This document shows, one piece after another, positions 1 through 64,000 of a DNA stretch of 64,000 bases. The translations under genes were made by a program, and so were the position numbers. Position 1 is the first letter of the stretch, and each line of letters begins with the position of its first letter. Origin of the DNA: Alphaproteobacteria bacterium UBA6038. GTDB lineage: Bacteria; Pseudomonadota; Alphaproteobacteria; Micropepsales; Micropepsaceae. The stretch is from positions 6,055 through 70,054 of the forward strand of contig DIZC01000104.1 of NCBI GenBank assembly GCA_002429315.1. The letters are read 5' to 3'. Below the pieces are notes generated by a model. The model saw only the letters and a list, made by a program, of their open reading frames with translations, was not told the origin of the DNA and did not search any database.

Positions 1-1229
1 CCGACCAGATCTTCGAGCAGGCGGCGAAGTTCGCGGGCTACGGCTTCAACAAGGGCCACGCCGCGGCTTACGCGCAGGTCGCGTATCAAACCGCGTACCT
101 CAAGGCGAACTATCCGGTCGAGTTCGTCGCCGCGTCGATGACGCTCGACATCGGCAATACCGACCGGCTGAACGTGTTCCGCCAGGAAGCGCAGCGCCTC
201 GGCATCCGCGTAGCCCCGCCGGACGTCAACCGCTCGGAGGCCTATTTCGCCTGCGATGCTGAAGCGGGCGTCATCTACTACGCGCTGGCCGCGGTGAAAG
301 GCGTCGGCAAGCAGGCGATGGAGCACGTGGTGGACGTGCGCCGCAGCGGCGGCCGGTTCGCGAGCCTCTCCGATTTCGCCCGCCGCGTGGACCCCAAGCT
401 CGTCAACCGCCGGGCCTTCGAAAGCCTCGTTCGCGCCGGTGCTTTCGATGCGCTGAATGCCAACCGCCGCCGTCTGGTGGAATCCGCCGACGCCATCTTG
501 AATCACGCCGCGCGCAGCACGCAGGACCGCGAAGCGGGGCAGGCGACCCTGTTCGGTGAAGCGGCGAGCGGCGCCGACGATCTGCGGCTGGCCAATGTCG
601 ACGACTGGCCGCCGCATGAGCGCCTGAGCGAAGAGTTCAATGCCATCGGCTTCTATCTTTCCGGCCATCCGCTCGACGGCTACCAGGCGGCGCTCAAGCG
701 CCTCGGCGCCGTCACCTTCGCCGCGCTGCAGGAGGACCGCCGCCGCTCCGGTTTTCGCGCGCAGATCGCCGGCACCATCATCCGCAAGCAGGAGCGCCGC
801 GGCCGCAGCGAGCAGCCTTACGCCTTCGTCTCACTGTCGGACACGACGGGCATGTTCGAAGTGATGGTGTTTTCGGAAGTGCTTTCCGCCGCGCGGCCAT
901 TCTTGGAACCGGGCAAATCGGTGCTGTTCACGATCGCGGCCGACTGGATCGATGACGAACTGAAGCTTCGCGCCATCGCGGCGCAGGACCTCGACAAGGC
1001 GGCGGCGGAAGCAGGCGAGGGGTTGCGTGTCTATCTCGAGGACGACCGCGCGCTCGGGCCCATAGCCATGCAGCTGAAGAACGGCGGCAAGGGCCTCGTC
1101 ACCCTGGTGGTGCCGGCGAGCGAAGGGCGCGAAGTGGAAATCAAGCTGCGCGATCGACAGCAGGTGAATGCCGCGTTGCGCGCCGCCATCAAATCGCTGC
1201 CGGGCGTCGCCGCGGTGGAGTCCGTGTGA
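1..1229 (+). CDS. dnaE: DNA polymerase III alpha subunit, 3' part (starts before window)
   Basis: Frame open from nt 3: FAGYGFNKGHAAAYAQVAYQTAYLKANYPVEF; LAAVKGVG HhH motif, IGFYLSGHPL, C-terminal OB fold. Confidence 0.97.
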   Translation, partial: DQIFEQAAKFAGYGFNKGHAAAYAQVAYQTAYLKANYPVEFVAASMTLDIGNTDRLNVFRQEAQRLGIRVAPPDVNRSEAYFACDAEAGVIYYALAAVKGVGKQAMEHVVDVRRSGGRFASLSDFARRVDPKLVNRRAFESLVRAGAFDALNANRRRLVESADAILNHAARSTQDREAGQATLFGEAASGADDLRLANVDDWPPHERLSEEFNAIGFYLSGHPLDGYQAALKRLGAVTFAALQEDRRRSGFRAQIAGTIIRKQERRGRSEQPYAFVSLSDTTGMFEVMVFSEVLSAARPFLEPGKSVLFTIAADWIDDELKLRAIAAQDLDKAAAEAGEGLRVYLEDDRALGPIAMQLKNGGKGLVTLVVPASEGREVEIKLRDRQQVNAALRAAIKSLPGVAAVESV

Positions 1230-1545
1230 GCGGAGCAGATATGAAATGCGCGAATCTTTTACATCGACTGCTTACAAGGGGCTCCGACCACAAGATGTAG
1301 CGACGAAGCACGAAGCGGCTCTGAAAAATCGCGAATCGTGCAATTCAAATCCGCAATAATGTTGCCGCGAATTGATAAACGGTTCTTTCTGCGGGCCGGT
1401 CCTGTTCTTACACCGAGCAAGTGAGCAGACTGGCCGCAAGATTAAATCGGCGTCACATGGGATCGAAGCAACCCATTGGCAGGCAACGAAAATAGTCATG
1501 CCCGCGTTGTGCGCCCGGAGTGGGCAGCGATGCGGAGGAGTGCTC

Positions 1546-2034
1546 ATGAAAATCTATGCAATCACAGGCGCCGGGCTCTTGGCGTGTGCGGCCGTAGTTG
1601 GAGCAGCGCAGGCTCAGGTGGCCTACACCGACAGCGCGCTCAATGGATGCTATGCCCATCACAGCACGAGCGTCGACACGGGGTCCGCTGCTGAAAACAG
1701 AGATGCCGTCGGCACGCTGTGTTTCGACGGCAACGGACACATTATCGCCGCTTCACATGCCCCGTATCTGTCCGGCGGCGTGGGCAATACCAACGGCAAT
1801 GTCCAGAGTCGCAACGACACTACCGGGAGATACTCGGTGACCAACTCGCCCGGCGACGGCATGGGAACCTTCGAAGGGAAGTGCACCAAGCACGCTTTTG
1901 TCCTGAAGAACGTGGACAGCAACGGATTGGCTCACGGCTTCCAGTACATTCTGCTGCGGCGAAAGAAGGGGTGTGCCGACAACGGCCCGACCGTCATAGG
2001 CGGCGGTGCAGAGTATCAAGGGCCGCTGAAGTAA
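1546..2034 (+). CDS. Secreted hypothetical protein, 162 aa
   Basis: GGAGGAG RBS at 1534-1540, ATG 1546; signal peptide MKIYAITGAGLLACAAVVGAAQA; four Cys in the mature part. Confidence 0.8.
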   Translation: MKIYAITGAGLLACAAVVGAAQAQVAYTDSALNGCYAHHSTSVDTGSAAENRDAVGTLCFDGNGHIIAASHAPYLSGGVGNTNGNVQSRNDTTGRYSVTNSPGDGMGTFEGKCTKHAFVLKNVDSNGLAHGFQYILLRRKKGCADNGPTVIGGGAEYQGPLK

Positions 2035-2049
2035 GCCCGGAGAGAAACC

Positions 2050-2081
2050 GTCCCGGAGCGGCCGAGCGGTTGCTCCGGGAC
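2050..2081. terminator. Hairpin between convergent genes, probable bidirectional terminator
   Basis: GTCCCGGAGC (2050-2059) and GCTCCGGGAC (2072-2081) form a perfect 10-bp inverted repeat, extendable with G-U pairs. Confidence 0.6.
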
Positions 2082-2087
2082 CGACAA

Positions 2088-3290
2088 CTACAGCGCTGCG
2101 ATTGCCGAGCCGAGGCGGTCGAGCCCCGTTTGCAGCAACTTCGGGTCCTGCGCGAAGCAGACGCGGATATAGGCGTCCGTTGCGAAATCCTCGGGCGGCG
2201 CAAATGCCGAACCCGGCGCTACGCCCACGCGGCCCTTGTGCACCAGATCGCAGGCGAAGCCGAAGCTGTCGGTCAATCCATCGACCTGCAGAAAGCCGTA
2301 GAACGCGCCTTCCGGCGGAATCCAGCGGATGCGGTTCTGCGCTTCGATGAAACGGCGCGTGATGTCGAATCCGTTGCGGCAACGCTCCAGCAGGAAGCTG
2401 CGGAATTCGTCGCCTTCCGGCGACAGCGCCGCAAGCGCGCCCCATTGCGCAAACGTCGTGGCGCCGGTGTTGTTCGCCATCGCCAGCACGTTCATCTGGT
2501 CGGCCAGGAATTCGGGATGCACCAGCCACCCGATCCGCCAGCCGGTCATCGCCCACGGTTTCGAGAAGCTGTTGACGACGAACACCGCGTCATCCGGCTC
2601 CGCAACCTGGAGAAACGACGGCGCATGCGGCGTGCCGTCATAGACGAGCGTGCCGTACACCTCGTCGCTGATGATGGCGATGCCGCGGCTCCGGCAGAAC
2701 TCCAGGATGGCGCGCTGCTCGTCGCGCGACAGGATCCAACCCGTGGGGTTGCCCGGCGAGGCGATGAAGATCGCCTTGGTGCGTCCATCGCAGGTGGCGA
2801 ACAGGGCTTCCAGATTGAGCCGCCAGCATGAGGCCGCCCAGTCTTCTTGCAACCGGCAGAATTTCACGTCGGCACCGACGATCTGCGCCGCCTGAAAGAT
2901 GTTCGGCCACACCGGCGAGATCGCGACGATATTGTCGCCGGTCTCCACCACACTTTGGAGGGCGATGACCACTGCCAACATCGCGGCACCGGGCACGGTG
3001 ATGCGGTCGAGCGCGATTTCGCAGGCCAATGTGCGGCGGTGGAACTCACGGATCGCCTCGCGCAACGGCGTGATGCCGCGGGCGTGAGTGTAGAAAGTGC
3101 GCCCCTCATCCAGTGCCCGCTTGGCAGCGTCGCAGATGAACTCCGGCGTCTTGAGATCGGTCTCGCCGAACCACAGCGGCAGCAGGTCGGGCTCCCCCAG
3201 CGCCAGCATGGCCACTTTGCCGATGCCGTTCGGCTCGATGTTGCGGATGCCGGGTCTGATCGGGGATTTCTGCCGCAGAATCTGGTTCAT
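2088..3290 (-). CDS. PLP-dependent aminotransferase class I/II (aspartate aminotransferase-like)
   Basis: [29 protein letters not shown] (PLP lysine), GAFY motifs; start taken at ATG 3290. Confidence 0.92.
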
Positions 3291-3350
3291 GGTCCGGGTT
3301 TCGGTCAGCACCTTGCGCGCGTCAAGCCGGCTCCCTATAACCCCTGTCAT

Positions 3351-3458
3351 TCCGCACGCGCAGGGTGGGTTCGTGGGGCGAGTTGCCTCATCCCCGTCCG
3401 GTGGCCGTCAAGGCTGATCCCCTCGCGTCAGGCTAACCGGAGAAGGAGACGTTCTCGT
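3351..3458 (+). promoter_or_regulatory. Probable rpsB 5' leader (S2 autoregulatory RNA)
   Basis: GC-rich structured UTR starting GCACGCGC...GGGU and ending GGCTAACCGGAGAAGGAG just before rpsB; assigned from position and general similarity only. Confidence 0.5.
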
Positions 3459-4247
3459 ATGGCATTGCCAGAATTTTCCATGCGTCAGCTGCTGGAAGCG
3501 GGCGCCCATTTCGGCCACCGCACCCAGCGCTGGAACCCCAAGATGGCGCCCTACATCTATGGTTCGCGCAACGACATCCACATCATCGACCTGACCCAGA
3601 CGGTGCCGCTGCTGCACCAGGCACTCGTTGCGCTGCGCGAAGTGGCCACCGGCGGCGGACGCATCCTGTTCGTCGGCACCAAGCGCCAGGCGTCCGAGCC
3701 GGTCGCCGCGGCCGCGAAGCGCTGCGCGCAATACTACGTGAACCATCGCTGGCTCGGCGGCACGCTCACCAACTGGCAGACCATCTCCAATTCCATCAAA
3801 CGGATGCGCGGGATCGAGGAGACGCTGAACTCGGCGCAAAGCTCCGGCCTCAAAAAGAAGGAGCTGCTGGGGCTGTTGCGCGAGCGCGACAAGCTCGATC
3901 GCGCGCTGGGCGGCATCAAGGAAATGGGCGGCCTGCCGAACATGCTGTTCGTGATCGACACGAACAAGGAGCAAATCGCGGTTTCGGAAGCGCGCAAGCT
4001 CGGCATCCCGGTGACGGCGATCGTGGATTCCAATTCCGATCCCGACGGCATCGCCTATCCGGTCCCCGGCAACGATGACGCCGCGCGTGCGCTGGCACTC
4101 TACTGCGATCTCGCCGCTCGCGCCATCATCGATGGATTGTCGGAAAGCCAGATCGCCGCCGGCGAAGATGTCGGCGAGGCGACCGTCCTGCCGGATCAGA
4201 GCGCCGCGGTTCCCGAAGTTGCCGAAGCCGCCGCCGCGCCGGTTTAA
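3459..4247 (+). CDS. rpsB: 30S ribosomal protein S2
   Basis: [47 protein letters not shown]; AAGGAG RBS. Confidence 0.98.
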
Positions 4248-4258
4248 GGGAACACGAC

Positions 4259-5194
4259 ATGGCGAACGTCACGGCCAATATGGTGAAGGACCTGCGCGAC
4301 AAGACCGGCGCCGGTATGATGGACTGCAAGTCGGCGCTGACCGAAACGAGCGGCGACATGGAGTCGGCGGTCGATTGGCTGCGCAAGAAAGGGCTCGCCA
4401 AAGCGGCGAAGAAGGCCGGCCGGGTCGCGGCCGAAGGTTTGATCGGCGTGGCGGCACGCCCGGACGCCGGCGCGCTGGTGGAAGTGAATTCGGAAACCGA
4501 TTTCGTCGCGCGCAACGATCAGTTCAAGGCGTTCGTGAAGGAAGCGAGCGAGCTCGGGCTGGAAGCCGAAGGCGATGTCGAGAAGCTGCTCGCCATGCCG
4601 ATGAGCAGCGGAGCGTCGGTGGATGCGGTGCTCAAGGAGCTGATCGCCCGGATCGGCGAGAACATGAGCGTGCGCCGCGCGACCGCTCTGGCGGTTTCGC
4701 CCGGCGTGGTCGCCACGTACGTGCACAACACTACCTCGCCGGAGCTCGGCAAGATTGGTGTCTTGGTGGGTCTGCGCTCGACCGCCGATCAGACCAAGCT
4801 TGCGGCGCTTGGCCGCCAGATCGCGATGCATGTCGCCGCCGCCGCGCCGCTGGCGCTGACGCCCGGGCATCTGCCGCAGGATGTGGTCGAGCGCGAGCGT
4901 GAGATTCAGCGCGACCTCGCCCGCCAATCCGGCAAGCCGGAGAACGTCATCGACAAGATGATCGAAGGCCGGATGCGCAAATTCTACGAGGACACGGTGC
5001 TCTTGGCGCAGAAATATCTGGGCCCGGGTTCGGACGGCGAAATCACGGTGGCTAAGCTGGTCGAGAACGCGTCGAAGGAACTGGGCGCGCCGATCGAGAT
5101 CATCGGCTTTGTCCGCTATGCGGTCGGCGAGGGGATCGACAAAGGACCCGGCGGCGATTTCGCCGATGAAGTGAAGCAGATGGCCGGGCACTGA
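4259..5194 (+). CDS. tsf: Elongation factor Ts
   Basis: VKDLRDKTGAGMMDCK, EVNSETDFVARN; follows rpsB. Confidence 0.98.
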   Translation: MANVTANMVKDLRDKTGAGMMDCKSALTETSGDMESAVDWLRKKGLAKAAKKAGRVAAEGLIGVAARPDAGALVEVNSETDFVARNDQFKAFVKEASELGLEAEGDVEKLLAMPMSSGASVDAVLKELIARIGENMSVRRATALAVSPGVVATYVHNTTSPELGKIGVLVGLRSTADQTKLAALGRQIAMHVAAAAPLALTPGHLPQDVVEREREIQRDLARQSGKPENVIDKMIEGRMRKFYEDTVLLAQKYLGPGSDGEITVAKLVENASKELGAPIEIIGFVRYAVGEGIDKGPGGDFADEVKQMAGH

Positions 5195-5212
5195 GGTCGG
5201 CGGAGAACAGGA

Positions 5213-5941
5213 ATGGCCAGCGCCCCGCCAAAGTTCTCCCGTATTCTCCTGAAGATTTCCGGCGAAGCCTTGATGGGCTCGGCAAGCTACGGCATTGACA
5301 TCGACACCGTCGAGCACATCGCCACGGACGTGGCGGATGCCGTTCGCGGCGGGACGCAGATCTGTCTGGTCATCGGCGGTGGTAACATCTTCCGCGGGCT
5401 TGCCGGTGCCGCCAAGGGGATCGAGCGCGCCACCGCCGACTATATCGGTATGCTGGCCACCGTGATGAATGCGCTCGCGGTGCAGGCGGTGCTCGAGCGA
5501 ATGGAGATTGCCACCCGCGTGCAGTCTGCAATTCCCATGGAGACGGTCTGCGAACCCTATATTCGCCGCCGCGCCATCCGGCACATGGAGAAGGGCCGCG
5601 TGGTGATCTTCGCCGCGGGCACCGGCAATCCCTTCTTCACCACCGACACCGCCGCCGCTCTGCGGGCGGTCGAAATGAACTGCCAGGCGATGCTCAAGGG
5701 TACCCAGGTGGACGGCGTCTATAGCGCCGATCCCAAGAAAGTTCCGACCGCCGAGCGGTACGAATCGCTGAGCTATCATGAGGTCTTGGCGCGGGATCTT
5801 AAGGTGATGGATGCATCGGCGGTCAGCCTTGCCCGCGAAAACCGGATTCCAATTGTTGTCTTCTCGATCCATGATCGGGGCGCCTTGCCGGCCGTGCTTT
5901 CCGGGCGCGGCCGTTGCACCGTGATAGAAGAACGGCGTTAG
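5213..5941 (+). CDS. pyrH: UMP kinase
   Basis: [34 protein letters not shown]. Confidence 0.98.
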
Positions 5942-5956
5942 GCTTTCGGAGGAGCC

Positions 5957-6514
5957 ATGGACAGCTACAGCAAGGACGAGTTGAACCGCCGAATGAACGG
6001 GGCGGTCGCCGCGCTCAAGGCGGAGCTCGCCGGCCTGCGAACCGGGCGCGCAAGCCCAGCGCTGCTGGATCCCGTGAAGGTGGAGGCCTACGGCAACCCC
6101 ATGCCCATAGGCCAGCTCGGCACGGTCAGCACGCCGGAACCGCGTCTTCTGACGGTGCAGGTATGGGATCGGGGGCTGGTGAAAGCGGTGGACAAGGCGA
6201 TCCGCGATGCCGGTTTGGGTGTCAATCCCCAGATCGACGGCCAACTCCTGCGAATTCCCATCCCCGAGCTCAATGAGGAACGCCGGAAGGATTTGGTAAA
6301 GCTGGCCCACAAATATACCGAGCAGGGCCGCGTCGCCGTCCGGAACATTCGTCGCGACGGCATGGAAGCCCTCAAAAAAGCCGAAAAGGATCACAAGATC
6401 AGCCAGGACGATCACCGCAAGCACGGCGACGAGCTCCAGAAGCTGACCGATTCGCACATCCACGACATCGATCAGGCGCTCCATCAAAAGGAGCAGGAGA
6501 TCATGCAGGTTTGA
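5957..6514 (+). CDS. frr: Ribosome recycling factor
   Basis: [32 protein letters not shown]. Confidence 0.98.
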
Positions 6515-6547
6515 GTGCGCCGCGGTCGGGCGCGAATTGAGTGTGAG

Positions 6548-7288
6548 ATGCCGAGAAGCAATGTCTCGATTGCCGACCTGCCGCGCCATGTTGCGATCAT
6601 CATGGACGGAAACGGCCGCTGGGCGCGCAAGCGGCATCTGCCGCGCGCCGCCGGCCACGTCGCCGGCGTATCCGCGGTTCGCAGCATCGTTCGCGCCGCG
6701 ATCGACGTCGGGCTTGAAAACCTGACGCTCTACGCGTTTTCGTCCGAGAACTGGAAGCGACCACAGCTGGAGGTCAACCACCTCATGGGGCTGTTCCGCT
6801 CGTATTTTCGCGAGGACGTGGACGAACTCGTTGAGCGCAATGTGCGCATGCGAATCATCGGCAATCGCTCTCGCGCGGCGCCGGACATTCTGGTGATGAT
6901 CGAGGACGGCGAAGCGCGAACCGCGCGGAACACGGGGCTAAACCTGACCTTCGCCTTCGATTACGGTGCTCAGGAGGAAATCGCGGCGGCAGCGCGCAAT
7001 ATGGCTCTCGCCGCCGCGCGCGGGCAACTCGATCCGTCGAACATCACGCCGGAGTTCTTCGCGCTGCATCTATCCACCCGCGATCTCCCGGATCCGGACC
7101 TCATTGTGCGCACCGGAGGCGAGCGGCGTCTGAGCAATTTCCTCCTGTGGCAATCGGCCTATGCCGAACTCGCTTTCCTCGACACGCTATGGCCGGACTT
7201 CTCGCGCGCCGAATTCATCGACACGGTGACGGCCTATGCCCAAAGGGAGCGACGCTTCGGCGCTGTCGCGCCGGAGGCCGTGGCATGA
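6548..7288 (+). CDS. uppS: Undecaprenyl diphosphate synthase
   Basis: HVAIIMDGNGRWA, YAFSSENWKRP, RTGGERRLSNFLLWQ. Confidence 0.97.
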   Translation: MPRSNVSIADLPRHVAIIMDGNGRWARKRHLPRAAGHVAGVSAVRSIVRAAIDVGLENLTLYAFSSENWKRPQLEVNHLMGLFRSYFREDVDELVERNVRMRIIGNRSRAAPDILVMIEDGEARTARNTGLNLTFAFDYGAQEEIAAAARNMALAAARGQLDPSNITPEFFALHLSTRDLPDPDLIVRTGGERRLSNFLLWQSAYAELAFLDTLWPDFSRAEFIDTVTAYAQRERRFGAVAPEAVA

Positions 7289-8196
7289 GCAGCATGCCGG
7301 ATGTCGCACGGACGCGGCGTGCTCCGCCCGATCGCGGGCAGGGCGATGCCTGGCGCGAGCGCTTCAAATTCAACATGGACTGGATCACGCGGCCGCTGTT
7401 CGGTTTCCTGCTCGCGGGAATTGCCGTCGGCGCGACAATCTTGGGCGGCCTCGCCTTCGTCGTGTTTCTGTCGCTCGGCTGCGCCGCCGCGATCCGGGAA
7501 TGGCACCGGCTGTTTGCCAAGCGCGACTTCCTGCTCCCGACCGCCATCACGGTGCTCACGATGGTCGCCGCGCTTTGGTGGCAGCTGTATTTCGCACCGG
7601 CGGGAGGCCCGGCAGCACACCTCGGCGTAGTCGCGATCCTGCTCATCGGATGTTTGTGCAATCTGCTCGTGGGCGCCTGGCGCCGTGAAGCGCCGTTGGC
7701 GCACGCGGCCGGTCCTCTGTACATCGCCCTTCCGGCCTTGTCGCTTTTGATATTGCGGCAATCGCCGGAGCATCCTGTGTGGCTGGTGTTGATGGTGTTC
7801 CTGGCGGTGTGGGCGACGGACACCGGCGCGCTCTTCAGCGGAAACCTGATCGGCGGGCCCAAGCTTGCGCCGACGCTGTCGCCCAACAAAACTTGGGCGG
7901 GGTTCTTCGGCGGCACGGCGTGCGCGGCCGTGATCACGGGCGCGGTCGCCGCGGCGCTGAAAACGGACATACCGGTTGCAGCGATGTTCGGCGTTGCGCT
8001 CGCGCTGGCGGGACACGCCGGCGACCTGTTCGAATCGATGATCAAGCGCCGCGTGGGCCGAAAGGACAGCGGCGGGCTGATACCTGGTCATGGCGGGGTG
8101 CTCGACCGGATCGATTCGATTCTGTTCGCCGCACCGGCCGCGGCCGTATTGGTGCTTGTCTTTGCTCTCGATCCGCTTGCAGGGTATCGGCCGTGA
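7285..8196 (+). CDS. cdsA: Phosphatidate cytidylyltransferase
   Basis: Multi-TM; SPNKTWAG, GDLFESMIKR, KDSGGLIPGHGGVLDRIDS; ATGA overlap with uppS stop. Confidence 0.96.
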   Translation: MSSMPDVARTRRAPPDRGQGDAWRERFKFNMDWITRPLFGFLLAGIAVGATILGGLAFVVFLSLGCAAAIREWHRLFAKRDFLLPTAITVLTMVAALWWQLYFAPAGGPAAHLGVVAILLIGCLCNLLVGAWRREAPLAHAAGPLYIALPALSLLILRQSPEHPVWLVLMVFLAVWATDTGALFSGNLIGGPKLAPTLSPNKTWAGFFGGTACAAVITGAVAAALKTDIPVAAMFGVALALAGHAGDLFESMIKRRVGRKDSGGLIPGHGGVLDRIDSILFAAPAAAVLVLVFALDPLAGYRP

Positions 8197-9398
8197 ATTT
8201 GTCCGACCTGAAACACGTCCTGTGGCGCCGCCTGACTGTCCTCGGCAGCACCGGCTCCATCGGCGTGAGCACCCTAAGCGTCGTCGATTACGCCCGGACG
8301 CAGTTCGACGAGCAGGCATTCCCCATCGAGGCGCTGACCGCGCAAAGCAACGTCGACGCGCTGGCGGCGCAAGCGAGACGGTTTCGCCCGGCAAGAGCGG
8401 TGATCGGCGATGCGTTGCTCTACGGTCGACTTCGCGATCTGCTGGCTGGGACCGGCATCGAAGTCGCAGCCGGCGATAAAGCTATCGTGGACGCCGCCGC
8501 GGAGCCCGCCGATGTGACGATGGTTGCGATCGTTGGCGCGGCCGGACTCGCGCCGGCGCTGGCGGCTGTCCGGCGCGGCGGATTGATTGCGCTGGCCAAC
8601 AAGGAGTGCGTCGTCGCCGCGGGACACGTGTTTCTGGAGGCGATGCGGTCCTCGCGCGCCATGATCATTCCGGTGGATTCGGAGCACAACGCCGCGTTCC
8701 AGGTGCTCGACTTCGCGCAGGAGCACGCCGTGGAGCGAGTCACCTTGACGGCGTCCGGTGGGCCCTTCCGCAGCTGGCCCATGGAACGCATGGCGCGTGC
8801 CACGCCCGAGCAGGCGGTGGCGCATCCGAACTGGTCGATGGGCGCCAAGATTTCGGTCGACAGCGCGACGCTGATGAACAAGGGCCTGGAGTTGATTGAG
8901 GCGCATCATCTGTTCGGGCTCCCCGCCGATCGCCTCGATGTGATCGTCCATCCCCAATCGATCGTGCACTGCCTGATCTATTATGCGGACGGCTCTATTC
9001 TGGCGCATCTTTCGGCACCGGATATGCGAACGCCAATCGCCGTTGCGCTCGCCTGGCCGCGGCGGATGACTTCTCCGTCGCAGCGGCTCGATCTCGCCGC
9101 CGTCGGCGGCTTGAGCTTCGAAGCCGCGGACCGGCAGAGGTTTCCGTGTCTGGCGCTCGCGGAAGATTGCTTGCGGGCGGGCGGGGCAGCTCCTACCGTT
9201 CTGAACGCGGCCAATGAAATCGCGGTGCAGGCGTTCCTCCATGGCCAGATCGGGTTCATGGACATTTGCGGCGTGGCTGAGCAGACGCTTGCGCATTTGC
9301 AGCCGCAACGACCGGGCCGGGATCTGGAATCGGTTCTTGCCATAGACGCAGACGCGCGCCGGGCTGCGAGCACCGCAATTTTGCGGCTCGCGGCATAA
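8193..9398 (+). CDS. dxr: 1-deoxy-D-xylulose-5-phosphate reductoisomerase
   Basis: LGSTGSIG, LANKE, PVDSEH, HPNWSMGAKISVDSATLMNKGLE; GTGA overlap with cdsA stop. Confidence 0.97.
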   Translation: MNLSDLKHVLWRRLTVLGSTGSIGVSTLSVVDYARTQFDEQAFPIEALTAQSNVDALAAQARRFRPARAVIGDALLYGRLRDLLAGTGIEVAAGDKAIVDAAAEPADVTMVAIVGAAGLAPALAAVRRGGLIALANKECVVAAGHVFLEAMRSSRAMIIPVDSEHNAAFQVLDFAQEHAVERVTLTASGGPFRSWPMERMARATPEQAVAHPNWSMGAKISVDSATLMNKGLELIEAHHLFGLPADRLDVIVHPQSIVHCLIYYADGSILAHLSAPDMRTPIAVALAWPRRMTSPSQRLDLAAVGGLSFEAADRQRFPCLALAEDCLRAGGAAPTVLNAANEIAVQAFLHGQIGFMDICGVAEQTLAHLQPQRPGRDLESVLAIDADARRAASTAILRLAA

Positions 9399-9419
9399 AC
9401 CTGACCCTCAGGAGAAAGA

Positions 9420-10574
9420 ATGCTGACAGCATTGCAAGGAATTCTGGGCTGGGTGCCGCTGGGATTGCCGGCCTTCCTGTTCGTCATCACCATCGTCGTG
9501 TTCTTTCACGAGCTGGGGCACTTCGGCGTGGCCCGGTTCTTTGGGGTTCAGGTGGAGGCCTTCTCGATCGGCTTCGGTCCGGCCATCGTGAAGTGGCGCG
9601 ACCGCAAGGGCACGATGTGGAAGATTTCGTGGATTCCGCTCGGCGGGTACGTGAAGTTCCTTGGTGACCTGGACGGCACGAGCGCGCCGGATCACGAAGG
9701 ATTGCAGGCGATGTCAGCGGAGCAGCGCCGCGACGCATTTGCCTTCAAACCATTGTACCAGCGCGCCCTCGTCGTGCTGGCGGGACCCGCCGCCAATTTT
9801 GTCTTGGCGATCGTCATCTTCGCGGCCTTGTTTGCAACGGTGGGACGGCAGGAGCTTTCCACGCAAAAGCTTTCTGCCCGGATCGGTGCCGTCACGGCGG
9901 GAAGTCCGGCGGCCGCGGCCGGTCTGAAGCCGGGAGATCTCGTCCGGGCCGTCGGAACCGCGCCCGTCAGCAGGTTCGAGCAGCTCCAGAAGGCGATCAA
10001 GGCCAGTCGCGGCAAGCCGTTGGTTCTGAGCGTATCGCGCAAGGGAGAGCCGGTGACGCTGCGCGTCACGCCCAAATGGATCCAGGTTCCCGACATCTAC
10101 GGAAGCCAGTCGAAGCTTTTCGGGATCGGTATCTCGCCTGCGGTCGATCCCTCGAGTATTTCGCTCGTTCGGCTGGGGCCGATCGATGCTGTCGGCGCCG
10201 CCGGTGCTCAGACCTGGTTCATTGTCGACACGACGCTCACCTACATGTGGCGAATCGTTAGCGGCCGCTCGAGTGCGGCTGAGCTGAGCGGGCCGATCGG
10301 GATCGCCCGAATTTCCCAAAAGGCAGCCTCGCTGGGCCTCCTTACCCTTCTCGGTCTGGCAGCTCTCATTTCTGTAAGCATTGGACTTCTCAATCTTTTT
10401 CCGATTCCCATCCTCGACGGCGGCCATCTTCTGTACTATGGATGCGAGGCAGTGTTGGGCCGGCCGCTCGGGGCGCGGGCTCAAGAACTCGGGTTTCGGC
10501 TAGGGTTGGCGGTGGTGCTGGGGCTGTTCATTTTGGCGACCTGGAACGACCTCGTCCGGCCGAACCTGTTCTGA
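9420..10574 (+). CDS. rseP: RIP metalloprotease RseP
   Basis: HELGH zinc motif, PLGGYV, PDZ domain, NLFPIPILDGGH. Confidence 0.97.
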   Translation: MLTALQGILGWVPLGLPAFLFVITIVVFFHELGHFGVARFFGVQVEAFSIGFGPAIVKWRDRKGTMWKISWIPLGGYVKFLGDLDGTSAPDHEGLQAMSAEQRRDAFAFKPLYQRALVVLAGPAANFVLAIVIFAALFATVGRQELSTQKLSARIGAVTAGSPAAAAGLKPGDLVRAVGTAPVSRFEQLQKAIKASRGKPLVLSVSRKGEPVTLRVTPKWIQVPDIYGSQSKLFGIGISPAVDPSSISLVRLGPIDAVGAAGAQTWFIVDTTLTYMWRIVSGRSSAAELSGPIGIARISQKAASLGLLTLLGLAALISVSIGLLNLFPIPILDGGHLLYYGCEAVLGRPLGARAQELGFRLGLAVVLGLFILATWNDLVRPNLF

Positions 10575-10624
10575 ACCCTTTTGCGCGCATGCAACGGCAC
10601 GCGCCGCGAGCCTGAGACGAGCGG

Positions 10625-12997
10625 ATGAGCCTGATCGCCTTCCCTTTCGCCCGATACGCACGCGCGGCCGCTGCGGTTGTGCTGCTTTCGCCTGGTGTCG
10701 GTGCCATTGCGCAGGAACAAAACCCGGCGCCATCGGCTCCGGCCGCCGAATCACGTCCGCCCGGTCCGGTCATTCGCGACATTCGCGTGCGCGGCACGCA
10801 GCGAATCGAGCCCGGCACGGTCCTGTCCTATATGTCGATCCGCCCGGGCGACTCGTACGATGAACAGATTGTCGACCGGTCGCTGAAAACGCTATTCGCC
10901 ACCGGCCTTTTCGCCGACGTCAAGATCAATTGGGACGGCTCAATTCTGACGATCAACGTCGTCGAAAACCCGATCATCAACCGGGTCGTGTTCGAGGGCG
11001 AAAGCAAGGTTTCCGAAAAGGACCTGACGAAAGAGGTTCAGCTGAAGCCGCGGATGGTATTCACCCGCGCCAAGGTCCAGGCCGACGTCCAACGGATCAT
11101 CGAGTTGTACCGCAGAAACGGCAAATTCGCCGCGACGGTCGACCCCGAGATCATTCAGCGCCCGCAAAATCGTGTGGATCTCATCTTCTCGATCAACGAA
11201 GGGCCCACGACCGGCGTGGCGCGCATTTCGTTCATCGGCAACAAGGTGTTCGATGACGACACGCTGAAGAGCCAGATCGCGACCGAGGAGTCGGAGTGGT
11301 GGAAATTTCTCTCCAGCAACGACAATTACGATCCGGACCGGCTGACGTTCGACCGCGAGCAGCTGCGGCGCTTCTATCTGAAGAACGGCTATGCCGATTT
11401 CCGGGTGGTCTCGGCCGTGGCCGAACTGACGCCCGACCGCGAGAACTTCTTTATCACCTTCACCGTGGACGAAGGCCCGATCTATACGTTCGGAAAGGTC
11501 GTCATCAATTCGAAGATCAAGGAGCTGTATCCGGCGAGTCTGCGTCCGCTCATCCCGATCGTGGAAGGCAAGACCTACAATGCCGAACTGATCGACAAGT
11601 CCATCGACGCCCTGACGAACGCCGCCGGAACCAAGGGCTACGCCTTTGCGGAGATTCATCCGCGAATCGCCCGCAACCGCTCGAACCATACGATCGGTGT
11701 CGTTTTCGACATCGATCAGGGCCCCCGCGTGTATATCGAAAAGATCAACATCACCGGGAACACCCGCACGCTCGACAAGGTCATCCGCCGCGAATTCCGG
11801 CTGGTCGAGGGAGATGCATTCAACCGGGTGCTCGTCGACCGCTCGCGCACCCGCATCCGGTCCCTGGGCTTCTTCAAGGACGTCGATATCAAGCCTGTGC
11901 CAGGCTCGCAACCGGATCGAACGGTGCTGAACGTGAACGTCACCGAGCAATCGACCGGCGAGTTGCAGTTGGGCGTCGGCTATTCGTCGACCAGTTCTTT
12001 CGTGGGGCAGTTCAGCTATACCGAACGCAATCTGTTCGGCCGCGCGCAATACCTTCGCGCCAGCATTTCGCTTTCGAGCATCAGCAAGGAAGCCGTCCTC
12101 AGCTTCACCGAACCTTATTTCCTGGACCGGCCATTGTCCGCCGGTTTCGACATCTACAAGATCATCACGGATTTCCAGCAGGCGACTTATCAGAGCGATA
12201 CGGACGCCATTGGATTGCGGCTTGGCTTCCCGACATCGGAATACGGCAGCGTTGGATTGCGCTACACCTACCGGATTGACAACATCACGCCGTTCTCGAA
12301 CTCGCCTTCGGCCATCTTGCTCGCCGCGGGGACGGAAGACACCTCTTCGATCGGCTATACCTACGCCTACAACACGCTGGACGATCCCATTAAGCCGCGG
12401 CGGGGGCTCACTTTCCAGATATCGCAAGACTTTGCGGGACTCGGCGGCAGTTTGAAATACTTGCGATCCCAAGCCGCCTTCAGCTACCGGCGTCCCGTGT
12501 TGTGGGATGAATTCATCCTGACGGTGTCCGGGAACGGCGGCTACATCAATGGTTACGATGGGGAGCATGTCCGGTTGAACGAGCGCTTCTTCAGAGGCGG
12601 CGACACGTTCCGCGGATTCCAGATTGCCGGCGTTGGGCCCCGCGAGCTTTTCGCCGGGCATAACTCGGCTCTGGGAGCGGAGGCGTACGCGATAGGCACG
12701 ATCGACCTCCGGTTGCCGGATTTTCTGCCAGCTGACTACGGGATCAGCGCCTCCCTGTTCACGGATTTCGGAACGGCCGGCCATATCGCCTCGCAGCCGG
12801 GCCTGAAGACCTGCGGTGAGGTCGGGCCGCGGACGCCCTGCATCGTGGATAATATGGGGCTGCGCGCTTCGGGCGGCATAGCCATCGGCTGGAAGTCGCC
12901 CTTTGGGCCAGTAGAAATTGATCTCGGAGTGCCGTACATCAAGCAGAGTTACGACAAGACCGAAATCATTCGATTCAGCGCAGGGACAGGACTCTAA
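10625..12997 (+). CDS. bamA: Outer membrane protein assembly factor BamA
   Basis: Signal peptide, POTRA repeats (IEKINITGNTRTLDKVIRREF), FRGF loop motif, C-terminal SPFGPV...FSAGT. Confidence 0.97.
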   Translation: MSLIAFPFARYARAAAAVVLLSPGVGAIAQEQNPAPSAPAAESRPPGPVIRDIRVRGTQRIEPGTVLSYMSIRPGDSYDEQIVDRSLKTLFATGLFADVKINWDGSILTINVVENPIINRVVFEGESKVSEKDLTKEVQLKPRMVFTRAKVQADVQRIIELYRRNGKFAATVDPEIIQRPQNRVDLIFSINEGPTTGVARISFIGNKVFDDDTLKSQIATEESEWWKFLSSNDNYDPDRLTFDREQLRRFYLKNGYADFRVVSAVAELTPDRENFFITFTVDEGPIYTFGKVVINSKIKELYPASLRPLIPIVEGKTYNAELIDKSIDALTNAAGTKGYAFAEIHPRIARNRSNHTIGVVFDIDQGPRVYIEKINITGNTRTLDKVIRREFRLVEGDAFNRVLVDRSRTRIRSLGFFKDVDIKPVPGSQPDRTVLNVNVTEQSTGELQLGVGYSSTSSFVGQFSYTERNLFGRAQYLRASISLSSISKEAVLSFTEPYFLDRPLSAGFDIYKIITDFQQATYQSDTDAIGLRLGFPTSEYGSVGLRYTYRIDNITPFSNSPSAILLAAGTEDTSSIGYTYAYNTLDDPIKPRRGLTFQISQDFAGLGGSLKYLRSQAAFSYRRPVLWDEFILTVSGNGGYINGYDGEHVRLNERFFRGGDTFRGFQIAGVGPRELFAGHNSALGAEAYAIGTIDLRLPDFLPADYGISASLFTDFGTAGHIASQPGLKTCGEVGPRTPCIVDNMGLRASGGIAIGWKSPFGPVEIDLGVPYIKQSYDKTEIIRFSAGTGL

Positions 12998-13001
12998 ATC
13001 G

Positions 13002-13658
13002 ATGAACAGAACGACCATTTCAGGCCGAGCGGTGCTCAGTGTAGCGGCGCTTCTGATCGCATTTGCCGCCGCCAGCGCAGTGCAGGCTGCCGCCCCACCC
13101 GCGAAGCCGGGCGCTCCTCCCGCCAATGCCGCCGCGCCGGTGCCCAAAATATTGGTCATCGATCGCAATGTGATCCTTCGCGCATCGAAGGTTGGCCAGG
13201 ACATCGTCCGCCAGGTCAACGGCTACACCCAGAGTGCAGAGGCGGAGTTCAAAGCCGAGGGTAACGCCCTTCAAAACGAGGCCCGTGCGCTACAGCAGCA
13301 GGTCGCGATACTGGCGCCCGACGTGAAGGCAAGAAAGATTCGCGATTTTCAGGCGAAGCAGGCCGGTTTCCAGCGCAAAGTGGAAGCCAGGCAAGGCCTG
13401 ATTCAAGGCGGGGTGTTCAAGGCCAGGCAGCAGGTGGAAGCGGCTCTGGGACCGATTCTCCAGGGCATCATGCAGGAGCGCGGCGCAAATCTTCTGCTCG
13501 ATCGCACCGCGGTCGTGCTGGGGACCGTCAATGTCGACATCACCGCCGTCGCCGTTCAGCGGCTCGACCAGCGAATGCCGTCGATCAAGGTGCAACTCGT
13601 CGCGCTGCCCGCTGGACTGCAGGCGCAGATGATGCAGCAGCAGGCGCAGCGCCGCTAA
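13002..13658 (+). CDS. skp: OmpH/Skp periplasmic chaperone
   Basis: Signal peptide, coiled coil, [10 protein letters not shown]...VDIT C-terminal motif; lies between bamA and lpxD. Confidence 0.88.
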
Positions 13659-13674
13659 CGCGGCGCCACACCTC

Positions 13675-14706
13675 GTGGCTGATCCTCGCTTCTACAGCAA
13701 TCGTGGGCCGGTCAGCCTTGCCGAAATCTGCGCGCGCCTCGGGGTGGAAATTCCGGTCGAGGCGCCTGCCGATGCTTGGGTCGTCGACGTGGCCACGGTC
13801 GACGGCGCAGGACCGGAGCATCTCGTGTTCTGTGCTGGGAAGGCCGGCGCAAATCTGCTTCCCCGCTCGCTGGCCGGCTATGCGCTCGTCGAATCCGGCT
13901 TGAGCATCGCGCCGCCTCAGCGGATGATGATCTTGAAGGTCGCCTCGCCCACAAGCGCGTTTGGGACCGTGGCCCGGCTTCTCTATCCGGATCACGGTCT
14001 GTCCCAATGGGATCAGAAGGAGGCGATCAGTCCGGCGGCGAACATCGGAGAATGTGTTCGCGTAGCGCCGGGGGCGGTCATCGGGCCGGATGCGGAAATC
14101 GGCGATCATACGTGCATCGGGGCGAACGCGGTGATCGGTCCCGGCGTGGCGATTGGGCGCAATTCCGAAATCGGCAGCAATGTCACGATCACGCATTCTT
14201 ATGCGGGTGACGAAGTCCTGATCCTGTCCGGAGCGCAGATCGGGCAGCCGGGCTTCGGTTTCGCCTCCGGCGCGGGCGGTCACGCCAAAATCCCGCAGCT
14301 TGGGCGCGTGATCGTGCAGGACCGCGTTGAAATCGGCGCCTGCACGACAATCGACCGCGGCGCGCTTGGCGACACGGTCATCGGCGAAGGGACGAAAATC
14401 GACAATCTCGTGCAGATCGGCCACAACTGCCGCATTGGGCGGCACTGCGTCATCGTTGGGCAGGTCGGAGTATCGGGCAGCTGCGAATTGGGAGATTTTG
14501 TCGTGCTCGGCGGTCAGGTCGGTCTCGCAGACCATGTGAAGATCGGCGACGGAGCGCGGCTGGCCGCGCGCTCGGCGCTGGCGCCCGGTGAGCTTCCCGG
14601 CGGACAGGACTACGGTGGCGTGCCAGCCCGGCCCATCAAGGAATGGCGGAGGCAAATGGCGGCAATTGCGCGCCTCGGCCAGCCACGCAAACAGAATGTC
14701 GGCTAG
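13675..14706 (+). CDS. lpxD: UDP-3-O-acyl-glucosamine N-acyltransferase
   Basis: GTG start MADPRFY; hexapeptide repeats, [21 protein letters not shown]. Confidence 0.96.
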
Positions 14707-15193
14707 TCTCACCTTGCCGTCGCTCGGGGTCGAGCAGATCGAACATCTGCTCCCCCATCGCGCGCCATTTCTCTTTTTGGAGAGGCTTACCGACGTTGTT
14801 TCGAGCGAGAGCGCCGTCGGACACAAGGCGGTTTCGTACAATGAGCCTCATTTCCGCGGACACTTCCCGGACTTTCCGGTGATGCCCGGCGTGCTGATCG
14901 TGGAGGCGTTGGCGCAGACCGCCGGTGCGCTGGTGATGCATTCGCTCGGGCTCGCAAGCACCGACCGTCTCGTTTATTTCATGACGATCGACAAGGCGCG
15001 GTTCCGGCGCCCTGTCCGCCCCGGCGATTTGCTACGCATGCCGGTGCGGATACTGCGCCGGCGCGGGCCGGTCTGGCGCTTCTCGGGCGAAGCATATGTC
15101 GGCGAGAGGTTGTGCGCCGAAGCCGAATACAGCGCGATGATCGCGGACAAAGAACAGACTGGCGATGGCAATACACCCGACGGCAATCGTTGA
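14696..15193 (+). CDS. fabZ: 3-hydroxyacyl-ACP dehydratase
   Basis: [42 protein letters not shown]. Confidence 0.97.
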
Positions 15194-15980
15194 GGATGGC
15201 GCCGACCTGGCCGGCGGCGTCGAGATTGGGCCCTTTTGCATCGTTGGCGCTGGCGCGCGCCTGAGCGAGGGCGTGCGTCTGCTGTCCCATGCTGTGATCG
15301 CCGGCAACGTGCAGATCGGTCCGCGCACCGTCGTCTACCCGAATGCTGTGCTGGGCGGCGAAGCGCAAATCCGCAATGCGAGCGCGCCGGAAGCCAGCCT
15401 CGTGATCGGCGCGGACAACGTCATCCGCGAGGGGGTGACGATGAGCGCAGGCAGCCGCAAAGGCGGCGCTGTCACGCGGGTCGGCGACCGAAACTACTTC
15501 ATGGCGTACAGCCATCTGGGACACGATTGCCAGATTGGCGACGATGTGACGCTTTCCAATGGGGTGCAGTTGGGCGGACACGTCGAGGTCGGCGACGGCG
15601 TCATCATGGGCGGCTTGGCCGCCGCGCAGCAGTTCTCGCGTATTGGCCAATATGCATTCATCAGCGGTCTCTCCGGCGTGAGTGCGGATGTCATCCCCTA
15701 TGGAATGGCGTTGGGATTGCATGTGAAGCTTGGCGGGCTCAATCTGATCGGGCTGCGGCGGCGGGGTATTTCGCGCGATAACATCCACGCGTTGCGGGCG
15801 GCATTTCGCGCCATCTTTCTCGACGATCGGGACAACCTCCAGGAACGCGCGCGTCGAGCTTCGGAAATGTGGGCGGGCGTGCCGGAAGTCCAGCATGTCA
15901 CCGGCTTTATTCTGTCCCACAGGAATCGTCCGATCGCACCCGCGCGCGCCGGCTCGGCCTCCGAGGATGAAACGGAGTGA
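15165..15980 (+). CDS. lpxA: Acyl-ACP--UDP-N-acetylglucosamine O-acyltransferase (divergent)
   Basis: IHPTAIVE, hexapeptide repeats, SHLGHDC, GGHV, LNLIGLRRRG; position in lpx operon. Confidence 0.92.
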   Translation: MAIHPTAIVEDGADLAGGVEIGPFCIVGAGARLSEGVRLLSHAVIAGNVQIGPRTVVYPNAVLGGEAQIRNASAPEASLVIGADNVIREGVTMSAGSRKGGAVTRVGDRNYFMAYSHLGHDCQIGDDVTLSNGVQLGGHVEVGDGVIMGGLAAAQQFSRIGQYAFISGLSGVSADVIPYGMALGLHVKLGGLNLIGLRRRGISRDNIHALRAAFRAIFLDDRDNLQERARRASEMWAGVPEVQHVTGFILSHRNRPIAPARAGSASEDETE

Positions 15981-16804
15981 CTGGCCTTGGCATCATTGCG
16001 GGCGGTGGCGAATTGCCGGGTGCTATTGCGGAGTGTGCCACCGAAGCGGGCAGGCCCGTGTTCATCGCTGCGCTAAAGGGCATTGCCAGCGAGGCCATCA
16101 CTCGATTTCAGCATGAATGGGTATCGCTCGGCGAAACCGGACGCACACTGTCTCTCTTCCGGCAGCACGGCTGTGGCGAAGTTCTCCTGGCGGGCAAGGT
16201 GAGCCGTCCGAAATGGGCGGACGTAAAATTCGATGCCAAGGGATTCTCCAAGCTGCCGAAGGTTCTGGCGGCGGCGGCCAAGGGCGACGACGCGCTGTTG
16301 CGGAGCTTGGTGGAAGTGTTGGAGGGAGAGGGCTTTCGGGTCGTGGCTGCGGCGGAGGCAGCGCCGGCACTGCTGGCGAGCTCCGGCGTACTCGGCAAGC
16401 ATCGGCCTTCGGCACGCCAGAAGACAGACGTCGAGCTCGCCGTGACAGTCGTTCGTGCGCTTGGCGCTTTCGACGTCGGGCAGGCTGCGGCCGTTTGCGA
16501 CGGGCTGGTTCTCGCCGTGGAAGCGGCCGAAGGCACCGACGCCATGATCGCACGCATCATGAGCCTGCCGGAGAATATCCGCGGAACCGCGGGCGTGCGC
16601 AGAGGGGTTCTGGTAAAGGCGCGCAAGCCGACGCAAGACGGCCGCACGGATCTGCCTGTGATCGGAGTGGACACCGTGAAGAACGCCGCCGAAGCCGGAC
16701 TTGCCGGCGTGGCGGTAGAGGCCGGAGGCGCATTGATCGTCGACAAACGGGGGGTGATTGAATCGGCGAATCGGCTGGGGCTGTTCCTGTTCGGCTTTTC
16801 GTAA
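15977..16804 (+). CDS. lpxI: UDP-2,3-diacylglucosamine diphosphatase LpxI
   Basis: LGIIAGGGELP, FDVGQAAA, EAAEGTDAMI, Q-D-R-DLPVIG; between lpxA and lpxB. Confidence 0.94.
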   Translation: MTGLGIIAGGGELPGAIAECATEAGRPVFIAALKGIASEAITRFQHEWVSLGETGRTLSLFRQHGCGEVLLAGKVSRPKWADVKFDAKGFSKLPKVLAAAAKGDDALLRSLVEVLEGEGFRVVAAAEAAPALLASSGVLGKHRPSARQKTDVELAVTVVRALGAFDVGQAAAVCDGLVLAVEAAEGTDAMIARIMSLPENIRGTAGVRRGVLVKARKPTQDGRTDLPVIGVDTVKNAAEAGLAGVAVEAGGALIVDKRGVIESANRLGLFLFGFS

Positions 16805-18009
16805 TGTCCGCGAGCAGCGAAGGTCCGCTGAATTTGATGCTGATTTGCGGCGAGCCATCTGGCGATCAGCTGGGGGCGCAGCTGATGGTCCGCTTGAAAG
16901 AGCTGGCCGGCGATGCGGTGAAGTTCACGGGCGTGGGCGGGCCGGCAATGGCTGCTCATGGCTTGCAAAGTCTGTTCCCGCTTGATGCCACTGCGGTGAT
17001 GGGATTGCGGGAGGTCGTCCCGCGCATTCCGGAAATCCTTCGCCGCGTGCGCACGGCGTCCGATTTTGCGCTCTCGACTCGGCCCGATGCCGTGGTTTGT
17101 ATCGATAGCCCCGATTTCACGCATCGGATTGCACAGAGACTCCATCGGCTGGGTGCGAATATCCCCACGGTAAATTATGTGGCGCCGCAGGTTTGGGCGT
17201 CGCGACAGTATCGCGCACGCAAGATGGCGCGCTATTTCGACCTGGTGCTCGCGCTGCTGCCGTTCGAGACGCCGTTCTTCGAAACGCGTGGGTTGCGGGC
17301 GCATTTTGTCGGCCACCCGGTGGTGGAACGGACGGACCGAATTTCGGGCGGGGTCGCGCTTCGGGAACGGCTTGGGATCGCAGTTGGCGCACGGGTACTT
17401 GCAATCCTGCCCGGTAGCCGAATGAGTGAGGTGCGGCTCTTGCTGCCGATCTTCCGGGAGGCGGTTGCCGCCATTTCCGCGATCATACCGGACCTCGCCT
17501 GCATTATGCCGGCGGTGCCCCACCTCGCTCCCCTTATTCGTGAACTGGCGCAGGGCTGGCCCTCGCCGCTGCACATCGTCGAGAGCGAGGCGGACAAATT
17601 CGCGGCATTCCATACAGCCGACGCTGCATTAGCCGCCTCCGGCACGGTGACGACTGAACTGGCCCTGGCCGGTGTGCCGATGGTAGTTGCCTATCGGCTG
17701 GGCTGGCTGACATACCTCCTCGTGCGCCCGATCGTCAGGGTGCCGCACATCACGCTGGTGAACCTGCTGCTGAAACGCGAAGCGGTCCCTGAGTTCATTC
17801 AAAACCGCTGCCGGGCAGACTTGCTGGCTGAAGCTGTGCTGCGCCTCTTGCAGAATGCGGACGCCAGACAACAACAGAAACGGGACCTTCGCGAAGCCGT
17901 TCACCTATTGGGCATCGATGACGAAAAGCCGAGCCTGCGGGCGGCGCGCGCACTGCTCGACTTCGTTCGCGAAGGCCGCGCCAATCAGCGCCGGTCGAGC
18001 GGCACGTAG
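16804..18009 (+). CDS. lpxB: Lipid-A-disaccharide synthase
   Basis: [43 protein letters not shown]. Confidence 0.96.
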
Positions 18010-19292
18010 TCGAGAGGCGTGGCGCCAGTATAGAGCTGCCGGGGGCGTCCGATCTTCTGCTGCGGGTCCTCGATCATCTCCATCCACTGCGCGATCCAGC
18101 CGACCGTGCGGGCAAGCGCAAACAGGGCCGTGAACATGCTGGTCGGGAAGCCGAGCGCCCGCAGCGTGATGCCCGAGTAGAAGTCGATGTTCGGATAGAG
18201 CTTTTTCTGCACGAAGTACTCGTCTTGCAACGCAATGCGCTCGAGCTCCATGGCCACCTTCAGCAGCGGCTCGTCGTGGATGCCGAGTTCGTCGAGCACG
18301 GCATGACACTGAACCTGCATCGCCTTGGCGCGCGGATCGTAGTTTTTGTACACGCGGTGTCCGAACCCCATCAGCCGGAAATTGTCATTGGGGTCCTTGG
18401 CGCGCCGGACGAATTCCGGAATGCGATCGACGGTGCCGATTTCCTCCAGCATCTTGAGCGCCGCCTCGTTGGCGCCGCCGTGCGCCGGGCCCCACAGGCA
18501 GGCAATGCCGGCGGCGATGCATGCGAAGGGATTGGCGCCGGAAGAGCCGGCAAGGCGCACCGTTGACGTAGAGGCGTTCTGCTCGTGGTCGGCGTGCAGG
18601 ATGAAAACGGTGTCGAGCGCTTTCGACATCACCGGGTTCACGCGGTATTCCTCGGCTGGTACCGCGAACGTCATGCGAAGGAAATTGTCCGTGTATCCGA
18701 GATTGTTGAGCGGATACACGAATGGCTGACCTGTCGAATATTTGTAGGCCATCGCGGCGATGGTGGGGATTTTCGCGATCAGCCGGTGGCTGGCGATCTC
18801 GCGCTGGCGCGGGTCGTTGATGTCGGTGGAGTCGTGGTAGAATGCCGAAAGCGCGCCCACGACGCCGCACATGATCGCCATCGGATGCGCGTCTCGCCGA
18901 AAACCGTGGAAGAACGAAGCAAGCTGCTCGTGCACCATCGTGTGGCGCGTGATGGCGCGATCGAACCCGAGCATCTGCTGCTTGTTCGGCAGCTTGCCAT
19001 ACAGCAGCAGATAGCAGACCTCGAGAAAGTTCGAGTGCTCTGCCAGTTCGTCTATGGAGTAGCCGCGGTAGAGCAGAATGCCGCGATCCCCGTCGATGAA
19101 TGTGATGTCGCTCTCGCAACTGGCCGTCGAGGTGAAGCCCGGATCGTAGGTGAAGAGATCCGCCTCGCCGTAAAGCTTGCGGATGTCGACCACCTTGGGG
19201 CCTTCGGTGCCGGCGAGCACAGGCAGCTCGAACGACTTGTTCTCGTAAACCAGTGTCGCTGATCCCGCGGGGACGGCTTTGCTCTGGTTCAT
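17985..19292 (-). CDS. gltA: Citrate synthase (type II)
   Basis: [47 protein letters not shown]. Confidence 0.98.
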
Positions 19293-19395
19293 AAGACGGT
19301 CCTTTCGGGCATTTTCGCCCCGTTGTGCACTGCAACAATATAGCCCGGGCAGGTTAACCGCGCCATGCGAATTCTTTAGATGCCATCGGTCATGC

Positions 19396-20808
19396 TTATC
19401 GCGCGTAAGCCCTTATCCGGGAAAGGGATTCTTCCGGACCAAGCACCTCCAGCACCTCGAAGATGGGGGGCGATGCAGTTCTTCCGGTGGTCGCCGCGCG
19501 AATCGGCTGGGCGACCTCGCCTAGTTTCAAGCCCTGAGCTTCTGCGAATCGCCGCCCGGCCTCTTCCAAGGCTGAGGCTTGCCACGTACTGGAGGCCAAA
19601 ATCGGGAGGATCTGCTGAAGGACGATCCGGCCGCCGCCCGAGAGTGTTTTTTGTGCCTGCTGGTCCAATTGGCGTGGGCCGTCGGTGTACAGAAAATCCC
19701 CCGCTTCGGCCAATTCCACCAACGTCTTCGCCCGTGCTTTCAGAGCCGGCATAAGCGCCAGAAGCCGGCCCTTTGCCTGTTCCGTCAAGCTGCGCGGTGG
19801 CTGCATGCGCCCAAGCAGCGCCGCAACCTCCTGCGTCAGTACAGCGTCGTCCGTCGAGCGGATGTAATGCGCGTTCAGGTTGTCGAGCTTTTTGAAATCG
19901 AAGCGGGCGGGGTTCCGGCCGACGGTCTCAAGATTGAACCAGTCGATCGCCTGTTCGGTTGAGATGATCTCGTCATTGCCGTGGCTCCAGCCGAGCCGCA
20001 GCAGGTAGTTCCGCATCGCCTCGGGCAAGTATCCCATGTCACGGTAGGCATCGACGGCCAGGGCGCCGTGGCGCTTGGACAGCTTCGCGCCGTCAGGACC
20101 ATGGATCATGGGCAGATGGCCATACACCGGAATTGGCCAACCGAGCGCCTGGATAATCTGCAGCTGGCGCGCGGCGTTGTTTAGGTGATCGTCGCCGCGA
20201 ATGACATGGGTGATCCCCATGTCGAAATCGTCGACCACCACGGCGAGCATATAAGTCGGCGTGCCGTCCGAGCGAAGGAGAACCATGTCGTCGAGGTTCT
20301 CGTTCACGAACCGTACGTCGCCCTGCACGACATCGTGCACGATAGTCTCGCCTTCCTGGGGCGCTTTCAGGCGGACCACGAACGGCGCCCCGCTTGGAGC
20401 TTCCGAGGGGTCGCGATCCCGCCACCGCCCGTCGTACCGCATGGGCTTGCCCTCGGCGCGCTGCCTGGCGCGGATTTCCTCAAGCTCGGCGGAAGTGGTG
20501 TAACAGCGGTAGGCCTTGCCGGCCGCGAGCAGCTGATCAGCGATTTCGCGGTGCCGCGCCGCGCGCGCAAACTGGTACATCGGCTCGCCGTCCCAGTTCA
20601 GCCCCAACCACGTCATGCCGTCCAGAATGGCGGCGACGGCCTCCGGCGTGGAGCGTTGGCGGTCGGTGTCTTCGATGCGCAGCAGGAACTTTCCGCCGGT
20701 CTGCTGGGCATAGAGCCAGTTGAACAGCGCCGTGCGGGCTCCTCCGATGTGAAGATAGCCGGTGGGCGAGGGCGCAAACCGCAGGACAGGTCTTTCGTTT
20801 TGAGGCAT
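19396..20808 (-). CDS. gltX: Glutamate--tRNA ligase
   Basis: [16 protein letters not shown] (HIGH), RGDDHL, KLSKRHG (KMSKS). Confidence 0.97.
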
Positions 20809-20938
20809 GATGCCGTCCTTCGGGGCCGGCCTGCGTACCAGGCTTGCAAGTGACTGCGAGGCTTCTAGCAAACCGGTTTCCGTGGGGGTAGGTCCGCTCT
20901 TCACGTCCAGGCAATCGGTGTCCGGCCGTTCGGCTGCG

Positions 20939-23095
20939 ATGCCACCTTATCCTTTCGTCTCACGGGCGATTCAGTCGCTTTCAAAATGCGCGCTTTCGGA
21001 ACGCGAGCGGTGGGCGCTGTGGCTGCCGGTGGCGTTTGGGATCGGTATTGCGCTCTATTTCGCTTTGCCGCGCGAGCCTCCGCCGTTTGTTGGAATGGCG
21101 CTCGGAGCTTCCGGCGTCCTGCTTGCTGTCGCGGCCGCCGGAACGGAGGCACCTTTTGCACGCGCGCTGCTTGGTGGCGTCGCCGCAATTTTGTTGGGTT
21201 TCGGCGTCGCGAAGCATCGAACGGATTCGGTTGCGGCACCGATCCTTTCCCATCGCGTCGGCCCATCGCTGGTCGAAGGACGGGTTGAAAACACGCAAGC
21301 GCATGGCAAGAGCGTTCGTGTGGTCCTGACTCTTGCGCACGTTGCCCATCTTCAACCTCGATTCCTGCCGAAGCGCGCGCGCATTTCGATTCGGAGCGGC
21401 GCAGACACGCTGAGGCCGGGTGACTGGATACAGGTCCGCGCCGTCCTGTTGCCGCCGCCGGCGCCGGCGGCGCCGGGCGATTACGACTTCGGCCGTGCCG
21501 CCTTCTTTCGCCAGATCGGCGCGGTTGGGTATGCCTACGGACGGCCCACGAGAACTGCGCAGCTTGGGCCGGCGAGCTTTTCCGAAAGAGTCGCGACGGC
21601 CGTGGAATTGCTGCGCTGGCGCGTGTCTGCGCGGATACATTCTGTACTACCGGGCAGCACCGGCGCCATCGCCTCCGCATTGATAACAGGAGATCGAGGC
21701 GGCATTTCCGAGGATGACGAATCGGCTCTGCGCGATGCGGGCCTTGCGCATGTCCTCGCCATTGCCGGACTACACATGGCGCTGGTGGGCCTGGGGCTTT
21801 TCTGGGCGATAAGGGCCTTCTTGGCACTTTTCCCCATCATTGCGCTGACTCAGCCGATCAAGAAATGGGCCGCGCTTGCCGCGCTCGGCAGCGCGGCGTT
21901 CTACCTCGTCATGAGCGGCGCGGCGACGCCGGCCACTCGTGCGTTCATCATGCTCGCCGTGATGCTGATCGCCATCCTGTTCGATAGGCCTGCAATCTCC
22001 ATGCGCTCCGTCGGCCTGGCAGCAGCGATTATTCTGCTGCTCGAACCGGAAACGCTAATCGAGCCGGGATTCCAGATGTCGTTTGCCGCCGTCGTGGCGC
22101 TGGTCGCGGTCGCAGAATGGGAGCGCGCGCGCGCCCGATCCGAAAGCGCTCTGCCGCTGCCGGGCGTGCGCCGCTACATGCGCGCGATCGTCACGACAAG
22201 TCTTGTGGGCAGCATTGCAACCGCGCCGTACGCCGCGTTTCATTTCGATCGGGCGACGCACTACGCGGTTCTCGGCAATCTCGGCGCCATGCCGATCATG
22301 GCGTTCGTGACCATGCCCGCCGCGGCGTTATCCATTTTTCTGATGCCGTTCGGCCTCGACGAATATCCACTGCGGGTCATGGGTTGGGGCATTGACGCGA
22401 TGCTGGCGGTCGGGCGTTGGGTCTCCCAGCTCCCGGGGTCGGTTTCGCTCGTCTCGGCGTGGCCGATTTCTGCACTGGTGTGCCTCAGCCTGGGCGGGGT
22501 GTGGATCGCGCTCTGGCGAGGACCTTGGCGTTGGGCTGGATTTGTTCCAGCCGCGGTTGCCGGTGCCCTGGTGCTTGCCGCAAAGCCGCCCGACATCGTC
22601 GTCGCGCGCGACGGACTGACAGTCGCACTCCGCGCTCCCGATGGGCGCCTGCGCTTCGTACGCGAACCTAGGGACACATATTCTGCGCAGGAATGGCTGA
22701 GGCGAGACGGCGACACGCGCGGCATCGCGGAAGCCGTGGCGCGGCGGGCTGACGGAGTAACCTGCGATGCTTACGGCTGCATCGCCCGGACCGGCGGTGT
22801 TCGCATCGCCATCGCTATGAAGCCCGACGCGCTCGATGAGGATTGCTCGACCAACCAGATTGTGATCAGTGCAGTTCCGACCCGCAGCCGTTGCCAAGGG
22901 CCTGCGCTCGTGGTCGATCGATTCGATGTGGCTCGCTCTGGCGCTTACGCGGTCTGGCTACAGCACGGGATTACGACTGCAACGGCGCAGGAAGAGCGCG
23001 GCGTCCGGCCCTGGAGTCTGCCGCCTGTGCGCCGTCAGTATCGCCGAAGCAGACCCACCAGCTTGCCTTGGATACGCACCCGATCGGAGCCGTAG
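20939..23095 (+). CDS. comEC: ComEC/Rec2 family competence protein
   Basis: DUF4131-like N-terminus (PGDYDFGR), [27 protein letters not shown]; conserved position between gltX and lexA. Confidence 0.93.
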
Positions 23096-23778
23096 AGGCG
23101 CGTCTCATAAGCGGGGTTGGCCGCTTCCAAGGCGATGGAATCGCCGCGCCGGCGCAGACGCTTGAGCGTGGCCTCGGCTTCGTCCACCAGCGCCACCACA
23201 ATGTCGCCGGTGCTCGCCGCGTCCGCCTGCTGGATAATGACGGTGTCGCCGTCCAGGATTCCGGCGTTGATCATCGAGTCTCCTGCGACTTCGAGCGCGT
23301 AGTGATCGCCGCGCCCCAGCATGCTGGCCGGGACGGGCACGTCCGCAACCTTGTTCTGCAGTGCTTCGATCGGAGTGCCGGCTGCGATCCGGCCCAGCAC
23401 CGGAACATTCGCCGCGCCATCGTTGTCGCTGCGGCGCGGGCTGCCCGCACTGCGCGTGTCGGCGGGAATCCTCGCATCGCCTCGAAGCGGCCGCGCTCCC
23501 GGTGAATGCATCAGGCGCTGCGCCTGGCTGCGGGTGGTCGCAGGCCGGACGGTATCGGCCATGTTCTCCGGCAGCTTCACGATCTCAAGCGCGCGCGCGC
23601 GTTTCTGCAGCCGCTTGATGAACCCGCGTTCTTCGAGCGCGGTGATGAGGCGGTGGATGCCGGATTTTGACTTCAGATCCAGAGCGTCCTTCATCTCGTC
23701 GAAAGAGGGGGGGATGCCGCTCTCCCGGACGCGCTCGTGGATGAACATCAAGAGTTCGTACTGTTTCTTGGTCAGCAT
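23035..23778 (-). CDS. lexA: SOS repressor LexA
   Basis: [36 protein letters not shown] (Ala-Gly cleavage site), GDSMI, ATLKR. Confidence 0.98.
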
Positions 23779-23806
23779 GATTTGTCTCCGCCGGCGCGCC
23801 GCTCTC

Positions 23807-23861
23807 GAACAAAGCCGCAACAATCCGCAATTGTTCTAGTTAGGTTCCGATGATGCGTCAA
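23807..23861 (-). promoter_or_regulatory. lexA promoter with SOS boxes
   Basis: Perfect GTTC-N7-GTTC at 23833-23847; one-mismatch GAAC-N7-CAAC at 23807-23821; minus-strand TTGACG (23856-23861), 17 nt, TAGAAC (23833-23838). Confidence 0.88.
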
Positions 23862-23916
23862 CCAAAAAGTTTTGCAAATCATTCCAATGGCTTGCGGCAG
23901 CCCCGCAGTTCGCGAG

Positions 23917-25107
23917 CTAATCGAGCGGGATGATCGCGACCGAATCGCCTTTTCGCGCTATGGGAGCATGCGGCCCCCTGATCAAAAGAGCGTCGCTGTC
24001 CGCGAGCACCTTCTGCATCGAAGAATCCTGAGCCGGGAACGGCTCAACCCACAACACGCCGTCACGGCGAAAGAGCCGAGCCCGGACGTAGTCCTGGCGG
24101 CTGTCATTGGCGCCCATCTCCGTCGCCAGCCGCGCTGTCAATCCGTTTGGCTCTGTTTCTGTTCCGAGCATCGCGGCGATCGCTGGCTTCAAGAAGAGCA
24201 GAGCGCAGACAAAGGAGCTGACGGGGTTTCCCGGCAGCCCCAGCAAAGGGGTCTCGCCGAGCCGGCCAAAGATCAGCGGCTTGCCCGGACGCATCGCAAT
24301 TTTCCAGAAGTCGAGCATGAAGCCTTTTGGCCCAAGGGCGCGCTGGATGAGATCGTGATCGCCGACGGATGCGCCACCCAAGGTCACGACGAGATCGGCC
24401 TCGGCGGCGCGTTCTTCGATTTTCGCGATAGCTTCGATGTTGTCGGGGACGATGCCAAGGTCGCGCGGCTCGGCACCCCATTTTCGGATCAGCACAGGCA
24501 AGGCATAGATCGACGAGGCAACGATGCCACCAGGCCGGCGGGTTTCGCCCGGACGAGAAAGTTCGTCGCCCGTAGCAGCCAAAAGAATGCGAGGCCGCCT
24601 GCGCGCTTCGACCGCGGGGACATCGGCGGCCGCAATGAGGGCGACGTCACGCGCCGTCAGACACTTTCCGGGACGAACCAGAACGTCACCCTTTCGAAAA
24701 TCCTGCCCGGCGGGGCGGATATGTCGCCCCGCATGCGCTGCGGCATTGATTACGACAAAGCCGGCGCGCTGTTCGGTATGTTCCTGGATGACGATGGCAT
24801 CGGCGCCATCGGGAACCACTCCGCCAGTGAAGATGCGGACGGTTTCCCCCGCCCGCAGTTCGCCTTTGAACGGGTGTCCCGCTGGGGCTGAGCCGACGAC
24901 CGGCAAAGTGACCGGCGGATGAAGCGCGTCTGCGGAGCGCACGGCATAGCCGTCCATTGCCGAGACGCGGAACGGTGGCTGATCGAGGCGTGCGATCATA
25001 TCCGCGGCAAGCACGCGGCCCGCCGCAGCCTCGATCGGCACGCATTCGGCTTCGACAGGTGCGAACGCCGCGACGACGCGCCGAACAGCTTCTTCGACGG
25101 CAATCAT
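23917..25107 (-). CDS. moeA: Molybdopterin molybdotransferase
   Basis: SAMDGYAV, RIFTGG, ATGDEL, LGGASVGDHD, MRPGKP, LPGNPVS. Confidence 0.96.
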   Translation of the reverse strand: MIAVEEAVRRVVAAFAPVEAECVPIEAAAGRVLAADMIARLDQPPFRVSAMDGYAVRSADALHPPVTLPVVGSAPAGHPFKGELRAGETVRIFTGGVVPDGADAIVIQEHTEQRAGFVVINAAAHAGRHIRPAGQDFRKGDVLVRPGKCLTARDVALIAAADVPAVEARRRPRILLAATGDELSRPGETRRPGGIVASSIYALPVLIRKWGAEPRDLGIVPDNIEAIAKIEERAAEADLVVTLGGASVGDHDLIQRALGPKGFMLDFWKIAMRPGKPLIFGRLGETPLLGLPGNPVSSFVCALLFLKPAIAAMLGTETEPNGLTARLATEMGANDSRQDYVRARLFRRDGVLWVEPFPAQDSSMQKVLADSDALLIRGPHAPIARKGDSVAIIPLD

Positions 25108-25607
25108 TCGCCGGACGAACTGTACGGCGCATCGGGCGCGGTATAGGTCCCGCTTTTTCCGCCGGATTTCGACAACAGCCGAATGCCCTCGATAACAGCG
25201 CCGCGATCGATGGCCTTCACCATGTCGTACACCGTGAGGGCCGCTATCGTCACCGCCACGAGCGCCTCCATCTCGACGCCTGTCTGTGCCGTTGTGCGCG
25301 CGGTGGCGAGAATGCGCAGCGCAGAACGATCATCCTGCAGTTCGAATTCGATATTGGCTTTGGTCAGGGGAATGGGATGACAGAGCGGGATCAGTTCCGA
25401 TGTCTTCTTGGCGGCCATGATGCCGGCGAGCCGCGCCACCCCGAGCACATCGCCTTTCGGCGCATCGGATGAGAGGGCCACGTTATACGCGTCCGGTGAG
25501 AGCACGATGACGGCCGTGGCCTGTGCTTCACGCACCGTGATGTTCTTTTCAGAGACATCCACCATTCGGGCAGCGCCTTGCTCGTCCAAATGCGAGAGCT
25601 TAGTCAT
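25104..25607 (-). CDS. moaC: Cyclic pyranopterin monophosphate synthase
   Basis: [35 protein letters not shown]. Confidence 0.97.
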
Positions 25608-26404
25608 TTCCCCATCTTAGCACCGATCAGGTTGCGCGTCGCGGCTGCGACATCGGCCTGCCGCATGAAGGTTTCCCCGATCAGGAACGTCGTGACGCCC
25701 GCTCCAGCCAGAAGCTCGAGATCCGCGCGTGAGGCAAGGCCGCTTTCGGCGACCGCAAGAACATCGCCCGGAATTCGCGGCGCAAGCCTCAACGTCACGT
25801 CAAGATCGGTCTCGAATGTCCTCAGATCGCGATTGTTGATTCCGATCATCCCGGCGCCCAGCATCAGCGCACGATCGAGTTCCCGTTCGTCGTGAACTTC
25901 GACCAATGCATCCATCCCGTATTGGCCAGCCGCCGCCAACAACTCGCGTGCAAGGCCGTCGTCGACCATCGCCAGAATGATGAGGATGCAATCGGCGGCA
26001 TGGGCGCGGGCTTCTGCCACCTGGTACACATCGAGCAGAAAATCCTTTCGAAGCACCGGCAGCCCAACGGCAGCATGGACGAGCGGGACGTAGTCCAGAC
26101 AACCCTGAAAGGATGGCGCGTCGGTCAACACGGACAGGCACGTGGCGCCTCCGCTCTCGTAGGCTTGCGCCAAGGCTACCGGATCGAAGTCTGGACGAAT
26201 GATACCCTTCGACGGACTAGCCTTCTTGATCTCTGCGATCAGCGCGAACTCGCCGCTCGATTTCTTTTCCAGTAACCGCCCCCGAAAGCCCCGCGGCGGG
26301 GTTGTTTCTGCGGTTCGCGCTTCCAGATCGCGCAACGGCGCACGTGCCTTTGCGGCCACCACTTCCTCACGTTTGTAGGCGGCGATCTTGTTAAGAATGC
26401 TCAT
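25604..26404 (-). CDS. trpC: Indole-3-glycerol phosphate synthase
   Basis: [33 protein letters not shown]. Confidence 0.97.
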
Positions 26405-27425
26405 GTGCTTCTCGCGAGAACGCGACGAGCCTGCTCAGCACGGCGAGCGCGCCACTGTTTTCGATTGCGACCCTCGCTAAGACCGCGCCCGCTCGAAGGT
26501 CCGGAGCTTTGTCGGCGATAACGAGAGCCGCCGCGGCATTCAACACCACGATATCGCGATATGCGCCTCGATCTTTGCCCTCCAGCATGGAGATCAGCCG
26601 TTCCGCATTGTATCTTGCGTCATCGCCCTTCAGCGCATCGAGCGTGCTGCGCGGTGCACCGGCCTCTTCGGGATCCACGGTGCGTCGCTGGATTTCACCG
26701 TTCTCCAGGATTGTTGTGTGGGTAACCCCGGTCGTGGTCATCTCGTCCATACCGTCGCTGCCGTGCACGACCCACGCTTTCTTAGTACCAAGCTCGCCGA
26801 GCACCCGCGCGATCGGCTCTAGCCATTCCTCCGTATATACCCCCAGCAACTGGCGCCGCACGCCTGCCGGATTGCAGAGGGGGCCGAGCAGATTGAAAAT
26901 GGTCCGGACGCCCAGCCGTTGGCGTACCGGCGCCACGTTCTTCATCGCCGGATGGTAGTGTGGCGCGAAGAGGAAGCAGAGCCCCACTTCGCGCAGGCAG
27001 GCGCTCGCCGCTTCGGGCGAGAGCGTCACGTTTGCGCCCAACGTTTCCAGAATGTCCGCCGCCCCAGTGCGCGACGACATGTTGCGGTTGCCGTGCTTGG
27101 CCACCGGCACGCCGCAGGCGGCGACAACGAACGAGACCGCCGTCGAGATGTTCAGTGTGCCATGCCCGTCACCACCCGTGCCGCAGAGATCGATCGCGCC
27201 GGGCGGCGCGTCTATGGTCACCATGTTTGCCCGCATCGCGCGGGCCGCACCGGCGATTTCGGCAACCGTGGGCCCGCGCTGTGCCTGCGCGAGGAGGAAA
27301 TCGGCCAGATCGCCGTCCGCCACACTGCCTTTCATGATCGCCGCGAAGGCTTCCGAGGACTGCTCGGCGCTCAGGGACTCGCCGCGTCGAACCGGATCGA
27401 GGAAAAGCCGGAAATCGCTGCTCAT
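26391..27425 (-). CDS. trpD: Anthranilate phosphoribosyltransferase
   Basis: [34 protein letters not shown]. Confidence 0.97.
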
Positions 27426-28012
27426 GCCGGGACGCGGGCGAAGCTTTCCACGATGTTCAGAAAGTTCTGCAGCAGTGCATGTCCATTCTCGGACGCAATG
27501 CTCTCGGGATGGAACTGGACTCCGTGAACCGGATGCCGCCTGTGCATCGCTCCCATGATCACGCCGTCCTCGGTTGTCGCTGTGACCTCCAGTGCCTGGG
27601 GCACTGTCTCAGGCGCGATGGTCAGCGAATGATAGCGCGTGGCCTCGAAATCGTTGTTCAGGCCGCGAAACACGCCTTTGCCGGTGTGATGGATGCGGCT
27701 GAGCTTGCCATGCATCGGCTGCGGCGCCCGGACGACACGTGCGCCGTAAGCCTGTCCAATGGCCTGATGGCCCAGGCACACGCCAAGGATCGGCACGTGG
27801 CCATCGGCCTCTTCGACCAGGCTGACGCAGATTCCGGCCTCATTCGGCGTGCACGGACCGGGTGAGAGCACGATACCGTCCGGTTGCATAGCCAATGCCT
27901 GTGGCACCGAAATGTCATCGTTGCGCTTGACGACAACCTCTGCCCCCAACTCTCCCAGATAATGGAAGAGATTGAAGGTAAAGCTGTCGTAATTGTCGAT
28001 GAGTAGCAGCAT
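27422..28012 (-). CDS. trpG: Anthranilate synthase component II (glutamine amidotransferase)
   Basis: IDNYDSFTFNL, LSPGPCTP, GVCLGHQ, QFHPES. Confidence 0.96.
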   Translation of the reverse strand: MLLLIDNYDSFTFNLFHYLGELGAEVVVKRNDDISVPQALAMQPDGIVLSPGPCTPNEAGICVSLVEEADGHVPILGVCLGHQAIGQAYGARVVRAPQPMHGKLSRIHHTGKGVFRGLNNDFEATRYHSLTIAPETVPQALEVTATTEDGVIMGAMHRRHPVHGVQFHPESIASENGHALLQNFLNIVESFARVPA

Positions 28013-28108
28013 GTATCTTGGAATTCCGCTTATGGTACCCCATTTTGAGCGATGTCCGTTCCAGCGGCAACTGATCATGGCGCCGGCAGTTGGCCGGTCT
28101 GCACTCGG

Positions 28109-29650
28109 CTAAACCACAATTTCGATTAGAGTGGGACTGCAGCTTGCGAAACCGCGCGCCAAGTCTCGGGCGAAGTCCTCCAGGGTCGCAGCCTTCGTCG
28201 CCGACACGCCCATGCCGCTGGCGAGGGCCACCCAGTCGATGTCCGGTCGGCCGATCTCCAGCATGTCGAGGGCCTTCGGTCCGGGATTCTCGCCGGCGCT
28301 CACCAGCTCGCCCTTCAGGATGGCATAGGCGCGGTTCGCGAAGATCACCGTTGTGATCCGCAGGTTTTCGCGCGCGGCCGTCCACAAGGCCTGCAGCGTG
28401 TACATGCCACTGCCGTCCGCTTCGAGGCACAGCACCGGCCGTTCCGGGCACGCCACCGCCGCCCCAACGGCGAGCGGCATGCCGATTCCGATGGAGCCGC
28501 CGGTGTTCACCAGCCAGTCGTGCGGCGGCGCGCCGGCGGTCGCGGCCATCATACCTCGGCCGGAAGTGATGGATTCGTCGATGACGATGGCGCTCTCCGG
28601 CAGCAGCGCGCCCACCACCGCGGCAAGTCCGTTGAGCGTGATCTCGCCGGTCGGCAGTTGCGGGCGTGCCTGCGGCTGAAGCGCAGGCGTCGCATCGCCC
28701 GCGTGCAGGCGTTCGGCCAGCGCAGCGAGCGCGCCGGCGCCGTCTTCCTGCGGCGCGGATAAGGTAAACACCTCCGTCTTCTCCGCCGTCAGCACGCTCG
28801 GCTTGCGCGGATGCCCGAAGAACGCGACCGGCGGCGATGCGTTCAACAGAATCAGCGCGTCATATCCGGAAAGCTGCTCGATGGCCTGGTCGGTGACATA
28901 GGCGATGCGTTCCATTGGCGGCCGGCCGGCGCCGCGCTCGATCCGGGTAAAGGCGAAGGGCGCGAGCAGCTTCGCCCCGGTTTTCGCGGCGATCTGTCCC
29001 GCAATGATAAGCGGACCTCCGACGGTGAGCCCCGTGCCGAGCACCAGGCCCACGTGGCCGCGGCGCGTCATTAACCCTGCGGCGTGGGCGATCCGCGCCT
29101 CATCCGGCAGCGGTGCCGCCGGAATTGGCGGCACATCGGCGATCGCGCCGCCGTCGGACCACGCACTATCGGCGGGGAGGATGAGGGTGGCGATGCCCCC
29201 CGGCGCGGCCCGCGCCGCCGCAATGGCTTCGGCGCAATCCCGCCCCACCTCTGCCGCGGACTCCGCGCTCCGCAGCCAGGCCGAATGGGGCCGCGCCAGT
29301 GTCGCGATATCGGAGGCGAGCGGCGTCTCGTAGTGCCGATGGAAGCGGGCGTGGTCGCCGACGATATTGATTAACGGGACGCGCGCCCGGCATGCGTTGT
29401 GCAGGTTCGCCAGCGCATTCGTAAGGCCTGGCCCGAGATGAAGCAGCGTGCAGGCGGGTTTTCCGGTCATCCGGGCATAGCCGTCGGCTGCGCCGGAAGC
29501 CACGCCCTCGAACAGACACGGAATGCCGCGCATGGCCGGGACGCGGTCGAGCGCGGCCACGAAGTGAATTTCCGAGGTGCCGGGATTCATGAAGCACACG
29601 GTCACGCCGCCTCTGGTGAGCGTGCCGATCAGGCTTTCCGCGCCGTTCAA
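28109..29650 (-). CDS. ThDP-dependent enzyme, acetolactate synthase large subunit-like family
   Basis: TTG start after GGAGG; MNGAESL...NPGTSEIH, catalytic FEG, ThDP motif ADGSGMYT...FANRAY. Confidence 0.88.
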   Translation of the reverse strand: MNGAESLIGTLTRGGVTVCFMNPGTSEIHFVAALDRVPAMRGIPCLFEGVASGAADGYARMTGKPACTLLHLGPGLTNALANLHNACRARVPLINIVGDHARFHRHYETPLASDIATLARPHSAWLRSAESAAEVGRDCAEAIAAARAAPGGIATLILPADSAWSDGGAIADVPPIPAAPLPDEARIAHAAGLMTRRGHVGLVLGTGLTVGGPLIIAGQIAAKTGAKLLAPFAFTRIERGAGRPPMERIAYVTDQAIEQLSGYDALILLNASPPVAFFGHPRKPSVLTAEKTEVFTLSAPQEDGAGALAALAERLHAGDATPALQPQARPQLPTGEITLNGLAAVVGALLPESAIVIDESITSGRGMMAATAGAPPHDWLVNTGGSIGIGMPLAVGAAVACPERPVLCLEADGSGMYTLQALWTAARENLRITTVIFANRAYAILKGELVSAGENPGPKALDMLEIGRPDIDWVALASGMGVSATKAATLEDFARDLARGFASCSPTLIEIVV

Positions 29651-29719
29651 GGTATCGCCTCCCTCTTTGACTGCGTCGTAGGCCGCCGCTCAGACAACCA
29701 AACGGCCCTGTGAGCCATC

Positions 29720-31051
29720 ATGCGCGACGAAACCCTTTCCATCCATGCCGGCTACGAGGCCGATCCGGTCACCAAAGCGGTGGCGGTGCCGATCTACCAG
29801 ACTGTGGCCTATGAGTTCGACAGCGCCGATCACGGCGCGGCGCTGTTCAACCTCGAAACGCCGGGGAACATCTACACGCGCCTGTCCAATCCCACCACTG
29901 CGGTGCTGGAAAAGCGCATCGCGGCGCTGGAAGGGGGCGTGGAGGCCCTGTGCGTCGGCTCGGGCATGGCGGCGATTCACTATGCCATCGTGAACATCGC
30001 CGAAGCGGGCCACAACATCGTCTCGACTCCGCAGCTCTACGGCGCGACCTGGACCTTGTTTGAGCACTTCCTGCGCAAGCAGGGAATCGATGTGCGCTTC
30101 GCGGCGAGCGACAGTATCGCGGACATCCAGGCGCTGATCGATGAGAACACCCGCGCGGTCTACTGCGAGAGCATCGGCAATCCAGGCGGCAACATCGCCG
30201 ATATCGAGGCGCTGGCGGATTGCGCGCACAAGAACGGCGTGCCGCTGATCGTCGACAACACCATCGCCACGCCCATCCTGCTGAAGCCGATCCGTTTCGG
30301 CGCCGACATCGTGGTGCATTCGCTAACCAAGTTCGTCGGCGGTCACGGCACCACGATGGGCGGGGCCGTCGTCGATTCGGGAAATTTCCCGTGGGAGCGG
30401 CACGCGCAGCGCTTTTCCATGTTGACGCAGCCGGAACCTGCCTATCACGGGGTGGTCTACACCCAGCAATATGGCCGCGCCGCCTACGCAGCGCGCTGCC
30501 GCACCGTTTGTCAGCGCAACACCGGCTCAGTGCTCGCGCCGCTCAGCGCCTTCCTCCTGCTGCAGGGTGCGGAGACGCTGGCACTGCGCGTCGAGCGGCA
30601 TCTCGAGAACACGGCCAAGGTTGTCGCGTTTCTCGATAATCATCCGCAGGTCGCGTGGTGCGATTCCATCGGGCGGAAGGGCACGCCAGGGCACGCACTC
30701 GCAAAGAAATATCTTGGAGGGCAAGGCGGACCGTTTCTCACCTTTGGCGTCAAGGGCGGCTTCGAGGAAGGCAAACGGTTCTACGATGCGCTGAAGCTGT
30801 TCAAGCGGCTGGTGAACATCGGCGATGCAAAGTCGCTCGCCTGCCATCCTGCATCGACCACGCACCGCCAGCTCACGCCTGAGGAACTGGAGCGGACCGG
30901 CGTGAAGCCGGAGATGATCCGGCTCTGCATCGGCATCGAGCACATCGACGATATCATCGAAGATCTCGACCAGGCGCTCGCGGCGACGGGGGACGCGTCG
31001 CAACCAATGGCACGAGCGCCGCAGCTGCGGCTCGCGGCATCGCGGGGGTGA
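29720..31051 (+). CDS. O-acylhomoserine aminocarboxypropyltransferase (MetY/MetZ-like PLP enzyme)
   Basis: AVPIYQT, IYTRLSNPT, VDNTIATP, HSLTKFVGGHG (PLP lysine), NIGDAKSLACHPASTTH. Confidence 0.92.
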   Translation: MRDETLSIHAGYEADPVTKAVAVPIYQTVAYEFDSADHGAALFNLETPGNIYTRLSNPTTAVLEKRIAALEGGVEALCVGSGMAAIHYAIVNIAEAGHNIVSTPQLYGATWTLFEHFLRKQGIDVRFAASDSIADIQALIDENTRAVYCESIGNPGGNIADIEALADCAHKNGVPLIVDNTIATPILLKPIRFGADIVVHSLTKFVGGHGTTMGGAVVDSGNFPWERHAQRFSMLTQPEPAYHGVVYTQQYGRAAYAARCRTVCQRNTGSVLAPLSAFLLLQGAETLALRVERHLENTAKVVAFLDNHPQVAWCDSIGRKGTPGHALAKKYLGGQGGPFLTFGVKGGFEEGKRFYDALKLFKRLVNIGDAKSLACHPASTTHRQLTPEELERTGVKPEMIRLCIGIEHIDDIIEDLDQALAATGDASQPMARAPQLRLAASRG

Positions 31052-32073
31052 GCCGCATGGACACCGGCGTGCACAATTTGCTGGTGCGGCCCCGCGGCGG
31101 GTGGCTGAACGGCCATGCGCCCGATGCGCTGCACATCGGGCTGCTCAACAACATGCCGGATGCGGCACTGGAAAGCACCGAGCGGCAGTTCTTTCGCCTG
31201 CTGGGCGCCGCCGCCTCCGACATTTCCATCCGGTGGCACCTGTTCTCGCTGCGAAGCATCGCCCGGAGCGACACCGGGAGTATTCATCTGATTCATCAGA
31301 ACTATGGGACCCCGAGGGACCTCTACAACACCCCGCTGAACGCCTTGATCGTCACCGGCACCGAGCCCTTGCAGCAGGACCTGCGGCAGGAGACCTACTG
31401 GCCTGAGCTGGCGACGGTATTCGATTGGATCGAGCGCGAAGGTCCGCCGGCGATCTTCTCCTGCCTCGCCGCCCATGCGGCCGTGATGCACTTCGACGGC
31501 ATCGAGCGGCGGCGGCTGCCACAGAAGCGCTTCGGCCTTTTCGATCATGTGGTCGCGGCGGAGCATCTCCTTACCGCATCGCTAACCGCTCCGTTCCGAA
31601 TCGCCCATTCGCGCTGGAACGAAGTGCCGGCAGATGCGCTGAACGACGCCGGGTACGAAATCCTCACCTACGCCCCGGAAGCCGGTGCCGATCTTTTCAC
31701 TAAACGCAAGCGGAATGCGCTCCTGTTCCTGCAGGGCCACCCGGAGTACGACTCCGACACGCTCGCCCGCGAGTACCGTCGCGACGTGCGGCGGTATCTG
31801 GCCGGCGCGCGCGACAGCTATCCCAATCTTCCGCTACACTATTTCGGCCGGCAGGAAGCCGACGCGCTGCGACGCTTCCGCGATCGCGCATTCGCCGGGC
31901 GGGACGAGCGGCTGATGGACCAGTTCCCGGCCATTACTTCCCGACGGGTGTCCGCAACCGCTCCGATGTCGCCGGTGTTCGGTTCCTTGCTGCGCGAGAT
32001 CAACGCCCGCCGAGATAGCCGCTACGGCATGGCGCCGCGCCGGGCTGTGACGACCCAGGCGCACGCGCCATGA
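31048..32073 (+). CDS. Homoserine O-acyltransferase MetA-like, non-canonical
   Basis: LLNNMPD, IVTGTEP, YWPEL, FSCLAAHAA (Cys nucleophile), HSRWN, QGHPEYD (His-Glu), EYRRD; GTGA overlap with upstream stop. Confidence 0.87.
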   Translation: MSRMDTGVHNLLVRPRGGWLNGHAPDALHIGLLNNMPDAALESTERQFFRLLGAAASDISIRWHLFSLRSIARSDTGSIHLIHQNYGTPRDLYNTPLNALIVTGTEPLQQDLRQETYWPELATVFDWIEREGPPAIFSCLAAHAAVMHFDGIERRRLPQKRFGLFDHVVAAEHLLTASLTAPFRIAHSRWNEVPADALNDAGYEILTYAPEAGADLFTKRKRNALLFLQGHPEYDSDTLAREYRRDVRRYLAGARDSYPNLPLHYFGRQEADALRRFRDRAFAGRDERLMDQFPAITSRRVSATAPMSPVFGSLLREINARRDSRYGMAPRRAVTTQAHAP

Positions 32074-33239
32074 GCGCCATCGCTCTGCCGCGCCCGCCAG
32101 ACGATCCGCAGCAGGTTGAGCCGATCGACCTTTTGCTCGGCATTTGGCGGCACGTGCTGCAGACAGCGGATGTGGCGCCCGACAGCAATTTCTTCGACCT
32201 CGGCGGCGACTCGCTGCTGGCGCTCACGCTGTTTCTGGAGATCGAACGCGCGACCGGCCGTCATCTGCCGATCACCGCGATTTACGATGCGCAGACGGTG
32301 CAAGAGCAGGCAGCGCTCCTGGCAGGGCAGCCAGCGCCGGAATTTTCCCCCCTCGTGCTGCTCAAGGGCGGCGATGGCAGTGCGCCACTGTTCATCTTTC
32401 ACGGCGTCGGCGGGGCCGTCGTGGAGTTCGCCGCCCTCGGCAAACTCATCGACATTCCCGGTGAAGTTTTTGCCGTGCAGGCGCAGGGCGTGGACGGAAC
32501 GCTCCCTCCACTGGAATCGGTCGAAGAAATGGCGGCCCTTTATTTCGACAACATCCGTCAGAGACAGCCGGCCGGCCCCTATTGGCTGTGCGGCTATTCT
32601 TTCGGCGGACTGCTGGCCGTCGAAGTGGCGCGGCGGCTGAAGCAGGCTGGCGAAGAGATCGCGCTCCTCTTCCTGATCGACTCGTACGCGCACCCCGCCA
32701 CCTGGCCGCGCAAATCCCTGCTGAAGGTGCGCGCGCGGCGCGCTGGAAATCTAGTGCTGTCGCGATTGGAGCGGCCGCCGCGGGAGAACTTTGCCGTTCT
32801 GCTTGCCGCACTGGGGATGTTCGCGACGAACACCGCCGATAATGATGACGATTCGCAACTGCCGCCCGAGATGCGCAAGCGGAGTTGGCTTCTCAAGATG
32901 AAGCCCAATCTCCCGCTGCCACTCCTCGAAACCCGGCTGGCGACCGAGAGGGCCCTCTATCGCTATCGCCCCAGCTATTATTCGGGCGAGGCGCTGTTCC
33001 TGAAGGCGCAGCGTCCCGACCCTCATTTCCCCGACGATCCCAAGCACGTATGGCGCAAGCTCATTGGACAGTTGACGATGCAAGTGTGTCCGGGCTCGCA
33101 CCTCACCATCGTAAGCGAGCACGCCGCCGATGTGGCGGCACGGATCAATGCCTCGGTTCGCGAAGCGCGCCGCGCGCCCACACTGACGGTGGCGCCGAAG
33201 AGGGGTTTTCGCTGGTCAATGTCTGCGAGGCCGGTGTGA
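32070..33239 (+). CDS. Stand-alone carrier protein (PP-binding) + thioesterase didomain
   Basis: NFFDLGGDSLLA phosphopantetheine site; FHGVGG, GYSFGG (GxSxG), LIDS, PGSHL. Confidence 0.9.
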   Translation: MSAIALPRPPDDPQQVEPIDLLLGIWRHVLQTADVAPDSNFFDLGGDSLLALTLFLEIERATGRHLPITAIYDAQTVQEQAALLAGQPAPEFSPLVLLKGGDGSAPLFIFHGVGGAVVEFAALGKLIDIPGEVFAVQAQGVDGTLPPLESVEEMAALYFDNIRQRQPAGPYWLCGYSFGGLLAVEVARRLKQAGEEIALLFLIDSYAHPATWPRKSLLKVRARRAGNLVLSRLERPPRENFAVLLAALGMFATNTADNDDDSQLPPEMRKRSWLLKMKPNLPLPLLETRLATERALYRYRPSYYSGEALFLKAQRPDPHFPDDPKHVWRKLIGQLTMQVCPGSHLTIVSEHAADVAARINASVREARRAPTLTVAPKRGFRWSMSARPV

Positions 33240-34819
33240 TGCGGCACGAGCCTATGCAGCGGCAAGACGAGCTTCGCAGGGTCGAGGAGATCGTCTCGGT
33301 TCAGGCGATGAAGACGCCTGAACGGATTGCGCTGGTCCAAGATGGCCGCCATTGCACCTATGGCGAATTGCAGCGTGCCATCGCCTTTGGGGCAAAATGG
33401 CTGGCGCAACAGGGCGCGCGGCCGTGCGATCGCGTGCTGCTGGTGTGCGAGAACTCGTTTGCGGCAGTGGCGGTTTATTTCGCCTGCGCGACCGTCGGGG
33501 CATGGCCGGTGATCGTGAACGCCCGGCTCTCGGCGCGCGAGATCGACGACATCGCCGCGCACTGCGAAAGCCGGCTGATGCTGTTCACCACGTCCGGATC
33601 GTCGCGCGCCAAGGCCCACGCGGAGCGGCGCGGCGCAACGATGCTTCCGGACCTTGCCGGCGTGGGCGCCGTTGCCATCGGTCCGTTGAACGGGAGCGTG
33701 GAACAGGAAGCGGAAGCGGACAATAGCGACGGCCAATCGGATGTTGCCGCGCTCATCTACACCACGGGCACCACCGGCCGCCCTAAAGGCGTGATGCTGA
33801 CGCACACAAATCTGCTGTTCGTCGCGCGTGCCACCGCGGAAGCCCGCGGGCTGACGAGTGCGGACCGTGTCTATGCGACTTTGCCCATCTCGCATGCCCT
33901 GGGACTGACCGGCGTCTTGCTGGGCTCGCTGCTCTCCGGCGCGGAAGTGCATCTGACGTCGCGCTTCGACCCGGCGGCGGTCCTCGCCGAGCTCGGCAAC
34001 GGCGGCATCAGCGTGATGATCGGCACGCCCTCTATGTATGCGCTGCTGGTGGAATACGCCAAGCGCAAACAACTCGTTCCCATTGCCGCGCCATCGCTGC
34101 GGCTCATGTCCTCCGCCGGCGCGCCGCTCGATGCAACGACAAAGGCCGACGCCGAAGCGGCATTCGGGCAGACGCTCCACAACGGATATGGCATTTCGGA
34201 ATGCGGCCCCAGTATTTCTCTCACCGCGCTGGATGCGCCGCGCGGCGATTGCTCCGTGGGACGCCTGCTGGCCGGCGTGGAAGCGAGGCTGGTCGTCGGC
34301 GCGAACGACGAGGCTGGCACGAAAATGGGCGAGCTTTTGATCCGCAGCCCCGGCGTGATGAAGGGCTACTATCGCGCGCCGGAGGAAACGCGGGCGGCGA
34401 TCGACGATACGGGTTGGTTCCGCACCGGGGATCTCGCACGGATCGATAATGATCACCTGTTCATCGTCGGCCGCGCGAAAGAGATGATCATCCGGTTCGG
34501 ATTCAACGTTTATCCGGCCGAGGTGGAAGCGGTGCTGAACGCGCATCCACAAGTCGTGCGGTCGGTTGTGGCCGGCCATGTGCGCAACGGCACCGAGGAT
34601 ATCCTGGCCTTCGTGCAGATGGCAGGCGGAACGACAACCGCAGCCGCCGATCTGGCCGATTACTCGGCATCTCGGCTCGCGCCTTACAAGCGGCCCACGG
34701 AGATCGTCGTTGTTTGCGAAATGCCAATGAATGCGAACGGAAAGGTGTTGAAAGCAGAGCTCGTGGCTAAATGGATGGAATCGAATGCTTCGGCTCCTCC
34801 GGCGAGTGCGGCAGCATGA
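33239..34819 (+). CDS. Class I adenylate-forming enzyme (acyl-CoA/acyl-carrier ligase)
   Basis: YTTGTTGRPKG, GYGISE, FRTGDL, GRAKEMIIRFGFNVYPAEVE, NANGKVLK; TGATG overlap. Confidence 0.92.
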   Translation: MRHEPMQRQDELRRVEEIVSVQAMKTPERIALVQDGRHCTYGELQRAIAFGAKWLAQQGARPCDRVLLVCENSFAAVAVYFACATVGAWPVIVNARLSAREIDDIAAHCESRLMLFTTSGSSRAKAHAERRGATMLPDLAGVGAVAIGPLNGSVEQEAEADNSDGQSDVAALIYTTGTTGRPKGVMLTHTNLLFVARATAEARGLTSADRVYATLPISHALGLTGVLLGSLLSGAEVHLTSRFDPAAVLAELGNGGISVMIGTPSMYALLVEYAKRKQLVPIAAPSLRLMSSAGAPLDATTKADAEAAFGQTLHNGYGISECGPSISLTALDAPRGDCSVGRLLAGVEARLVVGANDEAGTKMGELLIRSPGVMKGYYRAPEETRAAIDDTGWFRTGDLARIDNDHLFIVGRAKEMIIRFGFNVYPAEVEAVLNAHPQVVRSVVAGHVRNGTEDILAFVQMAGGTTTAAADLADYSASRLAPYKRPTEIVVVCEMPMNANGKVLKAELVAKWMESNASAPPASAAA

Positions 34820-35205
34820 GCACGGCCGAAGGCGACTGGGTCTCCTGGAGCATCGACGGGCGGGCCGGTGCGAAGCTATGCCTCGGCCCCGTATTCCTCG
34901 GCGAGATCAGCTACCCACACGATTTGGGCCTGGGCGCGCGCTGGAGAGCGTGGTTGAACCATGAGCATCTCGGATTCTTCCGCAATGCCGAAGAAGCGAA
35001 AAGCCGGATCGAACGCGAAGTGCTGGAGCGGCTTCGTCTCATGGAGCCTGCGTGGACGAGATTTCAGGCGCGCGCCCAATCGAACGCAGCTACGCTGGAG
35101 TTCGCACCTGTCGCCGTGGTGAGGGCCGGCTCGTTTCCGCAACGCGAATCGAAAGCCGGTCCCGTGATGGCGAATTCCGCGCAGCGAAAAGGCCGCGCGG
35201 CCTAA
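34816..35205 (+). CDS. Hypothetical protein, 129 aa, coupled to the ligase gene
   Basis: ATG 34816 overlaps ligase stop (ATGA); host-like codons; no recognised domain. Confidence 0.65.
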   Translation: MSTAEGDWVSWSIDGRAGAKLCLGPVFLGEISYPHDLGLGARWRAWLNHEHLGFFRNAEEAKSRIEREVLERLRLMEPAWTRFQARAQSNAATLEFAPVAVVRAGSFPQRESKAGPVMANSAQRKGRAA

Positions 35206-35412
35206 GCGCACGATCATGCGCCTGTGAAAGCCGTGTGCCAGACCGATCGAGCGGCCCCTAACCGGCGCCTTTCCGGTGCCCGTGCATCCCAAAACGGAAC
35301 GATTCTCTTTTCTTTGAAACACTGTCGGCTGGCGCCAAATGTGCATCGCGGCGGCCAAATGCCCAGCCAACCGCATATCGCGTCGGAAAGAAATGGCCGA
35401 AGCTCCGGCAGG

Positions 35413-36681
35413 ATGCTGCATAGCGCGCTCCGGGCATTCGTATTGGTCTCGGGAGTTCCTCTGGGCTTCTACGGCTCCTCCGCCCTGGCGGTCTCTGTCG
35501 ACTGGCAACAAAGCTACAACAACTCAGGACGTACGGGCCAAAATCGGCATGAAACCATCTTGTCAGCTGCGAACGCGGCCGGCTTGCAACTGGAATGGGC
35601 GCGCTCGTTTGCCGGTGAGGTCCGGGCATTCGTGCTGAACGATCATTATGTCATCGCACGCGTTCCGAGTGACGATGGCCAGAACCTTGACCTCTGGTAT
35701 ATCAACTATGCAACCGGAGAGATGGCCTGGCGAGTCGATACCGGACCCGACGTTGCAGGAGCAAACGGAACGCTTGCGACCGGCGACAAGCTGATTTTCA
35801 GCGAGTGCGGCCTTGTCGATGCGGTGGGCTACAAATACAGCGGTATCTGCGCCTATCGAAAGAGGGATGGGCGCAAGGCCTGGCAGTTTTCCAACCCTTG
35901 CAACTGTACCCCCGAGGCGAACGTCGTCACCCCGCTCGTTTATCTCAGCAATGGCGTTGTAATCTTCGGATATTTCAACGGCGGCACCGGCGGCAAGGAA
36001 TACGTGCTGGCGGCGCGCGCCGCTACCGGCCAAATCCTTGGCGCGTATCAGACGGGAGGGATCGGCTCCCTTGGCAACGCCCCGATAACCGGCGGGACAG
36101 AAAAAGTGTTTTTCGATTGCGGCGGCAATGTGTGTGCGGTGGATCACAGAAACGGGAACTTCCTCTGGAAGTCGAACGTGGGCGCGCCGATCGGCGCCTT
36201 CAGCGCCGACCGAAATGGCCGACTCTACGCAACCCTCTGCAATGGCCCCGCGGGGCTGATCGCCCTGGACGCCGTGACCGGCGCGCCGCTTTGGTCGTAT
36301 GGGGGGTCCGGATGCAGTCAAGCGCCTGCAGCGGTCGCCGGCAATCGCGTTTACTTCGCGGCGGCGGACGGCAATGTGCGTGCTCTGGACGTGGGAACGG
36401 GAGCGGAAATTTGGTCCGCAGCTCCGGGGACCGCGTCATCGGCTTCGCTGGCCAATGGCGTGATGTACGTTGAGGGCCTATCCGGCGCGCCGGCGGCGAG
36501 CGCTTACGATGCGACGACGGGAGCGCTCCTCTGGAGCAGCCCATCCCACTCGGCGAGCCATCACCCCCCGCCCGTGATCGTCGATGGAACCGTGTACGTG
36601 GCGAACGGCGCGTGCGGGAATCTGTGCGCCTATCACCTGCCAGTCGCGGGCGCCCATCGCCCGTCGTTCTCGCGACACTGA
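35413..36681 (+). CDS. Secreted PQQ-binding-like (BamB-type) beta-propeller protein
   Basis: Signal-like N-terminus, WQQSYNNSGRTGQN start of mature region, repeated A-D-xxTG-xxxW blades; start uncertain (35359 or 35413). Confidence 0.8.
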   Translation: MLHSALRAFVLVSGVPLGFYGSSALAVSVDWQQSYNNSGRTGQNRHETILSAANAAGLQLEWARSFAGEVRAFVLNDHYVIARVPSDDGQNLDLWYINYATGEMAWRVDTGPDVAGANGTLATGDKLIFSECGLVDAVGYKYSGICAYRKRDGRKAWQFSNPCNCTPEANVVTPLVYLSNGVVIFGYFNGGTGGKEYVLAARAATGQILGAYQTGGIGSLGNAPITGGTEKVFFDCGGNVCAVDHRNGNFLWKSNVGAPIGAFSADRNGRLYATLCNGPAGLIALDAVTGAPLWSYGGSGCSQAPAAVAGNRVYFAAADGNVRALDVGTGAEIWSAAPGTASSASLANGVMYVEGLSGAPAASAYDATTGALLWSSPSHSASHHPPPVIVDGTVYVANGACGNLCAYHLPVAGAHRPSFSRH

Positions 36682-36810
36682 CCAAATTGGAACAAGCCCC
36701 ATGCGCTGGAGGCCTGTCAAATCGGCCGGCCCGTTCCTGGCGCGGCGATGCGACCAGGCCTCGTGGGGCTGCCTATGTTATCATTGCGGTCGAGTTGTGG
36801 AGAAATCGAG

Positions 36811-37701
36811 ATGCTTGAGATAGTCATCGACCAGCGCCGGCGCGATCTCGGCGGATTCGAGGTCGGGCGCGTGCTGCCGCATCCCCAGCGCCGGATGGTT
36901 GGCCCGTTCATCTTCTTCGATCACATGGGCCCTGTGACGTTTCCCCCCGGAATCTCGCGCAGCGTAGATGTGCGGCCGCATCCCCATATCGGGCTTTCGA
37001 CAGTCACCTATCTGTTCGAAGGCGAAATCATGCATCGCGACAGCGTCGGCTCCGAGCAGCCGATCCGGCCGGCCGAAGTGAATTGGATGACGGCAGGCCG
37101 CGGCATCACGCATTCCGAACGGTTCGAGAAAGCACGCGCTGAGGGCGGCGCCATGCACGGCATTCAGGCTTGGGCTGCGCTTCCGGAAGGCAGCGAAGAG
37201 ATCGAGCCAAGCTTTATGCACCACGGCCAGAGCGATCTGCCGGTCATGGAGGAGGGCGGGGTGAAAGCGCGTATTCTTGCCGGCCAGGCGTTCGGGTCCG
37301 AGGCGCGCGTGAAAACGCACTCGCCGATGTTTTATGCTCATCTGGACCTAGCGTCCGGCGCCAGCGTTGCGTTGCCGGACTATCCTGAGCGCGCGGCGTA
37401 TGTGGTTTCAGGCATAATCGAAGCGGCGGGCCAAAACTTTCATCCGGGACAGCTGCTGTTGTTCAAGCCGGGAGATTCGGCCGTTGTCACCGCTCACGAG
37501 CAGAGCACGTTGATGGCCCTGGGCGGCGAGCCGGTCGGCCCACGCTTCATCGAATGGAATTTCGTCTCCTCGTCCAGAGAACGCATCGAGCAGGCCAAGG
37601 CGGATTGGCGTGCCGGGCGGATGAAACTGCCCGATCTCGATCATGGCGAGTTCATTCCCCTGCCGCCCGATCCGCCGCCACCGCCCAATCCAATGTCTTA
37701 G
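36811..37701 (+). CDS. Pirin family protein
   Basis: GPFIFFDHMGP, PHPHIGLSTVTY, WMTAGRGITHSE metal ligands. Confidence 0.93.
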   Translation: MLEIVIDQRRRDLGGFEVGRVLPHPQRRMVGPFIFFDHMGPVTFPPGISRSVDVRPHPHIGLSTVTYLFEGEIMHRDSVGSEQPIRPAEVNWMTAGRGITHSERFEKARAEGGAMHGIQAWAALPEGSEEIEPSFMHHGQSDLPVMEEGGVKARILAGQAFGSEARVKTHSPMFYAHLDLASGASVALPDYPERAAYVVSGIIEAAGQNFHPGQLLLFKPGDSAVVTAHEQSTLMALGGEPVGPRFIEWNFVSSSRERIEQAKADWRAGRMKLPDLDHGEFIPLPPDPPPPPNPMS

Positions 37702-37731
37702 CTTGGCGGCCGCTATGGATTGACCAAGATA

Positions 37732-39273
37732 TTAGACGCCGACGCTGCTTGCGATTCCCCGGGCGTTTTCGCCCTCGGCAAACTGTGCGGCCTCGTCGGC
37801 GGCCGCGAACAGCGCCTTCGCCTTGTTCACGCTCTCCTGATATTCCGCTTCAGGCACGCTGTCGGCCACGATGCCGCCTCCCGCCTGCACGTACATCGTT
37901 CCGTCTTTGATAAGCGCAGTGCGCAAAACGATGCAGGTGTCCATCGAACCGTCGGCGGCAAAATAACCGACGGCACCTGCGTACACGGCGCCGCGCTTTT
38001 CCTTCTCCAACTCATCGATGATCTGCATGGCGCGGATTTTCGGCGCGCCGGACAGCGTGCCGGCGGGCAAACCTGCCGCCAATGCGTCGACCGCGTCCAG
38101 CCCGTCGCGGATTTCGCCTTCGACGTTGGACACCAGGTGCATCACGTGGCTGTAGCGCTCGACGAAGAAGCTGTCGGTCACGTGAACGCTGCCCACTTTC
38201 GCGACCCGGCCGACGTCGTTGCGGCCCAGATCGAGCAGCATCAGGTGCTCCGCCTTCTCCTTGGGATCGTTCGCCAGTTCCTGCGCCAGTTCTGCATCCT
38301 CTGCGGCAGATTTTCCGCGCGGACGGGTGCCCGCGATCGGCCGAATTGTGACGATGCGATCGCGGAGTCGCACCAAAATCTCCGGACTCGATCCCACGAT
38401 GGAGAAGCTGGGGAAGGCGAGGTGATACAGGAATGGAGACGGATTGAGCCGGCGCAAGGCCCGGTAGAGGGAGAACGCGGGCAACGTGAACGGCCGCCGA
38501 AATCGTTGACTTGGCACCACCTGGAAAACGTCACCGGCACGGATGTACGCCTTCGCTCGCTCCACCATAGCAAGGTAATCTGTCCGACTGGTGTTCGATC
38601 GCACGGCATCGCCTGCAACCGCGCCAGCCGTCGTCACGGCGGTGCGCGGAACGACGCGGCTGAGATCGTCGGTCACGTCATTCAGCCGCTCGCAGGCTCG
38701 CGCATAGGCGGCCCGCGCGTCCAAGCCAGCTTGCGGCCACACTGGCGTCACTACGGTGATCTCGTCGCGCACATTGTCGAAGACGGCGGTAACGGTTGGG
38801 CGGATCAGAACAGCATCCGGAATGCCGAGCGCGTCGGGAGGTGGCTCGCCCAGCCGCTCGATCAACCGCACCATGTCGTAACCGAGATAGCCGAACAGGC
38901 CCACCGCCATTGGCGGCAGATGAGGCGGCAGCATCATGCGCGTGGCGTCTACCAGGGAACGCAGGGACTGCAGCGGCGGCTCTCCGGCAGGCCCGAACGA
39001 CTCCCCCGCGCTGCGCTCATTGCGGTTGATCTCGGCCTGACCGCCGCGGCAGCGCCAGATCAAATCTGGTTTCAGGCCGACGATGGAATAGCGCCCGCGG
39101 CTTTCGCCCCCTTGCACGCTCTCGAAGAGGAAAGCATTGTCCCGCCCTTCGCACAGTTTCAGAAAAACCGAAACCGGCGTCTCGAGATCGCCTATCGATC
39201 GCCGATAAATCGGCTGAGGCCGGTTGGAATCGTAGAGCCGGGCGAAGGTCGCAAAGTCCGGCTCAATGGGCAT
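37732..39273 (-). CDS. trpE: Anthranilate synthase component I
   Basis: DLETPV, FQVVPSQRF, LNPSPF, SSPEILV, EHLMLLDLGRND, GTLSGAPKIRAM, QAGGGIVADS. Confidence 0.97.
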   Translation of the reverse strand: MPIEPDFATFARLYDSNRPQPIYRRSIGDLETPVSVFLKLCEGRDNAFLFESVQGGESRGRYSIVGLKPDLIWRCRGGQAEINRNERSAGESFGPAGEPPLQSLRSLVDATRMMLPPHLPPMAVGLFGYLGYDMVRLIERLGEPPPDALGIPDAVLIRPTVTAVFDNVRDEITVVTPVWPQAGLDARAAYARACERLNDVTDDLSRVVPRTAVTTAGAVAGDAVRSNTSRTDYLAMVERAKAYIRAGDVFQVVPSQRFRRPFTLPAFSLYRALRRLNPSPFLYHLAFPSFSIVGSSPEILVRLRDRIVTIRPIAGTRPRGKSAAEDAELAQELANDPKEKAEHLMLLDLGRNDVGRVAKVGSVHVTDSFFVERYSHVMHLVSNVEGEIRDGLDAVDALAAGLPAGTLSGAPKIRAMQIIDELEKEKRGAVYAGAVGYFAADGSMDTCIVLRTALIKDGTMYVQAGGGIVADSVPEAEYQESVNKAKALFAAADEAAQFAEGENARGIASSVGV

Positions 39274-39277
39274 TCCG

Positions 39278-41164
39278 TTACGAGCCCTCGCCAGTCAGCC
39301 GGTCGACCGCTTGCTGGTTGATGGAGACGCCTTCCTTCGTGCGGGCCGCAGTGGCGATGGTGCTGGAGAGATCCTCGCCAGCTTGCTGGCCCACCTGTCC
39401 TGCGAACCGCCTCAGATTCGGGCCCAGCAAGGCCATGGCGGGCGGGTGCTCCACGGCGGTCACCCGGGCGACGATGTAGCTGCTACCGTCCTTGGTCGGC
39501 CCATAAACGGCTTGGCCCGCGGGCACGCTGAAGATTTTGACCAGCAATGCACGAGGAAATGGCCCTTTCTCGGGTTCAGCATTGGCGGGGCGGCGCACTG
39601 GACCGCTGGTCTGCACGGCGGCGCCGATGGAAGCGGCCGCGGCTGCCAGGCTCTTTTGCGCCGTCGCTTTGGCGGCGATCTGCTTAGCGGCCGCCTCCAA
39701 GCGCTTTGCGGTCTGCTCCTTCTGCCAGGCGGCCGTTACCTCCGCGCGGATGGCATTGAGCGATTTCAGCTTGGGTGGGCGAACACCGTCCACTTTGACC
39801 ACGTATGTGGTGCCGGATTTCGCCTGGAAGGGATCCCCTTCTTCGCCCACTTCCGCCTTGAACATCTGCGCCAGCAACTCGGGATCGGTCGGGATTTGCG
39901 CCTTCGTGCCCTCAGGCGTGTCGCCGTGCGCGTCGATGGCGGGCACATGGCCCACGTGCATCCCGGATTTGATGGCCGCCTGGGTAATGTTTTCGCCGCG
40001 GCTGTTTTCGTCGATGTACTGATTGGCGACATCGGAAATCTTGGACCCGGCCAGCTCTGCGGCGATCTGCTTGCGGAGGTCCTCCTTGACGTCGGCAAAG
40101 GTCTTGCTCGTTCCGGGTGTGATGCTGACTACGTGAATGAGAGCGTAGCCAACCGGCGCTTTCAATGGCTGCGTGACGGCGCCCTGCGGCAGCGCGAACA
40201 CGGCCGAAGCACGGTCGCCCAGGTCCGCCTTGGTGAGCGTGCCGATCTGGATATCGGAGGAGCCGAGACCGCGCTGCTTGGCAAGATCGGCAAAGCTCGT
40301 TCCTGAGTCGATTTTTGCGCGCGCGGCTCGGGCGGACGCGAGGTCCGGAAACGTGATCTGCTCCAGTTCCCGCTTTTCGGGAACGATGTACTGCGATTTC
40401 TGAACCTCGTACTGCTGCTTCAGCTGAGCGTCGGTGACCTGGATCTTGCTCGCCACATCCTGCGGCGACACCCAGGCGAAGGTGACCTCGCGATATTCAG
40501 GCGTGCTGAACGGTTCCGGATGCGCTTTCATGTACGCTTGCAGTGCGGCGTCGTCCGGCGTGGGAGCCGGGCCCGCTGCGCTTGCCGGCAATGTGATGTA
40601 CTCCGCGGCGCGAATTTCGTTCAGGTAATTGAAAAAAGCTCTGGCGTAGCCGGGCGGCAATTCCAGACCAGCCCCCGCGGCGCCAAGGAATTGATCGCGC
40701 TCAAGCGCGCCCCGCACGTAATCGATGAAGCCCTGCTCGGTAAAACCCGCTTGGTCGATGATGCGCAGAAACGCCCCGTGATCGAACGTCCCCAGTGGCC
40801 CGACGAAGTTGGGGATGGCGCGAATCCTTGCTGAGACTGTATCGTCGGTGGCGGTGATGCCATAGCGCTGCATGTAGGAATCGACCGCGGTTTGGTTGAT
40901 AAGGCCGTCCAGCACCTGGTGCGCATAGGCGCGGGCCTGCGCTGGCTTGAGCACACCCTGGCGCGACGCCAACCGGGTCGCGTTGCGATAATCGCGCTGG
41001 AACAGATCGATCGGGATTTTCTCGCCGCCCACCGTGGCCACGCTGGTATCGGTGTTGCCGCGGAAAATATCTGCGATGCCCCATACCCCGAAGCTGAGCG
41101 CCAGTACGCCAAGAAATAGCGAAGCCACCCAGGACTTGGTGTATTTGCGCATCTGTTGAAGCAT
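39278..41164 (-). CDS. ppiD: SurA N-domain / PpiD-like peptidylprolyl isomerase chaperone
   Basis: MLQQMRK + TM (LSFGVWGI), SurA-N, rotamase-like region; conserved position before trpE. Confidence 0.88.
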   Translation of the reverse strand: MLQQMRKYTKSWVASLFLGVLALSFGVWGIADIFRGNTDTSVATVGGEKIPIDLFQRDYRNATRLASRQGVLKPAQARAYAHQVLDGLINQTAVDSYMQRYGITATDDTVSARIRAIPNFVGPLGTFDHGAFLRIIDQAGFTEQGFIDYVRGALERDQFLGAAGAGLELPPGYARAFFNYLNEIRAAEYITLPASAAGPAPTPDDAALQAYMKAHPEPFSTPEYREVTFAWVSPQDVASKIQVTDAQLKQQYEVQKSQYIVPEKRELEQITFPDLASARAARAKIDSGTSFADLAKQRGLGSSDIQIGTLTKADLGDRASAVFALPQGAVTQPLKAPVGYALIHVVSITPGTSKTFADVKEDLRKQIAAELAGSKISDVANQYIDENSRGENITQAAIKSGMHVGHVPAIDAHGDTPEGTKAQIPTDPELLAQMFKAEVGEEGDPFQAKSGTTYVVKVDGVRPPKLKSLNAIRAEVTAAWQKEQTAKRLEAAAKQIAAKATAQKSLAAAAASIGAAVQTSGPVRRPANAEPEKGPFPRALLVKIFSVPAGQAVYGPTKDGSSYIVARVTAVEHPPAMALLGPNLRRFAGQVGQQAGEDLSSTIATAARTKEGVSINQQAVDRLTGEGS

Positions 41165-41278
41165 GGCGAACCTTTGCGTGGCCGGAGAAGCGGCGGATCA
41201 TAAAGGGTTCGCTTGCGAAGGCCAACGCTCTGAAGGGATGGCTTTACGGCTGTATCGGCAGCCAATCCTAGCGCTGGA

Positions 41279-41602
41279 TCACGGCATCGGTATCTGCAGG
41301 GATTTCGGTTGCCAGTAGAAACGGTAGCCCGGCACCTTGGCGCCGGCTTCGAGATCCTGGGGCAGCTCTTCCTTTTTCCGCCGCAACGGCAAGACGCGGG
41401 AATCGGCAGGGGCTTCGGTCTTGTAGGTGTGACCCGGCGGCAAGTCGCGCTCGAAAACCCCCGCCCACTTCCGCTCCCATGCGGCACGCCGATCGGCGTT
41501 CATCGAATCGGCCCAGGCATTCCGGGATGCCCAGAATTCTTCCACGATCGCTGCGCGCTCCACCTCCGTCAGCGTGCCGTTTTGGTTGGCCAAGGTGTGC
41601 AT
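41279..41602 (-). CDS. Hypothetical protein, 107 aa
   Basis: ATG with ATAGGGG upstream; Trp/Arg-rich; fills the ppiD-tpiA gap. Confidence 0.6.
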
Positions 41603-41679
41603 GCCATTGCCCCTATCTGTCTTATTATGTACTCGAATCGCAAAGTTTCAACAGAAGATCTTGGCTAGTCGTTAATGCT

Positions 41680-42429
41680 ATGCGCCAGCTGATTGCCGGC
41701 AACTGGAAGATGAACGGGATTTCGGCCGCTTTGGCGGACATCGAAACGATTTCCGAAATTGCCGCCACCAGCGCGCCGGACGCCGATATTCTCATTTGCC
41801 CCCCCGCGACGCTTATCTGGCGCGCAGCACAGACGGCGGCCGGGCGAATCGGGATCGGCGGACAGGATTGCCACCCGGAAATTTCCGGTGCGTTCACCGG
41901 GGACATTAGCGCTGAGATGTTGCGCGACGCCGGGGCCACTGCCGTGATCGTGGGACATTCCGAGCGGCGCCAGCTCCATGGCGAAAGCAACAGTTTCGTT
42001 TCGGCCAAGGCATCCGCGGCGTGGCGCGCCGGCTTGCTTGCGATCATATGCGTGGGAGAGACGGAAGCCGAGCGGGCGTCCGGCGATCATCTCGGCGTCT
42101 GCAAGGACCAGCTCTCCGGCAGCGTGCCGGACGGCGCGGATTCGACCAACACGGTCGTCGCGTACGAGCCTGTTTGGGCAATCGGGACAGGCAAAACGCC
42201 AACCATGGACGATATCGGCTCCATGCACGCCCATATCCGCCGATGCCTGACGGCGCGGTTTGGGAGTGAAAGCAACGCGATCCGAATTCTTTATGGGGGC
42301 TCGGTAAAACCCACGAACGCGCGGGAAATCCTCGCAGTGCCCGAGGTCGGCGGCGCACTGGTGGGTGGCGCAAGCCTGAAAGCCGAGGAGTTTCACCGGA
42401 TTTTCTCCGCCGTGCCGCCCCGAGGCTGA
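41680..42429 (+). CDS. tpiA: Triosephosphate isomerase
   Basis: [42 protein letters not shown]. Confidence 0.98.
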
Positions 42430-42521
42430 GCGCCCGACCGTGCCGATTGCTTCGCGGCCCACGATTTGACATGCTGTTTGCTGTGGTGCGGGAGCGTCCG
42501 CTCGCTTGCGGGGGAAGAGAC

Positions 42522-43211
42522 ATGATCCGACAGCTTTCTATTGCACTTGCCGCTATAGGGCTTGCCGGGACCGCGGCTCAGGCGGGACCGCTTTCGGGGC
42601 CGCAAGGTCCCAGCGGCGTCGTGGTCAACAAGGAGTCCGGTGTTGTCGTCGCAACCAGCCCAAGAATGGATGGAGCAGGGCAGATCGCCCCGACTTTGCC
42701 GCCCCGGGTGACCACCATCGCCGGCAATCTGGCGAAGAAGTACAAAAAAGGAAGTTACATCTGTTGCTATGGCTACGACGTAAGAGGCCCAACCTCCGGC
42801 TTTGGGCAACAATGGCTCGGCGTGCCGTTTACACCGGCGGCCAACTTTACGATTACGGCAATAGAGGTTCCCATCAGCTACGAGACTGGGACCAATAAAT
42901 TCGTTATCACCTTGAACCATGACAGCGGCGGTGTTCCTGGCACTCAAATGGCCGCATTTACGGTTACGAATGTGCCCGCATTCCCGACCTGCTGTGCGCT
43001 TGCGACGGTGAGCCCAAACAGCGTCTCCGTCACCGGCGGGCAGCATTACTGGATAACCGTTCAGACCAGCAGCACGGGACAAAGCGCCAGGGGCGCCTGG
43101 AACGCGAACGACACGGACCAGACCGATGCCCAAAGCGTGGCCGCGAATTCCGGCACCTGGGGCACGGCGAGCTTGACGCCAGGATTGGCGTTTGCGGTGT
43201 TCGGCAACTAA
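42522..43211 (+). CDS. Secreted beta-rich protein, choice-of-anchor R-like
   Basis: Signal peptide; FTP...ITAIEVP, DSGGVPG, YWITVQ; two vicinal CC motifs. Domain name from recall only. Confidence 0.72.
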   Translation: MIRQLSIALAAIGLAGTAAQAGPLSGPQGPSGVVVNKESGVVVATSPRMDGAGQIAPTLPPRVTTIAGNLAKKYKKGSYICCYGYDVRGPTSGFGQQWLGVPFTPAANFTITAIEVPISYETGTNKFVITLNHDSGGVPGTQMAAFTVTNVPAFPTCCALATVSPNSVSVTGGQHYWITVQTSSTGQSARGAWNANDTDQTDAQSVAANSGTWGTASLTPGLAFAVFGN

Positions 43212-43355
43212 AGCGATGTCAGGCCGGCGGTCTAAATGACATTCGGCCGAGTTTCGCCGTATCGCGCGCAATTGGCCGAACACATATTGCGCGGAGCAGG
43301 CCTTCTCACTATGTCAGAGGTTCCGGCCACATCCCTTCGCGTCAGTGGATAGTTC

Positions 43356-43721
43356 ATGCAAACGCTGCTCATCATCATTCAGCTGATCGTTTCCATAGCC
43401 CTGATCGGCGTCGTCCTGCTGCAGCGGTCGGAAGGCGGCGCGCTTGGAATGGGCGGCGGCGGCTCTGGCCTTGGTGGCCTATTCAGTCCCCGCGGGGCCG
43501 CCGATGCACTGACCCGGACAACGGCCATTCTGGCGGCGGTGTTTTTTCTCGCCAGTCTTGCGCTGACTTTGCTCGCATTGCACGGGCGTCCCGAATCGAA
43601 ATCGATTCTGGAGCAGCAGATTTCGCCGGCCAAAATCCAGCCCTTCATGCTCCCCAAGCGCGCGCCGCAGCCCGTCAGACCGGCCACGCCGCAGGCGCCG
43701 CAGGTGCCGACCCCACACTGA
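43356..43721 (+). CDS. secG: Preprotein translocase subunit SecG
   Basis: LIGVVLLQRSEGGALG, LTRTTAILA; between tpiA region and pyrG. Confidence 0.95.
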   Translation: MQTLLIIIQLIVSIALIGVVLLQRSEGGALGMGGGGSGLGGLFSPRGAADALTRTTAILAAVFFLASLALTLLALHGRPESKSILEQQISPAKIQPFMLPKRAPQPVRPATPQAPQVPTPH

Positions 43722-43836
43722 TATTACATCCAGGATCAGCGGTTTATCGCTACGTGCCCACCCGCTTTGTGAATGTGTACTGCGTCATACATTTCGCGCT
43801 TGAGTGTGGGCGCGTGATGCGCCATGTTGGCCTTCC

Positions 43837-45465
43837 ATGGCGCGGTTGATCTTCATCACCGGCGGCGTGGTCTCCTCCCTCGGGAAAGGTCTAGCCTCCG
43901 CGGCTCTCGGAGCCCTTTTGCAGGCGCGTGGCTATAGAGTGCGACTGCGCAAGCTCGATCCCTATCTCAACGTCGATCCGGGGACGATGTCGCCGTTCCA
44001 GCATGGCGAGGTTTACGTCACCGATGACGGCGCGGAAACCGATCTCGATCTTGGCCATTACGAGCGCTTCACCGGCGTGCCGTCGTCGAAATCGGACAAC
44101 ATTACCTCCGGCCGCATCTATCAGCAGGTGATCGAGAAGGAGCGGCGTGGCGAATATCTCGGCCGCACCGTCCAGGTCATCCCGCACGTCACCGACATGA
44201 TCAAGGAGTTCGTCATGTCAGGCGCCGATGACGTCGATTTCCTCCTTTGCGAGATCGGCGGCACGGTGGGCGATATCGAAGGCCTGCCGTTCTTCGAGGC
44301 CATTCGCCAGCTCGGCAACGAGCTCGGCCGCGACCGCACGTGTTTCATCCATCTGACGCTGGTGCCGTATATCGAAACTGCCGGCGAACTGAAGACCAAA
44401 CCCACGCAGCATTCCGTGAAGGAATTACGCGGGATCGGCATCCAGCCAGATGTTCTCCTCTGCCGCTCGCATCATCCCATTCCCGATGAAGAGCGCCGCA
44501 AGATCGCGCTGTTCTGTAATGTGTCGCCGGCCTGCGTGATACCTGGCATCGACCTCTCTACGATCTACGAAGCGCCGATCCGATATCATGAGCAGGGCCT
44601 CGATACGCAGGTGCTGAAGGTGTTCGGCATTACCGATGCGCCGTCGCCGGATCTGTCCCGTTGGAACTGGGTGGTGGACCGCGTCAAGAACCCGGAAGGC
44701 GAAGTGAAGATTGCCGTCGTCGGCAAGTACATGCAGGTGAAGGATTCCTACAAATCCCTCAGCGAAGCGCTCACCCATGGTGGGCTCGCCAACAATGTAC
44801 GCGTCGACATGGAATGGATCGACAGTGAGATCTTCGAGCGCGACGATGCTGCTGCGTTCCTGGAGAACGTCGACGGTATCCTCGTGCCGGGCGGGTTCGG
44901 CGAGCGCGGCACGCAAGGCAAAATCGAGGCAGTCAGGTTCGCGCGCGAGCGTGGTGTTCCATTCTTCGGTATTTGCTATGGCCTGCACATGGCGGTGATC
45001 GAAGCCGCGCGCGATCTTGCCGGCCTGGAAGGAGCCGGGACCACGGAGATCGGCCGGCCGCGCCACTCCGTGATCGGGCTCATGACGGAATGGACGAAGG
45101 ACAACCGGACCGAGACTCGCGCCGAAGGCGGCGATCTTGGCGGCACCATGCGGCTTGGCGCCTACCCGGCGATCCTGTCGCCTGGCAGTCGTGTGGCCGA
45201 GGTCTACGGTTCAACCGAAATCAGCGAGCGCCATCGCCATCGCTACGAAGTCAATGTCGGCTATGTGCGACAACTCGGCGAGCATGGTTTCGCGGTCTCG
45301 GGCTGGTCGCCGGATCGGCGGCTGCCCGAGATTATGGAGATCCCCGATCATCCATGGTTTATCGGCGTGCAATTCCATCCCGAGCTGAAATCGCGTCCGT
45401 TTGATCCACACCCCCTCTTCGCCTCGTTCGTTGCCGCCGCCGTGCGCCAGAGCCGGCTCGTGTGA
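43837..45465 (+). CDS. pyrG: CTP synthase
   Basis: [53 protein letters not shown]. Confidence 0.98.
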
Positions 45466-45579
45466 GCACCGGAATTCCGGGTCTGTTCCGGTATCAATGC
45501 AACCACCTTGGTGCTCTGACGCTGGATTCCGGCGCCGGATGGAACCGGACAGCCACTTTTGGCTTATTATTGCGCGAAA

Positions 45580-47568
45580 ATGGGGCGTTCAGGGAAGGAC
45601 TCGGTGTCGAGCAGAAAAGCCGATCCATCGAAGCAGGCGGTGCCTCAAAAGGTTCTGGAAGAGCGGCAGTTTCGCGCGCTGATCCAGGGCGTGACCGACT
45701 ACGCCATTTATCTCCTCGATTCAGACGGCGTGATCGTCAGTTGGAATGCTGGCGCCCGGCAGATTCTGGGTTATGAGGCCAGTGAGCTCCTAGATGAACC
45801 GTTCTCCCGCCTCTTCACCAGCGAGGAGCGGCGAGCCGGTGTGCCGCGCCAGGCACTCCTGAGCGCCCGGCACGGCGACCGGTATGAGCAAGAGGGCTGG
45901 CGGGCACGCAAGGACGGCAGCCATCTGTGGGCAAACACCGTCATCGACGCCATTTGGGACGAAGATCAGGCCCTGATTGGCTACGCGTGCATCACGCGGG
46001 ACGCCACCGAGAAACGCGCTGCCGAAGAGGCGCTGCGCGAGAGCGAGCGCCAGTTTCGGCTGCTCGTCGCCGGTGTCACGGACTACGCGATCTTTAGGCT
46101 CGATCCCAACGGTATCGTAAGCAGCTGGAACGCCGGCGCGGAGCGCATCAAGGGCTACAAGGCCGATGAGATCATCGGCCATCACTTCTCTCGCTTCTTT
46201 ACCGACGTCGATCGGGGCAGCGGGACCCCGCTGCGCGCGCTGTACGCGGCCACCCAGGAGGGTCGTTTCGAGACAGAGGGGTGGCGGGTCCGCAAGGACG
46301 GATCGCTGTTCTGGGCCAACGCCATCATCGATGCCATTCGCGACGAAAACGGCAATCTGATCGGATTTGCGAAAATCACGCGCGATGTCACCGAGCGACG
46401 AGAGGCGCAACTGGCGCTGCAGCGCTCGCAGGAACAACTGGCCCAATCGCAGAGAATGGAAGCGCTGGGGCTTCTCACCGGCGGCATTGCGCACGACTTC
46501 AACAATTTGCTGATGATCGTGGGAGGCCAGGCACAGCTCTTGAAGCGGCGGGCGACCGATCCCAAGGACCTGCGCTCTCTTGAAGCCATCGAAATGGCCA
46601 CCGCAAACGGCGAGAAGCTGACGCGTCAGCTGCTCGCGTTTTCGCGGCGGCAGCAACTCAACCCCAAAGCCCTGGACTTGCGCGAGCGGCTGAGCGCATG
46701 CCGCGAACTGCTCGTCAGCAGCGTCGGCAACAAGGCTGAGCTGGAGTTTGAAATCGCCGAAGTTCTCTGGCCGGTCGAAATCGATCCGAACGAGCTGGAG
46801 CTGGCGCTGGTGAACCTGGTGGTCAATGCGCGCGACGCAATGCCGGGCGGCGGCAAGATCACCGTCGGGGCGCAGAATGTGCGCCTTCTAGGCGATGGCG
46901 AGCCGCCACTGAGGGGCGAATTCGTGGCACTTTCCGTGAGCGACACGGGCAACGGCATCGACCCAAAGGTCCTTCCGCGCATTTTCGAACCCTTCTTCAC
47001 CACGAAGGAAGTTTCGAAAGGGACAGGCTTGGGCTTGTCGCAAGTTCACGGCTTCACGCATCAATCCGGCGGCGGGGTTTCAGCGCAGAGCGCGCTCGAC
47101 ATTGGCACGACAGTGACGATGTATCTGCCGCGCTCGCACAAAGGTGTCGGAGAAGCAGAAGCCGAGGCGGAGCGGCACACCACGCCGGTGGGGACCGGTA
47201 CTGTGCTGGTGGTGGAGGACAATCCGGAGGTGGCGAAGGTCAGTTCCATGCTCTTGGATCAAATCGGCTATAAGGTGATTGTCGTTGCAAATGCTGAAGC
47301 CGCCCTGCAGGCGCTCGCCGCCAACTCTGCGATCGACTTGGTCTTCAGCGATGTGGTTATGCCCGGCGAGGTGAACGGCACCGAACTCGCGACTCTCATC
47401 CGGCAGCGCTATCCTCATCTGCCCATCCTGCTGACCAGCGGCTACAGCAATGCAGCGGAGGCGGCGGAAAAGCAGTTCCCCCTGCTGCGCAAGCCCTACC
47501 AGATCTCTGCTTTGGCAAATGCCGTCGGAGCGGTAAGGGCCACCGCCCCGCGCGCGGTGCGGTCATAG
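45580..47568 (+). CDS. Cytoplasmic hybrid sensor histidine kinase (PAS-PAS-HisKA-HATPase-REC)
   Basis: Two near-duplicate PAS/PAC domains (SWNAGA...WRxRKDGS), HDFNNLL, NLVVNARDA, PFFTTK, GTGLGL, receiver FSDVVMPG; start approximate. Confidence 0.93.
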   Translation: MGRSGKDSVSSRKADPSKQAVPQKVLEERQFRALIQGVTDYAIYLLDSDGVIVSWNAGARQILGYEASELLDEPFSRLFTSEERRAGVPRQALLSARHGDRYEQEGWRARKDGSHLWANTVIDAIWDEDQALIGYACITRDATEKRAAEEALRESERQFRLLVAGVTDYAIFRLDPNGIVSSWNAGAERIKGYKADEIIGHHFSRFFTDVDRGSGTPLRALYAATQEGRFETEGWRVRKDGSLFWANAIIDAIRDENGNLIGFAKITRDVTERREAQLALQRSQEQLAQSQRMEALGLLTGGIAHDFNNLLMIVGGQAQLLKRRATDPKDLRSLEAIEMATANGEKLTRQLLAFSRRQQLNPKALDLRERLSACRELLVSSVGNKAELEFEIAEVLWPVEIDPNELELALVNLVVNARDAMPGGGKITVGAQNVRLLGDGEPPLRGEFVALSVSDTGNGIDPKVLPRIFEPFFTTKEVSKGTGLGLSQVHGFTHQSGGGVSAQSALDIGTTVTMYLPRSHKGVGEAEAEAERHTTPVGTGTVLVVEDNPEVAKVSSMLLDQIGYKVIVVANAEAALQALAANSAIDLVFSDVVMPGEVNGTELATLIRQRYPHLPILLTSGYSNAAEAAEKQFPLLRKPYQISALANAVGAVRATAPRAVRS

Positions 47569-47650
47569 CCCTCCTCAACTGTCGGTAGCAGAATCAGGAT
47601 CGAGCCCCGCAATAGCTACTTGTGGTTGCTGTGGCCGACCTGCTATTCAG

Positions 47651-47899
47651 ATGCTTGCGTCCGAAGTGCCGGAATCTATGGCCATCCGTCCTGCTGAACG
47701 CGTCGCGCGCCTTTTGCCCGGCGAGTCCCGCCTACCCGGGCGGGAAACAGCAAAGTACACCAAGGACTTGCTCGTCGGCTTAGGGGAAATCGCTGTCCGT
47801 CAGCGGCAGCACCGGTTGGCGGAACTCCTCGAAGCCGCGGGGGTCGAGGCGGACCGGCTGGCGCGCCTGCCGGAGAAAGTTCCAGCGTCAGGCAAGTGA
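47651..47899 (+). CDS. Small hypothetical protein, 82 aa
   Basis: Helical YTKDLLVGLGEIA...RLAELLEAA pattern; convergent overlap with dprA end. Confidence 0.5.
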   Translation: MLASEVPESMAIRPAERVARLLPGESRLPGRETAKYTKDLLVGLGEIAVRQRQHRLAELLEAAGVEADRLARLPEKVPASGK

Positions 47900-48997
47900 G
47901 ACCCGGTTTCCGGGCTGACGCTGGGCTTGGCCGGCAAGCTCGAGTTCGAGAAGCGCGGAGACAACCGCAGAAGCTGGTGCGGCGCACTGGCGGACCAATT
48001 CGTCGATTTCCACGGCAGCAGGGGAGAGCAGCTCCAGCAGGCGGACCCGGAGACGCTCGGTTTCGCGGTCTACGATTCCAGGATCCTGTGGCGCCGCCCC
48101 GCTGGTGCGGGAGTCGGTTTCCTGAAAAGCACTGCCAAGCATGGGCCTGAGCACGTTCAACACATCCTCGGCGGATTCGGTGAGCGTTGCGCCGTCGCGT
48201 ATGAGGCGGTTGGCGCCCTTCGCGCGCGGATCAAGCGGCGATCCCGGAACCGCGAAAACTTCGCGGCCCTGCTCCAGTGCGTAATTCGCGGTGATCAGCG
48301 ACCCGGAGTTCTCCGCTGCCTCGACGATAACGACTCCGCGCGACAATCCCGAAATGATCCGATTTCGGCGAGGGAAATGGCGGGCCTGCGGCGACTCCCC
48401 CATCGTCATTTCCGAGACGATCACGCCTTGTGCGCGAATCCGCTCGTACAGCGCCGTGTTTTCCGCCGGGTAGATCACGTCCACGCCGCCGGCCAACACC
48501 GCGCAGGTGCCGGTGGGGAGCCCGGCTTCATGTGCGGCGGCATCGATGCCGCGCGCCATACCGGACGCAATTGCGAGGCCTGCTTTGCCGAGGTCACCGG
48601 CAAGCATCGCGGCGAATCGCCGCCCCAGCGCCGAGGCGTTTCGCGCGCCGACGATTGCGACCATGTCGCGCGACAGGAGTGCAGGATGCCCGAGCACCGC
48701 AAGAACGGGCGGCGGCGGATCAACGGCTGCCAGTCCGCGGGGGAACTCCGCTTCGCAAGAGGCGATGAATTTTCCGCCGAGCTGCGCCAGCGTTTCCATC
48801 TCGCGCTCCGCATCGGTAGCGGAAGGAATTCTGAGACTTGCTGCGCCGCCGCGTTGCGCAAGCCTTGGCACCGCTTCGAGAGCCGCGGCGGCAGACCCGA
48901 ACCGCGCGATGAGCGTGGCAAAGGTCACCGGTCCGACATTTTGCGTGCGTGCAAGCCGCAGCCAATCCCGCTTCTCGCGATTCGAGAGCGCGCTCAT
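47888..48997 (-). CDS. dprA: DNA-processing protein DprA
   Basis: WLRLARTQNVGP, AIVGARNAS, SGMARGIDAAAH, HFPRRNRIISG, VEAAENSGSLITA, VPGSPLDPR. Confidence 0.97.
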   Translation of the reverse strand: MSALSNREKRDWLRLARTQNVGPVTFATLIARFGSAAAALEAVPRLAQRGGAASLRIPSATDAEREMETLAQLGGKFIASCEAEFPRGLAAVDPPPPVLAVLGHPALLSRDMVAIVGARNASALGRRFAAMLAGDLGKAGLAIASGMARGIDAAAHEAGLPTGTCAVLAGGVDVIYPAENTALYERIRAQGVIVSEMTMGESPQARHFPRRNRIISGLSRGVVIVEAAENSGSLITANYALEQGREVFAVPGSPLDPRAKGANRLIRDGATLTESAEDVLNVLRPMLGSAFQETDSRTSGAAPQDPGIVDRETERLRVRLLELLSPAAVEIDELVRQCAAPASAVVSALLELELAGQAQRQPGNRVSLA

Positions 48998-49001
48998 CTG
49001 T

Positions 49002-49640
49002 TTAAGGCACGGCGGCCTTGCGGCCGATGCGCGGTTCCTCGCCGCGCAGCAGCCGGCCAATATTGGCGCGGTGCATAAAGAAGACAAGAACGGCGAGTGC
49101 GAACGCCAGGACCGCAAACAACGGTTCACCGAAGAAAAGGAAATAGAGGGGCGTCGCGGCCGCGGCCACCAATGTGGAAAGCGAGGAAATGCGGAAGACG
49201 GCCGCCACGATCAGCCAGGTCATCGCAGCAAAAAGGCCGACGCGCCAGTCGAGCGCCAGAGCGACGCCGAGGAAGGTCGCCATGCCCTTTCCGCCATGGA
49301 ACCTCAGCCAGATGGGAAACACGTGCCCCAGGAACGCACCCGCGCCGGCGAATACCGCGAGGGGCGGTCCTCCATATTCAGCGGCGACGAGGACGGCGAC
49401 CGCGCCCTTGCCGGCATCGAACAGAAGCGTCGCTGCCGCCGCCCATTTTCTGCCGGTGCGCAGCACGTTCGTCGCGCCGATATTACCGGACCCGATACTG
49501 CGCACATCGCCGGCGCCTGCGAGCCACCCGAAAATCAATCCAAAGGGAATCGAGCCAAGCAGATATCCGAAAGCCAGTGCGGCCGCCGCTTCTGGCGCAT
49601 GGCCCTGCCAGTGGGCCATTTGCAGGGTGTCGAGCATCAA
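49002..49640 (-). CDS. plsY: Glycerol-3-phosphate acyltransferase
   Basis: YLLGSIPFG, GSGNIGATNVLR, DAGKG, GHVFP, FHGGKGMAT, HRANIGRL. Confidence 0.96.
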   Translation of the reverse strand: MMLDTLQMAHWQGHAPEAAAALAFGYLLGSIPFGLIFGWLAGAGDVRSIGSGNIGATNVLRTGRKWAAAATLLFDAGKGAVAVLVAAEYGGPPLAVFAGAGAFLGHVFPIWLRFHGGKGMATFLGVALALDWRVGLFAAMTWLIVAAVFRISSLSTLVAAAATPLYFLFFGEPLFAVLAFALAVLVFFMHRANIGRLLRGEEPRIGRKAAVP

Positions 49641-51028
49641 TGCGCGACCGCTTTGGCAGGCCGCGGCGCACCACGACCGTATCCATGCGCCTCTGCAACC
49701 TGTTCATCGGGAAAGAACACGAGATCGCGCGCCGGCCGCTCCAGATTGATCTCATGCGGCCGTTCATAGGCTTTGGTGCGTTTGTGGCCGGCGACGAAGT
49801 TCTCCATATCGTATTCGCAATAGAAGCAGCGCAGGCGCGGCGGCTTGGCGGCAATCAGATGGAATTTTGGCGCCGCGTTCTGCACGTCGAGCGGGTCGTG
49901 GCTGATGCAGTTCGGATTGGCGCACAGAAAACCGGACTCTCGCGGCTGCTCGTATACATGTCGATCGGCCGGCAAAAAGCCCCTGTCGAACTGCTGCAAG
50001 GAGAATTGCCGGTCGATATTGAGCAGCAGCGTAATCAACGCCATGCGGATCGGCACGCCGTAGGCGGCTTGGCGGAAGTAGGCCGCGCGGCTGTCCTGAT
50101 CGAAGGACACGTCCAGTTCGCCGACCCGGGGCAGTGGATGCAGCACGCTTGTTTTCCGAAACCGGCCCGCCCGCAGGAACTTCGCGTCCACCCGGGGATA
50201 GTCGCGGGCCGCCTCAACCCAACGCTCTTTCTGGAATCGCGTCATGTAGAGCACGTCGATGTTTTTCGTCAGTTTCGAAGCGAGGTCCTCGTCGGGCGCG
50301 TATAACGAGAGCTGGTGCGGCTCATGAGCCGTGACATAAACCGCATCAATCGACGCGTCCTTGACGGCCGTTTTCGGCACCGCGGCGCAGTGGAATTCAT
50401 GGCGCAGTCTCCAGTCGACATTGCTCGGCAGCGCCATTCCCTTGGCCGGCATCATCAGAATATTCGCGCCGAAGCGCGCCAGCGCGTAGACGAACGAATG
50501 AATCGTGCGGCTGCCCTTTAGGTCGCCGGAAACGGCCACATTGAGGTTCTTCAGCGTCTTGTTTTCGCGCCGCAGCGTGTAGAGATCGCAGAGCGTTTGC
50601 GTGGGATGCTCGTGGGCGCCGTCGCCGCCATTCACAATCGGCACATTGGCATACTGTGCCGCGAGCTTCACGGCGCCGTCGCGCGGGTGGCGAATGACCA
50701 GTACGTCGGCATAGTTGGAAACCACGCGTACCGCGTCTGCCAGGCTCTCTCCCTTGGCGGCGGAACTGGTCGCTGGATCGGCGCTGGAGATCGCTTTGCC
50801 GCCCATGCGGAGCATCGCGCTTTCGAAGGAGAGCCGTGTGCGTGTGCTCGGCTCGTAGAACAGCGTCGCCATCAGCGAGCCGGCGCAGGCGTCGGTGCTC
50901 CGTCCGATGCGATAGGAGATTTCAGGATCGCCGAATTCGGCGAGATAGCGGTCGGTGAGGGAAAAGATGGTCTCGATCTCATCCAGCGTGAGATCGTTGA
51001 TGGACGTGATGTGGCGCAGCTTCATCAA
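49637..51028 (-). CDS. pyrB: Aspartate carbamoyltransferase catalytic chain fused to a PyrI-type zinc domain
   Basis: FYEPSTRTRLSFE, KGESLAD, IRHP, HEHPTQTLCD, GDLKGSRT, YMTRFQKER, HPLPR; C-terminal CANPNC...CFYC. Confidence 0.93.
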   Translation of the reverse strand: MMKLRHITSINDLTLDEIETIFSLTDRYLAEFGDPEISYRIGRSTDACAGSLMATLFYEPSTRTRLSFESAMLRMGGKAISSADPATSSAAKGESLADAVRVVSNYADVLVIRHPRDGAVKLAAQYANVPIVNGGDGAHEHPTQTLCDLYTLRRENKTLKNLNVAVSGDLKGSRTIHSFVYALARFGANILMMPAKGMALPSNVDWRLRHEFHCAAVPKTAVKDASIDAVYVTAHEPHQLSLYAPDEDLASKLTKNIDVLYMTRFQKERWVEAARDYPRVDAKFLRAGRFRKTSVLHPLPRVGELDVSFDQDSRAAYFRQAAYGVPIRMALITLLLNIDRQFSLQQFDRGFLPADRHVYEQPRESGFLCANPNCISHDPLDVQNAAPKFHLIAAKPPRLRCFYCEYDMENFVAGHKRTKAYERPHEINLERPARDLVFFPDEQVAEAHGYGRGAPRPAKAVAH

Positions 51029-51050
51029 AGCCCACGCTTATAGAAAGAGC

Positions 51051-51524
51051 TTACGGCGGCGGCAAGTTGCGCAGGGCCTCTAACGCGCCCTGCAGGAGAT
51101 AGGCGGCAGCGACCTTGTCCACGGAGGCCGCGCGACGCTTGCGGCTGGCGTCGGCGGCGATCATGTCCCGCTGGACGGCGGCCGTTGAGAGCCGTTCGTC
51201 CCACAGCACGACGGGCAGGTCGGACCGCGCCGCGAAATTCCGGGCGAAGGCCCGCGCCGATTGCGCCGAAGGGCCGCCGCTCCCATCCATGTTCAAAGGG
51301 TGGCCTACCACCAATCCTCCGACGCCTTCGTTACCGATGATCGTCGCAAGCTTCTGCACATCCGCTGTGAATTTGCCGCGCTTGAGCGTCCCGTACGGCG
51401 TCGCGAGGGTCAGCAGGGTATCCGAAAGCGCCAAACCGATGATCTTTTCGCCCAGATCGAGTCCGAGCAGCCGCTGACCAGGCGCGAGGTGCGCCCGCAA
51501 CTCGGCAAGCGCGATAACGCTCAA
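51051..51524 (-). CDS. ruvX: Holliday junction resolvase-like / pre-16S rRNA nuclease
   Basis: LGLDLGEKIIGLALSD, GHPLNMDG, WDERLST, VDKVAAAYLLQ; TTG start overlapping upstream stop. Confidence 0.94.
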   Translation of the reverse strand: MSVIALAELRAHLAPGQRLLGLDLGEKIIGLALSDTLLTLATPYGTLKRGKFTADVQKLATIIGNEGVGGLVVGHPLNMDGSGGPSAQSARAFARNFAARSDLPVVLWDERLSTAAVQRDMIAADASRKRRAASVDKVAAAYLLQGALEALRNLPPP

Positions 51525-51889
51525 ACCAGTTGCCCGATTTCGATACGGTTGCCGCCCGGATCGAGGATGAAGATGCGGGAGAGCCCTTCCGCCGCGCTCT
51601 CTTCCTCTATCGCGAGGCCGCGCCGCGCCACCTCGGCCTTTGCGGCACCGATGTCCGCCACCAGAAAACAGATGTGGCGCTTGCTTCTTGGCGACGGCTC
51701 GGGATCGACGCCGATATGCATTTGCAGGCGGCCCACCTGGAACCACGCCCCGCCACGGCCGCGCAGGTTCTCCGGCTTGGGAATCTCCGAAAACCCGAAT
51801 ATCTCGCGGTAGAATGCGAGACATTCGGCTTCAAGTGCCTTTGGAACCGTAATCTGGACGTGATCGATTCCGATAATCGAAAGCGGCAT
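51521..51889 (-). CDS. VOC/glyoxalase family protein
   Basis: IDHVQITVP, FYREIFG, GGAWF, HICFLV, DPGGNRIEI. Confidence 0.88.
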   Translation of the reverse strand: MPLSIIGIDHVQITVPKALEAECLAFYREIFGFSEIPKPENLRGRGGAWFQVGRLQMHIGVDPEPSPRSKRHICFLVADIGAAKAEVARRGLAIEEESAAEGLSRIFILDPGGNRIEIGQLV

Positions 51890-51976
51890 ACCCGTTCCCC
51901 GCGACCTTGCCTTCGCTTGCCAGCGCGGCTTTCCGGTTGCTAGCAAGGCCACGAGGTTCCTTTAGCAGCGAACGCC

Positions 51977-52264
51977 ATGTCCGTCGACAAAGCCACGGTG
52001 CGCCGTATCGCCAAACTGGCACGAATCGCGCTGCCCGAAGAGCGTGTCGAGCCGATGATGGGCGAACTCAACGGAATCCTCGGCTGGATCGAGCAGCTGC
52101 AGGAAGTGAACGTCGAGGGCGTCGAGCCGATGACGAGCGTGGTCGCCCAGGAGCTCAGGATGCGGGACGACGTGGTGACCACCGGCGGGGACGCGGCGGC
52201 GATCGTCGCCAATGCCCCGCGGAGCGAGGACAATTTCTTCGTCGTTCCGAAGGTGCTCGAGTGA
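51977..52264 (+). CDS. gatC: Asp/Glu-tRNA amidotransferase subunit C
   Basis: [26 protein letters not shown]...FFVVPKVLE. Confidence 0.96.
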
Positions 52265-52265
52265 C

Positions 52266-52736
52266 ATGACTCTAACGATCTCCATCGAAAGCCCGCAGCA
52301 GGAGGACGTGCGCGCCCTGATCGCCCAGTTGGATGCGGCGCTGCTTGTGCTCACCCCGCCCGAGCATTGTTACCACATGACCCCGGAAGAGATGGCCGAG
52401 CCAAACGCGACCGTATTGATCGCCCGCGAAGATGGCGCTGCTGTAGCCTGCGGCGCGCTCAAGCGGCATGGGCGCATCGGCGAGGTGAAGCGGATGTACA
52501 CAAGGCCCGAATATCAGGGCCGCGGCATCGGCGGCCAGATCATTGCGGAGATCGAAGCGCTTGCTCGTGCAGAAGGGCTGGCGCAGCTCGTGCTGGAAAC
52601 CGGCGATCGGCATCATGCAGCGTACCGAGTGTACGAGCGGGCGGGCTTCCGGCGTTGTGGCCCGGTGCTCGATTACCCGGACACCGGCTGGTCGGTGTTC
52701 TACGAGAAGCCGCTGATCGAGGCGGTTGCGGCATGA
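52266..52736 (+). CDS. GNAT family N-acetyltransferase
   Basis: [19 protein letters not shown] acetyl-CoA motif, LETG, YERAGF. Confidence 0.9.
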
Positions 52737-54214
52737 GCGAGCCAACCGAATTCACCCTGGCTGAAGCGCGCGATGCGGTTCGCGCCAAGAAAATCTCGTC
52801 CGCGGACCTGACCAAGGCGTTCCTGTCTGCCGTGGAGTCGGCGCGCGCGCTGAATGCGTTCGTCACCGAGACGCCCGAGCGGGCCCTGGACATGGCAAAG
52901 GAGTCCGACGCGCGGATCGCGCGTGACGAAGCGCGGCCGCTGGAAGGGCTGCCGCTCGCGATCAAGGACCTGTTCTGCACCAAAGGGGTGCGGACGACGG
53001 CGGGCAGCCACATCCTGGGCAACTTCGTGCCGCCCTACGAATCTACGGTTACACAGAATCTGTGGGATGCCGGCGCGGTGATGCTGGGCAAGACCAATAT
53101 GGACGAGTTCGCCATGGGCTCATCCAACGAAACGAGCCACTTCAAGCCGGTGATCAATCCGTGGCGGGCGCGCAACTCCAACCAGAACTTGGTGCCGGGC
53201 GGATCGTCCGGCGGCTCGGCGGCGGCGGTGTCTGGCAGCCTGTGCCTCGCCGCGACCGGCACCGACACCGGTGGCTCGATACGCCAGCCGGCAGCGGTCG
53301 CCGGCATTGTCGGGATGAAGCCGACCTACGGGCGGTGCTCGCGCTGGGGCATCGTCGCGTTCGCGTCGTCACTCGATCAGGCAGGGCCGATGACCCGCAC
53401 CGTGCGCGACGCCGCCATCCTGCTCAGGCACATGGCGAGCGTGGACGAGAAGGATTCCACCAGCGTCGACCTTCCGGTGCCGGACTACGAGGCGACGTTA
53501 GGGAGTGGCGTAAAGGGACTCCGCATCGGCATTCCCACGGAATATCGCATCGACGGCGCGCCGCCAGAAATCGATGCGCTGTGGGCGAAAGGGGCCGAGT
53601 GGCTGAAGGCGCAGGGGGCGGAAATCATCGAAGTTTCTCTGCCGCACACGAAATACGCGTTGCCGGCCTATTATATTGTCGCCCCGGCGGAAGCCTCGTC
53701 CAATCTCGCTCGCTACGACGGCGTGCGCTATGGCCATCGCGCGGCGGGCACACAGGATCTCACTGAGCTGTACGAAAAGAGCCGCGCCGAAGGTTTCGGG
53801 CCGGAAGTCCGGCGCCGTATCCTGATCGGCACGTATGTTCTCTCAGCCGGCTATTACGACGCCTACTATTTGCGCGCGCAGAAGATCCGTACCTTGATCA
53901 AGCGCGATTTCGAGCAGGCGTTCGAGGCTTGCGACGTGCTGCTCACACCGGCCACGCCCGGCCCGGCCTTCGCGCTGGGTGAGAAGAGCAACAATCCCAT
54001 CTCCATGTACCTGAACGACGTGTTTACGGTGACGGTGAATCTCGCCGGGCTGCCGGCGATCTCGGTGCCGGCGGGGCTGACGGCGAACGGCCTGCCGCTT
54101 GGGCTTCAAATTATCGGCAAGGCGTTCGATGAAGCCACGGTGCTGCGCGCCGGCCGCTCGATCGAAGTGGCCGCGAACTTCAGCGCCAAGCCGCAGAAAT
54201 GGTGGACGGCATGA
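52733..54214 (+). CDS. gatA: Asp/Glu-tRNA amidotransferase subunit A
   Basis: [52 protein letters not shown]. Confidence 0.98.
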
Positions 54215-55719
54215 GCGAACGCGGGGCAAGGCTTATCAAAGGGGCGACCGGTGAATGGGAAATCGTCATCGGTATGGAAGTCCATGCGCAGGTGCTGTCC
54301 AACGCCAAGCTGTTCTCCGGCGCGGCCACCACCTTCGGCGCCGAACCGAACTCGCAAGTGAGCTTCGTGGATGCGGCGATGCCGGGCATGCTGCCGGTGA
54401 TCAACCGGAAGTGCGTCGAGCAGGCGATCCGCACTGGCCTGGGCCTAAAGGCCACAATCAACCACCGCTCGGTGTTCGACCGGAAGAACTACTTTTATCC
54501 CGACCTGCCCGCCGGCTATCAGATCTCCCAGTACAAGCAGCCGATCGTGGGCGCGGGCGAGGTCACCATCGATCTGCCGAACGGCGAAAGCCGCCGCGTC
54601 GGTATCGAGCGGCTGCATCTGGAGCAGGACGCCGGAAAGAGCCTGCACGATCAGCATCCGGATTACTCGTATGTCGATCTCAACCGCGCGGGCGTGGCGC
54701 TGATGGAGATCGTCACCAAGCCTCACATGCGTGGTAGCGAAGAAGCGGCCGCCTTCCTGCGCAAGCTGCGCGCCATCGTGCGCTACCTAGGCACCTGCGA
54801 CGGCAACATGGACGAGGGCTCGATGCGCGCCGATGTGAACGTCTCGGTCTGCCGGATCGGTGGCTACGATAAATTCCGCGAAACAGGCGAGCTCAAACAC
54901 CTGGGCATCCGCTGCGAGATAAAGAACGTGAACTCCATGCGGTTCATCGCGCAGGCGGTCGAATACGAGGCGCGGCGTCAGGTCGATATCCTGGAATCGG
55001 GCGGCACCATCGCTCAGGAGACGCGGCTGTTCGATGCCCGTGCCGGTGAGACCCGCTCCATGCGCTCCAAGGAAGAGGCACACGACTACCGCTATTTCCC
55101 CGACCCCGATCTGCTGCCGCTGGAAATCGATCAGGCGTGGATCGACGAGATTGCCCGCTCGCTGCCCGAGCTACCGGATGAGAAGAAGGCGCGGCTCATG
55201 GCGGCTGGGCTGTCGGCTTACGACGCGGCAGTGCTGGTCGCAGAGAAGGAGACCGCGGATTACTTCGAGGCGATGGTCGCGGAGGGCGTCGAGGCAAAGG
55301 CCGCGGCCAACTGGCTGAACAACGAGTATTTCGGCCGCCTCAATAAGGCTGGGCTGACGGTCACCACCGGGCCAGTAACGCCGGCGCAGCATGCCGCCAT
55401 CCTTGAGATGGTCGCCTCCAACATCATCTCCGGCAAGATCGCGAAGGACGTGCTCGATATCGTCTGGCAGGAAGGCGGCGATCCGCGCGCCCATGTCGAG
55501 GCGCGAGGGTTGCGCCAGGTCACCGACACGTCCGCCATCGAAGCCGCCGTCGACGCAGTGATCGCCGCCAATCCCGACAAGGTCGAAGAGGCGAAGAAGA
55601 AACCGAAACTCGCGGCATGGTTCGTCGGTCAGGTGATGAAGGAGACGCGCGGAAAAGCGAATCCGCAGGCGGTGAACGCCATCGTGAATGACCGGCTGGG
55701 AATCGCCGACGGCGGGTGA
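54211..55719 (+). CDS. gatB: Asp/Glu-tRNA amidotransferase subunit B
   Basis: [57 protein letters not shown]. Confidence 0.98.
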
Positions 55720-55952
55720 TTCGCACATTTTCAAGCGGTTGACGCCGGCGCGCAGTTGGGGCAGGATTCTTCATCCGCACACGGACGACGTGCTGGATTG
55801 CTGCAAAACATTGGATTTTACGCGATTGCCTCAGACCGTGCACACCGTTGTGCAGCGCCGCTATTGCATCGTTAAGAAAAATTCTTCCATATTCTCAACG
55901 TTTTGGGGGGTGCGAGTCGCACTTGCCTCAAACGCAAGAGGAGTCGTTTGAC

Positions 55953-56075
55953 ATGCCAATGACGTCAAAAAAGAGAAAGACTGCGAAGAAGACGACGCGC
56001 AAAGCGGCGTCCGCGCGCGGCGCAGCTCGCAAGACGAGCGGTCGCAAGGCGAAGCGCAAGGCGAAGCGCAAGTAG
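55953..56075 (+). CDS. Very small Lys/Arg-rich protein, 40 aa (histone H1/protamine-like composition)
   Basis: GAGGAG RBS at 55938-55943; MPMTSKKRKTAKKTTRKAASARGAARKTSGRKAKRKAKRK; 19/40 K+R, no acidic residue. Confidence 0.7.
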   Translation: MPMTSKKRKTAKKTTRKAASARGAARKTSGRKAKRKAKRK

Positions 56076-56083
56076 TCGCAGCC

Positions 56084-56467
56084 ATGGCGAAAGCCGCGGC
56101 TACTTCCTCGCGCAAGCGCAAAGGTGTAGCCGCGGCCAAGCCATCCCAAACTCAATCCAAATCCTCTCCGCGCGCCGGACGGCTCCCTCCCAAACCGATC
56201 GAGCTCTACCACTGGCACACCGAACGGCTCCATCGCCGACTTGGCCTGCATCGGCTGGGTGCTCGCAGGTGTCCGCACACCGGCCAGAATCTCGACGACC
56301 TTCCGCACCTCAAAAATTGGGTCGAACGCTTGCGCGCCCGCCCCGCGGTCCAACGCGGCCTGGCGCTCGGGCGGGAACTTCGCCAGGCGCAGGCGAGCGA
56401 TCCCAAGGCACAGGAAGACGCACGGAAGATCCTTTTCGGCCAGCGTGCGCGCTCGACCGCCGGATAG
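56084..56467 (+). pseudogene. Internally deleted glutathione S-transferase (YfcG/YghU-like) remnant
   Basis: N-terminal IELYHW and (shifted frame) PNG joined directly to C-terminal SIADLACIGW, then GQNLDDLPHLKNWVERLRARPAVQRG...ILFGQ. Confidence 0.8.
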
Positions 56468-56611
56468 CGCCGCCACACTTTTGCTCAAAATAGGCTGAAC
56501 GGGCGTTAACCGCCCCTTAGCTTCTTCGCGGCCACCATCGAGTCGCGCCAGGGAATGGACCCGTGGGCGCGAGAGGGAAAGGGCCGGGTAGCCGGCCGGA
56601 GGGGGATCGCG

Positions 56612-56893
56612 ATGGCGTGCATCGATATCGACGCGCTGACGCAATATGAGAACGACGCGCGCAAGGGGCGGCCCGACGCGCTCTACAATCTCGGCCTTGC
56701 CTATTCGACCGGGCAGGGGGTGAGCGTGGACTACGTCGCCGCGCACAAATGGTTCAACCTTGCGGCGATGCGCGGCAGCGAGATCGCGAAAAGCTGGCGG
56801 GCGCAGATTTCGGCCGAGATGAGCTCGAGCCAGATCGCCGAAGCGCAGCGCCTTGCCCGCGAGTTTCTGTCGTTCTTCAAGAGCGCGGTCTGA
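56612..56893 (+). CDS. Small Sel1-repeat protein
   Basis: DALYNLGLAYSTGQGVSVDYVAAHKWFNLAA, AEMSSSQIAEAQRLAR; GGAGGGGG upstream. Confidence 0.9.
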   Translation: MACIDIDALTQYENDARKGRPDALYNLGLAYSTGQGVSVDYVAAHKWFNLAAMRGSEIAKSWRAQISAEMSSSQIAEAQRLAREFLSFFKSAV

Positions 56894-56896
56894 CGC

Positions 56897-59083
56897 TCAC
56901 TTGTCGGCGACCGACTGCGGCGCCGCATTTTCCGCGCGCGCCGGCGGCACCGGCAACGGCCGCACATCTGGCGCCCGGGGGCGGTAAAGGTCCACCAGGA
57001 TTCGCAGAGGCTCGTCGCGCCCCGACAGCCGGTTTCGATACACCTCGGTATTTTCCAGCACCCGCTGCACGTAATTTCGCGTCTCGGTGAACGGGATCTC
57101 CTCGATCCAGTCGATCGGATTCACCGCCGGGCTGCGCGGATCGCCGAAGGTTGCGAGCCAACGGTTCACATTCGTTTTGCCGGCGTTGTAGGCGGCGGCG
57201 GCCAGAATGTAGGATCCCCCATAGCGCGAAAGATCGTCCGCCAGCTCCACCATGCCGAGCCGCGCATTGTAAACGGGATCGCTGAGAAGATCGTTCGGGC
57301 GGTAGCCGAATCCGGCGAGCCCCGCGTCGTGCTTTGCAGAGGCCGGCATCAGCTGCATCAGCCCGCGCGCACCGGCGCCGCTTACCGCCGCCGGATCGAA
57401 TTCGGTTTCCTGGCGGATGATCGCGAGCACGAAAGCCGGCTCCGGCGCATATCCCGGTCCGACATAGCCAGGCACCGCAATCACCGGATGCAGATAGGCG
57501 TCGAGCGGCACCCCATTGTAGTTGGCGGTCTTCGCCACCCGCACCGCGACATCCGGGAAGCCCATGCTGGCCAGATCGGCCGCGAGCAGCTTCAGGTGAT
57601 GCGCTTCGGGATGCGTTTCCGCATCGTAGGTCGCGAACACGCGCAGCATGCTCACCAGCCCAAGATCGCCCAGCACGTGAATGGCGCGCGTGAGTTCGTG
57701 GCTTTGGTAGCTTGTCAGCTCCGCAGCCGTGGTTTCGACCGGCAGGTCGCGCAGATGCAGCGTGGGGGTTGCATCGAGCTTGGCGAGCGCAAGCTGGCCA
57801 TAGAAGGTTTCGGAGAACTGCGCCGCTAGCCGGTAATCCTCGCGCGCCTGCGTGTATTCGCCGGCTGCCTCGCTCGCCCGTCCCGCCCAGTAATACGCGC
57901 GCGATTTGCTGATCGGCCGCGACACGGTTCTGGCGAGATTCAGGAAATGGGTGTGCGCCTCGCGCGGGTTGCGCAAAAAGCGCAAATCCAGCCAGCCGGC
58001 GAGAAACTGCGCATCGGCATATTCATTCCCGGCGGACAGGCCGCTGTACTCAATGAGTGTGTGCGCGGTCTGAAAGCTGCGCTTCTGAATGGCGGTGCGT
58101 GCGGCGCTATTGATCTCGCCCCACCATTTGCCGGGATCGATCTGCGCCATGTCGCGCGTGGGCGTGCGCGAGAGCAGCGACGGGATGTCATCCACCTGGT
58201 TCTGCTGGCGGAGCATCTTGGCGCGGTCGAACAGCACGCCAGGATCGTTCTGCAGCGGCGGCGGCAGCGCCTTGATGAGATCCATCCCCCGCCAGGGATT
58301 GTCGCGCAAGGCAAGGCGCGCCTGCGCGAGCTGCTGGGCATCCGCCGGCACCCGCGCCATCTCGCGCCTGGCGGCAGTGATCTCGCCCTCGAACAGCAGC
58401 CGGTTGAGCCGCGCGCGATCCACATCCGGCGTGAGAACGTCGCCGTGGCGGCGGATGATGTCGTATTCCTGGTTGAGGTCGAAATCGCCGTGGATCCAGG
58501 CGTCCTGGATGAGTGCCCGGCCTCGCGTCGCGTTGCCGGTCGCCAAACAGGCTTCGCCCAGCCGCACCTTGCCGATGTTCGACACCGGATCGCGGCCGGA
58601 GAAGAAGGCGATCACCGTGTGCGGCTCCGTGTTCGGATCCATGGCCGCTTCGGCGCGGGCGAACAGCACGTCGCGCGACGGCCACTCCGGATTGGCGCGC
58701 AGGAAGGCGGCGATCTCCGCAAAGGTGGCGCCGCTGTTCTTGTCCATCAGATAGCGCCACTCGACGATCCGACGTGCCGTTGCATCGTGGCCCTGATTGG
58801 CCAGCCCCCGCGCCGCGATCCAGTCGCCGCGCTCGGCCGCTGCGAACGCCTTCAGATAGAGGTCGTGGTCCTGCGCGCTGAGCACGCGGATTCGTCCCTG
58901 CCGGCGTTCGGCATTCAGCCCCGGCACGCTGCCGGCATCGGCAATCGGCGCCATCATGACGGCGTTGCCCTTCTGGAACAGACCGGTGGGCAGATTGAGG
59001 TGGACGGCGGATTGCGCGAAAGCAGACGCGGCGCCAAAGACGATGGCGACGCCCAGAAGAAGCAGGGCTCGAAAACGCGTCAT
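56897..59083 (-). CDS. Soluble lytic murein transglycosylase (Slt70-like)
   Basis: Signal peptide, helical repeats, IIRQETEF (catalytic Glu), GARGLMQLMP, AAYNAG, ETRNYVQRV. Confidence 0.93.
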   Translation of the reverse strand: MTRFRALLLLGVAIVFGAASAFAQSAVHLNLPTGLFQKGNAVMMAPIADAGSVPGLNAERRQGRIRVLSAQDHDLYLKAFAAAERGDWIAARGLANQGHDATARRIVEWRYLMDKNSGATFAEIAAFLRANPEWPSRDVLFARAEAAMDPNTEPHTVIAFFSGRDPVSNIGKVRLGEACLATGNATRGRALIQDAWIHGDFDLNQEYDIIRRHGDVLTPDVDRARLNRLLFEGEITAARREMARVPADAQQLAQARLALRDNPWRGMDLIKALPPPLQNDPGVLFDRAKMLRQQNQVDDIPSLLSRTPTRDMAQIDPGKWWGEINSAARTAIQKRSFQTAHTLIEYSGLSAGNEYADAQFLAGWLDLRFLRNPREAHTHFLNLARTVSRPISKSRAYYWAGRASEAAGEYTQAREDYRLAAQFSETFYGQLALAKLDATPTLHLRDLPVETTAAELTSYQSHELTRAIHVLGDLGLVSMLRVFATYDAETHPEAHHLKLLAADLASMGFPDVAVRVAKTANYNGVPLDAYLHPVIAVPGYVGPGYAPEPAFVLAIIRQETEFDPAAVSGAGARGLMQLMPASAKHDAGLAGFGYRPNDLLSDPVYNARLGMVELADDLSRYGGSYILAAAAYNAGKTNVNRWLATFGDPRSPAVNPIDWIEEIPFTETRNYVQRVLENTEVYRNRLSGRDEPLRILVDLYRPRAPDVRPLPVPPARAENAAPQSVADK

Positions 59084-59223
59084 TTCAGTCCGTGAATGAG
59101 GAGTGGGCCGCATCAGATTCGCCCCGCGCAAGAATACTGTTTACAGCTTGCATCGACCAGCGCGCCTTGCCGCTTTGCCGCAGCGGGCGTTAATTTTGCA
59201 ACGAGATTTGATGGGTTTTCCGC

Positions 59224-60114
59224 ATGCGCAACATTGGCGAGCGCCTCAGAGGTTCTCTTCCCGCCCTCATCACGCCGATGAAGAACGACACGGTGGATGA
59301 CGCTGCGTTCCGCCAATTGGTGGCCTGGCAAATTGCCGAAGGCAGCCACGGGCTCGTGCCCTGCGGCACCACCGGCGAATCTCCAACGCTCAGCCATGAA
59401 GAGCACATGTGGGTGATCGAGATGTGCGTGCGGGAGGCGAACGGGCGCGTGCCGGTGATTGCGGGCGCGGGCTCCAATTCCACCGCCGAGGCGCTGATGC
59501 TGACCAAGCACGCCAAGGAGGTCGGCGCCGACGCGGTGCTGTCTGTTACCGGTTATTACAACAAGCCGTCGCAGGAGGGCATCTACCATCACTACGCGAC
59601 CATCGCGGAGGAGGTCGACATTCCGATCGTCCTCTACAATATCCCCGGTCGCGCGGTGGTGGAGATTGCCGTCGAGACGATGGCGCGGCTGTCCCAGATC
59701 CCCAACATCGTGGGGGTGAAGGACGCGACCGCCAATCTGGCGCGGCCCTCGCGCGAACGGCTGGCGTGCGGCAAGGAATGGCGGCTGCTGTCCGGCGAGG
59801 ACGCCACCGCGCTCGGCTACATGGCGCATGGCGGGCACGGCTGCATCTCGGTGACGGCGAACGTCGCGCCGAAGCTGTGCGCGCAATTCCAGGACGCCTG
59901 CATGCGTGGCGATTTCGCCGCCGCGCGCGAGTTTCAGGATCGGCTTATGCCGCTGCACGATGCGCTGTTCTGCGAGCCGAGCCCGGCGCCTGTGAAGTAC
60001 GCCGCTTCGCTGCTCGGGCTCTGTCACAACGAAGTCCGCGCGCCGATGATGCCGGCCACCGAAGCCGCGCAGGCGAAGGTGCGCGACGCCATGATCGCCG
60101 CAGGGCTGTTGTAG
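59224..60114 (+). CDS. dapA: 4-hydroxy-tetrahydrodipicolinate synthase
   Basis: [40 protein letters not shown]. Confidence 0.97.
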
Positions 60115-60130
60115 GAATGGTTCCTCGCTT

Positions 60131-60239
60131 GTCATGGCCCGCGAAAGCCGGCCACCCAGTAAGCGCGCGTCCGCGCGCTGGTGAGTCATTGGGACGCAGA
60201 CGCGCCCCGCTGGGTGGCCCGGTCAAGCCGGGCCATGAC
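60131..60239. repeat. REP-like inverted repeat (GTCATGGCCC family)
   Basis: Left arm GTCATGGCCCGCGAAAGCCGGCCACCCAG (60131-60159); right arm is the reverse complement of GTCATGGCCCGGCTTGACCGGGCCACCCAG (60210-60239). Confidence 0.85.
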
Positions 60240-60262
60240 AGTGTGGGGCAGGTAGATCGCTG

Positions 60263-60736
60263 ATGGCTAAAAAGAAGGACGACGGGCGGAAGGTCGTAGC
60301 CGACAACCGCAAGGCGCGCTACGCCTACGCCATCGAGTCGACGCTCGAGGCCGGGCTGCAGCTGATGGGCTCGGAGGTGAAGAGCTTGCGCTCCGGCAAG
60401 GCGAACATCGGCGAATCCTATGCGCAGGCGAAGGACGGCGAGATCTTTCTCGTCAACGCCTATATCCCCGAATACACCATGGCCAACCGCTTCAATCACG
60501 AGCCGCGGCGGCCGCGCAAGCTGCTGGTACACAAGGGCGAAGCGAAGAAGCTGTCGATCGCCATCCAGCGCGAGGGCATGACGCTGATTCCGTTGCGCGT
60601 TTATTTCACGCCCAAGGGTGTCGCGAAATGCGAGTTGGGCGTGGCGCGCGGCAAGAAGCTGCACGACAAGCGCGAGACGGAAAAACAGCGCGACTGGCAG
60701 CGCGACAAGGCTCGCCTGATGCGCCAGAAGGGGTGA
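60263..60736 (+). CDS. smpB: SsrA-binding protein
   Basis: [41 protein letters not shown]. Confidence 0.98.
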
Positions 60737-60834
60737 ACCGCGAATCGCGAATGGCGAGTAGCGGGCGGGAATCGGAACTGTTCGGCGAAGAGTGACCCCG
60801 CGCCAAGTCCGCCGCGCCGCCAAATTTTCGATCT

Positions 60835-60945
60835 CACGCGGAGGTCGCGGAGGTCGCGGAGAAAGAAGACTCCCCATCTCCTGGCGCCGATCGGAGTCGC
60901 ATCGCACGTTGATGATTCCCTCCGCGCCTCCGCGTCCTCCGCGTG
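60835..60945. repeat. REP-like inverted repeat (CACGCGGAG family)
   Basis: CACGCGGAGGTCGCGGAGGTCGCGGAG (60835-60861) vs reverse complement of 60920-60945 CACGCGGAGGACGCGGAGGCGCGGAG. Confidence 0.8.
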
Positions 60946-60999
60946 CCAAAGTTGTTTTCACGCGGTGCCGCAAAGAACGCGGAGGAGATTCGCGGTGCT

Positions 61000-61243
61000 T
61001 CAACACCGCGAGCAGTTCAACAAGTCTCGTGCGCTTCGCGTTCAGTTCCCGCAGCGCGAGTTCGAAATGGGCGCGGGCGAGGAGGGCGCGGGTTTCGCGC
61101 CGCCATTGCGCGATGCGGCGACGGATTGCTTTGCACTCGGCCGTATACCGTCCATGCTTCAGCCGGTTGCGGTTGCCGGGTGGCGCTCCCACCCGTGGGT
61201 GCCACACGTCCTCTGGACGCAACATCTTGAACGTTGAAGTCAC
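61000..61243 (-). CDS. Probable small protein with GAPxGNxNxxKHG motif; 3' end undefined
   Basis: GTGA overlap with upstream stop; GAPPGNRNRLKHGRYT then a basic helix; frame stays open through repeats to 59945, so the end given is approximate. Confidence 0.45.
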
Positions 61244-61527
61244 TGTTGCATTGACCGGGGGGAGGGGGGCCTCTCATCCTGCCCGCCTTCATGCTGAATG
61301 ATCTGGCGCAGCTGCTTTTCGTCCGGCTGCAAGCCGCCGCGCAAACGCCCAACCATCTTCGCGACATTGGCCGATGAGTTCATCATCGAGACGATGCGGT
61401 CCATGAAGTTGTTGCAGTTGTACGGATCGGTGTCGTTGCGCGCGACGTAGTGGGCGAGGTGGTCGATAATACCGACGCACGTGGCGATCTGCCTCTCCAG
61501 CAGCACATCCGTACTGCCTTCCGGCAC
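61240..61527 (-). CDS. Hypothetical protein, about 95 aa (or C-terminal half of a frameshifted gene)
   Basis: Host-like codons, DVLLERQIATCVGIIDHLAHY; possible GTG at 61527 two nt after the upstream TGA. Confidence 0.55.
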   Translation of the reverse strand: MPEGSTDVLLERQIATCVGIIDHLAHYVARNDTDPYNCNNFMDRIVSMMNSSANVAKMVGRLRGGLQPDEKQLRQIIQHEGGQDERPPSPRSMQQ

Positions 61528-61529
61528 TC

Positions 61530-61859
61530 TCAGCGGCGGCAGCCGACCGTTGATGTCGCCTGTTGTTTCGTGCTGCCGGTTTCGAAACCGTAGCCGTGAT
61601 CGAGGGCATCTGCGGTATTTGCGTAACCGGCCTTCTCGGCCTCCGATGTGTCGGCGGCCGGCCATGTCGGGCAGCCTCGCGGAATGTACGGCTTCCCCTC
61701 CTCTCGGGCGAACGCCTCGTCGGCCCTGTCGAGCTGATAGTCTTTGAACCGGAACGCGTCCTCGTCCGAGAGGTGCGCGGGCACCCGCATATCGTGGATT
61801 TCCGCGGCTGTTTTGCCTTCGAACATAGCCGCCCATTCCGGCGGGATTCCCTGTTCCAT
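61530..61859 (-). CDS. Hypothetical protein, 109 aa, downstream of an SOS box
   Basis: AAGGGAG RBS 9 nt before ATG 61859; clear promoter upstream. Confidence 0.7.
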   Translation of the reverse strand: MEQGIPPEWAAMFEGKTAAEIHDMRVPAHLSDEDAFRFKDYQLDRADEAFAREEGKPYIPRGCPTWPAADTSEAEKAGYANTADALDHGYGFETGSTKQQATSTVGCRR

Positions 61860-61881
61860 GTGTTTGCACTCCCTTGTTGAG

Positions 61882-61915
61882 GAACCAATATGGAACGCGG
61901 ATAGTAGGATGTCAA
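61882..61915 (-). promoter_or_regulatory. Sigma70-like promoter with LexA box over the -10
   Basis: Minus strand TTGACA (61910-61915), 17 nt, CATATT (61887-61892); GTTC-catattg-GTTC at 61882-61896. Confidence 0.85.
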
Positions 61916-62036
61916 GCTGAGATAGGACAATTAGGTCTGAAATGTTCGGTCATATCGCGCCATCTACATTAATATTCCGCCTATTATCCTATTCTCTCGG
62001 TCTCGCCGACGGGCCGGCGGCGTGCGAGGCTGAAGC

Positions 62037-62708
62037 ATGGGCGAGGACGAGAAGCCGGGTCTGGGCGGGCAAAGCAGAGACAAACTCATCCGCTCCAAGG
62101 AGAAATGGGCGGAGGAGGGGCGGCTGCTGACCGGTGCGCCCGATCCGGCGCATCGCAACCGCCTGCCGCCGGGGCAGCGCGAAGTGAAGACCTGGCCGGT
62201 GCTCGACCTCGGCGGGCAGCCGGACGTGAAGCCGGAGAACTGGCGCTTGCAGGTGCTGGGGCTGGTGGAGAATCCGGTGGCGCTGACGCTGACGCAGTTC
62301 ATGGCGCTGCCGCAGACGGAATTGGTGAGCGACATTCACTGCGTCACCGCATGGAGTCGCTTCGACAATCGTTGGCAGGGCGTTGCGAGCCGCACGTTGC
62401 TGGAACTGGTGAAGCCGAAGCCTGAGACGCGCCACGTCGTGTTCCATTCTTACGATGGGTACACCACGAACGTGCGGCTGCCGGTGTTCGCAGAGGACGA
62501 CGTGCTGCTGGCGCATTCCTGGGAGGGCAAGCCGCTCGCCCGCGAGCATGGCGGCCCGGTGCGCGTGGTGATCCCGCGCTGGTATTTCTGGAAGAGCGCC
62601 AAATGGGTGACGCGCATCGTGTTCCACGAACGCGATCGTCCCGGCTTCTGGGAAACCCGCGGCTACCACAACGACGGCGACCCGTGGAACGAGGAGCGGT
62701 ATTCGTAA
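62037..62708 (+). CDS. Sulfite oxidase-like molybdopterin oxidoreductase
   Basis: RLPPGQ, WPVLDLG, DIHCVTAWS (Mo-binding Cys), EHGGPVR, WKSAKW, GFWETRGYH; no Tat signal seen. Confidence 0.92.
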   Translation: MGEDEKPGLGGQSRDKLIRSKEKWAEEGRLLTGAPDPAHRNRLPPGQREVKTWPVLDLGGQPDVKPENWRLQVLGLVENPVALTLTQFMALPQTELVSDIHCVTAWSRFDNRWQGVASRTLLELVKPKPETRHVVFHSYDGYTTNVRLPVFAEDDVLLAHSWEGKPLAREHGGPVRVVIPRWYFWKSAKWVTRIVFHERDRPGFWETRGYHNDGDPWNEERYS

Positions 62709-62715
62709 GTAGAAT

Positions 62716-62871
62716 TCCCTCTCCCCCACCGGGGGAGAGGGATACAGGGTGAGGGGGCGGCGGACGTCGGAATACAGAGAGCAGGGATCAGAAACGGTCG
62801 CGCATACAGGGCGCCCGATTCCCGAATTCCGTACTCTGCATTCCGATCGCCCCCTCAAAGGGGGCGAGGGG
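62716..62871. repeat. Composite REP-like palindromic element between convergent genes
   Basis: 12-bp perfect stem 62716-62742 plus GGGTGAGGGG tail; inner IR 62768-62779/62834-62845 (11/12); 7-bp stem 62849-62865 plus GAGGGG tail. Confidence 0.78.
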
Positions 62872-62880
62872 AAGACCAGT

Positions 62881-63519
62881 TCAACGTTCTGCCGCTTCTT
62901 TCGCCGCGCGCATGACGTCCTCGAACATCGCCGTCGTGAGGACGCCGGTGTTGGTGTTGAGGCGGGAGCAGTGATAGCTGGAAAGCAGCGTGACGCGTTC
63001 CAGCGCGCGCGACGCGCCGTGCGCGAACGTGTGGTCCTTTTTGGAAACGGCAAGCGCGCTGGACACGCTGTCATGCGCGATCCTGCCCAGCGACAGGATC
63101 GCGCGCAGGTTCGGCATGCTGTCGATGGTGGCCTTCAGGAATGGACGGCAGGTGTTGACCTCCGTCGGTAGCGGCTTGTTCTCCGGCGGCACGCAGCGCA
63201 CCGCGTTGGTGATGGCGCAGTCGATCAGCTCGAGGCCGTCGTCGGCGCGCTCGCCATAGGTGCCGCGCGCCAGCCCCAGCTTGCGCAAGGTGCCGTAGAG
63301 CAGCACCCCGGCGTAATCGCCGGTGAAGGGGCGGCCGGTGCGGTTGGCGCCGTGCAGCCCCGGCGCAAGGCCTACGATCAGCAGCCGCGCGTCGCGCGGG
63401 CCGAAGGTGGGCACCGGATCGTTGAAGTGATCGGGAAAACGCGCGCGGTTCTCATGGCGAAAAGCGTGCAGCCGCGGGCACAGCGGACAATCGCGCGGCG
63501 GCTCATGCGACGATTCCAT
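62881..63519 (-). CDS. Uracil-DNA glycosylase, Fe-S family 5 (UdgB-like)
   Basis: CPLCPRL, GLAPGLHGANRTGRPFTGD, CVPPENKP, YHCSRLNTNTG. Confidence 0.93.
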   Translation of the reverse strand: MESSHEPPRDCPLCPRLHAFRHENRARFPDHFNDPVPTFGPRDARLLIVGLAPGLHGANRTGRPFTGDYAGVLLYGTLRKLGLARGTYGERADDGLELIDCAITNAVRCVPPENKPLPTEVNTCRPFLKATIDSMPNLRAILSLGRIAHDSVSSALAVSKKDHTFAHGASRALERVTLLSSYHCSRLNTNTGVLTTAMFEDVMRAAKEAAER

Positions 63520-63663
63520 TAGTGACTCTAGGCGCCTCCATCGTGGTGGCGCGGGTGGGGGCGCGACTTCCATAGCGCGATGAAGGTTCGCCTAACTACA
63601 CTAGCGCGTCGCCCTCCTCGCATAGGGCACTGGAAAGGCTATTCTGTCGAACCTGAGGTTCTT

Positions 63664-63984
63664 CTAAGAAGATGGGTGACCTGTGCATTGGTAGCGGACG
63701 GTCACCGTCGTCAGCTCACACCCCATATTACTCATCTGCTCGCAATGGTGCACTTCGCCGCCAAATTTTTCAGCGCCTGAATACCCCCAGACGTGGCAAC
63801 GATCCGTTGCGGTGACTTGAGCTTGGCTCCAGTCCACCTTCGGAACCTGAAACATTCCGAATTGATAGGCGAGTTCCACCGTGCCGTCGGCGCGGCTTCC
63901 GCCGGTAGCTTCCGCAACCTTTTCGGTTGCGCAGGCAGTTAGGCTTACTGCGGCAATCAAGCCGCACAAATATCCGAATTTCAT
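63664..63984 (-). CDS. YecR-like lipoprotein
   Basis: GGGGAG RBS, lipobox LTAC, GGSRADGTVELAY, RCHVWGYSGAE, YQC. Confidence 0.85.
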   Translation of the reverse strand: MKFGYLCGLIAAVSLTACATEKVAEATGGSRADGTVELAYQFGMFQVPKVDWSQAQVTATDRCHVWGYSGAEKFGGEVHHCEQMSNMGCELTTVTVRYQCTGHPSS

Positions 63985-64000
63985 GGCTCCCCCCATGGCA

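Follow-up and report, generated by a model that had tools for sequence, protein, structure and literature searches.

A conserved six-gene cassette of methionine-synthesis paralogues, a carrier protein and a TPP enzyme as a candidate accessory pathway to a homoserine-derived product

In the 64,000-nucleotide window analysed from the soil alphaproteobacterium UBA6038, six tightly linked genes are arranged as a divergent TPP enzyme followed by a MetY-like PLP enzyme, a MetA-like acyltransferase, a carrier–thioesterase didomain (PCP-TE), an adenylating ligase and a small lineage-specific protein, orf5 (Table 1). The TGA stop of the MetY-like gene at 31049-31051 overlaps a GTG at 31048 (GGGGGTGAGCC), an alternative MetA-like start being the ATG at 31057, while the following junctions consist of an ATGA overlap at 32070 before the PCP-TE gene (GCCATGAGC), a TGATG at 33237-33241 before the ligase gene (GGTGTGATGCGG) and an ATGA overlap at 34816 before orf5 (AGCATGAGC). 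Reading of the junction sequences confirmed all four stop/start overlaps of the original prediction, and domain and profile searches confirmed its four domain assignments. Its unit of five coupled genes also stands, but it had missed the conserved divergent TPP enzyme. As it had likewise stated, condensation and ketosynthase domains are lacking: domain search detected neither in the genes between 23917 and 41164. The downstream PQQ-propeller and pirin genes are not part of the conserved set. Between the TPP and MetY-like genes, the intergenic region contains neither an Rfam riboswitch nor a consensus sigma-70 site.

Table 1. Genes and intergenic region of the cassette, in window coordinates.
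Feature	Coordinates	Strand	Domains or remarks
TPP-dependent enzyme, benzoylformate-decarboxylase-like (NCBIfam PRK07586)	28109..29650	-	TPP_enzyme_N + TPP_enzyme_C
Divergent intergenic region, presumed shared promoter	29651..29719	.	69 bp, between TPP gene and MetY
MetY-like PLP enzyme, putative O-acylhomoserine gamma-replacement, dedicated paralogue	29720..31051	+	Cys_Met_Meta_PP, E 1.9e-125
MetA-like (HTS family) putative homoserine O-acyltransferase, distinct subfamily	31048..32073	+	HTS, E 4.6e-58
PCP-thioesterase didomain, carrier and putative release/transfer enzyme	32070..33239	+	PP-binding + Thioesterase domains
Stand-alone adenylating ligase, acyl-CoA-synthetase type	33239..34819	+	AMP-binding + AMP-binding_C
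orf5, small conserved protein, coupled to ligase	34816..35205	+	no family match

Judged by their motifs, the catalytic residues of the MetA-like and MetY-like enzymes, the PCP, the thioesterase and the ligase are intact. The MetY-like enzyme contains the PLP lysine motif HSLTKF and passes the subfamily cut-off of TIGR01326 (603 bits against 495) while failing every equivalog cut-off. The MetA-like protein, the sole HTS gene product of the genome, keeps the catalytic Cys (FSCLAAHA), the His and Glu (QGHPEYD) and the equivalents of E. coli Arg193 and Arg249; the lysines of the E. coli LNLMPKK motif are replaced (NNMPDAAL), TG[TA]EP stands in place of TGAPxG/E, and the C-terminus is extended by about 90 residues. 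It scores 358.9 against a cut-off of 358 with NF003776, and 133 against 495 with TIGR01001.

Four PCP-TE residues, Ser48 (GGDS), Ser177 (GYSFGG), Asp204 and His344, do not vary among five orthologues, and among solved structures the didomain is closest to the PCP-TE ends of an Acinetobacter NRPS, EntF and Pks13. A PPTase search of the genome detected a single enzyme, of the AcpS type, which counts against the explanation preferred below. The ligase contains a TTGTTGRPKG motif and the C-terminal NGK lysine; the LPISHALGL region after TTGTTGRPKG is presumably acyl-CoA-synthetase-like and unlike that of NRPS A domains, and the most similar structures belong to feruloyl-, fatty-acyl- and malonyl-CoA synthetases and MenE. 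The TPP enzyme scores 709.7 bits against a cut-off of 363 with NF005760, has benzoylformate decarboxylases as its best solved relatives (E 1e-37), and keeps the cofactor Glu and the His70 equivalent. It is a probable 2-oxo-acid decarboxylase, yet Phe occupies the position of His281, the second catalytic His in benzoylformate decarboxylase, so the enzyme may act as a carboligase instead of a simple decarboxylase. The orf5 product, for which the AlphaFold model has a pLDDT of 59, had been regarded as an orphan; it is a real conserved protein, restricted to one lineage. Its 40 metagenomic homologues, all of them hypothetical proteins, have in common an N-terminal domain of some 85 residues that is invariant, followed by a variable tail. 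Among 1.8 billion proteins it matches only 23 representative clusters, and its position behind the ligase is confined to the closest relatives (L001, L002, L019/L146 and L145).

A search for separate housekeeping genes was positive: MetX (NF001209, 534 bits against 331), MetY (NF004650, 780 against 667) and MetZ (TIGR01325, 566 against 510) are all encoded elsewhere in the genome. The cassette MetY is 48% identical to this housekeeping MetY and 61–83% identical to cassette MetYs across phyla. Within the genus, moreover, the cassette is confined to 9 of about 60 genomes, and roughly half of the members lack an HTS gene altogether. Because of the separate housekeeping set and this restricted distribution, the cassette genes are considered dedicated paralogues, in agreement with the original prediction of a condensation-free carrier-protein pathway built around methionine-synthesis paralogues.

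The five enzyme genes occur together in identical order in seven Rhizomicrobium-type loci (L001-L004 and L019-L021), and this recurrence of tight coupling and gene order argues against a chance arrangement. In the acidobacterial loci L022 and L026 all five are present but rearranged, with PCP-TE and TPP genes on the plus strand and ligase, MetA and MetY genes on the minus strand; L025 is arranged likewise, with MetA divided between two shorter ORFs, and only part of the set is present in L023. The enzymes are thus conserved jointly across Alphaproteobacteria and Acidobacteriota, while the flanks of the cassette loci are not conserved. Of 14 ligase-bearing loci, 12 contain the TPP gene along with the cassette, the rearranged loci of Acidobacteriota among them, and the PCP-TE, MetA and TPP genes of the cassette tier (at least 62% identity for the TPP enzyme) share contigs in eight relatives within the genus as well as in UBA6038.

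A neighbourhood survey of the MetA subfamily covered 80 loci, in 75 of which MetY adjoins MetA. A ligase of the cassette type is the commonest partner of this pair (48 loci), followed by a flavin monooxygenase (38), the TPP enzyme (30), PCP-TE (29), a BCAT-like aminotransferase (22; NF009896, 473 against 262) and an ATP-grasp protein (at least 10); the aminotransferase is found together with the TPP enzyme in 16. Among the 48 ligase-bearing loci the TPP enzyme is missing from 18 and PCP-TE from 21, so the route cannot be identical everywhere. Approximately seven extended acidobacterial loci having both TPP enzyme and aminotransferase also contain an aldehyde dehydrogenase. The subfamily loci are often enclosed by exopolysaccharide clusters, with Wzy, Wzz, Wzx, GT2, Bac_transf and Acyl_transf_3 neighbours in L100, L022, L031, L172 and L154, and the minimal Rhizomicrobium cassettes lie alongside a MATE exporter or amino-acid permease. 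At the Methylocapsa locus L172, a GerE/LuxR-type HTH protein stands beside MetY, the only one seen.

Collectively, the six genes probably constitute a conserved, horizontally spread accessory cassette encoding a dedicated, carrier-dependent pathway to a homoserine-derived product; a literature search found no published characterisation of the cluster. In the proposed route, the MetA-like enzyme would O-acylate homoserine with an ordinary acyl-CoA as donor, and the MetY-like enzyme would exchange the acyl group for a nucleophile to give a gamma-substituted 2-aminobutyrate, sulfide or a thiol being the default guess because this enzyme closely resembles sulfhydrylases. A branched-chain-type aminotransferase, cassette-encoded in many relatives and presumably a housekeeping enzyme in UBA6038, would yield the 2-oxo acid, which the TPP enzyme would decarboxylate in an Ehrlich-type shortening; after oxidation, the 3-substituted propionic acid would be adenylated by the ligase and loaded onto the PCP, from which the fused thioesterase would release it or hand it to an acceptor. 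This specific order of steps is put forward tentatively from gene content. It is supported by the acyl-CoA-synthetase rather than amino-acid-activating type of the ligase, and by the linked aminotransferases and aldehyde dehydrogenases of related loci. Neither a cassette aminotransferase nor an aldehyde dehydrogenase lies within the 64,000-nucleotide window, so these two steps must be borrowed. In known Ehrlich-type systems, in which a transaminase and a TPP 2-oxo-acid decarboxylase act in sequence (methionine to 3-methylthiopropionate), the likeness lies in the linkage of BCAT and TPP enzymes to an amino-acid-producing pair with an acid-type ligase downstream; the cassette differs in the altered active site of its TPP enzyme and in an oxidation step not encoded in the window.

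The original prediction had the ligase load the PCP and the MetA-like enzyme take the acyl group from the carrier, leading to an acyl-homoserine or homocysteine (thio)lactone-type signal. Its dedicated MetA/MetY carrier pathway is retained here, whereas the carrier-to-MetA transfer and the signal are very improbable. The loss of the two LNLMPKK lysines and of the acetyl/succinyl signature residue, the usual proximity of an adenylating enzyme and a carrier, and the resemblance of the ligase to dicarboxylate-activating enzymes together with the retained arginines would fit such a transfer. However, the MetA subfamily accompanies MetY without ligase or carrier in Bradyrhizobium centrosematis (LysR-MFS-amidase-MetY-MetA-deacetylase) and without ligase in Methylocapsa acidiphila; moreover, with MetY acting after MetA, the acyl group is a mere leaving group that is discarded, which makes a bespoke acyl donor pointless, and the TPP enzyme, omitted from that scheme, is left unexplained. 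Nothing in the gene neighbourhoods points to an AHL-like or quorum-sensing signal, given that related loci lie in polysaccharide clusters or beside transporters and that the Methylocapsa HTH protein carries a response-regulator receiver domain. That ordinary or back-up methionine/homocysteine genes merely adjoin unrelated carrier-protein genes is extremely improbable. NCBIfam naming would indeed give MetA, by its narrow NF003776 pass, and an OAH sulfhydrylase family member, and the direct sulfhydrylation pair metA/metX-metY (Thermotoga MetY 7KB0, E. coli MetA 7CBE/6MTG) shares with the cassette two enzyme families, the Cys-His-Glu and PLP lysine residues and the expected chemistry of homoserine O-acylation and gamma-replacement. 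Unlike that pair, however, the cassette genes are extra paralogues beside a full housekeeping set, with changes to the N-terminal and specificity motifs of MetA, a long extension at its C-terminus, a patchy distribution in the genus, no SAM riboswitch, and a linkage to ligase, PCP-TE and TPP enzyme kept across phyla despite rearrangement.

Two further schemes retain the MetA/MetY pair and change the nucleophile. Fub5/Fub7 of fungal fusaric acid biosynthesis are a known precedent for adding an enol carbon, here from an aldehyde that the TPP enzyme would make out of a 2-oxo acid, to the vinylglycine intermediate derived from O-acylhomoserine, after which cyclisation would give a substituted piperideine, pipecolate or picolinate carboxylic acid that the ligase loads onto PCP-TE. 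This route is unlikely as a whole, although it brings together the TPP enzyme, the aminotransferase, MetA, MetY and a ligase of the aryl/heterocyclic-acid type, and although the MetY-like enzyme scores almost equally with C–C-forming Fub7 (437 bits) and with true OAH sulfhydrylases (482 bits) among PDB structures. The cassette MetY nevertheless passes the sulfhydrylase subfamily cut-off, and MetY-MetA pairs of the subfamily also occur without any TPP enzyme. Fub5/Fub7 and CndF (citrinadin) have in common with the cassette a homoserine O-acyltransferase and a sulfhydrylase-like PLP enzyme in secondary metabolism; the cassette, in contrast, is bacterial, has a MetA-type rather than MetX-type acyltransferase, and lacks a PKS or carboxylic acid reductase while having a stand-alone ligase and PCP-TE. 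D-cycloserine biosynthesis by DcsE/DcsD/DcsG combines an O-acyltransferase, a PLP replacement enzyme, an N-hydroxylated nucleophile and an ATP-grasp enzyme, paralleling MetA, MetY, flavin monooxygenase and ATP-grasp of the extended versions; it starts from serine, proceeds by beta-replacement and uses no carrier protein, ligase or TPP enzyme. By analogy, a flavin monooxygenase would make a hydroxylamine that the MetY-like enzyme couples to O-acylhomoserine in N–O or N–N chemistry, with ATP-grasp and ligase/PCP-TE forming amide bonds or cyclising the product, a decidedly unlikely model. The class-B monooxygenase and ATP-grasp protein are recurrent in the survey, the former adjoining MetY or ligase in L022, L031, L100 and G013, and orthologues 59% and 58% identical are kept as a divergent pair on contig C19 of UBA6038; this pair has no necessary role in the Ehrlich-type route. 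Yet the pair is unlinked to the cassette in UBA6038 and absent from the seven Rhizomicrobium-type loci, the monooxygenase occurs in 32 of about 60 genus genomes, commonly without the cassette (among the 9 cassette-bearing genomes, 6 or 7 have it), it has no close characterised relative, and the TPP enzyme has no role.

The preferred explanation, a horizontally mobile accessory unit in which homoserine-derived acids are made, shortened and loaded onto a carrier, is judged evenly balanced, a compromise between the probable dedicated pathway and the tentative order of its steps. In DltA/DltC, the RfbK/RfbL tetronate branch of Vibrio cholerae O1 and the exosortase-A-associated TIGR03098 set, a ligase likewise loads a small acid onto a carrier, and these systems, like the cassette relatives, lie in or near polysaccharide loci and lack condensation domains. 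The cassette differs from them in the fusion of its carrier to a type-I thioesterase and in its MetA/MetY/TPP supply module, which has no counterpart there, and its ligase is not a TIGR03098 member, scoring 195.7 bits against a cut-off of 592. In many other genomes a surface polysaccharide probably serves as acceptor; in UBA6038 and the minimal Rhizomicrobium cassettes, the pathway may end in a small molecule that is exported in free form.

The cassette is a real, conserved and uncharacterised accessory pathway, in which a TPP enzyme gene stands back to back with genes for a MetY-like enzyme, a MetA-like enzyme, a PCP-TE didomain, a ligase and the orphan orf5. All junctions among the five plus-strand genes are stop/start overlaps, and Pfam together with NCBIfam identifies a PLP enzyme, a MetA-like protein, a PP-binding plus Thioesterase protein and an AMP-binding ligase, in agreement with the layout and the four domain assignments of the original prediction. 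Condensation and ketosynthase domains, which had also been reported missing, are absent from the genes of 23917-41164; the ligase is stand-alone, and an NRPS, with a condensation domain and in cis an A domain of the amino-acid type, is lacking. The window has a G+C content of about 63%, and composition is not anomalous. Rfam detects no riboswitch upstream of the operon, elsewhere within the window or at met loci of the housekeeping set, and promoter and terminator scans return counts not above those of shuffled sequence. Among sequencing runs, reads of this stretch occur in soil metagenome DNA runs only.

Coordinates of the cassette, its surroundings and related features (window positions unless a contig or locus is named)
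Feature	Position	Strand	Remark
TPP enzyme	28109-29650	-	divergent from MetY, 69 bp upstream
Five ORFs, MetY-like to orf5	29720-35205	+	
Stop/start overlap	31048		GTGA
Second possible MetA start	31057		ATG
Stop/start overlap	32070		ATGA
Stop/start overlap	33237-33241		TGATG
Stop/start overlap	34816		ATGA
PQQ-like beta-propeller protein	35224-36681		3' of cassette; probable internal start and signal peptide near MLHSALRAF...
Pirin	36748-37701		3' of cassette
trpE	37732-39273	-	
trpG-trpD-trpC-moaC-moeA and ppiD-trpE groups	23917-28078 and 37732-41164		about 9.6 kb apart
ATP-grasp/class-B flavin monooxygenase pair	C19:7036-9535		own genome, locus L102; divergent
Phosphopantetheinyl transferase	C57:87506-87784		own genome, locus L225; outside window
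Rhizomicrobium-type cassette	L001 532-5363		between imuB-dnaE2 mutagenesis pair and MATE exporter
Same-genus cassette variant with downstream genes	L103 12331-14968		two AMP ligases, SDR, ACAD-like, ACP, hydrolase, MetY, MetA
Variant MetA-like gene	L110 (G022:C107) ~9433-10386		FSGQAAAA; HGR for HSR

The order TPP(-), MetY, MetA, PCP-TE, ligase is identical in seven Rhizomicrobium-type genomes (loci L001-L004 and L019-L021), while the Acidobacteriota loci L022 and L026 carry the same genes reordered as PCP-TE+ TPP+ / ligase- MetA- MetY-; a further acidobacterial locus, L025, has a split MetA, and L023 is partial. The TPP gene is counted in the unit because related loci carry it alongside, and a linkage that persists in two phyla despite a changed gene order argues strongly for a functional unit. 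The PQQ-propeller, pirin and trp/moa flanks show no such conservation, and neither the propeller nor the pirin gene is kept with the cassette in any related locus.

The cassette lies between trpE and trpG-trpD-trpC-moaC-moeA. A simple island between trpE and trpG was considered and rejected, since relatives of the same genus have other, non-homologous sequence upstream of trpG. Genome G004 holds 5.9 kb of other DNA between the two genes, and trpE directly adjoins trpG only in distant members of the class. The gap is filled differently across genomes of the genus, which indicates a variable region and no clean insertion.

The cassette genes are probably not this organism's methionine genes. The assembly is 97.6% complete and contains a single HTS gene, that of the cassette, together with the separate housekeeping genes that the original prediction had asked for, namely MetX, which exceeds its equivalog cut-off (534 vs 331), and MetZ on contig C4 (566 vs 510). 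Additionally, an O-acetylhomoserine sulfhydrylase on contig C5 passes NF004650 (780 vs 667), and three more cystathionine-type paralogues are present. Among the roughly 60 same-genus genomes within a 101-genome search, nine carry the cassette, the own genome counted, with identities of at least 46% for PCP-TE, 50% for MetA and 62% for the TPP enzyme, all on same contigs; the HTS gene is absent from about half of the genus.

The MetA-like protein matches Pfam HTS (PF04204, E 4.6e-58) and keeps the catalytic triad Cys142-His235-Glu237, the FSCLAAHA Cys and QGHPEYD His/Glu aligning with E. coli MetA. Compared with the E. coli and Thermotoga enzymes, cassette MetA proteins retain the nucleophile Cys, the paired His and Glu and the equivalents of both Arg residues, and at the C-terminus they are longer by a conserved stretch of about 90 residues. 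The protein falls outside the MetA_succinyl and MetA_acetyl equivalogs and lacks the position-111 Gly/Glu signature, scoring 133 vs a cut-off of 495 for TIGR01001 and 131 vs 460.5 for NF047918, and is borderline only for NF003776 (358.9 vs 358). Specifically, TG[TA]EP plus a variable residue stands where TGAPxG/E is expected, and replacement of LNLMPKK by NNMPDAAL..TE removes both lysines. A separate MetA-like gene at locus L110 has lost the catalytic Cys, has no MetY detected alongside and may be a degenerate copy. MetA-PCP fusions suspected in long open frames of genomes G010 and G040 are ruled out, the genes lying in different reading frames.

The MetY-like protein belongs to the TIGR01326 subfamily (603 bits vs a cut-off of 495) and contains the PLP-lysine motif HSLTKF. 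It lies below every equivalog cut-off, the level at which a match implies sulfide as the nucleophile; the best is NF004757 (654.7 vs 790). It shares 48% identity with the MetY of its own genome and 61-83% with cassette MetYs in other phyla.

The TPP enzyme scores 709.7 vs a cut-off of 363 for NCBIfam PRK07586 (NF005760), and its nearest relatives of solved structure are benzoylformate decarboxylases, of which it retains the Glu47 and His70 equivalents and has Phe at the His281 equivalent. The PCP-TE is of the EntF/Pks13 type, with a GGDS serine in the PP-binding domain and the Ser-Asp-His triad of a type-I thioesterase. The ligase resembles an acyl-CoA synthetase and not an amino-acid-activating domain, and it lies outside the exosortase-A-associated family TIGR03098 (195.7 bits vs a cut-off of 592.35). 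The sole phosphopantetheinyl transferase match in the assembly is AcpS-type in appearance, and no Sfp-type enzyme for an NRPS-style PCP was found there. Genomes G020, G033, G039, G055 and G057, which have no MetA-like gene and mostly have the monooxygenase, contain relatives of the PCP-TE at 36-39% identity within open frames 900-1386 aa long; these frames may represent a fused A-PCP-TE of a MetA-independent system.

The fifth coupled gene, orf5, is a genuine gene. Domain searches give no family match; its 40 metagenomic homologues share an N-terminal domain, about 85 residues long, that is invariant, and in the closest relatives it directly follows the ligase gene. A profile search places it in a tiny, lineage-restricted family of small proteins, with only 23 representative clusters among 1.8 billion proteins. 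Its AlphaFold model (pLDDT 59) is too poor for fold search or interpretation.

A scan of species-representative genomes with a MetA-subfamily alignment yielded a wider family, of which the 80 best loci were analysed. Within these 80, the MetA gene is accompanied by MetY in 75, a ligase of the cassette type in 48, a class-B flavin monooxygenase in 38, the TPP enzyme in 30, PCP-TE in 29 and a BCAT-family aminotransferase (NF009896, 473 vs 262) in 22. Other versions have a free ACP in place of PCP-TE, and some contain two different AMP ligases, an ACAD-like protein, an SDR and a hydrolase. Polysaccharide genes are frequent neighbours: Wzy, GT2 and Wzz at L100, GT2 at L022, Bac_transf at L031, Acyl_transf_3 and a hexapeptide transferase at L154, and Wzx and Wzz in Methylocapsa acidiphila B2, which with several Bradyrhizobium species is among the cultured organisms that have related cassettes. 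Minimal Rhizomicrobium cassettes adjoin a MATE exporter, or a 2OG oxygenase and an amino-acid permease. Downstream of the same-genus variant at L103 lie genes for a TPR/2OG-oxygenase protein, a GT21-type glycosyltransferase and a radical SAM enzyme, the latter two with likeness to hopanoid side-chain genes.

The monooxygenase and ATP-grasp pair on contig C19 of the own genome is orthologous, at 59% and 58% identity respectively, to genes inside extended cassettes elsewhere. It is distant from polysaccharide genes; its neighbours are genes for an asparaginase-2 family protein, an acetyl-CoA hydrolase/transferase and an M28 peptidase. Neither protein has an informative relative among solved structures, and within the genus the monooxygenase correlates weakly with cassette presence.

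The analysis shows that the set is conserved, that catalytic residues are intact and that the MetA and MetY genes are paralogues; beyond this we tentatively infer a linear Ehrlich-type route from homoserine to a carrier-bound acid, the reading that would give every conserved-core enzyme a role. MetA would activate homoserine and MetY would install a nucleophile; the product would be shortened in Ehrlich fashion by the BCAT-type aminotransferase and the TPP enzyme, adenylated as an acid by the acyl-CoA-synthetase-like ligase and passed to the PCP, from which the thioesterase would release it. An aldehyde dehydrogenase in about seven extended acidobacterial loci that have both TPP enzyme and aminotransferase gives weak additional support. 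The original prediction had the ligase load an acid on the carrier and MetA pass the acyl group to homoserine, with a non-proteinogenic amino acid or, by a LuxI-independent route, an acyl-homoserine/homocysteine (thio)lactone-type signal as the end product. That acyl transfer, though biochemically possible, is disfavoured on four grounds: Bradyrhizobium centrosematis (LysR-MFS-amidase-MetY-MetA-deacetylase) has the same MetA subfamily with MetY but neither ligase nor carrier, and Methylocapsa has the pair without ligase; MetY would discard the acyl group; the TPP enzyme would have no place; and no context seen hints at signalling, these being polysaccharide loci or transporters.

The linear route has its own weaknesses. 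Its aminotransferase and oxidation steps are not encoded within the window, the TPP enzyme lacks the His281 equivalent of benzoylformate decarboxylase, the monooxygenase/ATP-grasp pair is given no role, and the only PPTase detected is AcpS-type. Sequence does not separate the linear route from fusaric-acid-like C-C formation, with which a Fub7 match of 437 bits, near the 482 bits of true sulfhydrylases, is consistent, or from cycloserine-like N-O chemistry. A tentative and rather doubtful proposal is that the MetY-like enzyme is no sulfhydrylase but a SAM-independent 3-amino-3-carboxypropyl transferase, joining O-acylhomoserine to a non-sulfide nucleophile to give carrier-tethered products that are then attached to surface polysaccharide or exported. 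Candidate nucleophiles would be a flavin-monooxygenase hydroxylamine, a TPP-derived aldehyde carbon or a carrier-derived thioacid. If true, bacteria would have a widespread and so far undescribed way of making a new class of building blocks from homoserine.

Targeted full-text literature searches found no published description of a cluster of this kind, and a full-text search on the methylthiopropionate route gave nothing specific to the cassette. The underlying logic, O-acyl activation with PLP gamma-replacement and ligase/carrier tethering, is known, and the cassette is new as a variant within it. Soil Alphaproteobacteria, Acidobacteriota and other phyla commonly have dedicated MetA/MetY pairs in carrier-protein cassettes, many of them within exopolysaccharide loci, and the window version, with six genes, is compact and suited to heterologous expression. 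One solved product would put right the automatic methionine-synthesis labels that hundreds of genes now carry, would give the fungal gamma-substitution pathways a counterpart in bacteria and may bring to light a new decoration, other than sugar, on the surface polymers of soil bacteria.

Follow-up and report, generated by a model that had tools for sequence, protein, structure and literature searches.

A putative homoserine O-acyltransferase from a distinct MetA clade is encoded within a co-translated gene cluster that includes a PCP-thioesterase

Which acyl donor would be used by a MetA-like enzyme whose gene is directly followed by that of a carrier protein? This question is raised by a locus in the genome of Alphaproteobacteria bacterium UBA6038 (Micropepsaceae), from which we analyzed a stretch of 64,000 nucleotides of contig DIZC01000104.1 (here called the window). 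The original prediction held that the MetA-like protein is an active acyltransferase which lacks the usual acetyl/succinyl signature and has a different donor, plausibly the neighboring acyl-carrier. The analysis presented here instead favors, with a probability of about 0.58, an acyl-CoA-dependent homoserine O-acyltransferase that belongs to a distinct and widespread MetA clade and would be a spare copy serving a co-translated gene cluster.

The region 31048-32073 on the forward strand translates as a single open frame of 341 aa. The true start of this putative MetA-family homoserine O-acyltransferase is probably ATG 31057 (338 aa) rather than GTG 31048, because Met4 is near-invariant among the homologs, a 95%-identical match has a length of 338 aa and the sequence GGGGGTGA lies about 8 nt 5' of the ATG. 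The protein matches the PF04204 profile over residues 27-273 (197 bits, E 4.6e-58). The best-scoring model was NF003776 (residues 26-302), to which membership is borderline since the score of 358.9 bits lies at the cut-off of 358, and the cut-offs of TIGR01001 (133 versus 495) and NF047918 (131 versus 460) were not reached. The AF2 model (pLDDT 86.8) has the glutamine-amidotransferase-like fold of MetA and matched 2H2W, 2VDJ, 2GHR, 6MTG and 7CBE in Foldseek with E values of about 1e-20 and target-normalized TM-scores of 0.77-0.80.

The canonical motifs on which the original prediction relied, TGAPx[E/G] and LNLMPxK, agree with the solved MetA sequences from E. coli (7CBE/6MTG; LNLMPKK and TGAPLG), B. 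cereus (2VDJ; LNLMPT-K and TGAPVE) and T. maritima (2H2W; LNLMPDK and TGAPVE). Translation and alignment likewise confirmed the departures from them. The window protein carries LNNMPDA (residues 33-39, nt 31144-31164, forward strand as are all motifs given here) in place of LNLMPKK, continuing as NNMPDAA and offering no equivalent of E. coli Lys47, and a TGTEPL loop (residues 103-108, nt 31354-31371) in place of TGAPx[E/G]. The HMMER alignment with E. coli MetA is ungapped from the shared TG to YWP, and therefore position 111 of the E. coli enzyme corresponds to Leu108, which is neither the Glu nor the Gly that marks the acetyl and succinyl classes. The triad is intact: Cys139 lies in FSC (residues 137-139, nt 31456-31464) and His231 and Glu233 in GHPEY (residues 230-234, nt 31735-31749), and these residues align with C142, H235 and E237 of E. 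coli. Tyr234 of the same motif and the downstream Glu242 and Arg245 (the whole segment spanning nt 31735-31785) align with Y238, E246 and R249.

In an alignment of 26 sequences with 48-75% identity, G31, N34, N35, M36, D38, A40, T103, G104, E106, P107, C139, H231 and E233 are invariant, so the motif pattern is not a product of chance. Invariant in the same alignment are K160, S188, R189, Y234, E242 and R245, which align with K163, S192, R193, Y238, E246 and R249, the residues that reportedly bind homoserine in E. coli MetA. The differences in NNMPD, in TGxEP and at Lys47 presumably lie on the donor side of the enzyme. Two further traits of the whole clade are Arg46, which is specific to it, and a C-terminal extension of about 50 residues in which helices are predicted. 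Retention of the triad, of the presumed homoserine-binding residues and of the MetA fold in the model supports a catalytically competent and apparently active acyltransferase, in line with the original prediction.

TGxEP and NNMPD are near-invariant throughout a clade that has its own model, NF003776 ('homoserine O-succinyltransferase MetA'). The motifs recur in 77 aligned loci, with only a few single-residue variants among them, and at least 573 stretches of a one-genome-per-species collection were confirmed to carry a member of the clade. The residue at position 111 is R, K, I, V, Q, L or N across the clade, and no conserved lysine was found at the position of Lys47 in the aligned loci. Donor recognition may differ because Lys47 is absent clade-wide and the loop at 109-111 is rebuilt, and as judged from these sequences a different donor for the clade is possible. 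Homologs from Bradyrhizobium and Rhizomicrobium are also named homoserine O-succinyltransferase MetA, names that were assigned automatically. A literature search, which did not cover the assays of Bastard 2017, returned no enzymology of any clade member.

Of 79 loci of the clade, 74 have a metY gene adjacent to metA, about 53 encode ANL enzymes along with the pair and 25 a TPP enzyme. A carrier-protein gene occurs within 8 kb of metA in about 50 of the 79 loci (~63%) and in three architectures; this is more than expected for a plain methionine enzyme and is a point against our preferred reading. The motifs are unchanged across four types of loci (PCP-TE/ligase, two-ANL operon, TPP-only and bare), and no correlation was found between the residue at position 111 and the type of cluster. 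The MetA phylogeny placed the PCP-TE/ligase type in one derived sub-clade plus scattered cases, with E. coli MetA outside the clade on a very long branch; the signature does not co-vary with the carrier. Furthermore, a genome-wide search detected no PCP-TE in B. japonicum, a Rokubacterium and Bauldia, all of which have the same MetA type. These comparisons suggest that the unusual motifs mark an entire MetA branch and are not an adaptation to a neighboring carrier. In three MAGs the clade MetA is the sole PF04204 gene and no MetX was found at the model cut-off, although the assemblies may be incomplete; this suggests that the enzyme may sustain ordinary homocysteine synthesis there.

In the window, the gene upstream of metA (29720-31051, forward strand) encodes a MetY-like PLP gamma-replacement enzyme of the O-acetylhomoserine sulfhydrylase type (PF01053, E 1.9e-125; TIGR01326, 603 versus a cut-off of 495). 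The protein matches TmMetY (7KB0) at 5e-142, keeps Tyr58, Arg60, Lys210 and Arg270, and retains the arginine of TTHRQ, which we take to be the ligand of the substrate alpha-carboxylate. Tyr58, Arg60 and Arg270 of MetY wall off succinyl and cysteine (PMC8191291). Arg270 of the partner enzyme would, if anything, suggest that MetA makes an acetyl-type product, contrary to the 'succinyl' in the name of NF003776. Downstream of metA follows a PCP-thioesterase didomain (32070-33239, forward strand; PF00550, PF00975) in which the carrier domain, with Ser48 in GGDSL, has an intact thioesterase of its own attached (Ser177 in GYSFGG, Asp204 and His344); the closest solved relatives are EntF and the PCP-TE of AB3403. 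The next gene (33239-34819, forward strand; PF00501, PF13193) encodes an acyl ligase from the ANL superfamily, of the acyl-CoA-synthetase type, in which P-loop and A10 lysine are intact. Its closest solved structures are feruloyl/fatty-acyl-CoA synthetase and the malonyl-CoA synthetase MatB. The adjacent ligase resembles enzymes that join CoA to small or dicarboxylic acids and could supply an unusual acyl-CoA, which speaks against our best reading.

Stop/start overlaps chain the genes for MetY, MetA, PCP-TE, ligase and orf129 (34816-35205, forward strand), the last having no family match and being conserved in the closest relatives only. The metY stop overlaps GTG 31048, the metA stop is joined to the PCP-TE gene by ATGA, and the ligase gene is connected by TGATG. 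Divergently transcribed is the gene for a TPP enzyme (28109-29650, reverse strand) related to benzoylformate decarboxylase (NF005760, 709.7 versus a cut-off of 363; benzoylformate decarboxylase structures at 1e-37). A PQQ-like propeller and a pirin encoded further downstream are not conserved with the cluster and were left out.

The source genome also encodes MetX, a second MetY, MetZ, two cystathionine-gamma-synthase-like proteins and MetC. The presence of MetX and of five other Cys/Met PLP paralogs indicates that the MetA/MetY pair of the window is a spare, cluster-dedicated copy. A close ortholog occurs in only 2 of 24 genomes of the same genus. Rfam searches found no SAM riboswitch 5' of the window metY, and none turned up in eight related loci or close to the other methionine genes of the genome; hence regulation does not separate the gene copies. 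Scans for promoters and terminators performed no better than shuffled controls, and a search for metW beside metX found none. The block from 28.1 to 37.7 kb sits between trpE and trpGDC. An insertion into a trp operon was considered and is not supported, since trpG likewise does not lie within 1.5 kb of trpE in 11 genomes of the same genus and the GC content of the block is not distinct.

The reading that we prefer assigns a conventional reaction to the MetA-like protein. An acyl-CoA would acylate Cys139, following the ping-pong route of MetA, and the acyl group, predicted to be small and of the acetyl type, would then move to the gamma-hydroxyl of free L-homoserine. The co-translated MetY-like enzyme would swap the acyloxy group for a small nucleophile, by default bisulfide, yielding homocysteine or a gamma-substituted analog. 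In this way the pair may feed a C4 amino acid to the neighboring TPP decarboxylase, ligase and PCP-TE, and the fused thioesterase, not MetA, would release the acyl group from the carrier.

Could the pair simply be a second direct-sulfhydrylation module for methionine, with no functional meaning in its adjacency to PCP-TE and ligase? Such an isozyme would agree with about ten Bradyrhizobium loci in which the pair has no cluster partners, with its status as seemingly the sole homoserine acyltransferase of the three MAGs and with the resemblance of its MetY partner to a normal MetY. We nevertheless regard it as unlikely: translational coupling continues into the PCP-TE and ligase genes, linkage to carrier and adenylating genes is seen in several phyla and comes in three separate architectures, the upstream regions in the window and in eight other loci carry no SAM riboswitch, and the distribution within the genus is patchy. 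It is quite improbable, too, that the ANL ligase makes a non-standard acyl-CoA, of the malonyl type or from another small acid, which the MetA clade prefers. Rebuilt donor-side motifs, the frequent company of ANL enzymes and a ligase close to MatB, oxalate-CoA ligase and feruloyl-CoA synthetase all fit this idea, but the ANL partners vary by cluster type (~24% identity) and the MetA motifs stay constant, no ligase lies close to the pair in Bradyrhizobium and Stellaceae loci, MetY would discard a costly acyl group as its leaving group, and Arg270 of MetY favors a small acyl group.

Transfer from the phosphopantetheine arm of the neighboring carrier, as envisaged in the original prediction, fared worse and now appears very doubtful. 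The loss of Lys47 and TGAP would then reflect lost binding of the CoA nucleotide, the PCP-TE is co-translated with MetA, three kinds of carriers occur near the clade, and acyl-CoA and acyl-carrier offer an identical thioester arm. Against this, the motifs are identical with and without a nearby carrier and in genomes where no PCP-TE was found, the PCP has an intact thioesterase of its own, and the acyl group is a mere leaving group for the adjacent MetY. Moreover, the three carrier types are architecturally unrelated, which leaves the clade without one conserved docking partner. Least probable of all is a change of acceptor, with carrier-tethered homoserine or another hydroxy compound being acylated rather than free L-homoserine. 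In fourteen related loci, the pair does have a free carrier protein and a SerRS-like amino acid:[carrier protein] ligase as neighbors, and the native amino acid of such ligases is given as unknown (PMC9437257). On the other side stand the six invariant residues described above and the TTHRQ arginine of MetY. The residues, which presumably hold the carboxylate and amine of homoserine, and this arginine together suggest free amino acid substrates.

A broader proposal, quite unlikely in our view, makes the MetA clade the acyl-transfer or homoserine-activating part of a widespread undescribed thiotemplate pathway. Together with the carriers, MetA/MetY would then assemble a small acyl or amine unit that derives from homoserine and may contain sulfur. 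In the window the carrier would be the PCP-TE, and in other loci ANL or SerRS-like ligases would load free carrier proteins. Taken furthest, the proposal has the phosphopantetheine arm of the carrier donate the acyl group to MetA, which would then be the first carrier-dependent MetA. Apart from this proposal, the clade bears on annotation. The Glu/Gly-111 rule for acetyl versus succinyl specificity is widely used in annotating methionine pathways, and databases uniformly label the clade as succinyltransferase despite its fitting neither class, with hundreds of annotations concerned. The clade is also a handy marker for uncharacterized cassettes which join carrier proteins with MetA/MetY, some of them including SerRS-like amino acid:[carrier protein] ligases.

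Several known systems invite comparison. The NRPS PCP-TE didomains of EntF (3TEJ/2ROQ) and AB3403 (4ZXH) share with the window protein the architecture, the intact GGDSL serine and the Ser-Asp-His thioesterase. The window PCP-TE differs from them in standing alone, and no condensation or NRPS adenylation domain was found in the cluster. SerRS-like proteins are said to act as amino acid:[carrier protein] ligases. Their systems are represented by Bll0957/Bsr0959 and NF005479 (PMC9437257), and their biological role was still described as unknown in this 2022 review. The 14 related loci resemble them, as MetA/MetY is accompanied there by a ligase of this type, by a free carrier protein and by an ACAD-like gene. 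The window, in contrast, has none of these three, and its carrier is a PCP-TE fusion that is presumably loaded by the ANL enzyme.

Canonical MetA (7CBE/6MTG, 2VDJ, 2H2W) belongs to the same Pfam family and has the same fold (TM ~0.8), triad and acceptor-side residues, and is also paired with a Cys/Met PLP enzyme. The window MetA, however, is only 24-28% identical to it and differs in NNMPD[x]A without Lys47, in Arg46 and in about 50 extra C-terminal residues; with TGxEP in place of TGAPx[E/G], it falls outside the rule for Glu111 as well as that for Gly111. NF003776 (PRK05368.1-3) remains the best model for the protein, with the 'succinyl' of its name automatic. From fusaric acid biosynthesis, FUB7 (8ERB/8EQW) matches the window MetY at 8e-130. 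FUB7 forms a C-C bond, and the window MetY has no obvious active-site departure from sulfhydrylases. The fungal acyltransferase Fub5 is presumably of the MetX type and not of the MetA type. In both cases, nevertheless, a specialized cluster contains a MetY homolog along with a spare enzyme for homoserine activation.

The open frame of 341 residues at 31048-32073 of the plus strand most likely encodes an acyl-CoA-dependent homoserine O-acyltransferase belonging to an uncharacterised and divergent clade of MetA. The protein matched the Pfam HTS/MetA family PF04204 (E 4.6e-58), and its sole NCBIfam match was NF003776, "homoserine O-succinyltransferase MetA", with 358.9 bits (cut-off 358). About 130 bits each were obtained with the canonical models for succinyl (TIGR01001, cut-off 495) and acetyl enzymes (NF047918, cut-off 460). 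The annotated GTG start at 31048 overlaps the stop of the upstream MetY gene (31048-31059 region); the true start is probably ATG 31057, because almost all homologues conserve Met4, the 95%-identical match has 338 aa and a GGGGGTGA / GGGGG stretch lies about 8 nt upstream. When an AlphaFold2 model (pLDDT 86.8) was superimposed on each of the five solved MetA structures, the target-normalised TM-scores were 0.77-0.80. The Pfam match ends at residue 273, and the model has further confident C-terminal helices (268-283, 287-292 and 308-325) which hold clade-invariant residues.

Genes for a MetY-like enzyme (29720-31051), this MetA, a carrier-thioesterase didomain (PCP-TE, 32070-33239), a ligase of the ANL superfamily (33239-34819) and orf129 (34816-35205) are joined in this order by the stop/start overlaps GTGA, ATGA, TGATG and ATGA; with MetA starting at ATG 31057, the first junction becomes a 5-nt gap. 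The PCP contains GGDSL and the thioesterase a Ser-Asp-His set, while P-loop and A10 lysine are present in the ligase, which most resembles CoA ligases, MatB and feruloyl-CoA synthetase among them. Orf129, translationally coupled to the ligase, matched no Pfam or NCBIfam model and is kept only in the 4-5 closest loci, at 55-62% identity. The divergently transcribed neighbour is a TPP enzyme related to benzoylformate decarboxylase. A PQQ-like beta-propeller protein and a pirin, encoded 3' of the operon (35224-37701), are not conserved alongside it elsewhere in the clade loci; the propeller weakly matches, below cut-off, that of the ACSF4 beta-alanine-activating enzyme (PF13570). Minus-strand trp genes lie on either side of the cluster block, trpC, trpD and trpG on one and trpE on the other (25604-28078 and 37732-39273). 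An insertion of the cluster into a trp operon was not shown: relatives keep a SurA-like gene beside trpE and have no trpG within 1.5 kb of it. The cluster does not lie inside a polysaccharide locus. Outside the window, the sole phosphopantetheinyl transferase match (PF01648) of the genome is found at G000:C57:87506-87784 in a 186-codon open frame. We take this protein to be of the AcpS type and, if so, it would have to activate PCP-TE too.

Judged by sequence comparison, the TGxEP and NNMPD motifs are the mark of a clade and not of the window gene. Among the 120 best database matches, nearly all carry TG[TA]EP, or TGVEP in a few cases, together with NNMPD if the N-terminus is covered. A pattern scan of a one-genome-per-species collection yielded at least 599 matching stretches, 573 of them confirmed, in taxa including Rhizomicrobium, Bradyrhizobium, Stellaceae, Acidobacteriota, Rokubacteria, Binataceae, Vulcanimicrobiota and Gammaproteobacteria. 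Across 77 aligned loci both motifs are constant save a few single-residue variants, and position 111 (E. coli MetA numbering) alone varies (R, K, I, V, Q, L, N); no link between its residue and the neighbouring genes was found in this set. The source names of clade members are all automatic "homoserine O-succinyltransferase" labels, and our literature search found no paper characterising any of them. Same-genus genomes also contain divergent MetA-like genes with 36-41% identity (L099:3795-4793 in G014, L100:3604-4638 in G029, L101:3924-4892 in G027), which have VNNMPDA together with TGTQSD or TGAPD loops and no adjoining MetY. In L100 and L101 the xxC catalytic motif was not detected with a simple pattern, and these MetA-like genes may be a further sub-branch or inactive.

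MetY adjoins MetA in 74 of 79 clade loci, which fall into several types. PCP-TE and ligase are present in 24, in three different gene orders and mostly with a TPP enzyme (Rhizomicrobium-like bacteria, three uncultured proteobacteria, one Acetobacteraceae and one Vulcanimicrobiota MAG). One such set, with a different gene order, is that of a Candidatus Aquilonibacter MAG (L049:2546-16195). Its flanks encode a flavin monooxygenase that weakly matches Lys/Orn N-hydroxylase, an asparagine-synthase-like protein, a class IV aminotransferase and an ATP-grasp enzyme. About 30 loci (Acidobacteriota, Rokubacteria, Binataceae and others; L030:1177-8939, L043:2370-10276, L071:2950-12797 and ~25 further loci) have a conserved two-ANL operon in the order haem-oxygenase-like iron enzyme (PF14518), free carrier protein (PF00550), ANL of ~465 aa, SDR, ANL of ~600 aa (NF006134), PLP group-II decarboxylase, MetY and TGxEP-MetA. 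In 14 loci, some from Bradyrhizobium (L084:10508-15693, L060:713-5393, L050, L047 and L073 among the 14), a SerRS-like amino acid:[carrier protein] ligase (NF005479) lies beside MetY-MetA with its own carrier protein of 88 aa, ACAD-like and SnoaL-like genes, a GT2 and sometimes a PF00975 thioesterase; the role of such ligases was termed unknown in a 2022 review (PMC9437257). Five to six Stellaceae-type loci have only a TPP enzyme and a class IV aminotransferase, and ~10 Bradyrhizobium loci have no such partners.

The original prediction saw the neighbouring acyl-carrier as the plausible donor. A carrier gene does lie within 8 kb of MetA in about 50 of the 79 loci. Against a carrier donor, the carrier of the window is fused to its own thioesterase, the usual off-loading catalyst, and the motif signature does not co-vary with carrier presence. 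In a maximum-likelihood tree from a quick search, and hence of provisional topology, the PCP-TE type forms mostly one derived clade (SH-aLRT 91; L049 and L053 elsewhere), and the two-ANL type is basal and paraphyletic. Genome-wide searches for PCP-TE in B. japonicum in8p8, a Rokubacterium and Bauldia litoralis, all with this MetA type, found none, and the positive control was detected. A custom carrier-borne acyl group would moreover be wasted, because the gamma-replacement catalyzed by MetY discards whatever acyl group MetA installs. The MetY partner retains Tyr58, Arg60, Lys210 and Arg270, the last being a wall that disfavours O-succinylhomoserine and excludes cysteine (PMC8191291); their conservation suggests that acyl group and nucleophile are both small.

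As an acyl-CoA-dependent enzyme, MetA would together with MetY be dedicated to supplying the co-translated cluster. The pair is an extra copy, since a bona fide MetX, canonical MetY, MetZ, MetC and two cystathionine-gamma-synthase-like proteins are encoded elsewhere in the genome. A close orthologue occurs in only two of 24 same-genus genomes. True MetX accompanies the clade MetA in six of 11 genomes tested, the window's own counted; in one of the six, the unpublished G050, MetX rests on that one record, on which the argument does not depend. In G046, G047 and G048, MAGs of unstated completeness in which MetX absence is not proven, there is no PF04204 gene besides the clade MetA and no MetX reached the cut-off, which suggests that this MetA may support ordinary homocysteine synthesis there. 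The partners of the pair in related loci, either a PLP decarboxylase or a TPP decarboxylase with an aminotransferase, suggest that the alpha-carboxylate of the MetY product is removed, be it before this product meets the carrier-bound acyl group or afterwards.

Aligned by HMMER to MetA chains of solved structure, the protein bore out the reference motifs, the reported motif deviations and the intact catalytic triad, with Cys139, His231 and Glu233 at the canonical places. K160, S188, R189, Y234, E242 and R245, presumably the counterparts of the MetA residues holding homoserine, are conserved as well. Position 111 is Leu108, and we speculate that the invariant Glu106, two residues before it, might stand in for the acetyl-class Glu111. 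With its donor-side loop rebuilt and Lys47 missing, this clade might use a non-standard donor: E. coli MetA has LNLMPKK and TGAPLG, and the B. cereus and T. maritima enzymes have TGAPVE and a Lys in the first motif, whereas the window MetA has LNNMPDA and TGTEPL and no equivalent of Lys47.

Follow-up and report, generated by a model that had tools for sequence, protein, structure and literature searches.

What does a promoter with a perfect GTTC-N7-GTTC repeat control when the short open reading frames behind it, one of 109 aa, one of about 95 aa and one with a KHG motif (the KHG ORF), resemble nothing familiar? The question arises near the end of the 64,000-nt window, that is, the whole stretch of DNA analysed here, where a sequence-only reading had placed an orphan LexA-repressed operon between smpB and a uracil-DNA glycosylase region and had named a division inhibitor, a toxin-antitoxin pair or a domesticated phage module as its possible products. 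The neighbours on both sides were confirmed by Pfam (Table 1), and the SmpB of the window is 75–95% identical to the SmpBs of Rhizomicrobium, including R. electricum. The answer favoured here, with a probability of roughly 0.55, is that a LexA-repressed promoter drives a translationally coupled two-gene cassette, termed A-B, which is phage-derived, acts as a complex and is partly eroded in this copy.

The promoter and its predicted LexA box

The arrangement read from the sequence, with TTGACA and CATATT hexamers 17 nt apart, a perfect box over the -10, a ribosome binding site and an ATG, is present in full on the minus strand. In a consensus scan the two hexamers form a sigma-70-like promoter with 10 of 12 matches, the single such site in 60600–62100. 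We take GTTC-N7-GTTC, from work in Rhodobacter, Rhizobium and Caulobacter, to be the direct-repeat LexA box of Alphaproteobacteria; SOS promoters with this repeat have been described for Rhodobacter sphaeroides, Sinorhizobium, Rhizobium and Caulobacter crescentus. The alphaproteobacterial box is reportedly the subject of work by Fernandez de Henestrosa in 1998, Tapias and Barbe in 1999, Erill in 2004 and da Rocha in 2008. In the promoter of the cassette, as in those SOS promoters, the sigma-70 -10 hexamer is overlapped by a perfect direct repeat whose spacer is AT-rich. The motif is also mentioned in two further articles (PMC8565304; PMC3323433).

Table 1. Features of the cassette, its surroundings and the lexA box, in window coordinates
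Feature	Position	Strand	Basis or remark
LexA box in window (at lexA)	23833-23847	opposite strand relative to lexA	TTGACG -35-like hexamer on its other side from the gene
SmpB	60263-60736	+	Pfam
110-nt GC-rich hairpin of 9-nt CGCGGAGGT repeats	60835-60945		z -3.9; between B core and convergent smpB
Gene B, conserved core (~71 aa), MTSTFKMLRPEDVWHPRVGAPPGNRNRLKHGRYT then long basic helix	61243-61031	minus	start GTG 61243
Gene A, C-terminal half (ORF2, -1 frame)	61240-61545	minus	called from GTG 61527 = 95 aa (61240-61527)
Gene A, N-terminal half (ORF1, 109 aa)	61530-61859	minus	homology, GC3, dN/dS
Gene A start codon ATG	61859-61857	minus	
Shine-Dalgarno GGGAG	61873-61869	minus	9 nt 5' of ATG 61859; sequence reading
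LexA (SOS) box GTTCCATATTGGTTC, perfect direct repeat GTTC-N7-GTTC over -10	61896-61882	minus	predicted site
-10 hexamer CATATT, within LexA box spacer	61892-61887	minus	17-nt spacing from -35
-35 hexamer TTGACA	61915-61910	minus	sequence reading and consensus scan
Molybdopterin oxidoreductase	62037-62708	+	Pfam
UDG-family gene	62881-63573	-	Pfam

Taken by itself, the pattern is not enriched: the window holds four bare GTTC-N7-GTTC sites where 2.0 are expected, and at least four occurred in 17 of 100 shuffles, so that the case for a LexA box must rest on context, namely on position, on the AT-rich spacer and on conservation in relatives. Such conservation was found. Ten of 20 related loci (the window, L007, L011, L012, L014, L015, L020, L021, L022 and L003) carry a perfect box 30–39 nt before the start of A, in most cases with TTGACA or a near match to this -35 hexamer ahead of it, and TTGACA itself is also present in L007, L011, L012, L014 and L020. 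L016 has a box with one mismatch, and the box is absent from L006, L010, L017, L018 and L019; it is present again in the diverged cassette L158, at the 3' end of an smpB gene.

The same box was then viewed across the genome assembly of this uncultured bacterium (3.5 Mb in 133 contigs). It holds 82 GTTC-N7-GTTC sites, in 19 of which the spacer has at least five A/T positions, compared with about 6 calculated by chance. This class, over-represented about threefold, marks canonical SOS genes: its members lie directly upstream of lexA (identified by TIGR00498, above the cut-off), of ssb, of an ImuA-like gene and of a radical-SAM gene of the PA0069 family (rSAM_PA0069), and in several of them the spacer itself is -10-like, reading CTATAAT or CTATACT. 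The box at recA matches at 7 of 8 positions only. At lexA, where the geometry had been read as the same as at the cassette, the box does lie between a -35-like hexamer and the gene, but its strand is reversed with respect to lexA, and the two promoters are therefore similar rather than identical in layout. Paralogues that also carry SOS boxes, which the sequence-only reading had proposed to look for, exist in the same genome; one is a cassette on contig C110 with its own LexA box, and the other is a second copy of B on contig C77, solitary and without A, downstream of an SOS-boxed operon for a radical-SAM protein and a glyoxalase.

A fortuitous match, with the promoter outside LexA control, would agree with the unremarkable count in the window and with the relatives that lack the box. 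It is nonetheless very improbable, because perfect boxes at the same offset in half of the related loci and in several diverged subfamilies go beyond chance, and because the AT-rich-spacer class is the one that marks the canonical SOS genes. With the box kept in place in many relatives and shared with lexA, ssb, imuA and the radical-SAM gene, the proposed membership in the SOS regulon holds up as a prediction, and LexA regulation of the A-B promoter is well supported at the level of sequence. To our knowledge, A and B belong to no SOS regulon described so far.

Gene A, split by a frameshift, and its partner B

A genuine frameshift in a disordered linker has divided a single gene, A, into the 109-aa and 95-aa ORFs of the window. 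The 95-aa frame retrieves proteins of 176–189 aa, which begin like ORF1 (M..IPPEWA..F.GKT against its first 40 residues) and agree over their last 100 residues with the 95-aa ORF, and in relatives from eight further loci gene A is a single ORF of 170–215 aa. Residues 1–40 of ORF1 (MEQGIPPEWAAMFEGKT...) correspond to the N-terminal helical domain of the family, the remainder being linker up to a premature TGA; P0010 matches positions 1–54 of the A profile. ORF2 is 86% identical to residues 82–177 of the intact, 177-aa P0002 and forms a helical hairpin with the motif NFMDRIxSMMNSSANVAKMVGRLRG. The GC3 value is 0.87–0.93 in the frame of ORF1 down to about 61700 and 0.8–1.0 in the other frame from about 61540, and this switch, together with the homology that runs in the second frame from 61545, places the frameshift at about 61545–61650.

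An error of assembly was excluded as the source of the frameshift, since the identical 109 + 95 split occurs in two independent ENA assemblies and since Logan contigs from two soil runs cover 61200–61960 about 15-fold without a difference. A programmed -1 frameshift was likewise rejected: a reading of 61545–61650 found no slippery heptamer of the form X XXY YYZ, the relatives are unshifted, and the syntenic relative L015 has a frameshift of its own at a different position of the linker. An AF2 model of intact P0002 shows an N-terminal helical domain (pLDDT 90–95), a disordered linker at residues 52–90 (pLDDT 47–61) and a C-terminal helical hairpin at residues 92–148 (pLDDT 73–83), and both splits, that of the window and that of L015, fall inside the linker.

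The KHG ORF, here gene B, is genuine and shows purifying selection. It starts at GTG 61243, which overlaps the stop of A (TGA 61242–61240) as GTGA, a junction that is almost invariant in relatives; several loci have ATA in place of an ATG but keep the TSTxK residues before it, which identifies the GTG overlapping the stop of A as the true start. Homologues of B measure 63–130 aa, or mostly 72–101 aa where a stop codon was called, and share MLRPEDVWHPRxGAPxGNRNRLKHGRxT followed by a helix. In the AF2 model of B the first 25 residues, which hold the motif, are flexible, and residues 26–78 form a single helix (pLDDT 94–98); the core has a pI of 11.8 and a charge of +12. Both halves of A and B are under purifying selection, with dN/dS of 0.06–0.5: in pairwise comparisons with seven loci the values are 0.21–0.50 for the N-terminal part of A, 0.10–0.33 for its C-terminal half (0.10 against L010) and 0.06–0.23 for B.

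All three ORFs of the sequence-only reading thus exist, but the first two together make up one gene, and the label "orphan" does not fit, A being the split member of a small family and the KHG ORF part of a very large one. When 1.84 billion representative proteins were scanned in full with HMMER, only 88 clusters of A emerged; the A-B cassette is rare, occurs for the most part in Rhizomicrobium-like soil Alphaproteobacteria and is often situated at the 3' end of smpB. B-like motifs are far commoner than A: a single scan yielded 80 loci, a good many of which belong to Rhizomicrobium, with several in the same genome, and the present genome has 21 motif ORFs. A search of the literature on the GNxNALKHG/HGGxSTG family found no paper.

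Scans of ORF1, ORF2 and intact relatives against Pfam, PHROGs, NCBIfam and PADLOC assigned A to no family, with P0004 giving a weak match to PHROG 4094; nor did A match the PDB by sequence profile, the PDB by a Foldseek search with its model, or plasmids by tblastn. These searches gave A no relative of known function or fold, and no DNA-binding fold was recognisable in it. SOS-induced division inhibitors of the SidA/DidA type are small hydrophobic membrane proteins, and a product of this kind, one of the functions suggested earlier, can be set aside on account of the hydrophilicity of A and B, which have GRAVY values of -0.66 to -0.92 and are modelled as soluble helices, B being strongly basic besides.

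The transcription of toxin-antitoxin genes can be tied to the SOS response, as for higBA in Caulobacter, and A-B might be a toxin-antitoxin-like or selfish addiction cassette of this sort, with A as a two-domain, partly disordered antitoxin and B as a small basic toxin. Two small genes with a four-base overlap, of which the first encodes a partly disordered, acidic to neutral protein and the second a very basic one, would suit such a pair, as would the multiple B-like copies in this genome and the varied contexts of the cassettes, which include plasmids where they lie beside toxin-antitoxin and integrase genes. We nevertheless consider it rather unlikely. Neither gene matched a toxin, antitoxin or defence family in Pfam, NCBIfam, PHROGs or PADLOC, A, at 170–215 aa, exceeds the usual size of an antitoxin and shows no recognisable DNA-binding fold, and solitary B copies would be unusual for a toxin-antitoxin pair, as would the natural A-B fusion P0034, a single predicted protein that could also be an assembly error.

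The smpB site and the condition of the local copy

In many Rhizomicrobium genomes 5–50 nt separate smpB from the molybdopterin oxidoreductase gene, compared with 1.3 kb here, where the cassette lies between them, and most related genomes have no cassette at this site. The cassette is convergent on smpB in the window, L011, L015, L016, L020 and L022 and lies away from smpB in L007 and L014. Its surroundings contain neither an integrase gene nor terL, portal or any further phage gene, tRNA and tmRNA genes are likewise missing nearby, and its GC content, without an anomaly, is that of the genome. The ends of the insert show no clear terminal inverted repeats; the only candidate is a weak direct repeat of 14 nt, at 60772–60785 and 61936–61949, which may be due to chance.

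The GC-rich hairpin that follows the core of B is probably a terminator or a REP-like element; it has a 28-bp GC stem, lacks a U-tract and lies inside the open frame of B, and L011, L015 and L016 have shorter GC hairpins in its place. An Rfam scan of 60600–62100 returned just chance matches of the miRNA type, located on the hairpin, and a search for RNA-seq runs that cover the locus found none. One could imagine that the output of the locus is RNA, an SOS-induced transcript that runs through the stop-less B, enters the convergent smpB and, as antisense RNA, restrains trans-translation. The recurrent convergence on smpB and the missing U-tract are compatible with this idea, yet selection at the protein level is clear for both A and B, cassettes also occur away from smpB, and the GC stem would probably stop transcription, which together make it hardly credible.

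More weight belongs to the view that the local copy is a decaying remnant, in which the promoter works and the split A and the stop-less B yield no useful product. The frameshift is real and has a separate counterpart in L015, the frame of B meets no stop until 59945 and thus runs for 432 codons, through the hairpin and then antisense across smpB, and the site is empty in most related genomes. Against this stand the two halves of A and the core of B, which are still open and have high GC3 in the correct frames, and their low dN/dS values in the comparison with the closest intact relative (C-terminal half of A, 0.10; B, 0.07). Furthermore, both known splits spare the domains, which could still function separately, and since a GTG start lies 2 nt past the stop of ORF1, the two domains of A could still be made as separate products. 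The open tail of B loses force as a sign of decay as well, because the tails of its relatives are unconserved and of varied length, and long unconstrained ones are common. A remnant of this kind is accordingly unlikely, although it keeps some weight, and the favoured reading of a LexA-controlled A-B cassette retains part of it: the local copy is partly eroded, with A split and the nearby stop codon of B lost, and may no longer work.

B, the HGGxSTG proteins and phage small terminases

The searches with Pfam, NCBIfam, PADLOC and PHROGs placed B in no family, their sole trace being a sub-threshold match to the motif of phage small terminases (TerS). A tblastn search with B led to a Pseudosulfitobacter plasmid, on which a hypothetical gene of 200 aa precedes one for an HGGxSTG domain-containing protein, and an hhalign comparison of the B family with nine HGGxSTG proteins gave a probability of 98.5% and an E-value of 2.8e-15 over GAPxGNxNALKHGxYT and the helix. 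Judged by this profile alignment, the core of B and the C-terminal half of HGGxSTG-domain proteins are homologous. In the plasmid protein the same segment matches PHROG 9231 (E 3.8e-8), PHROG 1889 (E 2.2e-6) and NF040601 (E 3.5e-6), and the protein matches NF041373, the 38-residue Cys/His HGGxSTG domain, at E 5e-13; B has no match to NF041373. In the Ralstonia phage Hyacinthe, a gene directly upstream of terL and portal (QMV33436) opens with a zinc ribbon and NQNARKHGIYS and matches PHROG 1889 at E 1e-16.

Compared directly with the TerS profiles, B gave E-values of 0.039 and 0.054 over 16 residues, which are not significant, and P0021 and P0015 gave no match to them; a tblastn search of phages with B found none either. 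Because the direct match is weak, the link to TerS is a transitive one, through the HGGxSTG proteins, by which B appears to be a fragment-sized relative of a segment of the phage small terminase. B as a terminase in its own right was rejected, given direct E-values of 0.04–0.05, the lack of a DNA-binding domain (neither a helix-turn-helix nor a zinc ribbon was seen in the AF2 model) and the lack of a terL neighbour. Among the functions suggested beforehand, a domesticated phage module is the best supported, and this for gene B only, through the homology with the TerS segment.

The likeness to HGGxSTG loci may extend to their organisation. In these loci, as exemplified by WP_089422665 and its partner WP_089422666 of about 200 aa on the Pseudosulfitobacter plasmid pSMR1-1, the gene is tightly coupled to a helical partner directly before it, as B is to A, and the motif and helix of B are homologous to theirs. 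In contrast to the HGGxSTG proteins, B does not have the 38-residue Cys/His domain (NF041373) and begins with MLRPEDVWHPR instead, the loci examined have no LexA box, and their partner genes are not detectably homologous to A; an hhalign comparison of the A family with the HGGxSTG partner gene was not significant (E 0.05). With TerS (PHROG 1889/9231, NF040601; Hyacinthe QMV33436) B shares the motif xNxNAxKHGxYS and the helix, whereas TerS proteins have 180–280 aa and B amounts to about 45 residues of them, without the DNA-binding domain, the C-terminal part or a terL/portal neighbour.

In the favoured reading of a LexA-controlled A-B cassette, LexA bound to GTTC-N7-GTTC over the -10 would block RNA polymerase in undamaged cells. 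After DNA damage, LexA cleaves itself under stimulation by RecA, which is established SOS biology, and this would free the promoter; both steps are drawn from SOS biology and from the conserved box. A and B would then act together as a complex, their translation being coupled via the GTGA junction. Most likely the helix of B would pack on the hairpin of A, and its basic surface would bind nucleic acid or an oligomer of the TerS type. The cassette would in this way be a phage-derived module turned on by DNA damage or by prophage induction.

A known system with a comparable logic is operon I of the staphylococcal phage satellites (SaPI), described as a LexA-repressed packaging and interference module that includes terS (PMC5052747, citing Ubeda 2007). 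Like operon I, the cassette puts a TerS-related gene under LexA control, which here is predicted, and a terS-related gene under direct LexA control is switched on at prophage induction. Unlike SaPI, it is not part of a satellite island and has no integrase, replication, capsid-remodelling or other packaging genes, it belongs to another phylum and its B is fragment-sized; the resemblance is one of logic only. A bolder extension, which we regard as doubtful, is that A-B and the HGGxSTG/GNxNALKHG mini-proteins with their partners are terminase-derived modules, in which B, made together with A upon SOS induction, would mimic TerS, join or bind the TerS assemblies of phages and poison or redirect packaging. 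If true, these would be terminase-derived modules kept by the host or minimal selfish elements, a class so far unrecognised, and the cassette would be a two-gene LexA-triggered device, anti-phage or hitch-hiking, without the other genes of phage satellites.

Taken together, the analysis adds a conserved and previously unannotated operon to the predicted SOS regulon of Rhizomicrobium (Micropepsales), a poorly studied soil lineage, and ties predicted LexA control to a mini-protein that appears to derive from the phage small terminase. The cassette also shows that a gene can be split in its disordered linker on separate occasions, and it marks the 3' end of smpB as a recurrent landing site for A-B cassettes. 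The GNxNALKHG/HGGxSTG family is very common in Alphaproteobacteria, and a subfamily whose regulation can be read, as a putative SOS response, and which has a clear partner gene may offer a practical handle on the role of these proteins.

The junction downstream of smpB as an insertion spot

The junction between smpB and the molybdopterin-oxidoreductase gene, as seen on comparing window positions 60737-62036 with the related loci L098-L177 of other genomes, is a recurrent insertion spot. In many Rhizomicrobium genomes the two genes are separated by only 5-50 nt, and in other genomes the junction holds variable inserts of 0.2-2 kb, whose content includes the A-B gene pair, B-like genes and REP-like palindromes. 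The UBA6038 genome (G000) carries, dispersed over >30 of its contigs, a REP/MITE-like palindrome of ~140 nt (features and contigs are given in the table).

Features in the window and on other contigs of G000
Feature	Location	Strand	Remark
13-nt C6TC6 tract	window 61255-61267		just 5' of A stop and B start
Solo gene B	C77, ~12816-14700 region	reverse	begins MLRPEDVWHPR
REP/MITE-like palindrome, examples	C91 7574-7701; C110 23511-23651
Double-GAPxGNRNALKHG ORFs	C15, C17, C55, C60, C91, C92, C127, C130
LexA boxes with AT-rich spacer (at least 5 A/T)	C47:8103; C71:2075	+	outside the window
Imperfect recA box	C78 ~7490-7505		GAACGAAACATGCAC

Gene B, its junction with gene A and its relatives

The A-B junction, TGACTTCAAC.TTCAAGATGTTGCG, is conserved, synonymous sites included. 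The C6TC6 tract recurs at the matching position in related loci of other genomes (L007, L010, L011, L014-L017, L020 and L022), where either orientation is found; the G-rich orientation provides a GGAGG Shine-Dalgarno sequence for the GTG start of B, and the window carries the C-rich form.

Gene B also occurs without A on C77, in the order SOS-boxed PA0069 radical-SAM gene, glyoxalase/VOC gene, solo B and then rnhB, and this copy retains ~30 nt of the 3' end of A. Further ORFs in G000, several of them located at contig ends, contain two GAPxGNRNALKHG motifs with 2-3 FSPNK(S/R/T)NNSVA units between them; within the B-like motif they make up a multicopy subfamily of their own. Among the HGGxSTG proteins, whose C-terminal half is homologous to the B core, a conserved motif, AACAACCCCATGCAC.GTAGAAT, lies ~60-80 nt 5' of the partner gene in L034, L043, L044 and L051, which come from several distant Alphaproteobacteria.

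Other LexA-boxed genes in the genome

Only an imperfect box (7/8) precedes recA, ~35 nt 5' of its ORF, in contrast to the boxes of lexA, ssb and imuA in the same genome. The AT-rich-spacer boxes on C47 and C71 accompany other genes: one stands directly upstream of a SIR2_2-domain gene, and one lies between a dCMP-deaminase-like gene and a dCTP-deaminase-like gene with low GC3. The SIR2_2-domain and deaminase-like genes may be SOS-controlled defence-like genes.
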